This document shows positions 1-64,000 of a stretch of 64,000 nt of DNA, piece after piece (the first letter of the stretch is position 1; every line of letters starts with the position of its first letter). Origin of the DNA: a virus (lineage: Duplodnaviria; Caudoviricetes); the IMG/VR virus record IMGVR_UViG_3300050333_000165, positions 39,139 through 103,138 of that record; one strand, 5' to 3'. The position numbers were made by a program, and so were the translations under genes. The notes beneath the pieces are model-generated. The model worked only from the letters and a program-made list of their open reading frames with translations. It was not told the origin of the DNA and made no database searches.

Positions 1-123
1 TCTACCCCCTTCGCCAAGCTGCCATCGCAGGAAGTGATCGCGCGGGAAATCACCAAGTTCCTAACGATCAGAGACAACGGCGTCGAGAAGGTCGAGGACA
101 GCAAGCCGGTCCGTGCCCGGTAG
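1..123 (+). CDS. 3' end of a hypothetical protein (partial)
   Basis: Frame 1 open from base 1 (STPFAKLPSQEVIAREITKFL...RAR) to TAG 121-123, GC3-rich codons, followed by hairpins. Confidence 0.55.
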   Translation, partial: STPFAKLPSQEVIAREITKFLTIRDNGVEKVEDSKPVRAR

Positions 124-133
124 TCCATCTGCT

Positions 134-218
134 CTCGGACGGACTTGCCCTTCAGCGGCCCCGTCCGAGTTCGCCGAGGGCGGCGATGGCGACCGCCCTC
201 GGCTCTCCTCCTCTTTTC
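134..218 (+). terminator. Two tandem hairpins, the second followed by a pyrimidine tract (possible intrinsic terminator)
   Basis: CTCGGACGG(134-142)/CCGTCCGAG(161-169) and GCCGAGGGCGG(173-183)/CCGCCCTCGGC(193-203), then TCTCCTCCTCTTTTCC. Confidence 0.45.
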
Positions 219-334
219 CGCACGGCTTCGGCCCGAGCGTGGCCTGACCAGGGGAAACCCGGAACCGATGTGCCACAGTCTGCGGCCAGTTTGTCGGTGA
301 AGAGGATTCCAGCAAGCGGAGTCTTGGTGAAACC

Positions 335-862
335 ATGCTTCCTGATGCCGTCCTGATCCAAGTCCCATCGATCGACTTCCGCACGTTCATCGGCCTGAGC
401 CACAAGGTTCTGGGCCGCAGTCCGGCGACATCATCAGATGCCTGCCGGCGGGAACTATCCGACGCCGAGCGGTTCCTGAGCTGCCTGGCGGCGCTCCGGG
501 ACGAGCATGCGCTGGTGGGGCTCTCGCCCCATTTGCTTGCGCACGTGTCGTTCAGCGCCTTCATTGGGGCCGACGAGCGGGACATGCTCGACATCCTTCA
601 GCTTTGTGCGGGGATGCCGTTCGTAGTGGTTGAAACAGTTGTGCGGGGCATTCAGGCGGCGGTTATCACCGGCACCCTCTCCCAATGGCGGGATGCCGTC
701 GTTTCCGGTTGCAGCAAAGGTATCGAATCTTCCGTCCGGCACTGCTTCAACAAGCTGCACGGCTTGTTCATCGCCGCCGGTTTGAACGTCTGGAACGATT
801 TCCACGCCCGCCAAGCGCCGGATCAGACCTTCTTGCTGCTCGAAGACAAACGTCACAGCTAG
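335..862 (+). CDS. Hypothetical protein, possibly a degenerate ThyX-like fold
   Basis: HVSFSAFI and VITGTLSQWR...SSVRHCF resemble ThyX N- and C-terminal blocks, but the RHRx7S motif is absent. Confidence 0.4.
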   Translation: MLPDAVLIQVPSIDFRTFIGLSHKVLGRSPATSSDACRRELSDAERFLSCLAALRDEHALVGLSPHLLAHVSFSAFIGADERDMLDILQLCAGMPFVVVETVVRGIQAAVITGTLSQWRDAVVSGCSKGIESSVRHCFNKLHGLFIAAGLNVWNDFHARQAPDQTFLLLEDKRHS

Positions 863-863
863 G

Positions 864-893
864 ACTCCAAATTCTCCCGCTTTCCGTGATTTA
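864..893 (+). promoter_or_regulatory. Putative phage-sigma promoter, copy 1
   Basis: ACTCCAAA-N13-CGTGATTTA upstream of the MTase at 934; same motif and spacing at 1992, 14556 and 25479. Confidence 0.7.
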
Positions 894-933
894 TCTCGTA
901 GAGGACCTATCGCGCCTTTTGACTAGATTATAA

Positions 934-2004
934 ATGCACCCCTTCTTCGAGCAAGACCGCCTGAGCCTGTACTGCGGCGATCTCCGCGAGGTCCTGCCGA
1001 CGCTGCCCGAGGCGTCGGTGGACTTTGTGGCGACCGACGCACCCTACGGCTTGGGCTTCATGGCGAAGGACTGGGACCACGAGGTGCCTGGCCCCGAGTA
1101 TTGGCGGGCCATCGCTCGGGTGTGCAAGCCGGGCGCGATGATGCTGGCCTTCGGCGGCACGCGGACCTACCACCGCCTGACTTGCGCGATCGAGGACGCC
1201 GGCTGGGAGATCCGGGACTGCCTGATGTGGCTGTACGGGCAGGGAATGCCCAAATGCGGCGACATCGGCAAGCTGATCGACAAGGCCAGGGGTGCGAAGC
1301 GCGAGGTTGTCGGCACGAAGCTGGGGCGGCCCGGCTATTCCTTGGCGAATAATGGCCGCACCAACGAGGTTTACGGCGATCTTCACGATCCCGAGGCTGA
1401 ATGCGCGATTACCGCCCCTGCCACGCCTGAAGCGGCGAAGTGGACGGGCTGGGCGATGGCCCTGAAGCCCGCTTGGGAGCCACTCGTTCTGGCGATGAAG
1501 CCAATGGACGACACCATTGCCCACAATGCCCTCACCTGGGGCGTGGCGGGGATGAACATCGACGCTGGCCGGATCGGCACTGAGAGCACGATCCGTACAC
1601 GCGGGGACAGCCTGACCGATGCCGGGTGGGCCAGTACGAACCGCTCGCCCGTGGGCGGCTCGGAGTGTGGACGCTGGCCGGCAAATCTCATGCTCGACGA
1701 TGAAGCTGTCGCTCTTCTCGACGCCCAGACCGGCGGATACGGCGGCGCGAGCCGGTTCTTCTATTGCCCGAAGGCCACGAAGAAAGAGCGCGGGCCGGGC
1801 AATGACCATGCCACGGTCAAGCCATTGGCCCTCATGGAGTATCTGCTCACGCTCCTCTCGACGCCCGATGGCGGCGTGATCCTAGACCCATTCGCCGGCA
1901 GCGGGACCACGCTGCTGGCCGCCAAGCGGCTCGGCCGCCGCTCGATCGGCGTCGAGTTGAGCGAGCACAACTGCGAAATCGCCAAATCGCGACTCCAAAT
2001 GTGA
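934..2004 (+). CDS. DNA methyltransferase, N4C/N6A beta-class (paralog 1)
   Basis: Motif IV variant TDAPY near the N-terminus; HATVKP; ILDPFAGSGTT; IGVEL. Confidence 0.9.
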   Translation: MHPFFEQDRLSLYCGDLREVLPTLPEASVDFVATDAPYGLGFMAKDWDHEVPGPEYWRAIARVCKPGAMMLAFGGTRTYHRLTCAIEDAGWEIRDCLMWLYGQGMPKCGDIGKLIDKARGAKREVVGTKLGRPGYSLANNGRTNEVYGDLHDPEAECAITAPATPEAAKWTGWAMALKPAWEPLVLAMKPMDDTIAHNALTWGVAGMNIDAGRIGTESTIRTRGDSLTDAGWASTNRSPVGGSECGRWPANLMLDDEAVALLDAQTGGYGGASRFFYCPKATKKERGPGNDHATVKPLALMEYLLTLLSTPDGGVILDPFAGSGTTLLAAKRLGRRSIGVELSEHNCEIAKSRLQM

Positions 2005-2021
2005 CGAGTTCTCGTGATTCA
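1992..2021 (+). promoter_or_regulatory. Putative phage-sigma promoter, copy 2
   Basis: ACTCCAAA-N13-CGTGATTCA just upstream of the helicase RBS and ATG 2040. Confidence 0.7.
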
Positions 2022-2039
2022 TCAGAAGAGGAACCTTGT

Positions 2040-4817
2040 ATGTCGCTCCAAGAAGTGAAGGTCATCGCTCAAACGTCCAGCGGCACGAAGATTCGTGTGC
2101 CCGTGCTGCTGGAGGCGAAGGGTGGCCGCATCTACTTCTGGGACGGCAAAGTCGGCACGAAGACGCGCTACGGGCTGATGTCTGAAGTCAAGGCAATGGC
2201 CGGAGCGCACTTCCACGGCTACGACGACGAAGGCGAGTATGCCAAGGTCAAGGTGTGGTCGGTAGACGACTGCCAGCGCAACCGCTTCCAGATCGGCTAT
2301 CTCTGCGGCGAGGACGTGTACGCCTGGTTCGACAGGCCGGTCGTGCGCCACGAGTATCGGCCGTTCTCTCGCGCCGGGCAGCCGGCCGTGGTCATGCCGC
2401 ACCAATATGACCTGGCGGACGCCGGGCTGACGTACCACTATCAGATTTACGCGGCGGAAATGGGATGCGTGGACGGGGACGCCGTTGTTCACGTCAACAG
2501 AGCTAATAGAGGATTCAAGCTCAGTCTGGCGGAGTTGTGGCGCAAGTTTCACGGCGGACAGGACCGGGGCCGCGCATGGGATCGTTCCATTCCCACCTAC
2601 ATTCGGTCTTTGTGTGGCGAGACATTGCGGTTGAATCGCGTGCTCAATGTGCTGGCGAAGGGGCGGCAGCCCGTGGTTCGCGTCACCCTGGCCTCGGGCC
2701 GATCTGTCCGCGTTACTGCCGACCATGAGATTTGCGTCGGCTATGACCGGTATAAGCCGGCCGAGCAGCTTCGTGCCGGAGAGACAGTGCTGACCAATGG
2801 CGTGAAGGTGGACAAGGATGGTTATGTCCGCGTCCACGGCATCCGTCACCATCGCGAGTCGACGCACGGCGTCTACGAGCACATCCTTGTAGCCGAGGAG
2901 ATGGTCGGCCGCCCCATTGGGCGGGACGAGGTGGTGCATCACAAGAATGGAGTCAAGCACGACAACCGGCCGGAGAATCTAGAAGTCTTGGCTCGCGGCA
3001 ATAGTGAGCATGCTTCGCTGCACGGACGGGCAGGAGGATTCAAACGTCTTGACGGTGGCCGCGCGGGGCACGGCGGGTTAGTCAGCTTCGTTCCGCGTTT
3101 CGATGCCGTGGTTTCGGTAGAGCCCGATGGCGCGGCGGACGTCTATGACGTGGTGTGCATAGACCCACACCGCAACTTTGTCGCCAACAGCGTTGTAGTC
3201 CACAACTGCGGCAAGACACTCGCTGCCCAGATGGTGATCGAGAACTCGGGCGTCGATCTGGTCTGGTGGGCCGGCCCCAAGACGAGCCTGCCAAACATCA
3301 AGCGCGAATTCAAACTGTGGGGCTTCCCTTTCCATCGCATCCAGGTCGAGTTCTTCACCTATGAAGGGCTGGCCCGCGTGATGGACGAGTGGGACGGCAG
3401 CCAGACCTTGCCCCGGTTCTTCGTCGCCGATGAATCGAGCCGCTGCAAGACCGCCACGGCACAGCGATCCAAAGCCTGCCAGAAGCTCGCCGATTTGATC
3501 CGCGACAAGTATGGCTTCGAGGGCTACGTCATCGAGATGTCGGGCACGCCGTCGCCCAAGACGCCCTGCGACTGGTGGAGTCAATCCGAGATCGCCTGGC
3601 CCGGCTTCCTCAAGGAAGGCAGCTATAAGGCAATGGAAGAACGGCTGGCCTTCATGGTCGAGCAGCAGTTTCAGGCCGGCAAGTTCAAGAAGCGGATCGG
3701 CTGGAAGGACGACCAGCGGAAGTGCGTCGAGTGTGGCCAGGCTCGGGAGGAAGGGCCGCACATCCTCGATGAGTGCGACGATCCCGACGAATACCACGCC
3801 TTCAAGCCGAGCACCAACGAGGTGGCCTACCTCTACGAGCGGCTCAAGGGGCTGGTGGTCATCAAGCACAAGAAGGACTGCCTGCAACTGCCCGAAAAGC
3901 GGTATCGCAAGGTGGTCTGCAAGCCGACGCGAAGCACCCTTCGCGTGGCGGAGGCGATCGCCCAGGCGGTCCCCAATGCTGTCACTGGCATGACTCTGCT
4001 GAGGGAACTGAGCGATGGCTTCCAGTACCGCGAGCAGCAAGACGGCATCACGAAATGCACGCATTGCACGGACGGCACCGTGGCGGAGTGGCTGGACCCG
4101 GATGATCCCGAGGCTACCTACCAGGCCGTGAACATGCTGGACCCCGAGTTGATGGCCCGGCTCGTGAAGCAGATCGTTCCCTGTCCGGTGTGCGGCGGCT
4201 CTCGGGAAGTTCCCAAGATGGTCCGCATCGCCCGCGAGATTCCGTGCCCGAAGGATGCCGCGCTGAAGATGCTCTTGGACGAGAACGAGGAGGTGGGGCG
4301 GCTGGTGATCTTCGCCGGCTTCACCGGCTCCGTGGATCGCATCGTCAAGCTGTGCCTCAAGGAAAAGTGGGACGTGGTGCGGTGCGACCAGGGCAATTTC
4401 CAAGTCCTTGCCGCCAAGAGCGACAGCGCCGAAGGGGCGATGGTGACGGCGGAAGAGCCGCTGGACTACTGGGCCAACCTGGAGCGGCACGGCAAGGTCG
4501 CCTTCGTGGCCAATCCCGAGTCGGGCGGCATGTCGCTCACCCTCGTGGAAGCCCGCATGGCGGTGTACTGGTCCAACTCGTGGAAACCCGAGTACCGCGT
4601 GCAGAGCGAGGACCGCATCCACCGTAAAGGCATGGACGAGAACCTCGGCTGCACCATCGTGGATTTGATCCATCTGCCGAGCGATGAGCGTGTGCTCAAT
4701 GTCATTCGCGCCAACCGCAGGTTGGAACTGATGACGATGGGCGAAGCCCTTGAGGGTCTGGATTGGAACGACGGCAGCGAGGAAGGCGAGATGTCGGTAG
4801 AGGAGATTGCATCGTGA
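2040..4817 (+). CDS. SNF2-like (SF2) helicase containing an intein
   Basis: Walker A EMG|CGKT split by the intein; DESS, MSGTP, SGGMSLTL, QSEDRIHRKG; CxxC pairs; RBS GAGG before ATG 2040. Confidence 0.9.
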   Translation: MSLQEVKVIAQTSSGTKIRVPVLLEAKGGRIYFWDGKVGTKTRYGLMSEVKAMAGAHFHGYDDEGEYAKVKVWSVDDCQRNRFQIGYLCGEDVYAWFDRPVVRHEYRPFSRAGQPAVVMPHQYDLADAGLTYHYQIYAAEMGCVDGDAVVHVNRANRGFKLSLAELWRKFHGGQDRGRAWDRSIPTYIRSLCGETLRLNRVLNVLAKGRQPVVRVTLASGRSVRVTADHEICVGYDRYKPAEQLRAGETVLTNGVKVDKDGYVRVHGIRHHRESTHGVYEHILVAEEMVGRPIGRDEVVHHKNGVKHDNRPENLEVLARGNSEHASLHGRAGGFKRLDGGRAGHGGLVSFVPRFDAVVSVEPDGAADVYDVVCIDPHRNFVANSVVVHNCGKTLAAQMVIENSGVDLVWWAGPKTSLPNIKREFKLWGFPFHRIQVEFFTYEGLARVMDEWDGSQTLPRFFVADESSRCKTATAQRSKACQKLADLIRDKYGFEGYVIEMSGTPSPKTPCDWWSQSEIAWPGFLKEGSYKAMEERLAFMVEQQFQAGKFKKRIGWKDDQRKCVECGQAREEGPHILDECDDPDEYHAFKPSTNEVAYLYERLKGLVVIKHKKDCLQLPEKRYRKVVCKPTRSTLRVAEAIAQAVPNAVTGMTLLRELSDGFQYREQQDGITKCTHCTDGTVAEWLDPDDPEATYQAVNMLDPELMARLVKQIVPCPVCGGSREVPKMVRIAREIPCPKDAALKMLLDENEEVGRLVIFAGFTGSVDRIVKLCLKEKWDVVRCDQGNFQVLAAKSDSAEGAMVTAEEPLDYWANLERHGKVAFVANPESGGMSLTLVEARMAVYWSNSWKPEYRVQSEDRIHRKGMDENLGCTIVDLIHLPSDERVLNVIRANRRLELMTMGEALEGLDWNDGSEEGEMSVEEIAS
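2466..3206 (+). mobile_element. Intein (247 aa) with HNH homing endonuclease
   Basis: Starts CVDGDAVV; block B VTADH; HNH VVHHKNGVKHDNRPENL; block F VYDV; ends NFVANSVVVHN followed by a +1 Cys. Confidence 0.92.
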
Positions 4818-5203
4818 ATCGTGTTCGATGTCACATCGCTCTGGCCAAGGGCCAGTATAAGCGCTCCGCCACCCAGGCGGCCGTGCGAGACGTGTTGAAG
4901 TGGGTCTTGTCCGACTCGCTGTGCGAGTTGGTGTTCGACGAGTCGGAGGAAGACATAGCTGTCGCTGGCGAAGCGGTCGTACTCTTGAAGTCCCGTTTTC
5001 GAGATTGGGGCGATGAAGAGGCTGTCCGCGACAGGATCGTTACGGCTCTCGCGGCCCGGTTGCGGCCCGAATACGAGAGTCAGGTTGAAGTTGAGATCGT
5101 CCACGAGCCGGAAGACCCTTCCGACGATCCGTTCGGCCACGTTCAAGACGAAAGCGACGATTTCTACTCCGACGACTTCGACGGGATTCAGCGAGTCTTC
5201 TGA
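4814..5203 (+). CDS. Hypothetical protein with acidic C-terminus
   Basis: AGGAG RBS; GTG overlapping the helicase stop. Confidence 0.6.
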   Translation: MNRVRCHIALAKGQYKRSATQAAVRDVLKWVLSDSLCELVFDESEEDIAVAGEAVVLLKSRFRDWGDEEAVRDRIVTALAARLRPEYESQVEVEIVHEPEDPSDDPFGHVQDESDDFYSDDFDGIQRVF

Positions 5204-5241
5204 TCTGTGCGAAACGTTTCTAACCTTTGGAGATTGCAGCA

Positions 5242-6192
5242 ATGAAGTACGTGCTGTTGGTTCTGACCCTGATTGCCCTGGCAGTCAGCCCGGCGGTCGC
5301 GAGTGTCCCCGATGATTTGCAGCGTGTGAGCGTCACCATCAAGGCGGGAAGCGCCCAAGGCTCGGGCACGCTGGTGACCCGGAGAATCGGCGACGACACC
5401 GTGACCTTCATCTGGACGGCGGCCCATGTCGTCGATGGCCTGCGTACTACGCGCACCGTCGTTACGCCCCAAGGGACGCCTCGGATTCTTGTCGAGTACC
5501 GAGATGCCGAGATCGTCCAGGAGCGGCAGCAGGACGGCCGCCGCGTGGGCGAAGTCAAGTACGACTGCAAGGTGGTCAAGGTCAGCGATGCGGACTACGG
5601 CGAGGACCTGGCGGTGCTCATGGTCCGTTGCAAAGGTGCGTATCCGCTGAACGTCTGCGCGAAGTTCCACAAAGACCGAAACTACATCCCGGCGATCGGC
5701 GTGGATCTGAGCCACTGCGGCAGCCTGCTCGGACAGTTCGGGGCCAACAGCTACACGACCGGCGTCCTGAGCCAGACCGGCCGGACCCTGGCGATGAAGG
5801 GTGCTAACGTCAAAGTCTTCGACCAGGTGACGGCCGTGGCCTTCCCCGGCTCGTCTGGCGGCGGGATGTTCCTGAAAGAGAACGGGGAGTACATCGGCAT
5901 GTTGACCCAGGGCGTGATGAAGCTGCAAGGCTTCAACTTCATCGTCCCCCTGCGGCGCATCCACGCCTGGGCGAAGGAAGCCAAGATCGAATGGGCCATC
6001 GACCCTACGGTCCCGACGCCCACTCTGAAAGAGATCGACGCGATTCCCGTGGAAGACGCTGGCCAGTCGCCGGGCGGCTATCCCGAGCGCAATCCGGCCG
6101 GCGAAGACCCGGCTGCGTTCAAGCCGCCTTTCAACTTCCAGGACGCGATCCGCTGGGTCGAGAGGTTTTCCCGCTTTCACCGCGCGGGCTAG
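5242..6192 (+). CDS. Secreted trypsin-like (S1) serine protease
   Basis: Signal peptide MKYVLLVLTLIALAVSPAVA; GSG; TAAHV (His), DLAVL (Asp), PGSSGGG (Ser). Confidence 0.88.
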   Translation: MKYVLLVLTLIALAVSPAVASVPDDLQRVSVTIKAGSAQGSGTLVTRRIGDDTVTFIWTAAHVVDGLRTTRTVVTPQGTPRILVEYRDAEIVQERQQDGRRVGEVKYDCKVVKVSDADYGEDLAVLMVRCKGAYPLNVCAKFHKDRNYIPAIGVDLSHCGSLLGQFGANSYTTGVLSQTGRTLAMKGANVKVFDQVTAVAFPGSSGGGMFLKENGEYIGMLTQGVMKLQGFNFIVPLRRIHAWAKEAKIEWAIDPTVPTPTLKEIDAIPVEDAGQSPGGYPERNPAGEDPAAFKPPFNFQDAIRWVERFSRFHRAG

Positions 6193-6320
6193 TCGGCCCT
6201 CTTAGGTCTGCCCCTTGTCTGGTGCCTACTATGGGCGACAGCGCTTGAGCCGGGTGGTGGCAGGGCAGCGCCACCCGGCCTCTCGAAACCATTAACCGGC
6301 CAGAGTGATACGGAGAGATC

Positions 6321-7637
6321 ATGCGATTGACCAAGAAGAACGTCGAGAAGATCAAGGCGGCCATCGCCGATGGCGTCACGCAGCCTGAGATCGCCAAGCG
6401 ATTCAAGATCAGCCGTTCGCTCGTGTCGGACATCGCCACCGGCCGGGTCCACAAAGACGTGGAGTGGCCGGGCGGCGAACCGCCGACATCCAAGCGGGCT
6501 GGCGGCCAGCACAAGGCCGTCCCCGACTACGATCCGACGGACAAGAAGGTTTTGGAGTTGGAAGCGGAGATCGTCCACCTGACGGCTGAACGGAACCACG
6601 AGCGGCAGAAGGTCAAGGCCAGCGCAAAGATGGCAGGCTTGTTCAAAGCCATCGTTGCGGAGATGGAAACTCGCATCAAGCCGTTTGAGGCATTGCCGTC
6701 CGTCTATCAGCCTCGGCCCAAGGCGCAGATTTCGGAACATTGTGTCTTGCATCTGTCCGATTGCCACCACGATTCAGTGGTGCGTGCTGAGGAAGTGGGC
6801 GGTCTGGAAGAGCATAACTTTCCGATCTCCTGCGCCCGTGCCGAGCGCCTGGTGGATACGGTAATCGACTGGTCGCAAGACACCCTAGCCCCGAAGTTCC
6901 ATTTCCCCATGCTGTGGATCTTGGCCTATGGCGATTTCACCAGCGGGGAGATTCATGGTGCGGCGGAAAGGTCTTACTACCGCAACACGTTCCGCAACTG
7001 CCTTGCTATCGGTCAGCTACACGCCCTGATGCTGCGGGATTTCGCACCGCACTTCGAGCAAGTCAACGTCTTGTACCTGTCGGGGAATCACGGAAGGCGG
7101 ACGCCCAAGAAGGAGTTTGCAGGAGCACACAACAACTTCGACTATTTGGTGGCTGAGATCGCGCGGCTTCACTGTCGCGGCATCGAGAACATCAGCTTTC
7201 AGATTCCCGATGCGTGGTCGGCCAACGTGAACATCAACGGCGTCGGCTTCAATATCGCGCACGGCGACGACGTGCGCGGCAACTTGTCGATTCCGTTCTA
7301 TGGGATGGTGCGACGGCAGAAAGGGCTTGTGGCCCTCGGGGCGGCGGCCGGCACGCAACGCTGCCGCTATTTCTGCCTGGGCCATCATCACGTTGCCTCG
7401 ACGCTCTCGGACATCGACGGTGAGTTGCTGGTCAACGGCGCATGGGTCGGAACCGATGCCTACTCCTACAACTCGTTCAGCAGCTATCGCGAGCCGGCCC
7501 AGTGGTTCCACGGTGTTACGCCGAAGTACGGCATCAGTTGGAGACTCAACGTGAAGCTGCGGCACGACGGTGAGAGAAACGGCCCCAGGCGCTACCTGGT
7601 GGACGGCGGGCGAGACGTGGGGCCGCTTCGCACATGA
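6321..7637 (+). CDS. HTH + coiled-coil + calcineurin-like metallophosphoesterase
   Basis: N-terminal HTH (TQPEIAKRFKISRSLVSDI); SDCH, GD, GNHG, HGD, GHHH motifs. Confidence 0.85.
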   Translation: MRLTKKNVEKIKAAIADGVTQPEIAKRFKISRSLVSDIATGRVHKDVEWPGGEPPTSKRAGGQHKAVPDYDPTDKKVLELEAEIVHLTAERNHERQKVKASAKMAGLFKAIVAEMETRIKPFEALPSVYQPRPKAQISEHCVLHLSDCHHDSVVRAEEVGGLEEHNFPISCARAERLVDTVIDWSQDTLAPKFHFPMLWILAYGDFTSGEIHGAAERSYYRNTFRNCLAIGQLHALMLRDFAPHFEQVNVLYLSGNHGRRTPKKEFAGAHNNFDYLVAEIARLHCRGIENISFQIPDAWSANVNINGVGFNIAHGDDVRGNLSIPFYGMVRRQKGLVALGAAAGTQRCRYFCLGHHHVASTLSDIDGELLVNGAWVGTDAYSYNSFSSYREPAQWFHGVTPKYGISWRLNVKLRHDGERNGPRRYLVDGGRDVGPLRT

Positions 7638-7660
7638 AACCGTAGAACTGCGAGGCTCCT

Positions 7661-7864
7661 ATGACGACCAGCACCATCGAACATTGGAGGGACGGCGAGT
7701 GCCTGGAGAAGTGGAAGGTCACGGAAGAAATGATCCAGCGGGACGGGGATACGGCAAAGATCGTCTTCCCGATTGGGCGCATCGTCTTGACGAGCTACGA
7801 CGAATTGCACTTTTGCATTGACGACACCTTGAGAGTCTTGGGCGAGGTTCAACACCGTCCATGA
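7661..7864 (+). CDS. Hypothetical protein
   Basis: Fills the operon gap; GAGG RBS; typical codon usage. Confidence 0.55.
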   Translation: MTTSTIEHWRDGECLEKWKVTEEMIQRDGDTAKIVFPIGRIVLTSYDELHFCIDDTLRVLGEVQHRP

Positions 7865-7879
7865 CTGTGGAGAGAGACG

Positions 7880-8671
7880 ATGCCCGTCTTCTGCGTAAGT
7901 GACCTGCACTTGGGCGACCGGGGCTACCGCGACAACTTCGCGGTCGAGGGTCGCGAAGTCCGCTTCCACGAGTTCCTGGACTTCGTGGAGATCGCCGATG
8001 GACGCCTCTATGTCCTGGGCGATCTGTTCGATTGGTGGCAGGTGAACCTGGGCAAGGCGGTCATGGCCTACTTGCCGCTGCTAGACCGCCTGGACGCAAT
8101 GGGCGTGACGTGGGTGGTGGGCAATCACGACAACGCCCTGGTCGCGCTGATCGGCTCCAAACTGATGCCGGATCATCCGCTCTTTCAGCGGTCCCGCCGC
8201 GCTTTCGAGGAGACGATCGGCGGCAAACGGTTCGCCTTTCTCCACGGGCACGAGGCCGATCCGTACTGCCGGGACGCCAATCCCGGCACGGGCGAAATCA
8301 CGGCAATCATCTCCGGGATGCTGGAAGACCGTAACCGGGGGCCGTTCGACCGCGGCCATCATGCGGTGGAGGACCAGTTTGTCGGCACACTGGAAAGCGC
8401 GCTGACCGTCTGGCGAAAACTGACGTTCCAGCATGGCCGCTTGGACGAAATGCTCGATGGCGTGGAAGCCTACCGCCGCGAGGCGGGTGCGGACGCGGTG
8501 GTCTACGGCCACACGCATGAACCGGGGCGGATCGGCGATTACCACTTCAACACGGGCTCCTGGGCCAGGACGAACGACACCTTTGTTCGCATCGAGGACG
8601 ACGGGACGACCGGCCTCTGGGAGTGGTTGCCCGGCAAGCGGGCCGTTGCGTTCGAGCACCTTTTGCGATGA
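7880..8671 (+). CDS. Metallophosphoesterase, LpxH-like
   Basis: SDLHLG, GDLFD, GNHD, HGHEAD, GHTH, NTGSW. Confidence 0.85.
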   Translation: MPVFCVSDLHLGDRGYRDNFAVEGREVRFHEFLDFVEIADGRLYVLGDLFDWWQVNLGKAVMAYLPLLDRLDAMGVTWVVGNHDNALVALIGSKLMPDHPLFQRSRRAFEETIGGKRFAFLHGHEADPYCRDANPGTGEITAIISGMLEDRNRGPFDRGHHAVEDQFVGTLESALTVWRKLTFQHGRLDEMLDGVEAYRREAGADAVVYGHTHEPGRIGDYHFNTGSWARTNDTFVRIEDDGTTGLWEWLPGKRAVAFEHLLR

Positions 8672-9513
8672 AGCCGCTGGAACAGTACCAAGCGTATCCG
8701 ATCCCGGTCGCGGCCATCTACTACGATGCTGCGTTCAACTGCCGGGGCGAGTTCACGCTGCAATCCGTGAAGGAACTGGCCGACAGCATCGCCGAGGCCG
8801 GGCGGCTGATCTGCCCGGTGGCAGTGCAGCCGTGGACCGCGGCCGAAGGTTTCGAGTACCGGCTGATCGTTGGGCACCGTCGATTCAAGGCTGTGACTAC
8901 TTTCCTGAAATGGACCGAGATACCGGCCTACATCTGCGAGGGCTTGAGCGACCATCAGGCCCGGATGCTGAACCTCGTGGAGAACCTGCAACGAAAGAGC
9001 CTCAACGTCCTGGAAGAGGCCCGTGCGATCCAGAACCTTTATCCCCGTGGAGTTACGTTGCGGCAGGCTGCCCAGGAATTGAAGCAGCCCACCAAATGGG
9101 TCCACGTCCGGCTGCGACTGCTGCGGATGCCCGAGGCGGTGCAGCAGAAGGCCGCCGCCGGCCTGCTCTCGCAGGCGAACCTGGAAACGCTCTCCGGCAT
9201 GGAATCGCCCGAGGATCAGATTGTGGCCGCTCGCAAGATCGTCGAGGCGCGGGAGCGGGGCAAGGGCAAGTTCCTGCCCGGCCTGGACAGAGCGTGTAAA
9301 CGTCGTGCCGGTGTTCGCCCCCGCGAGGAAATCAATCGCATGGTCGAGAGGATGTTGGCGGCCGGGATCGTTGGCCTGCCGCCGCGAGTGGCTGCCTGGT
9401 GCGCGGGTTGTGTCCCCGACGCGGAAATTGTGGCAGAAATCGACGCCGCCACTCTAAAACGTCTGGCTGCTTGCGATTTGACTATGGAGGAACAAAGGAT
9501 ACGCCATGAGTGA
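8668..9513 (+). CDS. ParB/RepB/Spo0J-family protein
   Basis: ELADSI...LICPVAV, IVGHRRFKA, ENLQRKSLNVLEEA, HTH; ATGA coupling to the upstream gene. Confidence 0.85.
   Translation: MKPLEQYQAYPIPVAAIYYDAAFNCRGEFTLQSVKELADSIAEAGRLICPVAVQPWTAAEGFEYRLIVGHRRFKAVTTFLKWTEIPAYICEGLSDHQARMLNLVENLQRKSLNVLEEARAIQNLYPRGVTLRQAAQELKQPTKWVHVRLRLLRMPEAVQQKAAAGLLSQANLETLSGMESPEDQIVAARKIVEARERGKGKFLPGLDRACKRRAGVRPREEINRMVERMLAAGIVGLPPRVAAWCAGCVPDAEIVAEIDAATLKRLAACDLTMEEQRIRHE
9451..9480 (+). promoter_or_regulatory. Degenerate copy of the putative phage-sigma promoter
   Basis: ACTCTAAA-N13-TGCGATTTG upstream of GGAGG and ATG 9506. Confidence 0.45.
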
Positions 9514-9889
9514 CGACGCTGCCTGCCATCGGACCCCCGATGCGGAGTCGGCGGCCCCGCCGCCCGGCATCCAAATCAAGTTGCTCGCCAAGGGCACCGT
9601 GTTGCTCTTGGAGGGTGAGACGGACATCTACGAATTGACGGTGCGTTATCCCGAGTACGGGATTGTGGAAGTGAACTCCAACCATACGGCCTTGCGTCAG
9701 GCGGGCTACGGCCAATTCACAGGCAGCGTTCGGCCAGCCCATCCGGGCGTCCACTCCAACGCGATTCAGAAAGACTGGGCAATGATGCTCCGCTTCCGCA
9801 ACGGCGAGTTCCTGACACAGCGCATCCTGGCCGCTCGTGTCTGCGGCGTGGGCGACGACGGGAGCCACTGGTCCTACGACGTGTTTTAG
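9506..9889 (+). CDS. Hypothetical protein
   Basis: Overlaps the ParB stop; coding-like codon bias. Confidence 0.6.
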   Translation: MSDDAACHRTPDAESAAPPPGIQIKLLAKGTVLLLEGETDIYELTVRYPEYGIVEVNSNHTALRQAGYGQFTGSVRPAHPGVHSNAIQKDWAMMLRFRNGEFLTQRILAARVCGVGDDGSHWSYDVF

Positions 9890-9936
9890 CTCGAAGTTGT
9901 GGCATTTCACCGACCCTTTTTACCGTGGAGTCCTGC

Positions 9937-10266
9937 ATGAATCCTTGGGAAATCGTCCTTTGGCTCGTCCCCCTTGCATTCGCCTTCCTCTGCGTGCATC
10001 GACTTCGCAAGGCGTGCAACGCCCTGGGGCGTGCAAAGGCGGTGTGGAAGACTTACGCCATTTCCGTGGAGACCGCCTACGAGTGCGATCTGGAGTACGA
10101 CGACGCTCGCACATGCCCCCAGCGTGCGGCGGCGCTTGACCAAATGGGACGAGCAGGGATCGCCGCCGGAATCGCTGCGGAAATGTTGTGCCACATGGGT
10201 GAGTACCCAGATGCCTATGGGTCCAGCCCTTTTCTCCCAGCGCGCGCTCCGGCGCGGAACTCATAA
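9937..10266 (+). CDS. Hypothetical membrane-anchored protein
   Basis: GGAG RBS; N-terminal hydrophobic helix IVLWLVPLAFAFLCV. Confidence 0.55.
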   Translation: MNPWEIVLWLVPLAFAFLCVHRLRKACNALGRAKAVWKTYAISVETAYECDLEYDDARTCPQRAAALDQMGRAGIAAGIAAEMLCHMGEYPDAYGSSPFLPARAPARNS

Positions 10267-10285
10267 CCGCAGGGCCGGTGACGGC

Positions 10286-12910
10286 ATGAGCAAAATCTAT
10301 ATCGATACCGAAACCTGCGGGCTGCACAGCATGATGGTGATGTTGCAGTATGCCGTGGAAGACGGCCCTATCACCCTGTATGAGGTCTGGCGGCGGCCGA
10401 TCCGCGAGACACTGACGCTGATCGAGTGGATATGCCAGCACACGGTCGTCGGCTTCAACTTGTCCTTCGACTGGTTTCAAGTTGTCAAGACGTACACCGT
10501 CTTCCGCCTTTGCGACCACGACTGGATTCCCGAGGATCACATTGACGAAATCGCCATGCTTGAGCCGCACGGGCAGGACGGCCCTTGCGTCAAGCCGGCG
10601 GCGGCCCTGGACCTGATGCTCCACAGCCGGAAGGGACCAATGCAATCGCTCATGGCCCGCGAGGATATCCGCATCAAGCGGGTTCCCACGGCCCTGGCCT
10701 ACGCCCTGGCGCGAGAGTTGGAGGCCAGGGTCCAATTTGACAACATCTACTTCGCCAAGTCAGCCAACCCGGACGCGCCCAAGTGGCAGGTGTTCGACCG
10801 CCACGATTCCTTCGGCGATCTGGACACCGAGTTCAAGGATGTCGTCCTGAAGTTCCACCCTGCTGGTGGCCTCAAATTCCTGGCTGAATACCTCCTGAAG
10901 CTCAAGCCCAAGTATCACTACCGCGACGTGGAGCCGTCGCCCACATGGCGACCCTACGAGTTGGGCTACGCGCCCACGGCGCTGGCTGTGTCGAGTCCCG
11001 AGAAAAGCTGGGCAATCGAGGCCGATGATGAAGACGGCAAAGGAAAGAAGGTCACAAAGTACGCCTGGCCGGGCGTGATTCGCAAGTTCATCGACCACTG
11101 GGCCACCCGTCACGATGCCCGCGAATACGCCACGGACGACATCGTTTATACGCGGGCGCTGGACAAGCACTTCGGCTGCCCCGAGCCAGGCGACAACGAC
11201 TCCACCCTGGCCTGTATGGTGGCGGCCGTCCGCTGGCACGGGTTCAAAATCGACGTGGAAGGGATGAAGCGGTTGCGGGCCACGGCCGAGGCGGTGGTCG
11301 CCGCCAGCCCAGTGAATGTCAATAAGCCGGGCGAAGTCCGCAACTACATCACTGGGGCGATGGATGACACGGAAAGCCTCATCCTGGAAACGTCCACCAA
11401 AAAGGCCAACCTGGAAGCCATCGACGGCTGGCGGATCGGCGAGATGTGCCCGAGGTGCAAGGCCAAGGGCCATCTGGAAAAGGAAATAGACATCTGTCCC
11501 CAGTGCGGCGGTGTCGGCTACGTCGGCGAGTCGGAACCGTGCGGCAAGTGCGAAGGCGATCCGGCCTGCCCGCGCTGTGGCGGCACAGGGTTCCTCAAGC
11601 CGGGGCTGCACCCGGCGGCCGTCCGGGCGCGGGAAATCCTGGGCGTCAAGTTCGCCGTCAAGGAAATCGAACTCTACGACAAGCTGATCCTGGCCGGCAA
11701 GTTCCACGCCAGCTTCATCGTGATCGGTGCCCTCTCCTCCCGTATGGCGGGGGCCGATGGGCTCAATCCCCAGGGCATCAAGCACACGGTCGAAGTCCGG
11801 CAGATGTTCCCGCTCGCGTGGGAAGACTATTTTCTCTGCGGCGGCGACTTCGCAGCCTTCGAGGTGACCATCGCCGATGCCGTGTGCAACGACGAGGCGC
11901 TGCGTGCTGAGTTGATTGCCGGGCGGAAGATCCATGCGCTGTTCGGCATGGCGATCTTCCCCGGCACGACCTACGAGGAGGTCAAGGCCAGTGACGGCAA
12001 CAAGACGTTCGATATGTACACGAAGGGCAAGCAGGGCTTCTTCGGCACGATGCTCTACGGCGGCGACCACAGCACGCTGGTGCATCGGCTGGGCATCCGG
12101 GAAGAGGTGGCCAGGGCGGCAATCGAGAACTTCGGCAGCCGGTTTGTGGGCGTCAAGCGGTGGCGTAAGCGGGTCGCCGATTTGTTCTGCTCCATGACGC
12201 AACCCGGTGGCATCGGCACGAAGGTCGTCTGGAAAGACCCGGCCGAGTATGCCGAGACGATGCTGGGCTTCCGCCGCTACTTCACCCTGGAAAACCGCAT
12301 CTGCAGGGAACTGTTCAACCTGGCCTGCAATCTGCCGAAACGCTGGCGCGACCACGGCACGGTCGTGCGCCGCGAAAAGACACTTGCGGCTGGAAAGGAA
12401 GTGGTGGTCGCTCATATCGCAGCGATCTCCCTGGAAAACGGCGTCGAGGTCCGCAAAGAAATCGTCGTGCCCGAAGAGTACGCGAAAGAGCACGTGCTCA
12501 AAGTCGTCCGCCGCGACCGGGTGCAGACGCCGGGTGGTGCAGTCTCCAGCGCGTTGTACGGCGCGGCCTTCTCGATGCAGGCGGCCAACATGCGGGCGGC
12601 GGCGAACCACGAAATCCAGTCGCCCGGTGCCGAAATCACCAAGCACGTCCAACGGCAGATTTGGGACTTGCAGCCCGTGGGCGTCCACGATTGGCGGGTC
12701 GCAATTCTGAATATCCACGACGAATTGATGTGCGTCACCCGGCCGGACATGGTTTCGAGCGTCACGCAGGTAGTTCGCGATTCAGTCGAGCACTTCCGCC
12801 CCTATGTACCGCTGATCGGAATGGATTGGTTCGAGGAGATGAATAGCTGGGCGGAAAAGAAGAGCGGGGCCACGCAGATCAAGATTCGCGCGCCGGAGAT
12901 GATGAAGTAA
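10286..12910 (+). CDS. DNA polymerase family A with 3'-5' exonuclease and Zn-finger insert
   Basis: ExoI IDTET, ExoII GFNLSFD, ExoIII YATDD; motif A DFAAFE; motif B KQGFFGTMLYG; motif C IHDEL. Confidence 0.9.
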   Translation: MSKIYIDTETCGLHSMMVMLQYAVEDGPITLYEVWRRPIRETLTLIEWICQHTVVGFNLSFDWFQVVKTYTVFRLCDHDWIPEDHIDEIAMLEPHGQDGPCVKPAAALDLMLHSRKGPMQSLMAREDIRIKRVPTALAYALARELEARVQFDNIYFAKSANPDAPKWQVFDRHDSFGDLDTEFKDVVLKFHPAGGLKFLAEYLLKLKPKYHYRDVEPSPTWRPYELGYAPTALAVSSPEKSWAIEADDEDGKGKKVTKYAWPGVIRKFIDHWATRHDAREYATDDIVYTRALDKHFGCPEPGDNDSTLACMVAAVRWHGFKIDVEGMKRLRATAEAVVAASPVNVNKPGEVRNYITGAMDDTESLILETSTKKANLEAIDGWRIGEMCPRCKAKGHLEKEIDICPQCGGVGYVGESEPCGKCEGDPACPRCGGTGFLKPGLHPAAVRAREILGVKFAVKEIELYDKLILAGKFHASFIVIGALSSRMAGADGLNPQGIKHTVEVRQMFPLAWEDYFLCGGDFAAFEVTIADAVCNDEALRAELIAGRKIHALFGMAIFPGTTYEEVKASDGNKTFDMYTKGKQGFFGTMLYGGDHSTLVHRLGIREEVARAAIENFGSRFVGVKRWRKRVADLFCSMTQPGGIGTKVVWKDPAEYAETMLGFRRYFTLENRICRELFNLACNLPKRWRDHGTVVRREKTLAAGKEVVVAHIAAISLENGVEVRKEIVVPEEYAKEHVLKVVRRDRVQTPGGAVSSALYGAAFSMQAANMRAAANHEIQSPGAEITKHVQRQIWDLQPVGVHDWRVAILNIHDELMCVTRPDMVSSVTQVVRDSVEHFRPYVPLIGMDWFEEMNSWAEKKSGATQIKIRAPEMMK

Positions 12911-13308
12911 TGGGCAGCATCCGGCGGCCAAGACACGGAGAGGAATTTTACATCCAGCGTGACCTGATTGCCTTCCTCAAGGCCCGAGGATGGCACGTCG
13001 AGCGGATGATCGGCAATGCCTTTCAGCTCGGAATCCCCGATCTATTCATCGCCCATCCCAAATGGGGCCAGCGATGGCTCGACGTGAAACGGCCGGGCAA
13101 GAACTACGGCTTCACGAAGGCCCAGAAACAGAAGTGGCCCGTGTGGGAAGCCTTTGGAATCGGCATTTGGATTCTCACCGGGGCTAACCAAGAGAACTAC
13201 GACCGGCTTTTTGCGCCGCCGAACTGGCGCGACTACTGGAAGGCGTCCTGGGGTCATGTTCCTGACGTGGACGCCGTGCTCGACGAGCTAGACCGCGAAG
13301 GCTGGTAG
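12910..13308 (+). CDS. VRR-NUC-like nuclease
   Basis: E..IQ..., GIPDL, WLDVKRPG, TKAQ motifs; adjacent to the polymerase. Confidence 0.75.
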   Translation: MGSIRRPRHGEEFYIQRDLIAFLKARGWHVERMIGNAFQLGIPDLFIAHPKWGQRWLDVKRPGKNYGFTKAQKQKWPVWEAFGIGIWILTGANQENYDRLFAPPNWRDYWKASWGHVPDVDAVLDELDREGW

Positions 13309-13360
13309 CTCGTCATCTTCAATTCGCTAACACCGCCAACTGCGGAGACACCCTGCGCCT

Positions 13361-13858
13361 ATGGACCTACAACAGCGTCCCGAACCGTGGATGTGTATGC
13401 CCCTGGCCTTTGCGATGGCCTTGGACACGCCTGTCGCCGACTTGCTCGCTGCCATCGGCCACGACGGCAGCGAGATCGTCTTCCCGAGTCTTCCTGAGCC
13501 GCTGCGCCGGCGATGCTTCCACGTCCAAGAGCTAATCCAGGTCGCTTTGGCCCGCGGCCTCGCGGTTACGCCGGTGGAACTGTTCCCTGTCCTGCAATCC
13601 ATCGAAGCCGGCCCGCACAAGACCGTTCTCTACCCGGACAACAACTGGCAACGTTTCGAGGAAACGATTCGGGCCAGTCGCGGCGTAATCGACGGCACCG
13701 GCGCGCGATACGGCCACGTGGTCGCCTACGACCACGGCCGCGTCTACGACCCGCGCGGGCCGGACTACGACTACTCCCGCCTCGCGTGCGAGGCCCATCA
13801 GTTCTACACCCGCTGTGCTTGGCGAATTGACACCATTGGAGAACGCACCTGTGAGTAA
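13361..13858 (+). CDS. Hypothetical protein, papain/C39-peptidase-like
   Basis: Q.....CMPLAFAMAL then GHVVAY...VYDP (Cys-His-Asp order). Confidence 0.5.
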   Translation: MDLQQRPEPWMCMPLAFAMALDTPVADLLAAIGHDGSEIVFPSLPEPLRRRCFHVQELIQVALARGLAVTPVELFPVLQSIEAGPHKTVLYPDNNWQRFEETIRASRGVIDGTGARYGHVVAYDHGRVYDPRGPDYDYSRLACEAHQFYTRCAWRIDTIGERTCE

Positions 13859-14519
13859 TCAGTACAACGACATTCTTGTCTCGCAAATGAGCGAACCGCT
13901 TGACGAGGAAAAGAACTTGGCCCTGTTTGAGCGTGTAGCAGCGGGTGATGCCGCCGCCCGTGAGGAAATGATTGCCGGCAATATGCCGCTGGCTGTCACC
14001 AAGGTTGAGAGTTTCATCCGTTGTTTTCCTGAGATCAGCCACCTTCGCGATGATTTGACCAGCGCCGCGTTTACCGGGCTGGTAAAAGCCGTCAACCGAA
14101 TGGCCAAAGGGACGGCCCGGAAATACAAGGGCAACTGGAATCCCACCGACTGCATCGGGTCGTGGATCAATCGTGAGTTGGGCCGGCTGGTAGAGGATGA
14201 GATGCCGATCCGCGTTCCCCATGAGTCCGATCGCCTGGCGGAGAAGAACGGTGAGCCGATTACTCCGCCAACGGTCTGCAACGTCATTCCTGAGCGCTTC
14301 GAGGTTCCCTCCTACGAGGAAGAACGGGAGATGCGCGATCTGATCTACGCCTGCTGCACGAACGAGCAGGAACGGACGTTCGTCGCCATGCGGGAGGCCG
14401 GCCATTCTTTCGCCAAGATCGCCGTGGCCATCAAGATGTCCCCGCCCTCGGTCTCCAGACTGAAAAAGAAGTTGGAGGCCCGAGTCGAGCGCAAGCTGAA
14501 GGCCCTGCGCGAAGAGTGA
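13851..14519 (+). CDS. Sigma-70 family RNA polymerase sigma factor
   Basis: Region 2 AREEMIAGNMPLA...DDL...GLVKAV; region 4 HTH SFAKIAVAIKMSPPSVSRL. Confidence 0.85.
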   Translation: MSNQYNDILVSQMSEPLDEEKNLALFERVAAGDAAAREEMIAGNMPLAVTKVESFIRCFPEISHLRDDLTSAAFTGLVKAVNRMAKGTARKYKGNWNPTDCIGSWINRELGRLVEDEMPIRVPHESDRLAEKNGEPITPPTVCNVIPERFEVPSYEEEREMRDLIYACCTNEQERTFVAMREAGHSFAKIAVAIKMSPPSVSRLKKKLEARVERKLKALREE

Positions 14520-14555
14520 TTCGGCTCAGCGACGCGAAGAAAAGCTGACGCCGCC

Positions 14556-14585
14556 ACTCCAAATCCGAGCCGCTCTCGTGATTCA
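14556..14585 (+). promoter_or_regulatory. Putative phage-sigma promoter, copy 3
   Basis: ACTCCAAA-N13-CGTGATTCA between the sigma and ligase genes. Confidence 0.7.
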
Positions 14586-14641
14586 TCTAATGAAGACCCA
14601 TTCCCTTTGACAGTACGCAGACCGCTACCGAGGTCCAAGTG

Positions 14642-15793
14642 ATGGCGAAGTCGCTCAAGCGTGAATTCCTGCAACTGGCCGACCGCTACGACCCGCGCAA
14701 GCATGACGTGGCCGGCTGGTTTGTGTCGGAGAAACTCGACGGCCAACGGTGTTTCTGGGATGGCGGCATCAGCCGTGGGCTGCCTACTGAGCAGGTGCCG
14801 TGGGCGTCGATTATTGACCCGAAGACCGGCGAGAAGAAGGCCAAGATCAAACCGGTGGCGACCGGCCTCTGGTCCCGCTACGGCAATCCCATCATGGCAC
14901 CGGATTGGTGGCTCAACCAACTTCCCTGCTGTCCTTTGGATGGCGAGTTGTGGGCCGGGCGGGGCAAGTTCCAGTTGTGCCGAAGCATCTGCGGCGGTGA
15001 TACCCCGGACGAACGGTTCGACAAGATCGTCTTCGCGGTCTACTCCTCCCCGCCGCTGGGCGCGATCTTCAGCACCGGCGAGATCAAGAACGCCAACATG
15101 GTCTGCAACGTCGATTATCTCGCGATTGAGACGTGGATTCGCCAGCGGCTCAACTCGGCTGGTGGTCGCTTCGACGGCGTGCCGGTTCCGAAGCGCTGCC
15201 TGGGCGACGATTTCCGATTTCTGCAACCCGGTCAGCCGTTCGGAAAGGAACTGGCGGTTCTGAACACAGCCCTTGAGAACACCGATGCCTCGGTCTGCTA
15301 CCTCCATCCTCAGACGAAGCTGATCGACATACCCCGCGAGGCGAATCGCCAGGTCGAAGACCACTTGCAGCGGGTGCTGGACCAGGGCGGCGAAGGCGTG
15401 GTGATTCGCAATCCCGATGGCGTTTGGACGCCCAAACGGCACAAGTCCATCCTCAAGTACAAGCCGTTCCAGGATGCCGAAGCCCGCATCGTGGGCTTCA
15501 CCAGCGGCCGGGAGACCGCCAAGGGCAGCCGGCTCTTGGGCAAGATCGGTGCCCTGATCGTGGATTACCAGGGCAAGCGGCTGGAACTATCCGGCCTGAC
15601 GGATGCCGAGCGTGATTTCCTGAATCCCGACATGGCCCGCGCGGCAGCCGAGAAACCGGGCCAGGACATGCTGGCCTTCTTCCAGGGCACGTCGTTCAAG
15701 GTCGGCCAGGTTGTCAGCTTCAAATTCAGAGAACTCAGCGACGACGGCGTTCCGAAAGAGGCTCGTCTCTGGAGGCCGCGTGACGTTGAGTGA
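14642..15793 (+). CDS. ATP-dependent DNA ligase
   Basis: Motif I SEKLDGQR; LDGEL; EGVVIR; LKYKP; C-terminal OB fold. Confidence 0.9.
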   Translation: MAKSLKREFLQLADRYDPRKHDVAGWFVSEKLDGQRCFWDGGISRGLPTEQVPWASIIDPKTGEKKAKIKPVATGLWSRYGNPIMAPDWWLNQLPCCPLDGELWAGRGKFQLCRSICGGDTPDERFDKIVFAVYSSPPLGAIFSTGEIKNANMVCNVDYLAIETWIRQRLNSAGGRFDGVPVPKRCLGDDFRFLQPGQPFGKELAVLNTALENTDASVCYLHPQTKLIDIPREANRQVEDHLQRVLDQGGEGVVIRNPDGVWTPKRHKSILKYKPFQDAEARIVGFTSGRETAKGSRLLGKIGALIVDYQGKRLELSGLTDAERDFLNPDMARAAAEKPGQDMLAFFQGTSFKVGQVVSFKFRELSDDGVPKEARLWRPRDVE

Positions 15794-15836
15794 AACCTTG
15801 TCGCCTGCACCTGCCCCAGATCATCTGGCTGATTCC

Positions 15837-16943
15837 ATGACCGACAGACATCAAACCATCACGCTTGACCGGGCCACGCTTTACCGAGGGGACTCCCGCG
15901 AGGTGCTCCCCTCGCTGGAGCCCGAGCAGTTCACGGCCTGCGTTTGCGACCCGCCTTATCATCTGACGCAGGCAAGCCGTAGAGGGAGCCCGCGAAACAA
16001 CGATCCCAAGACGCCGTTCGGCCGCACGCGACTGGGCTCCCGTGGCTTCATGGGCACGACGTGGGATGGTGGCGACACGGCCTTCCAGCCCGCCTTCTGG
16101 TCCGATGTGCTCCGCGTGCTGATGCCGGGCGCAATGCTTTTGGCCTTCGGCGGCACGCGGACCTTCCACCGCCTGCTTTGTGCCATCGAAGACGCCGGCT
16201 TTGAGATCCGCGATTGCCTGATGTGGCTCTACGGCTCTGGATTTCCCAAGTCGCTCGATATTTCTAAGGCCCTTGCCAAGGCGGCCGAAGCGACCGAATT
16301 GGCCAAACGGTGGGATGGCTGGGGCTCGTCCCTGAAACCGGCATGGGAGCCGATCATCCTGGCGATGAAGCCGCTTGAGGACACGTTCGCCGAGAACGCG
16401 CGCCGGCATGGCGTTGCGGGGCTGAACATCGATGGGTCGCGGATCGGCAGCGGCCAGGCCAAGGGGCGTTGGCCGGCGAATCTGCTGCTAGATGAAGCGG
16501 CCAGCCGGTTGCTCGACACGCAGAGCGGCATCACGACAAGCGGCGCGATGAAACACTTCGTTGGCCCGTATCCCGGACGGAACGCCACGGGGTTCCTCCG
16601 CGGGCATTCCGGGCCGCACAACCAACACGGCGACTCCGGCGGGGCCTCGCGGTTCTTCTACTGCGCCAAGGCCAGCGAGCGCGACCGCACGTGCGAAGGG
16701 CAGGTTCCGAACAACCATCCCACGGTCAAGCCGCGTTCGTTGATGGAATACCTTTGCCGTCTGGTCACGCCGCCCGGCGGCGGGCTGATCCTCGATCCGT
16801 TCATGGGCTCCGGCTCGACCGGCATCGGCGCATTGCTGACCGGCAATCGGTTTGTCGGGATCGAACTTGAGCCCGAGAGCTTTGAGATAGCACGGGAGCG
16901 GATCGACATCGCCGGTAAGAAGGAGAGCCTTGCCCGTGACTGA
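15837..16943 (+). CDS. DNA methyltransferase, N4C/N6A beta-class (paralog 2)
   Basis: DPPY; HPTVKP; LDPFMGSGSTG. Confidence 0.9.
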   Translation: MTDRHQTITLDRATLYRGDSREVLPSLEPEQFTACVCDPPYHLTQASRRGSPRNNDPKTPFGRTRLGSRGFMGTTWDGGDTAFQPAFWSDVLRVLMPGAMLLAFGGTRTFHRLLCAIEDAGFEIRDCLMWLYGSGFPKSLDISKALAKAAEATELAKRWDGWGSSLKPAWEPIILAMKPLEDTFAENARRHGVAGLNIDGSRIGSGQAKGRWPANLLLDEAASRLLDTQSGITTSGAMKHFVGPYPGRNATGFLRGHSGPHNQHGDSGGASRFFYCAKASERDRTCEGQVPNNHPTVKPRSLMEYLCRLVTPPGGGLILDPFMGSGSTGIGALLTGNRFVGIELEPESFEIARERIDIAGKKESLARD

Positions 16944-17700
16944 GACTGCCAAGATTACTTATCGCCAGTACGGCGGCAAGGCGTCCATCGCCAAGTGGAT
17001 CGTGTCCCACTTCCCGGACCACCGCATTTACGCGGAGCCGTTTTGCGCCTCCGCCGCTGTGCTGCTGGCCAAGCCGCGTTCGTTCGTCGAGATCATCAAC
17101 GATCTCGACGGTCGGATCGTCAATATGTGGCTCGCGATCAAGTCGCAGCCGGAACAATTGGCCGCCTTGCTTTGGGCCACGCCGTACACGGCCGCCAACT
17201 GGCGAGAGCAACCGGTGGGCGACATCGACCAAGCCGTGCTGCTGATGGCGCAGGGCGCGCAGTTCTATTGCGGCAACGGCAATTCGTCCACATGGTCACT
17301 CGATAAGTGCCCCGCTCCGCACAAGCCGAAGCCGGAGGTCTGGGCCGACTGGTTCCGGCGGATATTGCCCGCCGCTAACCGCCTGCGGGGCGTCCAGCTA
17401 CTGCACGAAGACGCCCTGGTCACAATCCAGCGGGTCTACCGTGACCCAGAATCGCTTCTCTATATCGATAGCCCGTATTACGGCCACGAAGGCGAGTACC
17501 GTTATCGCGTCGACTATCCGGCGATGGTTGATCTGTTGAACGCCGCCAAGGCCAAGGTGGTCGTTTCCGAGTACCCGTCCGCCGTCGAGTTCTACTGCGG
17601 CTGGAACCGCATCGACCGCGTGACCGCCAGCCGCGCCGGCACCGGGCGGCACAACTACGGCGGCAAGAAGAAGACCGAAGTCCTGTTCACGAATTTCTGA
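16930..17700 (+). CDS. Dam-like (D12 class) adenine methyltransferase with variant motifs
   Basis: YGGK, YAEPFCAS, INDLD, YIDSPY, TEVLFTNF. Confidence 0.8.
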   Translation: MPVTETAKITYRQYGGKASIAKWIVSHFPDHRIYAEPFCASAAVLLAKPRSFVEIINDLDGRIVNMWLAIKSQPEQLAALLWATPYTAANWREQPVGDIDQAVLLMAQGAQFYCGNGNSSTWSLDKCPAPHKPKPEVWADWFRRILPAANRLRGVQLLHEDALVTIQRVYRDPESLLYIDSPYYGHEGEYRYRVDYPAMVDLLNAAKAKVVVSEYPSAVEFYCGWNRIDRVTASRAGTGRHNYGGKKKTEVLFTNF

Positions 17701-17786
17701 CCACGACGAGCCACTCAAAAGCCGCCGCGCAAAGAAAGTCCGCCAACGCCTATTTCAATCCACTCGTGCCCAAATGGAGGTCGAGA

Positions 17787-18182
17787 GTGAAAACGATACT
17801 CAGAACCGCGAGTCTTGCGTACCGCGCGCCGCTCTTGGCGCGGTTGGTGAGTCTCGATGCGCCGCCGTCAATTGTCTGCAACGAAATCGCCCTCGTGCTG
17901 CGGGCAGGACATCTCGCTTACGGGGACAAGCTGAACAAGCACCTGGCTGATTTCGGCCTGTTTCCCTGCGATCGGCATCCGCCCAAGACCTGCACCAAGA
18001 ATGGCAATCGCGTGCTGAATGCCGTGGAAGAGTTGGAGGCCGCCAAGGCTCAACACAGCCGCGAGCGAGTCATCCACTGGGCGGACGTCCTTGTTCAAGC
18101 CGCTGGCGATCTGGCGACAGCCTACATGGGCGAAGAGGCCCAAAACATCGCAATGGAGAGAATCGACAATGAGCGTCCGTAA
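17787..18182 (+). CDS. Hypothetical protein
   Basis: GGAGG RBS with GTG start; overlaps the next gene. Confidence 0.55.
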   Translation: MKTILRTASLAYRAPLLARLVSLDAPPSIVCNEIALVLRAGHLAYGDKLNKHLADFGLFPCDRHPPKTCTKNGNRVLNAVEELEAAKAQHSRERVIHWADVLVQAAGDLATAYMGEEAQNIAMERIDNERP

Positions 18183-18900
18183 TCCAAAGCAAGCCGACAG
18201 CAACCTGTACGACTGCACCCCACAGACCGGGCCGTGCCCGATTGGCTGCAACCAGTGTTTCTACAACCGCCCTGGGGCGTTCTACGTGCCCATTGACCAG
18301 CCGCACTTTCCCAGCCTGGAGGAAGTGGGCGACGGCATTGTGCGGATCAACTGCGGCAACGACAGCAACAACCAGCGGGAGCACGTCATTGCCTCCACCG
18401 CCCAATATCCCCGCCGCTTCTTCAATACGTCGATCGCCAAGTTCGACTTCCCCGGCCCCGTGGTCTTGACCGCCAATCCCAGGGAAGAAGAGCCGGTGGG
18501 GCAGCCGATCTGGCCGTTCCGCGACGGGACACCGCGCAATCTGATGTTCGTCCGTCTGCGAGTTTCCAGCACCAATCTGGATTGGGTCCGCGACGGCGTT
18601 GACTGGTACACCTCCTACCAGGTGCCGGTGGTTCTGACCTTCATGGCCTATTACGACACTGAGCCGCAAGTTCCGGCCGACGTGCTCCAAGCCGTGGGTG
18701 GCCCGTGCTACGAGTGGAAGGTCCGGCACATCAATTCCTACTTTTGTCCGGCGCCGGCCTTCATCCGCTGGGTCTTGGCCCGCTTCCGCGACAACCGCCT
18801 GGTCTCCTACTGCGGCAGCCTGGAGGCCCCTTATTGCCGCAACTGCCGCAACTGCGAGACCTATTACCTCCAAACCGTGAAACGCATGAAGGGTGAATAA
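18169..18900 (+). CDS. Radical SAM-like Fe-S protein
   Basis: CPIGCNQCFY (CxxxCxxC) near the N-terminus; C-terminal C...CRNCRNC. Confidence 0.65.
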   Translation: MSVRNPKQADSNLYDCTPQTGPCPIGCNQCFYNRPGAFYVPIDQPHFPSLEEVGDGIVRINCGNDSNNQREHVIASTAQYPRRFFNTSIAKFDFPGPVVLTANPREEEPVGQPIWPFRDGTPRNLMFVRLRVSSTNLDWVRDGVDWYTSYQVPVVLTFMAYYDTEPQVPADVLQAVGGPCYEWKVRHINSYFCPAPAFIRWVLARFRDNRLVSYCGSLEAPYCRNCRNCETYYLQTVKRMKGE

Positions 18901-18901
18901 C

Positions 18902-19048
18902 ATGGCTGGGCTCGTAACCCTGGTGATTTCCCTATTGGCAGGTGTCGTCGTCGTGACGATGACCTGCCCGCCGCTCGTGGCCGTTATCACGGTCTGCGGC
19001 GTCTGCTTCACGACCGCCATCATCGCCAAGGCGATGGGCAAGCTGTAG
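18902..19048 (+). CDS. Small membrane protein (48 aa)
   Basis: ATG directly after the upstream stop; two hydrophobic segments; not in the ORF track. Confidence 0.45.
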   Translation: MAGLVTLVISLLAGVVVVTMTCPPLVAVITVCGVCFTTAIIAKAMGKL

Positions 19049-19115
19049 CCCCCTCTCCATCTCGTTACATGCAATCGCCAATTGTCTGCAACCCTGCGCC
19101 CCCGAGGAACTTGGA

Positions 19116-19622
19116 ATGAAGACGGGCATCGGAAGCCACACCCGTGCCTTCCGAGGAAAAACCGACTGCTGGCTGACGCCACCGGAGATCATCCGGGCGC
19201 TGGGGCCTTTCGATCTTGACCCCTGCGCCGCTCCGGGCCAGCCGTGGCCCACGGCGGAGCACCAGTACGCTCCACCGCAAGATGGTCTGCAACTGCCGTG
19301 GTTTCGCCGCGTCTTCTTGAACCCGCCCTACGGCCCTCAAACTCGACTGTGGCTGAAACGGATGAGTGAGCACGGCAACGGCATCGCCTTGGTCTTTGCC
19401 CGAACCGAGACGGCGATGTTCTTCGAGCACGTCTGGGGAAAGGCCGCCGGAGCCCTGTTTCTCGAAGGCCGCTTGCACTTTTGCCAACTGGACGGAACCA
19501 GGGCCAAGGGGAACTCTGGTGGGCCTTCCGTGTTGCTGGCCTATGGCGAAGAAAACGCTCGACTGCTGCAGGAGTGCCCATTGCAAGGCGCGTACTGCAC
19601 AACAACCGCGAGGCATCGATGA
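19116..19622 (+). CDS. Phage-type N6-adenine methyltransferase
   Basis: WLTPP, FDLDPCA, VFLNPPYG, ARTET. Confidence 0.85.
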   Translation: MKTGIGSHTRAFRGKTDCWLTPPEIIRALGPFDLDPCAAPGQPWPTAEHQYAPPQDGLQLPWFRRVFLNPPYGPQTRLWLKRMSEHGNGIALVFARTETAMFFEHVWGKAAGALFLEGRLHFCQLDGTRAKGNSGGPSVLLAYGEENARLLQECPLQGAYCTTTARHR

Positions 19623-19762
19623 AAAGACACCCGAGATAATCGTCTGCCGCTTCGAGGAAGTCTGCCAATCAACGTAAGACCGCCCCGGCCGCTCCCGCTC
19701 CTTTTCGAGCAAGGCCAATCGGTCACTGACCAATTACCGTAACTGTCTCGCACTACGCGCTC

Positions 19763-28341: not shown

Positions 28342-29042
28342 AGAAACTCTGTCCGAACTGCGAAGAGCTATTGAAGCCGACCAGCAATCCCGAGGTTGGG
28401 CGGTGCGCAGGCTGCGGATGGAGCGGTCACTACTGGCGGGCAGCCAAGGAAGCGGCGCTGCCCTCCGTAACGCCGAAAATGCCTTACGTCAGCATCGACA
28501 TTGAAACCACGGGCCTCGATCCCGAGACCTGCCAGATTCTTGAAATCGGAGCGGTCTGGGACGACTGGACGAGGCCAATTGACCAGTTGCCGAAGTATCA
28601 CCGCCTGGTGGTCCACAACGAGTATCGCGGCAATGCCTACGCCCTGGCGATGAACGCGGCCCTCCTGCGGCGGCTGTCCGGCGCGCGGGAACCGTGGTTC
28701 CTGGACCCCGACCAGGTGGCCTACGACTTTGCCACCTGGTTGAAAGCCTGCGGTTGGAATGGGCAAACGGGCTTGACCCCGGCCGGCAAGAACTTCGCCA
28801 GTTTTGACCGACAATTCCTGAAACGGCTTCCAAGATTCGAGCAGGTGGTGAAGCTGCACCACCGCACGCTTGATCCGGCTGTCCTCTGGTTGCGGCCGGA
28901 AGATGAGAAACTGCCCGACAGCAAGACCTGTTACGAGCGGGCCGGGCTAGACGGCAAAGTGGCCCACACCGCCGTCGAAGATGCCCTGGCGGTCGTGCGG
29001 CTGGTCCGACTGGGCGTCAAGCGCCTTGAAGGAATGAAGTAA
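28338..29042 (+). CDS. DEDDh 3'-5' exonuclease with N-terminal Zn ribbon
   Basis: IDIETTGLDP, ILEIG, NFASFD, HTAVED. Confidence 0.85.
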   Translation: MKKLCPNCEELLKPTSNPEVGRCAGCGWSGHYWRAAKEAALPSVTPKMPYVSIDIETTGLDPETCQILEIGAVWDDWTRPIDQLPKYHRLVVHNEYRGNAYALAMNAALLRRLSGAREPWFLDPDQVAYDFATWLKACGWNGQTGLTPAGKNFASFDRQFLKRLPRFEQVVKLHHRTLDPAVLWLRPEDEKLPDSKTCYERAGLDGKVAHTAVEDALAVVRLVRLGVKRLEGMK

Positions 29043-29212
29043 TGCCCAGCACCGATATTGACGGCAGTGTGGTTGTGGTTCTCACGACCGCCGAGGCCCG
29101 CTGCGTGTACGAGTACCTGCGCGCAACTGCCGGCGGACCCGGCCTCGATACCGTGGAGCATAACCTTGCCCGCAAGATTGCCCGCGACTTGGACTTACCG
29201 CCGTTGGAGTGA
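29042..29212 (+). CDS. Hypothetical protein (56 aa)
   Basis: TAATG coupling; open to TGA 29210-29212; not in the ORF track. Confidence 0.45.
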   Translation: MPSTDIDGSVVVVLTTAEARCVYEYLRATAGGPGLDTVEHNLARKIARDLDLPPLE

Positions 29213-29253
29213 CAGCCCTCCTGCATGAAGAGAATCGTGGAAGGACACGTGCC

Positions 29254-29715
29254 ATGATACAGCCCGTGTACCAGTCGATACGGCCCGAAATCTTCGTCCG
29301 GCTGGACGATCTGACGCCGGCTGAACGGGAATTCGTGGTCAAGATGCAAAACGGCATCCTGGCCGCCCGCTTCCGTGAAGCAGCACTTGATGTTGAGGTG
29401 GCCGAACATCGCCGTGCTTATACCGAAGCCGCCGCTCGCGAGCAGGCCGTCGAGAGGGAGAACGCGGAACTTCGCCTCCGGGCTGCCAAGGAACTGGCTG
29501 CCCGCGAAGCCGAAGCGACCCGGAAGCAACAGGCCGACAACCTCGAATACTCCCGGCCCAGCAGGACGCGCTACGTCACCGTGTCCTACGACGAAGAGCG
29601 GGGAAAGTTCGTGGCCACCTACTCGGAGATCCACGCCACGGGCGACTCGCCCGAGGAGGCATTCAGAAACTTCGATCAACTGTGGCTCGAAGGCCACTAC
29701 CGCGACACGTTGTAA
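29254..29715 (+). CDS. Coiled-coil protein with C-terminal HicB-like domain
   Basis: C-terminus VSYDEERGKFVATY...ATGDSPEEAFRNF resembles the HicB N-terminal fold. Confidence 0.5.
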   Translation: MIQPVYQSIRPEIFVRLDDLTPAEREFVVKMQNGILAARFREAALDVEVAEHRRAYTEAAAREQAVERENAELRLRAAKELAAREAEATRKQQADNLEYSRPSRTRYVTVSYDEERGKFVATYSEIHATGDSPEEAFRNFDQLWLEGHYRDTL

Positions 29716-29726
29716 GGAACTGTTCC

Positions 29727-29978
29727 ATGAAGCGTTTGGTCGCCTACGTCACGGGCGCTCTGGCTCTGGCGATTGTCTCCGCGGCGGCTGGGTCCGCCAT
29801 TACCTACGCTGCGCTACATCGCTCGGAAACGTTGACCAACCTTGGCACTTCGACGCTTTCGGGCGTCGGGATGGCCGTGGGCGGTTGCTTGGGCAGTGCT
29901 CTCGTTCTCCGTTTCAAGGCGGCCCGTCGCTTCGTGAAGGGAATCGTCCACGAGATCACCGAGAAACGCACGTCGTGA
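29727..29978 (+). CDS. Small membrane protein
   Basis: AAGGA RBS; two hydrophobic segments. Confidence 0.55.
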   Translation: MKRLVAYVTGALALAIVSAAAGSAITYAALHRSETLTNLGTSTLSGVGMAVGGCLGSALVLRFKAARRFVKGIVHEITEKRTS

Positions 29979-30274
29979 ACCCGACCATCAAAGCCCTATT
30001 CCACCAGTACCTGGCCGTGGCGGGCGACGACAAGATCACAGCCGCTATCCTCACGCTGGCCGACATGCTCACGCCGTCAACCAGGACCGAACTTGTCCCT
30101 TCGCCGGCTGCGGACAGCCGATTGCTCTCGGTCGAAGAGGCCGGCAGGCGTTTGAACCTCAGCAGTCGGCTGGTCTACAAGAAGTGCCTCACCGGCGAAC
30201 TGCGGCCGGTCCAGATCGACTGCCGCATCTACATCCCGGTAGTCGAGATCGAGCGCTACGAAGCCGGCCAATGA
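29975..30274 (+). CDS. Excisionase-like HTH (HTH_17/MerR-like) protein
   Basis: LLSVEEAGRRLNLSSRLVY...GEL...RIYIP..EIERY; next to the recombinase. Confidence 0.75.
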   Translation: MNPTIKALFHQYLAVAGDDKITAAILTLADMLTPSTRTELVPSPAADSRLLSVEEAGRRLNLSSRLVYKKCLTGELRPVQIDCRIYIPVVEIERYEAGQ

Positions 30275-30361
30275 AGGCCGCGGCCACGGGACGATCGGCC
30301 CCGTTCCTTCTTTGCGCCTCTCCGTACTCCGTGACTGGATAACACCCGTGACGAACAACCC

Positions 30362-30562
30362 ATGACAGCCAAGCCGGAAGTTATTCCCGTATTTGTCGTT
30401 GTTCCCGATGCCGCACCCCGCGATGTGCTGCCGGCGCTCGCCCGTCTGCTGATTGACATGGCTCGGCGGCAGAAGTTGGCAAACGAGGGGTCGCTGATTA
30501 TGCTGGAGGAGTCGTCTCCCGTAGCCCCCTCAGTGGTTTCACCATGCCCAACACAAAATTGA
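30362..30562 (+). CDS. Small hypothetical protein overlapping the recombinase start
   Basis: Short ORF immediately upstream of and overlapping the recombinase. Confidence 0.4.
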   Translation: MTAKPEVIPVFVVVPDAAPRDVLPALARLLIDMARRQKLANEGSLIMLEESSPVAPSVVSPCPTQN

Positions 30563-32280
30563 CCCCGGCCGCCGGCTACATTCGCATGTCCGGCCGACAA
30601 CAAGAGAAGTCGCCCGCCGAACAGCGCGCCGAAATCGCCAAACTTGCCACCCGCGAGGGTTGCCAGATCGTCGAATGGTTCACCGACGAGGCCATCACCG
30701 GCGATAGCAGCACCGACACGCGGCCGGGCTTGGCGGCGCTGTTGAGTGCCGCGAAGGTCGGCAAGTTCAAAATGGTGATGGCTTGGCACACCAATCGCCT
30801 TTCCAGAGAGAACCCGATGGACGCCATCGGGTTCTACAACCAGTTGCGCAAGGCTGGCGTGGGGCTGCACACTTGCTGCGAAGGAAGCATTGACCTTGAC
30901 GACTTCGCCAAGCAGTTGCTCTTGTTCGTCAACCAGAAGGCCAACAACGACTTCCTGTTGGAAATGTCTGCCAAGTCGCTGCGGGGACGGATCGCCGCCG
31001 CCCAGCGGGGCTGCCACAACGGCGGTCGAACGATCTTCGCAATGGACCGAGGTCTGTTCGATGCGAATGGCAAACTTGTGCGCCGCCTGCAACCCGGCGA
31101 GCGTGTCCATCAACCCGGACATCACCTTCGCCTGTTGCCCTGCACCGATCAAGGGAAGATCGACGCCGTAAAGTACGCCTTCGAGCGATTCGACACGGCA
31201 GACGTTAGCCGCCGGCAGCTTGCCCGCGAGTTGGAGGCGAAGGGCTTCCCCAGCCCAGACGGTGGCTGGAATCTGTGCAGCGTGACACGGCTGCTCAAGA
31301 ATCCCCGCTATGCCGGCACAAGCCAATTTGGCGCGATGGCTTGGGGCAAATATCACGAAATGCAGGGGGGAGACATCGTTGCCAGCGCCGGCAACCGCAG
31401 ACGACGTGGACCGCGCAAGAAATCCGTGCCCGACGCCATTGCTGTCGAAAACGCCCATCAGGGCATTATTCCAGTAGCGCTGTTCAATCGCGTGCAAGCC
31501 AAGCTACCGAAGGCAAAGGGATACCAGCCCAAGCGTAAGGCCGATTACCCATTGGCCGGGCTGATCTACTGCGGGCACTGCGGTCAGCCTATGTATGGAT
31601 GTGGGGGGAGCATGAAGGTCAAGGGGCACGAATACCATTACCACAAATACACCTGCTCCACGTACTGCAATCACAACGGCCCCAGTAGCGGGTGCGCACG
31701 GAACCCCGTGGACGCCCGGCTGATTCTGCGTTGGCTGACTGAAAAGCTCCAGGAAATCTATCTGGGACCGGGGCGCGCCGCCCTGGTCCAAGAGATCAGG
31801 AAGCAACTCAAGGCGGAACCGAAGGCCAACAGGCGGGACGTGGCCCGCTTGGAAAAACGGGCGGCCGAACTGGACAAGGAGGTCAGCCGGCTGGTCAAGG
31901 CGATTCGCACCTTGGACGCGGCCGAGTTGGTTGAAGAGCTATCGCTTGTTCGGGCCGAGCGGGAGCGGGTCAAGGCAGAATTGGCCGAAGCGGGCAAGCG
32001 GACTGACGCGGCCGACCTGGATGCCGAAGCCGAGCGGATCGCCGACCACCTGTGGGCCATCGGCGAACGGCTCGGCAGCTCAGACCCCGCCATCCTGCGT
32101 GACGTGCTCCAGCAATTCGTCTACCGCATCACCTGCCGCTGGGAGACGCTCAAGCGCCGGAAGCGAAGCTATAACCGTCTGATCGGCGGGAAGGTGGAAC
32201 TCTGGCCGCAAACGCCCTTTTCTAGGCCCTCTTCTGTTATTGGGGTAGTGGCGCAATCTCCTGCTGGCACACGTCCTTAA
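30544..32280 (+). CDS. Large serine recombinase (integrase type)
   Basis: YIRMS..Q catalytic Ser; RPGL; NRLSR; recombinase domain NPRYAG; Zn ribbon LIYCGHCG...YTC...C; coiled coil. Confidence 0.92.
   Translation: MPNTKLTPAAGYIRMSGRQQEKSPAEQRAEIAKLATREGCQIVEWFTDEAITGDSSTDTRPGLAALLSAAKVGKFKMVMAWHTNRLSRENPMDAIGFYNQLRKAGVGLHTCCEGSIDLDDFAKQLLLFVNQKANNDFLLEMSAKSLRGRIAAAQRGCHNGGRTIFAMDRGLFDANGKLVRRLQPGERVHQPGHHLRLLPCTDQGKIDAVKYAFERFDTADVSRRQLARELEAKGFPSPDGGWNLCSVTRLLKNPRYAGTSQFGAMAWGKYHEMQGGDIVASAGNRRRRGPRKKSVPDAIAVENAHQGIIPVALFNRVQAKLPKAKGYQPKRKADYPLAGLIYCGHCGQPMYGCGGSMKVKGHEYHYHKYTCSTYCNHNGPSSGCARNPVDARLILRWLTEKLQEIYLGPGRAALVQEIRKQLKAEPKANRRDVARLEKRAAELDKEVSRLVKAIRTLDAAELVEELSLVRAERERVKAELAEAGKRTDAADLDAEAERIADHLWAIGERLGSSDPAILRDVLQQFVYRITCRWETLKRRKRSYNRLIGGKVELWPQTPFSRPSSVIGVVAQSPAGTRP
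32236..32262. other. Putative recombination crossover (att-like) junction inside the portal gene
   Basis: Portal-like ORF ends abruptly (EIA-PLPQ*) here, while the recombinase reads through into portal antisense to TAA 32278-32280. Confidence 0.55.
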
Positions 32281-33046
32281 TCAGGCTGCTGCCGATGTCC
32301 AGCATTACGAACGGGATGCGCGTCAGCTCCAACTCGATGGCCCCACCCGGCTCGCCGTACTGATCCGTCGCCTCGCCGGCCAGGTTGTGGAATTGCAGGT
32401 TGACCCTGCCTGTGGCCGGGTTGATCCACAGATACCGGTAGCGCTGCACCTGGACCGTGGGGAGGAAGTACGACTGGTCGTACTGCATCACCGTGTCCCG
32501 CAGCAGGATCGCATCGAATTCGGACGGGGCTTCAGGCTTCGAGCAGGTCCACGAAAGGATGTCCTCGATGTCGTACTTGTAGAGGTAGGGGGTGACGTTG
32601 CCGGTGTCGGCCAGGGTCGCCGCCTTCGGGACTGGCGGGGCATCGACAAAGATGCCCACCCGCCCCATGACGAGCAGTTCGGTCAAGACCTTCACCCCGA
32701 TAAAGGCGTTCATGGTCGAGCCGCGCCGGTCCACGCCCAGGTTCATCCCGTTGACCGCGTACTGGTAGGCTTTGCTGCCGCCCTTGCGCGTGATGTCCCT
32801 CATCCGCTGGTAGATCGCGTTACGGATGTCATTGATCGCCGCGCCAGCAAACTTCGGGATCGGCGTCATGGCCTTGCGGGCATGGAACTCCAAGTGGTCT
32901 TCCCTGGCCGAGAACTTCTCCAGGTAGACCTCGCGGAACTCGTCGCCGCCGTCGTAGGTCAAACGCCACTTGCGCCAGTCCGTCATGCCGGAGAGGTAGC
33001 CGGGGTGCCGGCTGTCCACCAGGCTGACCGTTTGACTGTCGGGCAT
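32237..33046 (-). pseudogene. Phage portal-like protein, N-terminal part only (269 codons)
   Basis: Immediately downstream of TerL; HPGY...W...GG, VD.RG, GRVGIFVD.P, IPFV motifs typical of DUF4055-type portals; far shorter than a portal. Confidence 0.7.
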
Positions 33047-33059
33047 GACCAACCTCTCG

Positions 33060-34731
33060 CTAAGTGACTTTTCCGATGTCCTCGCCGCCGCCCGTGACCG
33101 GGGCCAGCGTCAAACCGATGTCCGCGTACACGAGGCTGTGGGCAAAGTGGTCCGGCCCGGTATTCACGTAGGTCGCCACCATGTTGCCAGTGTCGTCCTT
33201 CTCGTAGGTCCGAATCAGATTCTTCAGGTGCTCGCGGTACTCCAAGGTGATGTCGCGCGGCAGCAGAATGCGGGGCGGGTTCGTCTTCAAGCGGCCGAGC
33301 GTGCAACTGAGCCAACTCGTGCGATCCACTGTGGCGAACGGAGCGCCCGTGTCCTCCTCGCTGAGGGCGATTTCCTTGGCCGTCTGGCCCCGCCGATAGC
33401 GCGTCAGCCACACGTAGCCGTGGAACTTCTTGGCGAAGCGGCGGGTCGTTGACGTTCGGGTCGGCGTCCACCACGCACGCCAACACCTGCCACTCCCGCA
33501 TTAGCTCGCCGAGGTAGCCCCAATCCTCCTCCAGGAACTTGCCGAACCAGAGCAGCTTGCCGATGGAGGCGGCGCTAATGTCGCTGCCCGGATGCCGGTC
33601 GAAAAGCCACTCGACGACCGAGATGTATCCCGTCTTGCCCTGGTCCACACCCATCGTTACCAGGCGGTCGCCGCCGATCTGCGGGCGTTTGTCGTTGATC
33701 GAGTGGCCCTTGAGGCAGGCTTCGATCATGCCATCCGTGATCTGGGCACCCTCGCCGATGAACGGCGATCCCAGCTTGCTGTTGTGGAACTCCGTGCTCG
33801 CCGCCTCGTCGCCCAGCCCACGATGATAGGCGATCACAATTTCGCCCGGCGTCACTGTGGACGAGTAGAGCTGGTTGATGTAGAAACCCCGCGACTGCGC
33901 TGCCGACACATTCAGCTCGGTCGCTTCCCACTTCCCACCTGCCAGAAACTCTGGCTTCTCCTCGTGCTCCAGCCTGTGCTTGCACTCCTTGCACTTGAGG
34001 AACGATTCCTTGCAGCGTGGGTCGTTGACGGACTCGCCGATAATCTCCACACAATCCGGCCAGATCAACTCCGTCCATCGGCTGCAATGCAGACAACGGA
34101 AGTAGAAGTGCTCTTGCGTGCTTGTCAGGTACAGCTTGTGGATGCCGTACTTGGGCACGGTCGGCGTGGAGATCGCCAGGATGTGCTTCTCCACCTGACC
34201 CGACAATCGCTCCAACGCAAGCCACACCGCATGGGTGTCCATCTCGTCCAGTTCGTCCAAGACCAGCTCGGACACGGGGATGGACTTCAGGTTGCTGTCG
34301 CCGCGGCTCCCGCGAATGTAGAGGACGTTTGTGCCGGTCGATTTCAGCCCCACGGTGTTCGTATCGACGAACAGGGTTTTCAGGTAAGGGCTGAGCTTCA
34401 GGGCGGTGGCAAAACGGGCCTTGGAAAAATCGCTCGCATTCAGGGTTGTCGGCAAGACGTAGAGCACGTCCCGCTTCAACTGGTCGAGCGTGAAGAAGGC
34501 CCGGTTGATCCCCGTCTCGGTAACGCCCAACTGGGCGGCCTTCATCGCAATCGTCCACGCGGCCTGGCTGTCGTGAATCTCGCGGCACCAGGGATGACGC
34601 ACAAAACCGTAGGGTCCGTTGAAGGGTGCCCCCATCATCCGTCGATGCTCGGCCCACCGGCTGCAAGATCGAAGGTTGTTGCTCCGCAGTCCCTCTTTGA
34701 TGGCCTGTCGCAGTTCGTCGAGGAGACTCAT
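33060..34731 (-). pseudogene. Terminase large subunit (lambda gpA-like), frameshifted near 33444
   Basis: AAQLGVTE, LYVLPT, LDELDE, ISTPT, CLHC, GVDQG. After VVDADPNVND the coding-like frame continues as RRFAKKFHGYVWLTRY...DHFAH in another frame (AAC GAC C CGC CGC TTC). Confidence 0.85.
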
Positions 34732-35001
34732 GGAGCAGCGTCATGGTAGTTCAATGAGGTTGCAGATTTCAGGTTCGCGTGGGCAGCGGCAAGTGCGGCG
34801 CGCTGGTTGCTTCGGCGTTCGGCCTGGTGCAGCCTCATGTTTCGCTGGCGGCCTTGGGGGCGGCGGAGGCCCGCATCCTTCGACGCCCCGGATATTTGGG
34901 TCTGGACTGCGCCTCGGGTCTTGGCATGGGCCTGGCAATCGACCCGGACTGCGGCGGAGGTTCTGATTTCTCGGGACAGTTGCGGCAGCGGCGGCGCGCC
35001 A

Positions 35002-35379
35002 TTACTTGCATTTGGATCGCGTCAAAGAGACGACCACGGAGATGTCCTGTGTCCGCACGGCCTCTCTCCCGCAGACATAGACGAAGAACGCCGGCACGCT
35101 GGAAACGCCATACTGCCGCGCCAATTCAGGCTGCTTGTCGATGTCGATGATCTGCACGTCCACCCCGGAAGCCTTGATCTGCACCAGGGCCGGCTTGGCA
35201 CGCTGGCAAGGCACGCACCAGGACGCCGTGAAGGCCAGCACCTTGACACACGGCGGATTTACGGGTCTCGGTGCCGGTGCCGATCCCTGGGGCGGCTCGC
35301 AGCCGGCGATCACGACCAGCAGGGCAATCAGCGCCAACAGTGGCAGCACCACAGACAGCAGGAAGTTCTTGGATTTCAT
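35002..35379 (-). CDS. Thioredoxin-family lipoprotein
   Basis: Signal with lipobox-like VIAGC; ASWCVPC; IDID; VSSVPAF. Confidence 0.85.
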   Translation of the reverse strand: MKSKNFLLSVVLPLLALIALLVVIAGCEPPQGSAPAPRPVNPPCVKVLAFTASWCVPCQRAKPALVQIKASGVDVQIIDIDKQPELARQYGVSSVPAFFVYVCGREAVRTQDISVVVSLTRSKCK

Positions 35380-35498
35380 TCAGGGTCTCCGGTTCTCGGA
35401 TGGCTCGCGGCACGGGTCCGGGAGCCATCGGAGAGCCGGCCCGGTCGCGTATGACCGCAACCGGGCGCGGAAATCTGCGGATGCCACCGTAGAGAGGC

Positions 35499-35894
35499 TT
35501 ACTGAGCCGGTGCAGGAGCCGGGACCGCCTTTTCGATCTCGGCGATCCGGGCCTTGATGTAGGCCAGGCCCTCGGGGGTGGCGAGCTTCCTGGCCAACAC
35601 GTTCTCGTAGGTCTGCTCCAGTTCCTTGAGGATGGCGTCGCTGCCGGCGTCAACGATCTTGCAGACATCGTGAATCTTCTCCACCATGTCCTGCACGTCG
35701 CCCACGGCGAAGTCTTCGAGCAAGGCGGGCAACAGTCGCAGGCCGTTGTCGCGGAGGATGCCGGCCAACTTCTGCGCGGCCCGCTTCTTCGTCATCAGCT
35801 TCTCGTTGGTGCCGAACAGCCACTTGCCGACTTCACGGCCCACCAGCACGGCAACCGCAGCAGCCAGAATCCAGATCACGACGGTGGGGTTCAT
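35499..35894 (-). CDS. Membrane-anchored hypothetical protein
   Basis: N-terminal TM helix followed by helical soluble part; GGAG RBS. Confidence 0.65.
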   Translation of the reverse strand: MNPTVVIWILAAAVAVLVGREVGKWLFGTNEKLMTKKRAAQKLAGILRDNGLRLLPALLEDFAVGDVQDMVEKIHDVCKIVDAGSDAILKELEQTYENVLARKLATPEGLAYIKARIAEIEKAVPAPAPAQ

Positions 35895-35980
35895 CTTTTC
35901 TTCTCCAGGTGTTCAGGGATGGCCGCCGCACGGCAGCCGGATGGGCACAGGACAGAGGTCACGCAAGTACGACACGCGAG

Positions 35981-36682
35981 TTACTTCACCGAACGCAGCT
36001 TCGCCCCCAACTTGCGGCCGTAGCCCGCCGCCAGGCCGACCAGGAAGCCGCCGTTCACCAGAAGGGCCAGGCCCCAGAGCGGCCAACCCTCGGCTGCCGG
36101 TTGCGGGTCAACCAGGGGCGGCCCGCCGTCGTCAATCGGTTGCGGCTCGGGATCGGGCTGGGGTTCCGGCTGCGGATTCGGCGTCGGGCACGGGCCAGGT
36201 CCGGGGCAACGTCGTTCCATGTCGCGCCGCCACGGCAGGATCGGACGTAGGCCCTGGGCATTGTTGATCGCCCCAGCAATCGCGCCATACAGGCCCTCGG
36301 CCGTCATGGGGAGATTATTCCCGGCCGCCTCGTAGACCACCGTGCCATCGGGCTTTTGCGCCCGGACGGTCGGCAGTCCCTTCACGTTCGCGGCGTAACG
36401 CTCCTGATAGATCGGAGTACCGGCCGCGACCGGGCAGAAATGGACCTTATCCTTCAGGGCCTTGAGGCTGGAGTTTGCCCCGAACCAGCCAAGCACGCGG
36501 AGGTACGCGGTGTCGTTGGCATTGCCAACCACGCTGATGTACCACTTGCCCTGATCGTTGGGCAAATTAACGACGCGCTGTTCGGCCAGCACGCCATTGG
36601 CGGTGGCGGTGTCCGCGAACGACGGGACGACGGCCGCCAAGACGGCAAGCAACAGGCAGGCACTCAAGAGGACTCGATTCAT
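35981..36682 (-). CDS. Exported protein with Pro-rich linker and C-terminal TM anchor
   Basis: Signal MNRVLLSACLLLAVLAAVVPSFA; PNPQPEPQPDPEPQP; C-terminal hydrophobic helix. Confidence 0.7.
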   Translation of the reverse strand: MNRVLLSACLLLAVLAAVVPSFADTATANGVLAEQRVVNLPNDQGKWYISVVGNANDTAYLRVLGWFGANSSLKALKDKVHFCPVAAGTPIYQERYAANVKGLPTVRAQKPDGTVVYEAAGNNLPMTAEGLYGAIAGAINNAQGLRPILPWRRDMERRCPGPGPCPTPNPQPEPQPDPEPQPIDDGGPPLVDPQPAAEGWPLWGLALLVNGGFLVGLAAGYGRKLGAKLRSVK

Positions 36683-36714
36683 TGGTTTCCTCACGGGGTT
36701 AGCGACTCGGTGAC

Positions 36715-37272
36715 TTACTGTGGCAGCGGGGCCGCCGGAGTGTAGATCGGCGCGACTGCCCACCCATAGCTGGCTTTCCACTCCGCGATCAGTGTCTCGC
36801 GCGGAACCCAGGTGAACTTGGAGACGTTGTTGTTATCGAGAATGGCGGCCCACTTTTCGTCCAGGTGGACCAGCGCAACCATGTGGGCACCGCCCATGAC
36901 CGTGATGCCACAGCCACGTCGAGTACGACAACTCCACTCCAGGAACCGCACGTCTCCGTTCTCGACGTGAGCGTAGCGGACGCCCTCGCGGTCGAACTTC
37001 GCGGCCAGATTGCCCGGCCACTCGCCGTTTCCGTAGGTCTTCCGCCAGCGTTCGGCCGTGTTCAACCGGCCCTGCCAGCGGAAGAGACTAATCATCGTGG
37101 CGTGGACGCACGAGCCTTCGCCTTGCGACCCGCGCCAGTTGCTCTGCCTCAGTACGAGCGGAATGTTGACGACCGGCCGTTCCTTCTTGATCGCGCGGTT
37201 TCCAGTGTTCTCGGTGACTTCGCACCCTGCGATCACCACCAGCAAGGCCAGCGCCAAGAGGATTCGCTTCAT
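36715..37272 (-). CDS. Lipoprotein with papain/C39-like cysteine peptidase motifs
   Basis: MKRILLALALLVVIAGC; GSCVHA, AHMVALV, ILDNN. Confidence 0.7.
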   Translation of the reverse strand: MKRILLALALLVVIAGCEVTENTGNRAIKKERPVVNIPLVLRQSNWRGSQGEGSCVHATMISLFRWQGRLNTAERWRKTYGNGEWPGNLAAKFDREGVRYAHVENGDVRFLEWSCRTRRGCGITVMGGAHMVALVHLDEKWAAILDNNNVSKFTWVPRETLIAEWKASYGWAVAPIYTPAAPLPQ

Positions 37273-37877
37273 TTGAGCCTCCGAGGCTTGCAGAGGATGT
37301 TGTGGCCGCGCAAATGACGGCAGAGGCGATTCGGATTCCAACGGCTCACGTTGTCGGTCGGGTGCAGTCCCGTCACCGCATACGCTGCCGCGACCCACTC
37401 TGAGCAGAAGACCGTGTGAAGACTCGCCGGTCGGAACAGCGATTCGATCCACGACAAGCCAACGCCGGCTGAGCGGAATGCCCCCATCAGGTCGTAGGGG
37501 ACATGGATCGTCTCGATCAGGAATTCGGTCAGGCGCTCGTCCTCATTCCGGTAGAGCGGCCGATAGAGCGGATAGTGATACGCCCTGCCGTCGTACACCT
37601 TCAGGATGTCGTCGAGCAGGTGGGCCTGCGTGCCGGTGAAGTTGTCGTGTCTGATCTCGCACGGCAGGTCCTCCAGCGACGTGCTCTCGAAGATCAGCAG
37701 GCGGCCGTCCGGGGCGTTGGCCATGATCCCGACGTGGCTGATTCCCCACAGCGGAATCCCGTAGGTGGTGATGTTGACGCCGGCGCTGATCCAGCTTCGT
37801 CCGCTGAATCCGATGATGTCACCGGCCTTGACTCCGGCCTCGCCGGGCAGCACGATCTTCCGCTGAAACGGGAACAT
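37269..37877 (-). CDS. Permuted papain-like NlpC/P60 (YiiX/YaeF-like) hydrolase
   Basis: GDIIGF, SHVGI, PYD, FCSEWVAAAY (His before Cys). Confidence 0.8.
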   Translation of the reverse strand: MFPFQRKIVLPGEAGVKAGDIIGFSGRSWISAGVNITTYGIPLWGISHVGIMANAPDGRLLIFESTSLEDLPCEIRHDNFTGTQAHLLDDILKVYDGRAYHYPLYRPLYRNEDERLTEFLIETIHVPYDLMGAFRSAGVGLSWIESLFRPASLHTVFCSEWVAAAYAVTGLHPTDNVSRWNPNRLCRHLRGHNILCKPRRLK

Positions 37878-38031
37878 CGCATCTCTCCCGGCTCGAATGG
37901 ACCGTTGTGTTGATGTTGGCGACCCTCCGTTGGTCGTAGCGGGCTTGATCGGACGCCCAGCAGTCTTCGCAACGGCTTTCGTTGAACATTGCTGGACGGG
38001 TGCCGCAGACTTCGCACCAGACGAGTTTCAT
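37819..38031 (-). CDS. Small Zn-finger protein
   Basis: CEVC...CEDC; ATGA coupling to the TerS-like gene. Confidence 0.45.
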   Translation of the reverse strand: MKLVWCEVCGTRPAMFNESRCEDCWASDQARYDQRRVANINTTVHSSRERCDVPVSAEDRAARRGRSQGR

Positions 38032-38573
38032 TCGGTGCCGGCTTCGGAGTTGTCTGCCTTCTGGATCGTCGGGACGATTCTCGTGATGATCCGATCGACG
38101 ATCTGCTCGTAGTTCGGGATGCCTTCCAACTCGTCCACAACGATCTGGCAAATTTCTTGACCCAGCCGGAGCGCGGCCGTCCGCGAGAGCATTGCACCTG
38201 ACTTTTGCTCCAGCCAGAACGACGACTTCTTGAGATCGGCCAGCGTCTTGAAGAACCTCTCGATTTGTGGGAAAGCCTGGATGAACTCGGCATCCGTATC
38301 GACCATGTTCAATCGCCGTTCAAGCATCCCCACGGCAATCGCCACTTCGTCCCGCAGCGATTTGAGTCCTTCGTGCTCCTCAAGCTGGGCCAGCCGTGTG
38401 CGGTCCTGTGCCTTCGCAAGGAGGTACTGCTTCATGCGTCGGGCGGGCGCGTGACTCTCGCCGCCGCACGCCCGGCAGTAGTCCGATCCCTCCTCGGCGA
38501 CGTTGAGACACTGCCCATCGGGCTTTGCGCCTTTGCAGCGGTGGGGATCGGCCAGATCGGTGACTCGTTGCAC
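38028..38573 (-). CDS. Putative terminase small subunit
   Basis: RC......QC...A..G..YC..CGG Zn knuckle plus helical SLRDEVA region; first gene of the packaging operon; GAGGAG RBS. Confidence 0.55.
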   Translation of the reverse strand: MQRVTDLADPHRCKGAKPDGQCLNVAEEGSDYCRACGGESHAPARRMKQYLLAKAQDRTRLAQLEEHEGLKSLRDEVAIAVGMLERRLNMVDTDAEFIQAFPQIERFFKTLADLKKSSFWLEQKSGAMLSRTAALRLGQEICQIVVDELEGIPNYEQIVDRIITRIVPTIQKADNSEAGTE

Positions 38574-38697
38574 TGCACACTCGCTCCTCACCATATAGAA
38601 GAGTCCCAAAACGCCGGTTTTTTCAGAGATTCCCGCGATTCCAAGGACGCGGCCCTCCAAGTCCGCAGCGAACCGGCAGTCTATCCACTGAAAGACC

Positions 38698-38925
38698 ATG
38701 CGAAGGTTCATCGTCTACTATCGACGCGGCCGAAACCGCTGGCGGCAGTTGCAGCCAGGGGTCCACCACGATCTGTGCGACCGGCCCGAGGTGCAGCGGG
38801 CTATCCGCTACCTGCGAGATGATCCATCGGTAGAAGGAATCGCCGTCCGGCTGGGCGACGACCTGTTCAATCTCATGGCCGCCGCGCCGTGCGACTGCTA
38901 CGAGTTCACCTTCCCCGAGTGCTGA
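38698..38925 (+). CDS. Hypothetical protein
   Basis: Divergent from the packaging operon; GC3-rich. Confidence 0.5.
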   Translation: MRRFIVYYRRGRNRWRQLQPGVHHDLCDRPEVQRAIRYLRDDPSVEGIAVRLGDDLFNLMAAAPCDCYEFTFPEC

Positions 38926-38926
38926 G

Positions 38927-39420
38927 ATGCAGCAACACTTCCACCAAGAGAGACCGCCCACCAAGGCCCTGGCCTCCGGCCCCAAGCCGATCCTGGAAAT
39001 GGTGCAACTGCCGATCTTCCGGGTCCGTTACCGCCGGCTGGAAGAGTACCTGGTGAACGTCTACGGGATGGAGGGCTTCGACTTCCTGTTGGCCTCGGGG
39101 GCGATCCCTGGGCTGGTGCCGGAATATGCGGTCAGGCCGACACTGCCGCCCTCCGAAGACGCCCGGCGGCGGGCCGACGCAATCCGCGCCGGCCGGCGGA
39201 CCCGCGATGTGTTCCTGATTCTCAACGTGCTCTGCCTTGACGGCTTCATCCCGGCCGGCAAGTACATCATCGACACTCGGCCCGAGCCATCACCGACCGA
39301 CCAGTACCGGGCACCGTTGTGGTAGCCCGCGACGCCGGAGTCAAGAGAGTGCGTCGCCTTCCGGCGCGCCGACCATCGCGACAACACGTTTACACGCCTT
39401 GCCGCCGATCTTCGACTCGG
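38927..39420 (+). pseudogene. Hypothetical protein with probable premature stop at 39323-39325
   Basis: Same frame stays coding-like after TAG (PATPESRECVAFRRA...TFTRLAADL). Confidence 0.4.
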
Positions 39421-40059
39421 AGGGCTCCGATCCAGCGGCCTCTTGAGGCGTTCTACGCCGAGCGGCACCACCCGCCAGACTCTCCAGGTGGTCTATGCCG
39501 TGTCCGGCGGCTGGAGCACTCTCGTATCGGGCTGAAAACCACTGGCAACCACAGTCGGGCGCTCGCAGGTGAGCGGCCGGAACCAGGGCCGTGGGCCGGG
39601 GACATCGGCAACAACCCGGCCTGCCAGCGGCCTTGGCCAAGGAATACCCTCAACAACTGTCGCCAGCGGCTCAAGCTGAGGCTGCCCCGGGGAGGCGTGC
39701 TGCTGGCGACCGACATGATGGGGGGCCGTCCCCGAGCGTCCGCACTCGGGATGGTGTGGGCCACTGCGACCCGAGGATGGTGGTGCAGGACAATTCCCGG
39801 CTGCCAGTTGTGGAGATACAGTTGCCCTGATTTCGGACCATCTCACCCGTCGCTACAATAGGGGCTAAGAAAGCCCCTTGAATCTTCTGACCCGTTGCCC
39901 AGGCAGTTGTAGAACCACAGACCCGCAGAATGGCATTGCCGCGAATTACGAACGATTGGAAGTTCACGGCATTGATCGGAATCGAACGCCGCTCGGGGGA
40001 TGTTCCCATTCCGAATCGAACCAAGCGTTCAAGAAGTCTATTGTGCAGGAGCGCGTGAA

Positions 40060-41508
40060 ATGCGATTTGACTGCCTGCCAAAGGCGACGCCGTATGATCC
40101 CGCCGAAGACCCACCGGGTAGCATAGACCCATTGGGCACCGTGGCTGGGGCAGAGCAGTTAGCCGATGTACTGTTCTCGGGAATGACCGCCCGAATGTGG
40201 CGTGCGAGGCATTTGACGTTCACGGCTTTGGCCGCCTTCGTCGCCGAGCAGGCGGCAAATGCTGCCGGTGGGGATGAGGAGTTGCGACTGGAAGCTAGAC
40301 TGGCCCTTGAACGCCTCTTTGTCTCCGCCATCGCACGGCAGGAAAACCACGACGCGGAGTGGCGAAAGGCGGCAAGGCGGCTCCCGGGTATCAGCCTTGC
40401 CCGACGTGCGCTTTCTTCGGGAGATCAACCGCTGGGGAAGCAGACCTTCTTGAAGGGACAAGCGATAAACGGGCCATTCGGCGTAGTGGCGCGGCTGGCT
40501 CGACACCTGGACATCATCGACGACGACAACAGGATCAGTCGCAACGGGCAAGACCTGTTGCTTGTCTGGGCGGCCGAACAGGGCTTGCCTGGCCTGCTCG
40601 ACGAGGGTGGCTCCAGAAGCCCGGGAGCATTGTGGATAAAGAAACTTGCGGTCTACGTGGTAGACTACGCCCGCGATTCCCATTGGCCAGCTTCGGGGTG
40701 GTGGGGTTGGGAAGAACTGGCGGAACGGCTTCGCCCTGACAAGATCGGACTTCGAGAACGGCAATTGCTTCGCCGTCTGCTGGCTGGCGATGAATCCGCC
40801 CTGCGCCGCCGCTGCATGGAACTGTTGGAGAGGAAAGAGGCAGTCGCCGACTACCGTAGTCTTGTGGGTAGCAGCGGGCGCGGCCTTCTGGATCGCCGAA
40901 TCCTGGTCTCGGATGTTCAACCCGTGCTTCAGCCAGAAGCGAACTTGCTGGACAGGTCGATCGACTACACCATTGGCCTTATCGACGCCTACGAAGAGGT
41001 CAGCGGGCAACTGGAATCCGTCATGCGCGGGCTTCTCTGGGCACTGACCCATCGCGGCGGACGCGCCGCCCCAACGGAGCTGCTGTCAGACCCCGCACTC
41101 TCACGTCATCTTGCCGAAGCGAGGAGGAAACTGTATCCAACGACACGGAAACTTCAATCCAGAGTTGGAGAGATGCCACGCCATCCCGACGTTCAGCACG
41201 CGATCAGCATCGACCGTCTCGATCAACTGTTGCAGGATGCGCAATCGGGCCTCGATGGAGAAAAGCAACTCGTTGAACAGGTCATGGAACGACATTGGCG
41301 CGTTCAACAGCAAAAGAAGAAAGGCGTGTGGATCGAGCGAGACCTATCCTACTGGACCTTGATTCCTGGGTTTGGCGACAGCAATGAGAAGCCGTGGGCT
41401 TACGACGGAGAGTATCTCCATCCGTTTCGAGTGACCAATGCCTACAGCTTCCTCGCGGACCTGGGCAGGATACCACGAATCGAGGTGCCTGATGCCGAAG
41501 AAGAATAA
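40060..41508 (+). CDS. Hypothetical protein, first gene of a defence-like cassette (DUF6361-like N-terminus)
   Basis: DPLG.......LAD.LF.G.T....RAR...F; AGGAG RBS; overlaps the next gene. Confidence 0.7.
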   Translation: MRFDCLPKATPYDPAEDPPGSIDPLGTVAGAEQLADVLFSGMTARMWRARHLTFTALAAFVAEQAANAAGGDEELRLEARLALERLFVSAIARQENHDAEWRKAARRLPGISLARRALSSGDQPLGKQTFLKGQAINGPFGVVARLARHLDIIDDDNRISRNGQDLLLVWAAEQGLPGLLDEGGSRSPGALWIKKLAVYVVDYARDSHWPASGWWGWEELAERLRPDKIGLRERQLLRRLLAGDESALRRRCMELLERKEAVADYRSLVGSSGRGLLDRRILVSDVQPVLQPEANLLDRSIDYTIGLIDAYEEVSGQLESVMRGLLWALTHRGGRAAPTELLSDPALSRHLAEARRKLYPTTRKLQSRVGEMPRHPDVQHAISIDRLDQLLQDAQSGLDGEKQLVEQVMERHWRVQQQKKKGVWIERDLSYWTLIPGFGDSNEKPWAYDGEYLHPFRVTNAYSFLADLGRIPRIEVPDAEEE

Positions 41509-43720
41509 CAACAGTGGCATTCCGCCCCTCGCCCACCACTGGATGCCGCCCGAAATGCTGGTTGACTCCGGTATCGGCCAACCCTGGGCATGTATCGCAA
41601 CCACATTTGAGTTCGATGCCGTCTTCTTCGAGACGGAGTTGCTGCCACGCTTTCTGGGGCTGAAGTTCGACCACACGGAAAACGAGCCCTCGTTCCTTGT
41701 CGAGCGTGAAGAAGCATTGGCGTTGGCACGAGTCGGGATTCTGGTGGACCAGAGCCGATTCGATTCGACGCAAAGCACGATGCGCTGGGACCAAATCCCT
41801 GTCCAGGTTCCCGCCGGTATTCTCCACGCGAAAATCACTGTCCTGGCCTGGGAGCGCTTCCTCCGCATCATCGTGGGCTCGGCGAACCTGACGCGCACAG
41901 GTTACCGCCGTAATCGGGAAGTCTTTGCAGCCCTGGATTTCTGGAACGATTCGCAATCCGTCCCATTACGTGTGCTTCGCGACACGCTCGATCTGTTGGC
42001 CCTGACGCTCGCTTGGGGCCGGGTGGCCCCTGCGGCACGCGATCGCACGAGTGAGACGATCGCACTTATTCGCCAAGCGGTGCGGAATTGGACCGCCGCG
42101 CCGGCTGACTTCACGCCACGCGAGCGGCCTCGTGTCACGCTAACGGCTACTCATCCGGGAAGCGAACGACTTTCCGCCCGTTCAACGCTGGCCGAAGTCG
42201 TAGAATCTTGGGGCAACCGCCGGGCAACATCAGTCAGCGTTGTCACACCGTTTGTCGGCCAACATAGATCAGGGGATTCCCGCGACTTGGTGATCGACAA
42301 GTTGATGGAGGTGCCTCGCAGTCTGGAGTGCGAAGGCTGGCTGGTCGTTCCCGAGCTTCCAAAGACCAACGACGAAGAGAAGCCGCACATTCCTATGCCA
42401 AGGATTGTCGGCCAAGCCTGGTCGGCAGCATTTGAGTCGCCACGTGCCGCCTATGTGTTGCCGTTACCCTTGTGTGTCAAAGACAAGGAAGACCGCAACC
42501 GCGACCTCCACAGCAAAGCCATACTGTTGGAGAACGACGACGACTCGTTGATGATGATCGGTTCGAGTAACTTCACCCCACATGGAATGGGCCTCGGTAC
42601 TTATAATGTGGAGGCAAACCTGGTCTTTGAAGACCGAACCGGTGAGAGACGAAATGGGCTGCCACTGAACGCTCGACTCCAACTTCCCCTGGCGTGGGAC
42701 GACGCCGTGGACACCACTGAGGTGGTCTGGCTGGAACCGGCGGAACTACCCGAAGATACCCCTGATCCTGACAAGGTGCTTCCGCCATTTTTCGCCTGGG
42801 CTACCTATTCACAGCAAACGGGCGAGTTGAAACTCAGTCTGGATCGAAGCGAGGCCGAGCCAATGGCATGGTCCGTGAGGCTCCCGGTGTCAGCCGGGGA
42901 TACTGGTCTTGCACTTTTCGGCCGGGATGGCGCGCCGGGAACTTCCGAGACGACAATCCTGTCGCACACGTTTCAAGGAGATGCCCGGGGAGTCAACATC
43001 GTGGCCTTGTTGGTCGAATGGACCGACTCCGAAGGCCAACATCGCCAAGCCAGACTTGGGGTGTGCGTGGAGAGCGTGGAATCGCTTCTGCCGCCGAATG
43101 AGTATCGAAAGCTCGGTGCTGAGGCGATTATCGAGTGCCTAATGAGCGGCAAGTCTCCTTCTCAGTGGTACGACCAGCAGCAGAACTCCGTTGCGCGCGG
43201 GGCAAAGAACGATGCCGCGATCGAGTCATTGCGTGCCGTGGATACGTCAGGCTACCTGCTTTATCGGGTTCGACGGTTTGGACGGGCGATAACCGGAATG
43301 TGCGATCGGATCATTCGCACTGTGCCCCACCCGGCTGCGATACGATACAGGTTACTGAAAGACCCTTTCGGCCCAGTATCGCTTGCGACTACTCTCTCGT
43401 CGGTGGACGCGGGCGAAACGAAAGGCTGGTGTGCGCGACTTGAGACCGAACACAGGGTTTTCCTGCTGACAGAAATCCTGCTGGCTGCCAGCCATCTGCG
43501 CCGGCGGTTCTACAAGGCTACTCGCGGCAAAGACCGCAAACAACTGATGGCGCAATTCGATGAGGCCGAGAGGCAATTGACGGAGGCGCTCGACAAGGAA
43601 TCTCGCTGCGATGGCGACGGATTGCCCACCAATCTGCGCGCTTACGTCGAGGCAGTCCGCAGCCGGACCAGCCAACAGTCATCCGCTCCTACAGGCGGGG
43701 AGGTCGAAGATGCCGGTTGA
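41492..43720 (+). CDS. Phospholipase D/nuclease superfamily protein (two HxK motifs)
   Basis: LHAKI...VGSANLT and LHSKA...IGSSNFT...NVEA. Confidence 0.85.
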   Translation: MPKKNNNSGIPPLAHHWMPPEMLVDSGIGQPWACIATTFEFDAVFFETELLPRFLGLKFDHTENEPSFLVEREEALALARVGILVDQSRFDSTQSTMRWDQIPVQVPAGILHAKITVLAWERFLRIIVGSANLTRTGYRRNREVFAALDFWNDSQSVPLRVLRDTLDLLALTLAWGRVAPAARDRTSETIALIRQAVRNWTAAPADFTPRERPRVTLTATHPGSERLSARSTLAEVVESWGNRRATSVSVVTPFVGQHRSGDSRDLVIDKLMEVPRSLECEGWLVVPELPKTNDEEKPHIPMPRIVGQAWSAAFESPRAAYVLPLPLCVKDKEDRNRDLHSKAILLENDDDSLMMIGSSNFTPHGMGLGTYNVEANLVFEDRTGERRNGLPLNARLQLPLAWDDAVDTTEVVWLEPAELPEDTPDPDKVLPPFFAWATYSQQTGELKLSLDRSEAEPMAWSVRLPVSAGDTGLALFGRDGAPGTSETTILSHTFQGDARGVNIVALLVEWTDSEGQHRQARLGVCVESVESLLPPNEYRKLGAEAIIECLMSGKSPSQWYDQQQNSVARGAKNDAAIESLRAVDTSGYLLYRVRRFGRAITGMCDRIIRTVPHPAAIRYRLLKDPFGPVSLATTLSSVDAGETKGWCARLETEHRVFLLTEILLAASHLRRRFYKATRGKDRKQLMAQFDEAERQLTEALDKESRCDGDGLPTNLRAYVEAVRSRTSQQSSAPTGGEVEDAG

Positions 43721-46673
43721 TTGGCCATTTGCGCATGACAAGTTGAACCTCGGCGGAACGGGAAGACCACGGATTCAATCCGAAGATGCTGACCGTCAGA
43801 CGCTTACGGCGAAAGCGATCCTTAAGGATTTGGCCACGCAACCCGGTATTCTCCTGAGTGATGAAGTCGGGATGGGCAAGACCTACGTGGCTTTGGCTGT
43901 TGCGGCGTCAGTGATCGTGGCGACCGGAGGCAAGCAGGGGCCGGTCGTGATTATGGTTCCCGGTCGCCTACGGGGGAAGTGGCAACGCGAATGGGACCAC
44001 TTCAAACGTCATTGCGCTGTGGGTGCCTCGCTCGACCGGATCAAGGATACTTACGCCCATTCCCCGACTGAGTTCTTCAAGCTGCTTGATGACAACGACC
44101 AGAACCGAAAGCATCTGGTTTTTGTGACGACGGGGTGCTTTTCGGGCGGCCTGGGCGATCCGTGGATCAAACTGGCGATGATTCGCCTTGCGCGAAAACG
44201 CACGAAACTCACCGCCCACCAAAAGGCTCGACTATACCGCTGGGCAACTGAGTTGGTCCGGCTCGTGTCCTGGCGGGACTTGACCGAGGTTGTGGTCAAG
44301 AAGCTGATGAATACCGATCTTAGACGCTGGAAGGATGTCCTTGTTCGGGAGGCACTGCTCGACGAGGAAGACGACGATCCGATCCCAGAGCTTCTGGAAA
44401 AGTGCGAAGGCAAGATCGACTGGATGCCGCTGGTGGAGGTCATTCGACACGCTCTTCCGACACGCACATCGGTGAACATCGGGGAGCGATTGAAGGCGAC
44501 CCGAGGCGAGTTCAACGCTGCGTGCAGGTCAATCTACAACGAATGGCTGCAATACTCCCAATGGTATTCCCCATTGCTGATTCTGGATGAAGCTCATCAC
44601 GCCAAGAACGATCACACTTTGCTGGCGCGACTATTTCGCGAGTCCTCCGATGAGGACGTAGCGCTACTGAGTGAGAAATTTCAACGGATGCTCTTCCTGA
44701 CTGCCACGCCCTTCCAACTGGGGCACCAAGAGCTGATCCGTGTCTTGAACAGCTTTGAGGCGATCCGCTGGAATAGTCCAAAGGCCCCTGCTTCCGGCCT
44801 GGAAGAATTCCATGCCGAAATCAACCGGCTGGAAGGTGCATTGGATGCAAATCGTTTGGCGGGACGGCACTTGGATAGGCTGTGGGGCGCTATCCGGCCC
44901 GAAATGCTCGGAGACAAGGACGTGGAGACTTGGTGGTGCCGCGTACAAGCCTGCCCAGCAGATGATTGGGAGAAACGACTCGTGCAAGCGGTCCATGCGT
45001 GTCGTGAGACCCGGGAAACCGCGCAAGGACTGATCCGTCCGTGGGTGATTCGGCACAATCGGCCAGCCAAATTGCCGGCTGCAAAGGGCCGCGCGGCGCA
45101 GCGCCGCCGTAAACCGATCGCCGGCCGTGGTATATTGCATGACGATGGCGAGACGGTCGGCCCAGACGTTGGCTTGCCGATTGCAAAGGAATCGGTACTC
45201 CCCTTCCTGTTGACCGCACGGGCGCAAGGCGAGCTTGCGCATGTTTCGGGTGCCAGAGCTTTCTTTGCCGAGGGGCTTGCCTCCTCATACGAGGCTTTCC
45301 ACCACACTCGCGAAGCTCGGGGAAAAGCTCGTGACATGGATGATAGGGGGCTGCCAATTCAGAATGATTACGAGGACGAGGACGCTTCCGAAACGGTCGT
45401 GCCGACTGCTTGGTACGAGGAGCAAGTGGCATGTTTGATTCCTTCCCGCACGGCTTTGTCTGGCGAAAGACTGAAGCACCCCAAGGTCGCTGCCACAGTG
45501 CAAAGAGTCGTTGACTTGTGGACGGGTGGTGAGAAGGTACTTGTATTCTGTTTCTACCGGGAAACGTGCAAGGCCCTTTACGAGCACATTCGCGAAGAGG
45601 TTCAGGCCAAGACCATTGCCATCGCGAGAGAGAAACTTGGCGGCGAGTATGCCAATGATGACGCCAAGGTTCAGGACTACCTTACGCGGATTGCGAGGCG
45701 GTTTTCCGAGCCAGACCGGCCGTTCTACCGCGAAGTCCGCAACATCCTCTCCGATCCACTTGGCGAATCACAATACCGATGTCTGAAGGCTCATCGGGAA
45801 AGGTTAATCGAGGTCTTGGCAGCGTACTTCCGCGCACCGTCTTTTCTGGCACGTTATCTTCCGCTCGATGACCAGGCCGTGCAACGCGCGTGGGAACTGA
45901 AGGAAGGGCGACGGGAACTTCTTGAGCCGGCCCTAGCTTCGCTCAGGCGAGGTATCCTCGAAAAGACGGACCACTCTAACCAGACCTACATTGAGCGTGT
46001 GAGGCAGTTTCTCGACTTTGCAGTGGAATTGGCAGAACGTGCCGAATGCCACATTGGCGATGGTGCCGACGAGGACGATGAGGCGGTCGATCCTCTCGCG
46101 GTGTGTCTCGAAACGGTGTCGGTCTATTCACGTCCGCGCAAGATCGAGGATTTAGATCGCGATGACGTTGAGATGTCCGGCGATGATGATGGAAGTTACC
46201 GGGTGGTGCCTCTGGTACGCATGGTCCACGGAGACACCAAGCCCGAGACACGTGAACGGCTGGCTTTGGCCTTCAATAGCCCGCTGTTTCCTGAAATCCT
46301 TGTTAGCAGTGCCGTCATGGGTGAAGGAATTGACCTACACCGCTTCTGCCGACATGTGATTCACCACGACGGTTACTGGAATCCCAGCACACTGGAACAG
46401 CAGACAGGCCGCATTGATCGCATTCGCTGCAAAGCAGAAATCTGCACATTACCGATTTTGGTATACCAGCCGTTCTTGGCGGGCAGTGCTGATGAGAAGA
46501 TGTTCCGCGTCGTCCGTGACCGAGAACGGTGGTTTCAGATTGTCATGGGGCAGAAGTTCGAGTTCGATGAAGGCAGCAGCGAGGCCATTGCGGCGCGAGT
46601 GCCTCTGCCAGAAGGACTCGCTAAGGAATTGACCTTTGACTTGGCTCGCTGGAAGGCAACAGGAGATCATTGA
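43710..46673 (+). CDS. SNF2-related DEAH helicase
   Basis: SDEVGMGKT, ILDEAHH, LTATPFQ, KVLVFC, GEGIDLH, WNPSTLEQQTGRIDR. Confidence 0.92.
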   Translation: MPVDWPFAHDKLNLGGTGRPRIQSEDADRQTLTAKAILKDLATQPGILLSDEVGMGKTYVALAVAASVIVATGGKQGPVVIMVPGRLRGKWQREWDHFKRHCAVGASLDRIKDTYAHSPTEFFKLLDDNDQNRKHLVFVTTGCFSGGLGDPWIKLAMIRLARKRTKLTAHQKARLYRWATELVRLVSWRDLTEVVVKKLMNTDLRRWKDVLVREALLDEEDDDPIPELLEKCEGKIDWMPLVEVIRHALPTRTSVNIGERLKATRGEFNAACRSIYNEWLQYSQWYSPLLILDEAHHAKNDHTLLARLFRESSDEDVALLSEKFQRMLFLTATPFQLGHQELIRVLNSFEAIRWNSPKAPASGLEEFHAEINRLEGALDANRLAGRHLDRLWGAIRPEMLGDKDVETWWCRVQACPADDWEKRLVQAVHACRETRETAQGLIRPWVIRHNRPAKLPAAKGRAAQRRRKPIAGRGILHDDGETVGPDVGLPIAKESVLPFLLTARAQGELAHVSGARAFFAEGLASSYEAFHHTREARGKARDMDDRGLPIQNDYEDEDASETVVPTAWYEEQVACLIPSRTALSGERLKHPKVAATVQRVVDLWTGGEKVLVFCFYRETCKALYEHIREEVQAKTIAIAREKLGGEYANDDAKVQDYLTRIARRFSEPDRPFYREVRNILSDPLGESQYRCLKAHRERLIEVLAAYFRAPSFLARYLPLDDQAVQRAWELKEGRRELLEPALASLRRGILEKTDHSNQTYIERVRQFLDFAVELAERAECHIGDGADEDDEAVDPLAVCLETVSVYSRPRKIEDLDRDDVEMSGDDDGSYRVVPLVRMVHGDTKPETRERLALAFNSPLFPEILVSSAVMGEGIDLHRFCRHVIHHDGYWNPSTLEQQTGRIDRIRCKAEICTLPILVYQPFLAGSADEKMFRVVRDRERWFQIVMGQKFEFDEGSSEAIAARVPLPEGLAKELTFDLARWKATGDH

Positions 46674-46861
46674 ACTTGTGACCGTGTGGGCTCGGGGCCA
46701 CCTTGGTCCCGACTGCGGCTGGCCATACGGCCACAAGCAGCCCGCAGGTGGCGGGCGGACCAGCCGGCGACGGGGCCGCCGGTGTCGTTCCATGCTTCGT
46801 CGAGACTTACGAGAACGACACCGACATCGGCCGCCGCGATTGCCTCGCCAACCGGCTGGCG

Positions 46862-47215
46862 CTAGCGTTTCTTCTTGCCGGCGCTCTCGGCGGCCGTGCG
46901 CATCTCGGCTTGCACGGCCCGCGTGTCGGCGATGATGGCAGTCATTGCCTCGCACCAGGTTTGGGCGTCAAGCAGCCGCAAGGGACTCTGCATCGAGGCG
47001 GCGGGAAACGTGATACGGACCTCGCAGCCGCGACCAGGCTTGTGATGGCCGACCTCGGAGCGAATCACCATTGCCTGATTCTCGGTCCCTTGGAAGGGAA
47101 AGGCCGTCAAGCGAACGCCCCAATCGAACGCCTCGCGCTCGATCATCTTCCTTTCCTCCGCGGCAGCCACGGACTTTCCCTTTCTCGTCGGACTTGTTCG
47201 TTTCTTGGCGGTCAT
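46862..47215 (-). CDS. Hypothetical protein
   Basis: GGAG RBS; coding-like bias. Confidence 0.55.
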   Translation of the reverse strand: MTAKKRTSPTRKGKSVAAAEERKMIEREAFDWGVRLTAFPFQGTENQAMVIRSEVGHHKPGRGCEVRITFPAASMQSPLRLLDAQTWCEAMTAIIADTRAVQAEMRTAAESAGKKKR

Positions 47216-47333
47216 TCCATCTCCACGTCAGTGAGGCACGGCGGCTGGCGCGACAACACGGATCGACGCGCTGATACGCCGCCAACATGCACGCCGGAGC
47301 AAGGACACAGAAGACTAACCCGGCAATTCTACC

Positions 47334-47621
47334 TCAGTATTCGTCGGGCAGCAAGATGCAGGTCGAGGCGCGGTCGGCTTCCGTAATCACCCATACTTTC
47401 ACTCCCTTTGACGTTCGATAGACGCTGAAAATGCGGGCACCGTCCTTGAGCGCCTGTTCGTTCGCGCCTTTGTCGCCGGGATGGATTTCGCCCCAGTCAC
47501 CATGCGCGTGCCGGGTGAGGAAATCGGCCGGCACCTGACCGGCCTCTTCCAAAGCCGCCAAGGCTCCCGGTGTTGCCACACATTGGCCGAGAGAGAACAA
47601 GGGGCGCACGCGATCTACCAC
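47334..47621 (-). CDS. Conserved plasmid/ICE-type small protein
   Basis: LG..VATPGA...L.RH..GDWG...N..AL..G.RI.S.Y...WVITEADR.ST.ILLP.EY family pattern. Confidence 0.75.
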   Translation of the reverse strand: MVDRVRPLFSLGQCVATPGALAALEEAGQVPADFLTRHAHGDWGEIHPGDKGANEQALKDGARIFSVYRTSKGVKVWVITEADRASTCILLPDEY

Positions 47622-47725
47622 TGGAAATCCTTCCTTATTGTCTGAAAGAGGCGTCGGGCGGGGTTTGCACCCACACGTTGCGTCCCTTGTCGGGCCGTCT
47701 CAGCAGTTGGACTACCGACGCCGGG

Positions 47726-49156
47726 TTAAGCCTTGATCTCCACGATGACCTGGATCAGGAAGTTCTGAAAGTCCCGCGACATATCCGTCGCCCCGGTAAC
47801 GTAGTGGGCCACCTCTTCCAGGGCGGTTTGCAGCAGGTACTTGTTGACCGCGGTGGCGATGTCTTCCTTGAAGTAGACCTTGCCGTCGCGGCAGAAGCCC
47901 ATCGTCTCACAGCCCGCCTGCATACACTCTCTGAAGCACGCCGCGGTCGGCTTCTTCTTGCCCTGCGTCAAGTTGGCCTGTTGGAGCCACGCCCACACGA
48001 TGTCTACCGCCTTGATGGCGGCGTCGGTCGCCGGGAGAATCTGCTTCCCGTTGCTCTCGTGTCCATCTAGGACCGAGGCGGCCGTCTTGACTCCACAGCG
48101 GGCGGCGGCCGTGATCCAGGACGGGGCCTTCGTCGGCTTAGGACGAAATCCCTTCTTCTCGACAAACTCGGCCGTGTGACTCAGGCTGGCGTCGCACAGG
48201 ACCGCGTTGGGGCCAGCCGCCAACTCCCACGCCTGTTGCCACGCTTCTTTCTGGACGGGCTCGGGGTCCGAATAGGACGGGGCCATGTAGTACGAGTCGA
48301 AGGTCGCCTCGTAGCTCTGCTCCTGGGCGACAAGGCTCCTGAACACTGGGGCAAGCTGCTGGGCCGTGGCCTTGCGAAACAAACGGGCCGCCGCACCTTT
48401 GATGTCGTACTCGCTTGAGTTGCGGGACTCGTCCAGCCGCAGTTCGCCGTCGTGGAAATTGTAGTCGTAGACCGACGCCTCTTCGTCTTCCGCGATCTCG
48501 CGGACCAGGACGCCCTCCTTGTAGACCATTGCCGTCCGTTTGCCGCAGAGGTTCCGGTCGGCCTTTGGCAAGAGCGACTCCTTCACCAGCGACGGGTTGC
48601 CAGAGAAGTGCAGAAACCGCCGGGGTAATTCGCCGTAGAACCGTTGGACATCCGGGTTCACTTCAACAAACACCCGAGTGTAGCCGTCCCTCGCCCGCAC
48701 CGCGCCATCCTCGACGATGGCGACCCGCAGGTCTTCGCTGAGCAATGCCGGAAGGAAGTCGGCCTTCTCCCGCACCGTGCGGTCGATGGCATTGGCGACA
48801 AACTCCCGCAGGGCCATCGACAGGTCGGTCCAGTCGATCGCGCCGAAGTCCAGGCACCAGCCCATGTCGAGCGTCTTGCTGCTGGTCCCGCCCAGCTTGC
48901 AGACGACGCGCTTGATATTCTTCGTCACCAGGCCGTCGCGGATCGTCTCGTCGCGCGTGGCGAATTCCAGGCGGGTCTTGCCGCAGTAAATCAGCAGCTT
49001 CAGTCCCGCGCGAAGCAGGGTGTTGATGGCGTGCTTCGCTCCACTGCCGAATTGGCCGATGGTGCCCGCCACGCCGCAGTCGCGGGTGGTCGAGACGCCG
49101 AGCAGGGTGAAGCCCTCCACGGGAGCTACGCCGGGATTCTGGATACACAGGAACAT
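47726..49156 (-). CDS. GHKL-type ATPase with C-terminal HExxH-like motif
   Basis: IGQFGSGAK; ALREFVANAID; C-terminal LEEVAHY. Confidence 0.7.
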   Translation of the reverse strand: MFLCIQNPGVAPVEGFTLLGVSTTRDCGVAGTIGQFGSGAKHAINTLLRAGLKLLIYCGKTRLEFATRDETIRDGLVTKNIKRVVCKLGGTSSKTLDMGWCLDFGAIDWTDLSMALREFVANAIDRTVREKADFLPALLSEDLRVAIVEDGAVRARDGYTRVFVEVNPDVQRFYGELPRRFLHFSGNPSLVKESLLPKADRNLCGKRTAMVYKEGVLVREIAEDEEASVYDYNFHDGELRLDESRNSSEYDIKGAAARLFRKATAQQLAPVFRSLVAQEQSYEATFDSYYMAPSYSDPEPVQKEAWQQAWELAAGPNAVLCDASLSHTAEFVEKKGFRPKPTKAPSWITAAARCGVKTAASVLDGHESNGKQILPATDAAIKAVDIVWAWLQQANLTQGKKKPTAACFRECMQAGCETMGFCRDGKVYFKEDIATAVNKYLLQTALEEVAHYVTGATDMSRDFQNFLIQVIVEIKA

Positions 49157-49180
49157 AGATGTTGTCTCACAGGTGTCAAT

Positions 49181-49789
49181 TCAGTCTTCACTCCGGTTTT
49201 GTGCGGCCCGGACCTCGCAGCCTTCCTCGAACATTTGGCCTCCGCAGGCGCACGTGGGCGTGCCGGCCTCGTCGAGCCACTTGCGGGTCATGCGGACCAC
49301 ACAGCCGCACTCTTTGCAGGCGACCTTCAACATGCGCGTCGATTGCTTGGGCGGCGCGTTGGAGTGCTTCAACTCGGCGTGCGGATACGGGCCAATGGCG
49401 TCGGCAACTTCTCGCAGCCGGGCCGTCAGTGCCTCGCCCGCGTGCGTGGCGGTCATCTTCCCTTCGAGGCCGACGGCCTTGGCCAGCTTGGGGAACTTGC
49501 CCTTGTGGCCTTCTTCGATGCCAACGGCGCAATGGACCAACTCGTGAACCAGAGTGGCCGCCACCTCCAACGGGCCTTTCAGCACGGGCGAAATGAAGAC
49601 CTCGAATGAGTTGTCGCCGCTGTTCTTTGCCGACCACGCCTCGCCGATCCGCCGCTTCTTGTTGGCCAGACCGCTCTTGCTCGGCCACGAACACGAGGCA
49701 CGGATCTTCTCCGGCAGGGAGCCGCCAAGCTGCTCGAAGTCCGGCCGAAGTTGCTGGATGCACTCAGAAAGCCATTGCTCTCGATTCAC
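49181..49789 (-). CDS. SprT-like zinc metalloprotease
   Basis: TLVHELVH...GH...F; C-terminal CKECG...PTCACG. Confidence 0.8.
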   Translation of the reverse strand: MNREQWLSECIQQLRPDFEQLGGSLPEKIRASCSWPSKSGLANKKRRIGEAWSAKNSGDNSFEVFISPVLKGPLEVAATLVHELVHCAVGIEEGHKGKFPKLAKAVGLEGKMTATHAGEALTARLREVADAIGPYPHAELKHSNAPPKQSTRMLKVACKECGCVVRMTRKWLDEAGTPTCACGGQMFEEGCEVRAAQNRSED

Positions 49790-49802
49790 GGATGCGTCTC
49801 CC

Positions 49803-50570
49803 CTAGTAGCTCGCGGCGCAGGCCAGGATCGGTTGCGTCTTGTTGCCCAGGTATTCCTCGCCCAAATAGCGGTCGATCAGCCGCCACACTGTTCCCTTCG
49901 TAAAAGGCTTGCGATCCCGGCGAGTCGTAAAGCCATCGGCGTTTAGCAGGGCGGCAATCTCGTCGAGCGACTTGCCCTCGTCGCGCCACCGCTTCATCTT
50001 CGGAACAACCACGTCGCTGTAGTGGTCCCTCGCGGCCTGGGCGTTGACGGCCGATCCCATCGGCTGAGCCTTTGTGATTCCGGCCTGCCGCAGGTGCTCG
50101 CGGCCGTCCCAATGGCCCTCCCGCGCCGAACCCAGCTTCACGCCACGCGCCGCCGCCCTCTCCAAGGCGACCGTCGTCCGCTCGCTGATCTTGCGGGCCT
50201 CCTCTTCCGCGATCGCGGCCTCGATGTGCAGCCGGAAAGGATCGGCTCCGGGCCGGTCGGCACAATCGAAGGGGACGCCCGACTCCATCAGGCCGCTGAT
50301 GAAATGCACGTTGCGGGCAAGCCGGTCCAGCTTGGCAATTATCAGTTTGGCCCCGGTCGTGCGAACATGGATCAACGCTTCGGCGAGCCTCGGCCGGTCG
50401 GCCCGTTTCCCCGTCTCCACTTCGACGTACTCGGCGATGATCGTTGCCCCGTCGTGGGCGGCCAGCTCGCGGACGGCCTTCTGCTGCGCTTCGAGCCCCA
50501 GGCCGCTCTCGCCTTGCTTCTTCGTACTGACCCGATAGTAGGCGACGTACTTCTTGAGGATGATGCTCAC
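49803..50570 (-). CDS. Small serine recombinase (resolvase/invertase), intact
   Basis: YYRVSTKKQ..SGLGLEAQ; RPRL; KLDRLARN; ISERT; RGVKLG; C-terminal HTH. Confidence 0.92.
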   Translation of the reverse strand: MSIILKKYVAYYRVSTKKQGESGLGLEAQQKAVRELAAHDGATIIAEYVEVETGKRADRPRLAEALIHVRTTGAKLIIAKLDRLARNVHFISGLMESGVPFDCADRPGADPFRLHIEAAIAEEEARKISERTTVALERAAARGVKLGSAREGHWDGREHLRQAGITKAQPMGSAVNAQAARDHYSDVVVPKMKRWRDEGKSLDEIAALLNADGFTTRRDRKPFTKGTVWRLIDRYLGEEYLGNKTQPILACAASY

Positions 50571-50609
50571 GGTGCTGTCTCCAGTTGGCTTCACGCTCCG
50601 ACTCACTTT

Positions 50610-50637
50610 AGTATGTATCAGAAGACGTGAAAGTCAA
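50610..50637 (-). promoter_or_regulatory. Sigma70-like early promoter
   Basis: TTGACT-N16-CATACT; closely similar to copies at 61411-61437 and 62980-63007. Confidence 0.65.
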
Positions 50638-50995
50638 TGGCCAGCTTACGCAAGCCCCCCCAGATTCTCACGGCCGAGCGATTCTGGCGACCAAGACGAC
50701 GCTGCCTTGGCGGACAACTTGGGCACCCAAGAGACCTGCTCGATGCCCTTAGAGACAGTCTTGGCTGGCGAAACTCGGGCTCTCCCTACCCATAGACTGC
50801 TCAAAGGCTCTGCAAATGGAGGCCGGGAGGCGAAATCCGAGGCAGATGGGCAGAATTCCGCCGGTGCAACCGCTACGGTTCGTGCATCCCTGCATGGGCG
50901 TCGAGCAGGTTGCGGGGAAGGAACGCGGTGTGCCCAGAAGGTCGGTGAATCGAAGCACAGGACCGCGGCAGAGGCATCTTCGAGGAGGCCGTCTC

Positions 50996-51316
50996 TTACG
51001 TGCCCTGCTCACGAGGGCGGGCCTTCCTGAGCCGGTCCTTCGCCTGTGTGGCGGGGCGGAAGATCGCATACGCCTGGCATCGTTCCTCGGCGTTCCGGTA
51101 AATCCGCGGGTACTTCTTGTCGAACGCTGAGCGGTACATTGCCTCGCGCGTGGCCCGAGCCGCCAGCCGGTCGATCTCACGGTCGTCCCGTGCGTTCGGC
51201 CCAGTGAGCAACCCCATCAGGGCCTTGCGGTACTGCTTGTCGAACTCGGCGCGTCTCGCCATCTCCTGACGAATGATGTCATCCTCGGTATCGGTCGTCG
51301 CTGTCGCGTGACCCAT
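50996..51316 (-). CDS. Hypothetical protein
   Basis: GC3-rich helical ORF starting MGHATATTD. Confidence 0.5.
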   Translation of the reverse strand: MGHATATTDTEDDIIRQEMARRAEFDKQYRKALMGLLTGPNARDDREIDRLAARATREAMYRSAFDKKYPRIYRNAEERCQAYAIFRPATQAKDRLRKARPREQGT

Positions 51317-51368
51317 CGCTGTTTGTCGATTGCGCTTATCGGGAGCAACCATAGGGACCGCCTGAAAT

Positions 51369-51402
51369 GAAAAAAGGGAGCGCCGAAACTGAGCCTGCTC
51401 CC
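51369..51402 (-). terminator. Intrinsic terminator
   Basis: Minus strand GGGAGC...GCTCCC stem followed by TTTTTT. Confidence 0.55.
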
Positions 51403-51648
51403 AGAACCCCGACCAAGGGGTAGAAGAAAACAGCACCCAGCCCGACGCTCCCCCAGACGGGGAGCGTGGGCCAAGTAGCTGCTATTCTTCTTCAAGAGCC
51501 TGAACGGCTCAGGTTGGTCGTTTTCTGGGAAGCAGATACTTGACGCTCGCGCGCCAATTCAAGTTGTCGTCGATCTTATTTCATGCAGCACTCACTGTCA
51601 GTTGGTGTATCGCGCGTACCAGTCGCCCTCGCTTCCGGTACGCGAGCC

Positions 51649-52068
51649 TCATTCGTATCCGAATCGTTTTCTGAAGTCAGGATCGGTGCGTTTCATCACC
51701 AGGTTCAGGTACACGTTGTTGGAATCCTCGGCCCCGGCCAGCTTCCGTTTCCACTGGTTGACGATGTGCCGGGTTACGCCCCAATAGTGGGCGACGGTCA
51801 ACTCGTCCTCCTCGCAGACCGCCCGGACCAGATCGCCGCAGAGGATCGGCAGCAGCGACTCGTGCCGGCCCTTGTTGTAGTTCGAGCCCGGCCAGGGGAT
51901 CGGCGCGTCGGTCATGCCGTCCACTTTCACGTCGCCCCGGTACTCGTCGTACAGAACCGCGCCGACGTTGACGGTGGGCGGCCGATAGGGACCGGCCCGC
52001 CACTTGTACTGGTAGGGCGGCGGGAACTTCGCCGTCGCTTTCTTCTCGCCCGTTCCCTTCCGCTTCAT
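51649..52068 (-). CDS. Hypothetical HTH-like protein
   Basis: VAHYWGVTRHIVNQWKRKL. Confidence 0.6.
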   Translation of the reverse strand: MKRKGTGEKKATAKFPPPYQYKWRAGPYRPPTVNVGAVLYDEYRGDVKVDGMTDAPIPWPGSNYNKGRHESLLPILCGDLVRAVCEEDELTVAHYWGVTRHIVNQWKRKLAGAEDSNNVYLNLVMKRTDPDFRKRFGYE

Positions 52069-52080
52069 GGCAACACCCGT

Positions 52081-52824
52081 CTAGCGAGCAACCTGGGCCA
52101 TTTTCCGCTTGTTGTTCCCAAGCCATTCCTTGCCCAAGTAGCGCTGAATCAGCCGCCACACGGCGGTCTGCGTGAAAGGCTTGCCGGCCGTCGTGGTGTG
52201 CCCTTGTTGATTGAGCCAATCGACGATCTCGGGCAGGGTCTCGCCCCGCTCCCGCCGGGCCTTGATCTCCGGCATGAGGAAGGCATACGTGTTCCGGGTC
52301 CGCGCCCGCTTCTTCTTCGCCGCCGCGGCGATCGCCTTCTTGGTCCCACGCCGATGCTCGCGGCCCTCCCAATGCCCAGGGCGATTGGACCCGAGCTTCA
52401 CGCCTCGGGCCGACGCAGCCGCCAGGGAGTTCCTCACCCGATCACTCACCTTGCGGGATTCCTCTTCGGCGGTTGCTGCCATGACGTGGATCGTCAGGCG
52501 ATTGGCGTGCGGGGCATCGCAGCACACGAAGTCCACGCCGCTATTGAGCATCGCCCGAGTAAAGGGAACGTTGCGACTCAGGCGGCCGAGGAAGGCGACG
52601 ACTATCGTAGCCTCTGACCGGATCGCGTGTTCGATGGCCTTGGCCAACTCCGGCCGGACCTCCTGGGGATCGGTCCACCGCTGCTCCTTCTCCGTGTACA
52701 CACCCAAAGCGGTGCCCTCGTTGAAGCGGACCAGACGCCGGGCCGCTTCCTCCTGCGTTGACGGATCGGGATGGGTGGAGCCCTTCTTCGGCCAGCGCCG
52801 GCAGTAGATGATATACTTCTTCAT
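52081..52824 (-). CDS. Small serine recombinase paralog with degenerate active site
   Basis: YCRRW replaces YxRxS and GRLSR replaces DRLxR; the rest aligns with 49803-50570. Confidence 0.85.
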   Translation of the reverse strand: MKKYIIYCRRWPKKGSTHPDPSTQEEAARRLVRFNEGTALGVYTEKEQRWTDPQEVRPELAKAIEHAIRSEATIVVAFLGRLSRNVPFTRAMLNSGVDFVCCDAPHANRLTIHVMAATAEEESRKVSDRVRNSLAAASARGVKLGSNRPGHWEGREHRRGTKKAIAAAAKKKRARTRNTYAFLMPEIKARRERGETLPEIVDWLNQQGHTTTAGKPFTQTAVWRLIQRYLGKEWLGNNKRKMAQVAR

Positions 52825-52878
52825 GCCCTTGGAGTGCCTCTCTTGCCTCGTTGTTACCACCGCACGCTTCCTGCTGGA

Positions 52879-52906
52879 ATCTTACACTACAGTTGTCTAA
52901 AGTCAA
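52879..52906 (-). promoter_or_regulatory. Sigma70-like promoter
   Basis: TTGACT-N16-TAAGAT upstream of the degenerate recombinase. Confidence 0.55.
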
Positions 52907-52989
52907 GGAACGGTCTTGATTCTCCCGAAGCTTTGGGTATCCTAACAGAACAAACACAATGACCAGACACAGTGTTTGGGATGGACGTA

Positions 52990-53364
52990 ATGACCACAAC
53001 GATCAGTCCGATGCTGCGGCTCTTTCAGGAAGGGGCCGCGACCTACCAGCCGGACGGCCTAGCCCTTGAATCGGGCGACCCGCAGGTGTCACTGGAGAAC
53101 ATCCGGCGACTCATGGCAACCGGTTTGGTCATCCGGGACATCCTCGTCGGCTCGGCCGGCGTACTCGTGCTGTTCCGCGATGGCGAGCAATTCTACGCCA
53201 CCGGCCTACGGGTCGGCACCAGCAACGCGGCGACCGAGGCCCTGGCCCGGATCGCCGCTGAGGCGAGTTTCGGACCTTTTGAGCGACTGCTGCCTTTCTA
53301 CCAACACCTGCCCGCGTCTTATAGCGGGCAACTGCCGGACGTGTTCCCAGAGCCGACCGAGTGA
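52990..53364 (+). CDS. Hypothetical protein
   Basis: Divergent ORF with coding-like bias. Confidence 0.55.
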   Translation: MTTTISPMLRLFQEGAATYQPDGLALESGDPQVSLENIRRLMATGLVIRDILVGSAGVLVLFRDGEQFYATGLRVGTSNAATEALARIAAEASFGPFERLLPFYQHLPASYSGQLPDVFPEPTE

Positions 53365-54099
53365 TAGCTCTCGGGTCTTCGGCCGGGATTACCAATTTCA
53401 ATTACCATTCCCGGTCGGCTTCTTCGGCTCTAAGCCATTGGCGTCGAGAAGGTTGCGGCGATCCAGCCTCGACCGATGACCGTTTTTGGCCCCGCCGCAC
53501 ATTACGGATATATGCGCGCTATGTGATTTGCGCTTATGGCTTCTTGCAGGTATCTATAGTGTGTAGAAAGGGTAATTATGGGTAATTGAGTCATCCCGGT
53601 TTCCGCAACCTCTGGCCCCGTTTGAAGTTCCGTCCTGCTCCCTGGGACGCGGCCGATTACTCATTTTCTTCCCGCCCTCGGGTGGACGGCGTTGATCGAA
53701 ACATCATCACGCTTCTCTGCGCGGTGGCCTTCTGACCTCCCCACCACCCCGGCTTCGGGCGGCATCGGTCGTGATGCCAGCCTGGAAGGCCGCGTCAGAC
53801 CCTAATCTCGCTCGGCGACCAGGGAAGAAGGAGCAGCCACCTGCGCCGATTTTGCCGGTTGGATCGGTCGTGACGGTTTTGACCCCACCCGGCCCCACCT
53901 GGTCGCAGCAACCTCCTCGATTCTCGATACAATCGCCACAACTCGCACGATTAGCGTGGGTTGCATTCGTGTTGTTGCCCGTCAACAGGCGCGCAACCGG
54001 CCGCAAAACAGGCCAGAAGCTAGGCTGGATTGCAGCGATTGCACCTGGTCCTGACGATTCCGCGGGTGATGCCGATCGAATCGGGTGCGTGGCCGCGCG

Positions 54100-54157
54100 G
54101 CGCGGTTACGTAACCGCGCGGTAACGTAACCGCGCGTAACCGCGCGCTAACCGCGCG
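54100..54157. repeat. 20-bp perfect palindrome plus four TAACCGCGCG direct repeats
   Basis: GCGCGGTTAC|GTAACCGCGC at 54100-54119; TAACCGCGCG at 54111, 54127, 54137, 54148. Confidence 0.9.
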
Positions 54158-54293
54158 TGACGGGGCGCAACATCGGCCCCCGCCTTACCTTCTCGATTCT
54201 GAGATTCTGGAAACCTAACGGCCTATGTATCCGGCCGTTATGGCAACCGGGAAACAGAGAAACAGAGCAACAGAGAATCGAGAAGGTTTCGCG

Positions 54294-54485
54294 TTGCCGG
54301 CCCGTGGTGCTGCCGGTCAAGATCGGCCCCACGCTCCCGGCCGGTCACTCGGGAAGCATTGCCGGCCCCGTGGTGCTGCCGGCGCTTTTCCGGCGCTTTC
54401 CGGCGCGCTCCCCACGCTCCCGGCCCGTGGTGCTGCCGGCCCGTCACTCGGGAAGCGTTGCCGGCCCGTGGTGCTGCCGGCCCGT
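54294..54485 (+). repeat. Modular GC-rich repeat block A
   Basis: Modules CCCGTGGTGCTGCCGG, CCCCACGCTCCCGG, GTCACTCGGGAAGC(A/G)TTGCCGG shared with block B. Confidence 0.9.
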
Positions 54486-54565
54486 TAAATCGGCACTGAA
54501 GGCGCAACCTGCCCGATTCTGGTTTCCACGTGCCGAATTCCGGCCGGAATGCGAGGTTCGCGCAT

Positions 54566-54593
54566 TTGCTTCTAGTCTGAAGAAGTGTAATGT
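54566..54593 (+). promoter_or_regulatory. Sigma70-like promoter for the + strand early operon
   Basis: TTGCTT-N16-TAATGT upstream of ATG 54647. Confidence 0.4.
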
Positions 54594-54646
54594 GGAATAG
54601 AGACTTACTTACACTTCTTCTGACACACCACCACGGAGCTTGCACC

Positions 54647-54811
54647 ATGAGTAAGAAGCATTTTCGGGCGCTTGCCGATGCAATCGCCAGCATTGCCGAC
54701 AGCGCGGAACGGGAGCGCGCGGCCCGTTTAGTTGCCGATGTGTGCATCGGTTTCAACGGCCGTTTCGACCGCGGGCGGTTCTATCGCGCGTGTGGGGTGG
54801 AGGGCTACTAA
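54647..54811 (+). CDS. Small phage early-type protein
   Basis: MSKKHF..LA...N.RFD..RF..AC pattern; GGAG RBS. Confidence 0.7.
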   Translation: MSKKHFRALADAIASIADSAERERAARLVADVCIGFNGRFDRGRFYRACGVEGY

Positions 54812-54812
54812 C

Positions 54813-55013
54813 ATGCGATACGACTATTACACGGTTGAAGTTCCGGGGGATTGTGGGGATTCCATTTTCGACCTCGGGTTTCTCGCAATTCGGCAAGCAG
54901 AAGAGCGCGCCCGATTGCATTGTATCCCCGCCCATTGGACGGCGCAGCCTATCAGCGGGAAGGCGGGGGATGTGACGGTCCGGTTTCAAGTTCGTCGGAA
55001 GCGCGCGGCATAG
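54813..55013 (+). CDS. Hypothetical protein
   Basis: GGAGG RBS; directly follows the upstream stop. Confidence 0.55.
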   Translation: MRYDYYTVEVPGDCGDSIFDLGFLAIRQAEERARLHCIPAHWTAQPISGKAGDVTVRFQVRRKRAA

Positions 55014-55035
55014 CAACACCATTGGAGCAACACCT

Positions 55036-56286
55036 ATGAAGACAGCAACACAACGGCCGGTTTCTCTGCGCGTGGGGGAATTCCAAGTCGAGACACTCGG
55101 GGTCGAATACCCCGATTACTTCCAAGGTTTCGGACTTGGCCCCCGGTCTGAGTTCAACTACTGCGCGTATGGCATCGGGGATACTGAGGAGGAGGCGTTT
55201 CAAGACTGTCTGGAAATGGTGGCGCAACAGGGTTTCGATGTGGACGATGAAACCGAAGCGCGGATTCGGGAGGGGTACGGGCCGGTTGACGATGAGACTA
55301 CCGCGGCCGAATACCTTGACCTGGAAGAATTCGAGGATTCCCCCGCCTACGTCCACATCGGTATCAAGTGGAACTGCCAGCAAGAAGAGCGCTTGGAGCG
55401 CATCAAGAAGCTTGCCAACCTGGAATTCCTCCACTATCAGGATTACTGCCCGCAAGGCCCCTCCGCGCAGTATTCGGGGCTTCAGGAGTGGGGCTACACG
55501 CGCCGTATCGACCCCGATAGCAAAACGGTTTCCTACGGGGACTTGATGAAACCGGCCGAGTGCCCTGATTCGGCCGTTGCCTACCTGGAGGCGCTTTCGA
55601 CCGATGGAACCGAAGAAGGCGAACTCTACTTCTTCTTGCGCTACGCTAGCGGTTCCGACTACTCCGGTTCCACGGTGGAGAAGGCGAACTGCCGGGAGTT
55701 CCTAGAATCCTACGGGGAGGAGGGCTTTGTTTGGGAGGCGCACGGGGGCCACAACACCTATGCCGTTGTACTCGGGTTGACGGGGCTTCTGGAATGCGCT
55801 GAAGATACCTTTGATGCGATTCTCGGCATTGTCGAGGGGTTGGAAGATTACCCCCTTATCGACGATGAGGCGCTTTCCAACCTGGAAATGGAAGGGGCCG
55901 ATGAGGCGTGGGATTCGTGGGTTGCGGGGGACTTCCGGCGCGCTCTGGAGAAGAAGTTTGATGGGGTCGAATTCGAGTGGCCTTCTGATTCCGACCTGCG
56001 CGCGTTCTTTGAGAAGAAGGCGGAGGAGGCCAACGAATACTGGTTCAATGAGGGATACGGGCCGGATATGTACATCCGGGTTGACAAGATTGTCGAGGGT
56101 ATCGACCTGGATTGTCTCCGGGACTATACGGTTCTCTTCGTTGTGGCCTACATCGACGTAGGGCAGGAGACTGAGGAGTTTGCCTCGGAATCCGAAGCTA
56201 TCGAGCGCGTCGATTCTCTCCGCGCTGCCGGTTTCATCGGGGCAAGCTATACCGTGGTTTCCCCCGTCAAGCAAAGCGCCAAGTAG
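55036..56286 (+). CDS. Highly acidic hypothetical protein
   Basis: About 90 D+E in 416 aa by hand count; aromatic-rich; GGAG RBS. Confidence 0.8.
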   Translation: MKTATQRPVSLRVGEFQVETLGVEYPDYFQGFGLGPRSEFNYCAYGIGDTEEEAFQDCLEMVAQQGFDVDDETEARIREGYGPVDDETTAAEYLDLEEFEDSPAYVHIGIKWNCQQEERLERIKKLANLEFLHYQDYCPQGPSAQYSGLQEWGYTRRIDPDSKTVSYGDLMKPAECPDSAVAYLEALSTDGTEEGELYFFLRYASGSDYSGSTVEKANCREFLESYGEEGFVWEAHGGHNTYAVVLGLTGLLECAEDTFDAILGIVEGLEDYPLIDDEALSNLEMEGADEAWDSWVAGDFRRALEKKFDGVEFEWPSDSDLRAFFEKKAEEANEYWFNEGYGPDMYIRVDKIVEGIDLDCLRDYTVLFVVAYIDVGQETEEFASESEAIERVDSLRAAGFIGASYTVVSPVKQSAK

Positions 56287-56370
56287 CCCCGTCACTCGGG
56301 AGCGCTGCCGGTCAACCGATCGGTAGCGCTCCTGTTCTGTCTTATCGCAACGCCTAATGAGGAGACTCCC

Positions 56371-56766
56371 ATGAGTTCGCATCGGTTCGTTTGTGCCCAT
56401 TGTGGTCAAGAGAAAACCCACGTCAACCCCAATGGTTGCGGCGGAACGGGCTACGCCACCTATCGGATGGACGGGATAGAGAAGAAGGTTTGCTACGCTT
56501 GTTGCGCCAAGGAGATACTGGCGTACATGCGCGATACGGGGCGCGCGGTTCTCTACTTGACAGAGGGGCCGGACGGTTCCGCGGTAACAGACTGGCCGGG
56601 TGTTCTGAAGTTCCAAGTTCGGCGCAAGCGCATCGGTTCTCACAACCTTGCCGGCCGGCGCGTCGATGTGTGGTTCACTGATTCTGACGGCCGGGAATGG
56701 CATGGGGTCAACTACGGTGATAACTCGCAATTGTGCCATTGCCGCCGGTTACGCGCCGTAGCATGA
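56371..56766 (+). CDS. Hypothetical Zn-binding protein
   Basis: CAHCG...GTGYA...CYACC; GAGGAG RBS. Confidence 0.7.
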   Translation: MSSHRFVCAHCGQEKTHVNPNGCGGTGYATYRMDGIEKKVCYACCAKEILAYMRDTGRAVLYLTEGPDGSAVTDWPGVLKFQVRRKRIGSHNLAGRRVDVWFTDSDGREWHGVNYGDNSQLCHCRRLRAVA

Positions 56767-56785
56767 TATTCGCGCTGATTCTCTG

Positions 56786-57470
56786 CGCTGCCGGTCAACT
56801 CCCGGCCGGTTGCCCTACACTCCCGGCCCGTGGTGCTGCCGGTCAAGATCGGTTGCCGACGTGCCGCGCTGCCGGCCCCACGCTCCCGTCCCGTGGTGCT
56901 GCCGGCCCGTCACTCGGGGAGCATTGCCGGCCCCGCGGTGCTGCCGACGTGCCGCGCTGCCGGTCAACTCCCGGCCGATTGCCCCACGCTCCCGGCCCGT
57001 GGTGCGCCGGCCCCGTCACGCGGGAAGCATTGCCGGCCCCGTGGTGCTGCCGACGTGCCGCGCTGCCGGTCAACTCCCGGCCGGTTGCCCCACGCTCCCG
57101 GCCGGTTGCCGACGTGCTGCCGGCCCCACGCTCCCGGCCCGTGGTGCTGCCGGCCCGTCACTCGGGAAGCATTGCCGGCCCCGTGGTGCTGCCGACGTGC
57201 CGCGCTGCCGGTCAACTCCCGGCCGATTGCCCCACGCTCCCGGCCCGTGGTGCGCCGGCCCCGTCACGCGGGAAGCATTGCCGGCCCCGTGGTGCTGCCG
57301 ACGTGCCGCGCTGCCGGTCAACTCCCGGCCGGTTGCCCCACGCTCCCGGCCGGTTGCCCCACGCTCCCGGCCGGTTGCCGACGTGCTGCCGGCCCCACGC
57401 TCCCGGCCCGTGGTGCTGCCGGCCCGTCACTCGGGAAGCATTGCCGGCCCGTGGTGCTGCCGACGTGCCT
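56786..57470 (+). repeat. Modular GC-rich repeat block B with ~248-bp higher-order period
   Basis: GGTCAACTCCCGGCCGATTGCCCCACG recurs at ~56962 and ~57210; sub-periods of ~106 and ~142 bp. Confidence 0.92.
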
Positions 57471-57962
57471 CGCGTATCGGCCGTGCCGGTTCTGTGCGAT
57501 TCTGCGATGAAAGCTCTTGCAGCAGTCTTGATTGCTACGCCGATTGCAGCGGATCGGGGCGTGGCGGATCGGCCCGCGGCCTTGGCGGCTGCGCTCTAAC
57601 CGTGGCGCGCGCTCCCTTGAGATAACCGTGCGTAGGATTTTTCTGGCGGAGCCTTTCTGGAACTCCCCGCGGTTATTCCGGCTGGCGGCGGCCGGCGATC
57701 AGCGGTAATCGGCGGCGCTGTCCGCGGCGGTGCCGCCCTCCCGTAACCTTCTCGATTCTCGTTCCCCTTCCCGCCGTGGCGGCGTTGCAAGCAGCGCATA
57801 AACGCGCTGCCGATGCCCCGCCAATGCTGCCCCCTTCGCATGGTTGCCGGCCCCTGTCGTCAAGTTGCCGGTTCCGTTGCGTGGGGTTGCACGGCGGGCA
57901 AGCTGCCGGCGGCCAGGTCAAGCGGCGGCTCCGGGTCGAGTGGCCCGGCGGCCGGCGGCTCG

Positions 57963-58049
57963 GTCGAGCGGTTCCGCTTGGTCGAGCGGCGGGCGGGCGT
58001 AGTCGAGCGGCCCCGCCTGGTCGAGCGGCGCGCGAGCCTGGTCGAGCGG
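57963..58049 (+). repeat. Five spaced GTCGAGCGG repeats (iteron-like)
   Basis: Copies at 57963, 57981, 58002, 58020, 58041 (spacing 18/21/18/21). Confidence 0.85.
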
Positions 58050-58330
58050 CCCGGTGTTTCCAGTCGGGAATGGCGGCGGGCCAGCGGCCAGCTCCGATTG
58101 GCCCAGCGGCCGGCTTCGGCGGCCAGTGGTAGGCCGGTGTTTCCGGTCGGGAAGCGGCGCGGGGCGGCCCCGTGGCCGGCTTCGGCCCGTCAGTAGTGGC
58201 CCGACTTGGAAGCTGCCAAGCGAGCCGACGTTAAGCGCCCCAAGCGCGCCGGCGTCAAGCGCTTCCGGTGTTGACCCCTTGCAACTCTGACCCCGTTGAC
58301 CCTCGCCAGATAGACCGGGGCGGCAAGCGC

Positions 58331-58367
58331 AAAAGAGAAACCGGCCGCTTTTCCAAGGCGGTCGGTT
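58331..58367 (-). terminator. Intrinsic terminator of the - strand early operon
   Basis: AACCGGCCGC...GCGGTCGGTT stem with a T-rich tail on the minus strand, just past the 58390 stop. Confidence 0.65.
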
Positions 58368-58389
58368 CAGAAGAGGAATGCCGTATTCG

Positions 58390-58833
58390 TTAGAGGTCGC
58401 CTTGACGTTTCTTCGCGGCGGCCAATTCGCTGCGCTTGGCGGCGGCGTTGCTTTCCAGGTCGGCAAGCTCGCTTTCCAGTTGCTCCACTTCATGGGCGGC
58501 TTTGGATTGTTCGGCTTGCCGGCTTAGGCCGGGGTGCGCGGCAAGGTACTCGGTCCAAGCCTTTGCCAGCACTTCGCGGGCAGTCTTGCGGGCGGGCTGG
58601 CTGGCCTCTTGGTACTTGTCCTTGCGGTCGAGATAGGGATTGTGCCAATCCTTCGCCGTCCATTGCCCGTCAACGAGGTGGCAGTGATATGAAACGTGGT
58701 AGGGGATTCCCCGGATGGTGACAACCTGCCCTTTGTTTCCATCGGAATTAAGGTAGACATGGGCCGCTTCCGTCATGGTGAAGTTGACGGCCCCGATAGG
58801 TGTTTCCAGGATTCCGCGCGGCGGTTCGATCAT
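58390..58833 (-). CDS. Hypothetical protein with C-terminal coiled coil
   Basis: ORF from MIEPPRG; heptad C-terminus. Confidence 0.65.
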   Translation of the reverse strand: MIEPPRGILETPIGAVNFTMTEAAHVYLNSDGNKGQVVTIRGIPYHVSYHCHLVDGQWTAKDWHNPYLDRKDKYQEASQPARKTAREVLAKAWTEYLAAHPGLSRQAEQSKAAHEVEQLESELADLESNAAAKRSELAAAKKRQGDL

Positions 58834-58924
58834 CGTTGTCTCTTCTTGCGGCAGTTGTTCGGAGCGGGGCCGGGCCGCGACAAGCGGCCCGGCCCCAGGA
58901 GCAACACAACACTTCTTCTTGTTT

Positions 58925-59332
58925 CTAGGAACCGGACCCGTAGATGATTCCATCGTCGCCAACGTAAAGGTAATACTCCCCGCACTTCTCGCTGGCGGCG
59001 GTTAGCCGTTCCCCGGCATCGTCCGGCAGACAATCGTTGCGGTCCCAAAATCCGCAACCGTGGCCGTTTCGCGTCAACCAGAAGTCATGCCCGCCCAATT
59101 CGGCGGCCGTCCATTGCGGATGATCGTAGCGGGCAAGATCGGCCGTGTTTTCCTCTTGGAAGCGATGGCAATCGGCAACCATTCTCTCCAAGGTGTCGGG
59201 GTCTATGTCCGCGATTCCGTAGTTGGCATCGAGCGGTTCGCCCCCTTGCGGCGTCGATTCGTCGTTACTGCTCCACAAAGCTGCTTCGATGTAGGCCAGC
59301 GTGAACTCATCAAGCTGTTGCTGCGTTCTCAT
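58925..59332 (-). CDS. Conserved acidic phage protein
   Basis: YIEAALWSS...GHDFWLTRNGHGCGFWDR; shared leader motif. Confidence 0.75.
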   Translation of the reverse strand: MRTQQQLDEFTLAYIEAALWSSNDESTPQGGEPLDANYGIADIDPDTLERMVADCHRFQEENTADLARYDHPQWTAAELGGHDFWLTRNGHGCGFWDRNDCLPDDAGERLTAASEKCGEYYLYVGDDGIIYGSGS

Positions 59333-59370
59333 GGTTGGTTGCTCCGGTGTTGTTTGCTTTGCTATGGGCG

Positions 59371-59946
59371 CTATTCGGTCAACCCGTCCGCCTTGACCAG
59401 CGCCCGCAGCACGGCCTTGGCAACCTTCAGGCTCTTGTAGCGAAGTTCGATGCTGACGCTTTCCCCGTTGCCGTGTACGTCAACCGTTAGGCCACTGGCG
59501 TAAATCTGCTTCGGATTGCCCTGCATTCGCCGGGTAGCTTCTTCTCCCAGCATCGCGGCCAGTTCCACCGTCACCTCTTGCTGCCGGTTGCGGCTGGCGT
59601 TGTGCTGCTTCACCCGTTCCGCTTGCTCGGCATAGACGGCCGTGTACCACGGCAGGAAGCGCCGCTGGATTTCGGCGGCAATCTTCTCCGGCGGCCGGCT
59701 CCGGGCGATGGTGATATGCTGGCACTTGTCCGGGCGGTATTGCTGGCGGTCGCTGGTCCACGGCCACATGCCGCTAATGTAGAAGCGGCCTTTCACTTGG
59801 GTCATGTTGACGTGAATCCCCCGCCCGTTTTCGTCGATCAGCACGGCGCACCACGTATGATCGGCGTAGGTAGGGTCGAGTTCCCAGCCTGGCAGGTAAG
59901 GCAGAAGGGCGGTTAGTTCGGCATCTAGCTGTTGCTTTTCGATCAT
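59371..59946 (-). CDS. Hypothetical protein
   Basis: Operon position and codon bias. Confidence 0.65.
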   Translation of the reverse strand: MIEKQQLDAELTALLPYLPGWELDPTYADHTWCAVLIDENGRGIHVNMTQVKGRFYISGMWPWTSDRQQYRPDKCQHITIARSRPPEKIAAEIQRRFLPWYTAVYAEQAERVKQHNASRNRQQEVTVELAAMLGEEATRRMQGNPKQIYASGLTVDVHGNGESVSIELRYKSLKVAKAVLRALVKADGLTE

Positions 59947-59950
59947 GGTG

Positions 59951-60145
59951 TCAATCGCATGTCTTGAGGTGAATCGTTGCCTCTCCGCTTTGGTTGGCGA
60001 TGCGGACGTTGAAGGAGTGTCCGCTCCCATCCTCCCGTTCAATGGATTGCAGGATTCCGAAGTGGCGATTCCCGCTGGTGTCGGTGAAATGGTGCGGCAG
60101 CGGGTACTCTCCGGCCAGGGCCTTGAACAGTTCCCATTTCGTCAT
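59951..60145 (-). CDS. Hypothetical protein
   Basis: ATGA coupling; IEREDGSGHSFNV. Confidence 0.6.
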   Translation of the reverse strand: MTKWELFKALAGEYPLPHHFTDTSGNRHFGILQSIEREDGSGHSFNVRIANQSGEATIHLKTCD

Positions 60146-60513
60146 AGGTCGTATCCGTTGTCCCGGTAGTGCTCTTGCCACAACTCCACCACCTCCTTGC
60201 TGCCAAGGCCCTCTTGCGCTTCGGCAACGGCCTCCTCGACATACTCCACGCCCACGGCGGTCAACTCGCCGAACAGGTAGCCCACCTTCTCGCCGCTTGC
60301 CAACGTGACGGCGTTTACACAGTGTTCCCCGGCGGCGCAGTGTTGCGGGGTGTCCGATTCCCCATCGTCGCCAGCGCGTTTGGGGTACTCGTCGCTGTCA
60401 AAGGTCCATTCATCGTCGGGGTTCGCGGGGGCGTTGCCGGCGGCCTTCAGCCGCTCGCAAATGGCCCGGCCGCAATCATCGCACCATACGTCAGCGTGGT
60501 AGATGTAGCTCAT
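60142..60513 (-). CDS. Acidic Cys-containing hypothetical protein
   Basis: YHADVWCDDCG...ESDTPQHC; shared leader motif. Confidence 0.7.
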   Translation of the reverse strand: MSYIYHADVWCDDCGRAICERLKAAGNAPANPDDEWTFDSDEYPKRAGDDGESDTPQHCAAGEHCVNAVTLASGEKVGYLFGELTAVGVEYVEEAVAEAQEGLGSKEVVELWQEHYRDNGYDL

Positions 60514-60875
60514 GGTTGCTTGCTCCCGTTTGGCAGGAAAAGCCCCAGCTCGCAAAAGAAGTCGTCAACCGCGGCTTGCGCCATACGCCGGCTCTTGAAC
60601 ATGGCGGCGTCGTAAAGGTGATTCCACTTTCCGCAACAGCGGTTTAACCGCGTATCGCGGATGGCCGCATTGGCGCGGTCCAGGTCGGTCCAAACGCAAG
60701 CCACCCAATCTTCTTCCGGGGCAACTTCCAAGGGGCCGATGCTGGTGGCGAGAAGGTACGGATAGCACTTCTCCTCTTCCCGCTTGACCGCCCCCAGGGT
60801 GTCTAGGCGTTTGCCGACTTCCGCCTTGAACCAAGCTCGGTTCTTTTGCTCTTGATTGGTGATTCGCGCACGCAT
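60510..60875 (-). CDS. Hypothetical protein
   Basis: Coupled to neighbouring genes on both sides. Confidence 0.6.
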   Translation of the reverse strand: MRARITNQEQKNRAWFKAEVGKRLDTLGAVKREEEKCYPYLLATSIGPLEVAPEEDWVACVWTDLDRANAAIRDTRLNRCCGKWNHLYDAAMFKSRRMAQAAVDDFFCELGLFLPNGSKQP

Positions 60876-61153
60876 TAGATGAACGCCTCCTCTAGGCCGG
60901 CTTCCACGGCGGCCCGCTCTTGCCCGTCCAAGGCGCGAATCAGGTTGGCATCATCGTCGCCCCAGAAAAGAGAAATGAAGTCGTACCCGTGGTAGTTGGG
61001 CGTGGCGAACCCGACGCCCGGCCCGCCGTCAATCCAGCGGTCTACCTGCCCGACGCTCAATTCGTTGAGGTAATCCAGGGCATCGTCCAGGGAGTCGAGT
61101 GACTCGTACTCGCCGGCATCGCCCACGCGAATCCAAAGCCGTTGCTGTCTCAT
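60875..61153 (-). CDS. Acidic hypothetical protein
   Basis: GGAG RBS; TAATG coupling. Confidence 0.6.
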   Translation of the reverse strand: MRQQRLWIRVGDAGEYESLDSLDDALDYLNELSVGQVDRWIDGGPGVGFATPNYHGYDFISLFWGDDDANLIRALDGQERAAVEAGLEEAFI

Positions 61154-61183
61154 AGTGTTCGCTCCATTCCCCGCAAGCCGGTG

Positions 61184-61372
61184 CTATGCCCGCGTGTTGA
61201 GCCGTTCGCAAAGGGCGTCGATTTCGTCATTGCTCAGCGGCTCCAGTGTGCCACTGTCGCTGGCGATGTCATACTCCGGCGCATAGGTGGCCGCGGTGCG
61301 ACCACTCACTTGCCAGTAGCGCAGGGCCGCCAGGATGGTTGCGAACTCTCGGGGTGTCACGCTTGGCAACAT
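61184..61372 (-). CDS. Small conserved phage protein
   Basis: RE.ATILAALRYWQ...L...EIDALCERLN; downstream of the promoter at 61411-61437. Confidence 0.65.
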   Translation of the reverse strand: MLPSVTPREFATILAALRYWQVSGRTAATYAPEYDIASDSGTLEPLSNDEIDALCERLNTRA

Positions 61373-61410
61373 GGTTGTGTATTCCCTTGAATGCTTGCTC
61401 TACTACTAAC

Positions 61411-61437
61411 GACAGTATCAGAAGGTCTGTAAGTCAA
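61411..61437 (-). promoter_or_regulatory. Sigma70-like early promoter/operator motif
   Basis: TTGACTTACAGACCTTCTGATAC. Confidence 0.6.
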
Positions 61438-61847
61438 GGGCAAACGGCCGGATTCTTCGCTTCGCTCTTGAACCCGCAGGCGTCACATTCCCGCCAAACA
61501 AGTCCATCGCGCCGCTTCTCTCGCCATTCCAGGGCGTTGCCGCAAGCCGGACAACTCGCGCAGCGCTCTTGATAGCCGGCGGGGTCCAAGACGTAAGCGG
61601 CAAGCCAGTGGCGAATCCACACCTTGCACTGGTCGCGGGGGTCGATCTTCCGGTCACGGTCCTCCAGCCATTTCCGCCAACGGGGGTTGTTGGCATGGAA
61701 GTAACGGAATCGCTGGTCACAGTAGGCCGTAAACCAGGTCACTTGTGCCGGCGTCAGGGCGTGGGGCTTCTCGGCCAGGACTGCCCCGACGTGGTAATCC
61801 AGCATCAGGCAAGTCTTTTCCAGAAAGGCGTCAGGCGTTGTCAGCAT
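61434..61847 (-). CDS. Hypothetical protein with C-terminal Zn ribbon
   Basis: CPACG...CDACG; GGAG RBS. Confidence 0.6.
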   Translation of the reverse strand: MLTTPDAFLEKTCLMLDYHVGAVLAEKPHALTPAQVTWFTAYCDQRFRYFHANNPRWRKWLEDRDRKIDPRDQCKVWIRHWLAAYVLDPAGYQERCASCPACGNALEWREKRRDGLVWRECDACGFKSEAKNPAVCP

Positions 61848-62032
61848 GGGCGTTGCTCCACCACGGCAAAACAGCGGCCGGGCATGGTTTCCGCTAACTC
61901 CGCCTTGACGCGATCCGCCGCTTCCCGGTTGGAAAAGCGGCGTTGCGTTGCGGGCTGGATTGCCAGCGGGGCGTTTGCCCACCACTTGATGATGATAAAC
62001 ACGGTTTCACCTTCAGGCTTCTTCTTGCTCGC

Positions 62033-62635
62033 CTATCGACCCTGCCCTACTACGGCAACCGATTGGAAGGGCGTGCCGGTGACGGCCGGGCCGCCGCTGG
62101 AATCGCGGCGGGCGATTTCCAAGTGGCAGGGTTGCCACCCGGTAGACTTGCCGACGATGAAACGGCGGCGTTCCCCGTGGCGATCCACTACCTCCACCCG
62201 CTTCCCCTCCAAACCGATCAGTTGCGGCGTCAATTCGGCCGGGCAGCGCAGATTGTTCCGCTGGCAGTAGGAGGCGGCCCGTTCCATGAGGGCCGTGTAG
62301 GCGTTGTAGGCCGGTATGGTGCCCCGCGATTCCAGCGGAAGATCGTCGGCCTGTAGCCCTTCGCCCCGCAACCATGCCGCCACGGCCTTGTGGCGCGCCA
62401 GTAGCACGTCAAAGCCAAGGCAGCTATAGCCGTCGCCGCAGGGAATGACGTATAGCTCTTGTTCGGCGTTGACGGTTACGTCACGGGCGGCCCGCTGGCT
62501 TTTCTCGAAAGGCCCCAGGGCGGCGCGAAGCCGGTCAAGGCTGCCCGCCAGGGCTGGGGTCCGCTCGGTATTCAGCAGCAATTGCCGGGCGGCCTGATAC
62601 AGTTCGGTCACGGCTTTTGCGGTTGGCTTGCTCAT
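62033..62635 (-). CDS. Conserved mobile-element hypothetical protein
   Basis: LTPQLIGLEGKRVEV...RRFIVGKSTGW.PCHLE. Confidence 0.7.
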   Translation of the reverse strand: MSKPTAKAVTELYQAARQLLLNTERTPALAGSLDRLRAALGPFEKSQRAARDVTVNAEQELYVIPCGDGYSCLGFDVLLARHKAVAAWLRGEGLQADDLPLESRGTIPAYNAYTALMERAASYCQRNNLRCPAELTPQLIGLEGKRVEVVDRHGERRRFIVGKSTGWQPCHLEIARRDSSGGPAVTGTPFQSVAVVGQGR

Positions 62636-62943
62636 GCGGCACCCCTCGCGATGGCAAGTCGCTTTTCGTGGTGGCGGCGGCTGGCCCGATTCAGCACGCG
62701 GGGCCGGTAGCCGATCCGCCGCAGCTCAGTCAACAGCGGGGCCGCCTCACGCCGGGTGGCAGGCCGGCTGTTGGCAATGCAATGGCCGTAGTCCGCCCCG
62801 GCGTGTTGCCCGATGTGCTGATAGCTGGTGCAGAAGTGGCCGTAGTTGTCGGCCGGGTCCGCTGGAAAGAGGGCGAACACGTCGGCATCGTCTCCCTTCC
62901 AAACGCGAATCACAACGGGATCGTTCTCTTGTGGCTTGCTCAT
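62632..62943 (-). CDS. Conserved phage early-type protein
   Basis: VFALFP...SYQHIGQH...RPAT..E..PLL.EL..IGY; shared leader motif. Confidence 0.7.
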   Translation of the reverse strand: MSKPQENDPVVIRVWKGDDADVFALFPADPADNYGHFCTSYQHIGQHAGADYGHCIANSRPATRREAAPLLTELRRIGYRPRVLNRASRRHHEKRLAIARGAA

Positions 62944-62979
62944 GGTTGCTTGCTCCGGTGTTGCTCGCCTCACTACTCA

Positions 62980-63007
62980 AGTATGTATCAACAGGTCCGT
63001 AAGTCAA
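62980..63007 (-). promoter_or_regulatory. Sigma70-like early promoter
   Basis: TTGACT-N16-CATACT. Confidence 0.65.
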
Positions 63008-63080
63008 AAGCAAAAAGAAGGATTTTGCAGCAGGGGCAGAAACCGGGGGCCGGTCACGATGGTCGCACGGTTAGCGACGG

Positions 63081-63803
63081 TCAGGCGGCGTGGCTTGCGG
63101 CTGGTGCGGGAACGTGAAAGACCCCGCCCACGTCAACCTGCCGGCGCAGCCAGCGGTAGAAGTCGATGTCGTCGATGTGGTCTTTCGCCATGCGGTCGTA
63201 ATCCTGCCCCATGTCCGGGTTCAAGGCGGCCCGGCGGGTCCGCTCGCAACGCGCGGTTGCCAGGAGGTAGTGGGCGTGCTCAATGAACTTGTCCACGTCG
63301 GCCACGCTCACGGCTTCACGCTGAAAAGGGGCGGGCTGAAGCGCTTGCTTGACGCGCTCCACGGCGGAAAATCGGCCGTTGGCGAACCGCTCGGAGATTT
63401 CGATGAACAGGTCGGGGTACTGCCGGCGAACTTCCGGCGGCACTTCTAAGCCGGCATCAACAGCGGCCTTGACGTTCATTTCGTGAGTGATTCCCGTCAG
63501 GGCATGTAGATCGGCGTCCAGATCGACAAAGGTTCCGGTGTAGGACCCCCTGTAGATACGCCGGGGTTCCCCGCCGTTGACGCTGGCAACGGCTTGTGTC
63601 CGTTTCGGCGTCACTTCCCCGATGGTCAGCAGCTCGAAACGGTCGCCGTAGGGCGGCTTGTAGCAGTAGCTCTTCCCCGCCTGTATGCCGTCGAACTGGC
63701 AAGTCGGGCAGGCGTCCAGCATGGCGCGGCACTCCCGCGCCATGTCATTGGCGACCATGCGATGAAAGCCCTTGCGAAGGGCAACGTCGATTCCGCTACT
63801 CAT
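63081..63803 (-). CDS. Hypothetical protein
   Basis: Long ORF with the shared GGAGCAA leader. Confidence 0.65.
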   Translation of the reverse strand: MSSGIDVALRKGFHRMVANDMARECRAMLDACPTCQFDGIQAGKSYCYKPPYGDRFELLTIGEVTPKRTQAVASVNGGEPRRIYRGSYTGTFVDLDADLHALTGITHEMNVKAAVDAGLEVPPEVRRQYPDLFIEISERFANGRFSAVERVKQALQPAPFQREAVSVADVDKFIEHAHYLLATARCERTRRAALNPDMGQDYDRMAKDHIDDIDFYRWLRRQVDVGGVFHVPAPAASHAA

Positions 63804-64000
63804 GGCTGTTGCTCCGGTTGAAAGGTCAGGGCGGCAAGGCCGTCGCCCTCCACGGTGAAAACGTCGCCCGGCCGGGCAGTCAGGCGATAGCGGCGACCCA
63901 ACACGTTTTGGACGTAGGCCGCTTGCTTGTAGGCTTCCCGTTTCGGGTCCGCCACGGTGACGGTATCGCCGTAGGGGCCTTGGTCGATGGCGTGAAACAC
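63800..64000 (-). CDS. Hypothetical protein (5' partial)
   Basis: Open frame from the window edge; ATGA coupling to the next gene. Confidence 0.5.
   Translation of the reverse strand: MFHAIDQGPYGDTVTVADPKREAYKQAAYVQNVLGRRYRLTARPGDVFTVEGDGLAALTFQPEQQP

What the first reader, a model, noticed from the sequence alone, without database searches (positions are those of the whole stretch)
29975..33046. Portal gene split at the 3' end of a large serine recombinase: candidate recombinational ON/OFF switch for a prophage
Seen: the portal-like gene after TerL stops after 269 codons (...DVCQQEIA-PLPQ*) exactly where the convergent recombinase ends. The recombinase has no stop of its own before this point and reads into portal antisense. 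All annotated genes left of the junction are + strand (replication arm); the packaging arm to the right is - strand; no capsid or tail genes follow the portal. Known: serine integrases often have their att site at or in their own 3' end, and gene-interrupting elements (skin/SPbeta type) restore genes on excision. Inference: ~32250 is a crossover site. Either (a) the left arm, with the portal 3' half and structural genes beyond base 1, is an invertible segment whose flip restores the portal and makes both arms co-directional; or (b) the left arm is an excisable or separate element inserted in the portal. Either way virion assembly would be gated by site-specific recombination within the phage's own morphogenesis gene, and the recombinase C-terminus would change with state.
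Basis: partly seen in the sequence, partly recalled or inferred. Interest (0 to 1): 0.88.

Follow-up and report, generated by a model that had tools for sequence, protein, structure and literature searches.

The report
Phage inserted in sibling's portal gene
A complete prophage plus extra cargo (about 119 kb in all) sits exactly inside the DNA-packaging portal gene of a related prophage in a probable Planctomycete host, placed there by a serine integrase whose relatives repeatedly hit the same codon; this is a full-phage version of the known 'helper-embedded satellite' arrangement, not a phage's own on/off switch.

Summary
Observation confirmed. The portal (600 aa in relatives) breaks at codon 262, window 32262-32263, inside the 3' end of a large serine recombinase (LSR). 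The missing 3' half, followed by head, tail and replication genes, lies 119,470 bp away on a 292-kb assembly of the same DNA, on the same strand. So this is an insertion, not an inversion or deletion. The two junctions rebuild an attP with a perfect 14-bp inverted repeat about a CA core; rejoining gives a 600-aa portal 595/600 identical to an intact relative. The insert is not the interrupted phage's own arm: it holds a second, intact sibling prophage (own terminase, portal, capsid) plus about 42 kb of TPR-rich cargo. One LSR clade hits this dinucleotide in seven portal alleles, mostly on small satellite-like carriers; a separate clade, on full phages, hits TerL. It works like helper-embedded PICIs (PMC10111431). 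This scan already found LSR satellites in Planctomycete portal genes on other DNA; the full-phage carrier is the new part. Excision was not tested.

The parts
1..29978 (+). Replication and accessory arm of inserted prophage A (continues upstream: its intact TerL, portal, scaffold, capsid and tail lie at C1:7257-32485)
   Evidence: gene-for-gene paralogs of prophage B's right arm, many 70-90% identical
29975..30274 (+). HTH_17 excisionase-like gene, terminal gene of this phage family's arm; candidate directionality factor (untested)
   Evidence: Pfam HTH_17, phrog_66; homologs end the arm in B and in relatives with tyrosine integrases
30362..30562 (+). 66-aa ORF that travels with the LSR family; second candidate directionality factor (untested)
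   Evidence: homologs directly upstream of the LSR in more than 20 loci, satellites included
30544..32280 (+). Large serine recombinase, 578 aa, catalytic Ser16 and Zn-ribbon cysteines intact; last codons read across the att site
32232..32261 (.). P' arm of attP, inside the LSR 3' end; the 14-bp perfect half of the inverted repeat is 32243-32256
   Evidence: the same 14-mer stands 5 nt from the core at the far junction, L096:8896
32262..32263 (-). Crossover dinucleotide (CA on the portal strand, His262 codon), centre of the rebuilt attP
32264..33046 (-). 5' half of prophage B portal gene (codons 1-261); the ORF runs on to 32237 in att-arm sequence
   Evidence: 98% to P0001; 3' half at L096:8912 onward; rejoined 600 aa, 595/600 to P0001
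33060..34731 (-). TerL of prophage B; a 2-bp deletion at ~33446 breaks the frame in this assembly only
   Evidence: intact 557 aa in the 292-kb assembly L007; intact in relative L003
34732..64000 (-). Left arm of interrupted prophage B (packaging-region genes, PLD/SNF2 cassette, two small serine recombinases, early genes)
   Evidence: 74-83% nucleotide identity, inverted, to A's left arm

Best explanation
Two sibling prophages are nested. Prophage B (minus strand here) was resident. A 119.5-kb element made of prophage A plus about 42 kb of cargo uses the LSR as its integrase; its attP (two inverted arms about a CA core, one arm inside the LSR's last codons) recombined with an attB that is simply a conserved stretch of B's portal gene, at codon 262. 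Shown from sequence: both junctions, direct orientation, frame restoration on removal, an intact site in a 98% relative, repeated use of the site by one LSR clade. Inferred: A captured the 66-aa ORF + LSR + att module from the small satellite-like elements that dominate this LSR family, in place of the tyrosine integrase that several relatives carry behind the same HTH gene; integration silences B's own portal and probably its downstream head and tail genes until A excises; A, having its own full morphogenesis set, does not need B as helper, so the effect is a reversible knock-out of a competitor or simply use of a conserved landing site. Any gating of B is thus imposed by the intruder.
For: 3' half on the same contig and strand, insert 119,470 bp. 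attP inverted repeat. Rejoined portal 595/600 to P0001. A's own intact TerL 558 aa, portal 596 aa, scaffold, capsid. B's head and tail genes have no internal stops against intact relative L003. Seven distinct portal alleles cut at the same CA; these LSRs form one clade, 100/100. HTH + small ORF + LSR ends A-like phage arms also in L139 and L176, there joined to TerL of an inverted sibling prophage at one site in three alleles; phage-borne portal and TerL LSRs are rejected as one clade (AU p about 1e-50), so the arrangement arose at least twice. Relatives G002, G009, G010 carry tyrosine integrases instead. 119.5 kb is within the family's size range of 90-129 kb.
Against: No excised circle or intact attP was found in IMG/VR and no reads could be examined, so activity is unshown. 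The 42-kb TPR-rich stretch is not normal for the family (0 of 5 near-complete relatives have TPR_1) and 28.6 kb of it was not seen, so the insert may be composite. Both ends were found for this element only; the carriers in L099 and L177 are unknown. No directionality factor is identified. B's own integrase was not found in the 58-kb record of its right arm.
Confidence: 0.68

Rival explanations
1. Composite insert: an LSR island or satellite integrated in B's portal first, and prophage A and/or the TPR cargo were added inside it later, or the cargo is a separate island that landed near A's left end. The att pair is real but the 119.5 kb never moved as one unit.
For: TPR cargo absent from five near-complete relatives; recognisable A spans only about 75 kb; the LSR module is 80% identical to that of small satellites while the HTH next to it is phage-type; a similar TPR gene sits beside an LSR and IS elements in another Planctomycete.
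Against: A has no other full-length integrase in the sequence seen; the HTH-ORF-LSR order recurs in other A-like phages; no satellite primase or second scaffold gene lies next to this LSR; total size fits the family.
Confidence: 0.2
2. Programmed on/off switch serving prophage B or the host (skin/SPbeta or active-lysogeny type): regulated excision restores the portal as a step of B's life cycle.
For: Precise removal restores a 600-aa portal; B looks otherwise intact once the TerL assembly difference is set aside.
Against: About 75 intact portals of the family have no insert; a 98% relative is uninterrupted; unrelated carriers use the site in both orientations; the insert is itself a phage with a competing portal.
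Confidence: 0.08
3. One reading: the left arm is an invertible segment whose flip restores the portal.
For: Convergent arms in the window.
Against: Both portal halves lie on one strand of the parent contig with att sites in direct orientation; the left arm is a second phage.
Confidence: 0.01
4. Simple deletion or assembly chimera between two similar prophages.
For: A and B are about 80% identical, and the window's assembly has a 2-bp difference in TerL from another assembly.
Against: The 3' half exists with a matching att arm; the window junction is in three assemblies including a short-read one; the far junction is identical in two records; the same breakpoint recurs in other samples.
Confidence: 0.02

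Closest known systems
Helper-embedded PICIs (HE-PICIs), Tommasini, Mageeney and Williams 2023, PMC10111431
   Same: [quoted passage not shown]
   Different: [quoted passage not shown] Here the integrase is a large serine recombinase, the host group is Planctomycetota by homology, and the insert is 119.5 kb, antisense to the late genes, with a whole phage inside. The satellite-like relatives L097/L136/L163 (primase, scaffold homolog, LSR, co-oriented) are the closer match to HE-PICIs.
Prophage-in-prophage integration in E. coli, PMC8112680
   Same: A full temperate phage integrates site-specifically into a resident prophage.
   Different: There the attB sites inside prophages derive from chromosomal loci (yecE, ykgJ/ecpE, ompW); the text has no occurrence of portal, terminase or serine. 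Here the attB is native coding sequence of an essential packaging gene of a sibling phage.
Gene-interrupting LSR elements of Bacillus (skin in sigK, SPbeta in spsM); from own knowledge, not tested
   Same: LSR, att site at the integrase end, reading frame restored on excision.
   Different: Their targets are host developmental genes and excision is host-programmed; here the target is another phage's gene and no programme is evident.

Membership tests
Large serine integrase system | Catalytic resolvase domain with Ser, recombinase domain, Zn ribbon | tested here: met
   PF00239, PF07508, PF13408 over cut-off; Ser16, Cys343/346/371/384 invariant in alignment
Large serine integrase system | attP with inverted arms symmetric about a central dinucleotide shared with attB | tested here: met
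   14-bp perfect run, 17 of inner 25 bp matching, centred on CA
Large serine integrase system | attL and attR in direct orientation, empty attB in a relative | tested here: met
Large serine integrase system | Recombination directionality factor and demonstrated excision | not testable with these tools
HE-PICI | Integrated in and disrupting a prophage late gene, restorable by excision | tested here: met
HE-PICI | Tyrosine integrase of the 11capE clade, with AlpA | tested here: not met
   serine recombinase; paper states tyrosine integrases only
HE-PICI | Small satellite lacking a full morphogenesis set, dependent on the helper | tested here: not met
   119.5 kb with own TerL, portal, scaffold, capsid, tape measure
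HE-PICI | Element genes co-oriented with the interrupted late gene | tested here: not met
   A and its LSR are antisense to B's portal; the satellite-like relatives are co-oriented
Prophage-in-prophage (PMC8112680) | Whole prophage integrated site-specifically within another prophage | tested here: met
   whether the 119.5 kb is one unit is not settled
Prophage-in-prophage (PMC8112680) | attB in the prophage derived from a host chromosomal locus | tested here: not met
   attB is conserved portal coding sequence
Invertible (shufflon or phase-variation) segment | Inverted recombination sites, gene halves on opposite strands | tested here: not met
Programmed gene-restoring excision (skin/SPbeta type) | Excision coupled to a developmental or induction programme of the target's owner | not testable with these tools
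   no expression or induction data

The most novel reading that the evidence does not exclude
Full temperate phages of this Planctomycete family have at least twice recruited satellite-type serine integrases that target essential packaging genes (portal, TerL) of their own relatives, and use them as a strategy: integrating knocks out the resident competitor's virion assembly, reversibly, while the intruder's own copy of the site is diverged enough to escape.
Probability: 0.33. Interest if true: 0.75.

Novelty: new variant of a known kind. Interest (0 to 1): 0.55.

Why it matters
It extends late-gene tropism of integrases from small satellites to complete phages, and from tyrosine to serine recombinases, and shows the integrase module moving between satellites and phages of one family. 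If the knock-out reading holds, integration itself is a weapon between sibling prophages. It also gives an LSR with attP and attB defined to the base and seven natural target alleles, ready for a recombination assay. For annotation, it warns that one predicted provirus record here is two nested phages. The basic idea (insert in a prophage late gene, restored by excision) is in print and this scan has seen the satellite form before, which caps the interest.

Tried and rejected
Portal 3' half sought in the 103-kb contig and 10.5 kb upstream: absent, only the paralog found. TerL frameshift as evidence that B is decayed: rejected, present in this assembly only; which assembly is right was not settled by reads. 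Intact attP in IMG/VR: none. B-P' junction pattern in IMG/VR: none; P-B' pattern: six, all already held. The parent metagenome record is not held by the genome search; I did not tile its remaining 28.6-kb middle or the part beyond B's right arm, because the fetch from genomes states a limit on how much of a metagenome record a session may hold. Self-avoidance: A's own portal differs from attB at 13 of 44 positions, near the top for portals of similar divergence but matched by others: suggestive only. Functional LSR C-terminal switch: rejected as unlikely. No tRNA at either end; no Rfam hit. P0124 locus had no DNA. Literature searches for LSR or full-phage integration in portal or terminase genes found nothing beyond the two papers cited; the library lacks most subscription papers.

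Full report
Observation. The window is the last 64 kb of a 103,138-bp provirus record. The LSR (30544-32280, +, 578 aa; Resolvase, Recombinase and Zn-ribbon domains) overlaps a convergent 269-aa portal ORF (33046-32237) and reads into it. Portal homologs are about 600 aa; P0001 is 98% identical over the fragment, and DNA identity to its gene ends at window 32262-32266. The same junction is in a 292,498-bp JGI contig and in a short-read Logan contig.

Two phages, not two arms. The contig holds a second, intact portal (C1:8945-10735, +, 596 aa, 76% identical) with its own TerL, scaffold, capsid and tape measure. Everything left of the junction belongs to this prophage A. The truncated portal and all to its right belong to a sibling, prophage B, lying inverted and 74-83% identical in DNA.

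The other half. A scan with the portal's 3' part returned a provirus record that starts 18 bases before the missing half. The look-up of the next gene placed it on the same 292-kb contig as the window, on the same strand as the 5' half, 119,470 bp away. B's head, tail and replication genes follow for at least 58 kb. The 14-mer GGGTAGTGGCGCAA stands 5 nt from the core at both junctions, pointing outward; joined, the two arms give an attP with a perfect 14-bp inverted repeat centred on CA (17 of the inner 25 bp match; 1 in 200,000 random pairs reached the run). Removing the insert in silico gives a 600-aa portal, 595/600 identical to P0001, cut in codon 262. This is integration by a serine integrase, with attL and attR in direct orientation. 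Inversion, deletion and chimera are excluded. The LSR would end at 602 aa on the circle instead of 578, but many homologs stop right at the att centre, so I give the swap no function.

State of B. TerL of B is frameshifted in the window by a 2-bp deletion at about 33446, but the 292-kb assembly has an intact 557-aa gene; I take it as a probable assembly error. B's eleven head and tail genes compared with intact relative L003 have no internal stops. B therefore looks whole but for the insertion. Its own integrase was not seen in the record of its right arm.

What is inserted. About 75 kb is recognisable prophage A, from an ECF sigma gene that has homologs next to the integrase in relatives to the LSR. 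About 42 kb at the far end is cargo: several TPR proteins, a tail-specific protease, an EF-hand protein; 28.6 kb of it was not examined. None of five near-complete relatives (90-129 kb) has TPR genes, so the cargo is unusual, though the total size fits the family. Whether the 119.5 kb moved as one unit is the main open point.

The site is a habitual target. Related LSRs abut the same CA in six further portal alleles, with portals 63-94% identical to P0001 where enough was sequenced to measure, and form one clade (100/100). Orientation follows the core: CA on the LSR strand puts the LSR before the 3' half in sense; TG puts it against the 5' half in antisense, as here and in L099. The sense carriers with known upstream DNA are one satellite-like element (95-98% identical among samples): sigma-like gene, primase, small genes, a head-scaffold homolog 42-44% identical to the helper's, the small ORF and the LSR. 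A different LSR clade abuts one site near the end of TerL in three alleles, and in L139 and L176 the DNA upstream is again an A-like phage arm ending in HTH, small ORF, LSR, inverted against the interrupted sibling. The phage-borne portal and TerL recombinases are rejected as one clade (AU p about 1e-50; 15 sequences, LG+G4, outgroup L110 and L145; short fragments left out). Other family members carry a tyrosine integrase behind the same HTH. Inference: the integrase slot of this phage family is exchangeable and was at least twice filled with a packaging-gene-targeting LSR from small elements. LSR homologs in GTDB genomes are from Planctomycetota, which is the basis for the host guess.

Mechanism. 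Shown: junctions, att symmetry, frame restoration, recurrence. Inferred: while A is integrated B makes no portal of its own and its downstream late genes are cut off from the upstream part of the operon; A's excision, needing a directionality factor (HTH or 66-aa ORF, untested), would restore B. Since A has a full virion set it gains no helper; it gains a conserved landing site and perhaps a silenced competitor. A's own portal site differs from attB at 13 of 44 positions, which hints at self-avoidance but is not exceptional. A's portal (76% identical) might also serve B in trans; untested.

Comparison and verdict. It works like HE-PICIs (PMC10111431), which include portal and terminase sites, but fails three membership features: integrase type, size and helper dependence, orientation. 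It shares nesting with E. coli prophage-in-prophage (PMC8112680), whose sites come from host loci. Earlier notes of this scan describe LSR satellites inside Planctomycete portal and tape-measure genes; they gave me the HE-PICI paper, and I did not check their loci. I found no report of a complete phage whose integrase targets a sibling's packaging gene, within a library that lacks most subscription papers. New variant of a known kind; interest 0.55.

Noticed in passing
L163:629-11095; L097, L098, L134-L138: Satellite-like element of more than 11 kb (sigma-like gene, primase, head-scaffold homolog, LSR), 95-98% identical among samples, embedded in portal genes 63-94% identical to P0001; far end not recovered. 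The scaffold homolog suggests capsid-size or assembly interference.
   Followed up: partly
L139:7590-7610, L176:11725-11745, L132:2757-2777: A second LSR clade inserts at one TT/AA site near the 3' end of TerL of the same phage family; carriers are A-like phages.
   Followed up: partly
L096:7070-7263; window about 51370-51570; downstream of LSRs in L101, L105, L125, L140-L142, L149-L151: A conserved non-coding leader of about 200 nt, with no Rfam match, occurs in the cargo and in B's left arm, and is the apparent target of many sister LSRs on small elements; several copies in one MAG.
   Followed up: partly
L096:8894-9934: A GTG in the P arm is in frame with the portal 3' half (346-aa ORF called by JGI); no ribosome-binding site or promoter is evident upstream, so probably chance.
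   Followed up: partly
window 33446: 2-bp deletion in TerL present in this record but not in the 292-kb assembly of the same DNA; the record may hold other indel errors (about 8 bp of offset between the assemblies).
   Followed up: yes
window 40000-46673: Plus-strand cassette in B's left arm: 502-aa unknown, PLD-domain protein, SNF2/helicase, lower GC; absent from A at the matching place; defence-like.
   Followed up: partly
L092:9600-17341 (G002): In relative G002 phage-like genes (sigma, helicase) continue about 6.5 kb beyond the tyrosine integrase, so its att site may not be next to the integrase.
   Followed up: no
L055, portal region: A portal allele with an internal deletion ending a few codons after the attB position; imprecise excision scar or misassembly.
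   Followed up: no
L169:10057-11547 (G009): A different 496-aa LSR inside a relative that also has a terminal tyrosine integrase; possible further nested element.
   Followed up: no
window 2001-4817: A's helicase-like gene is 938 aa against 678 aa in B; possible intein or endonuclease insertion.
   Followed up: no
P0035 and P0037: Two portal paralogs each listed on a 314,304-bp contig: several members of this phage family may often share one host.
   Followed up: no
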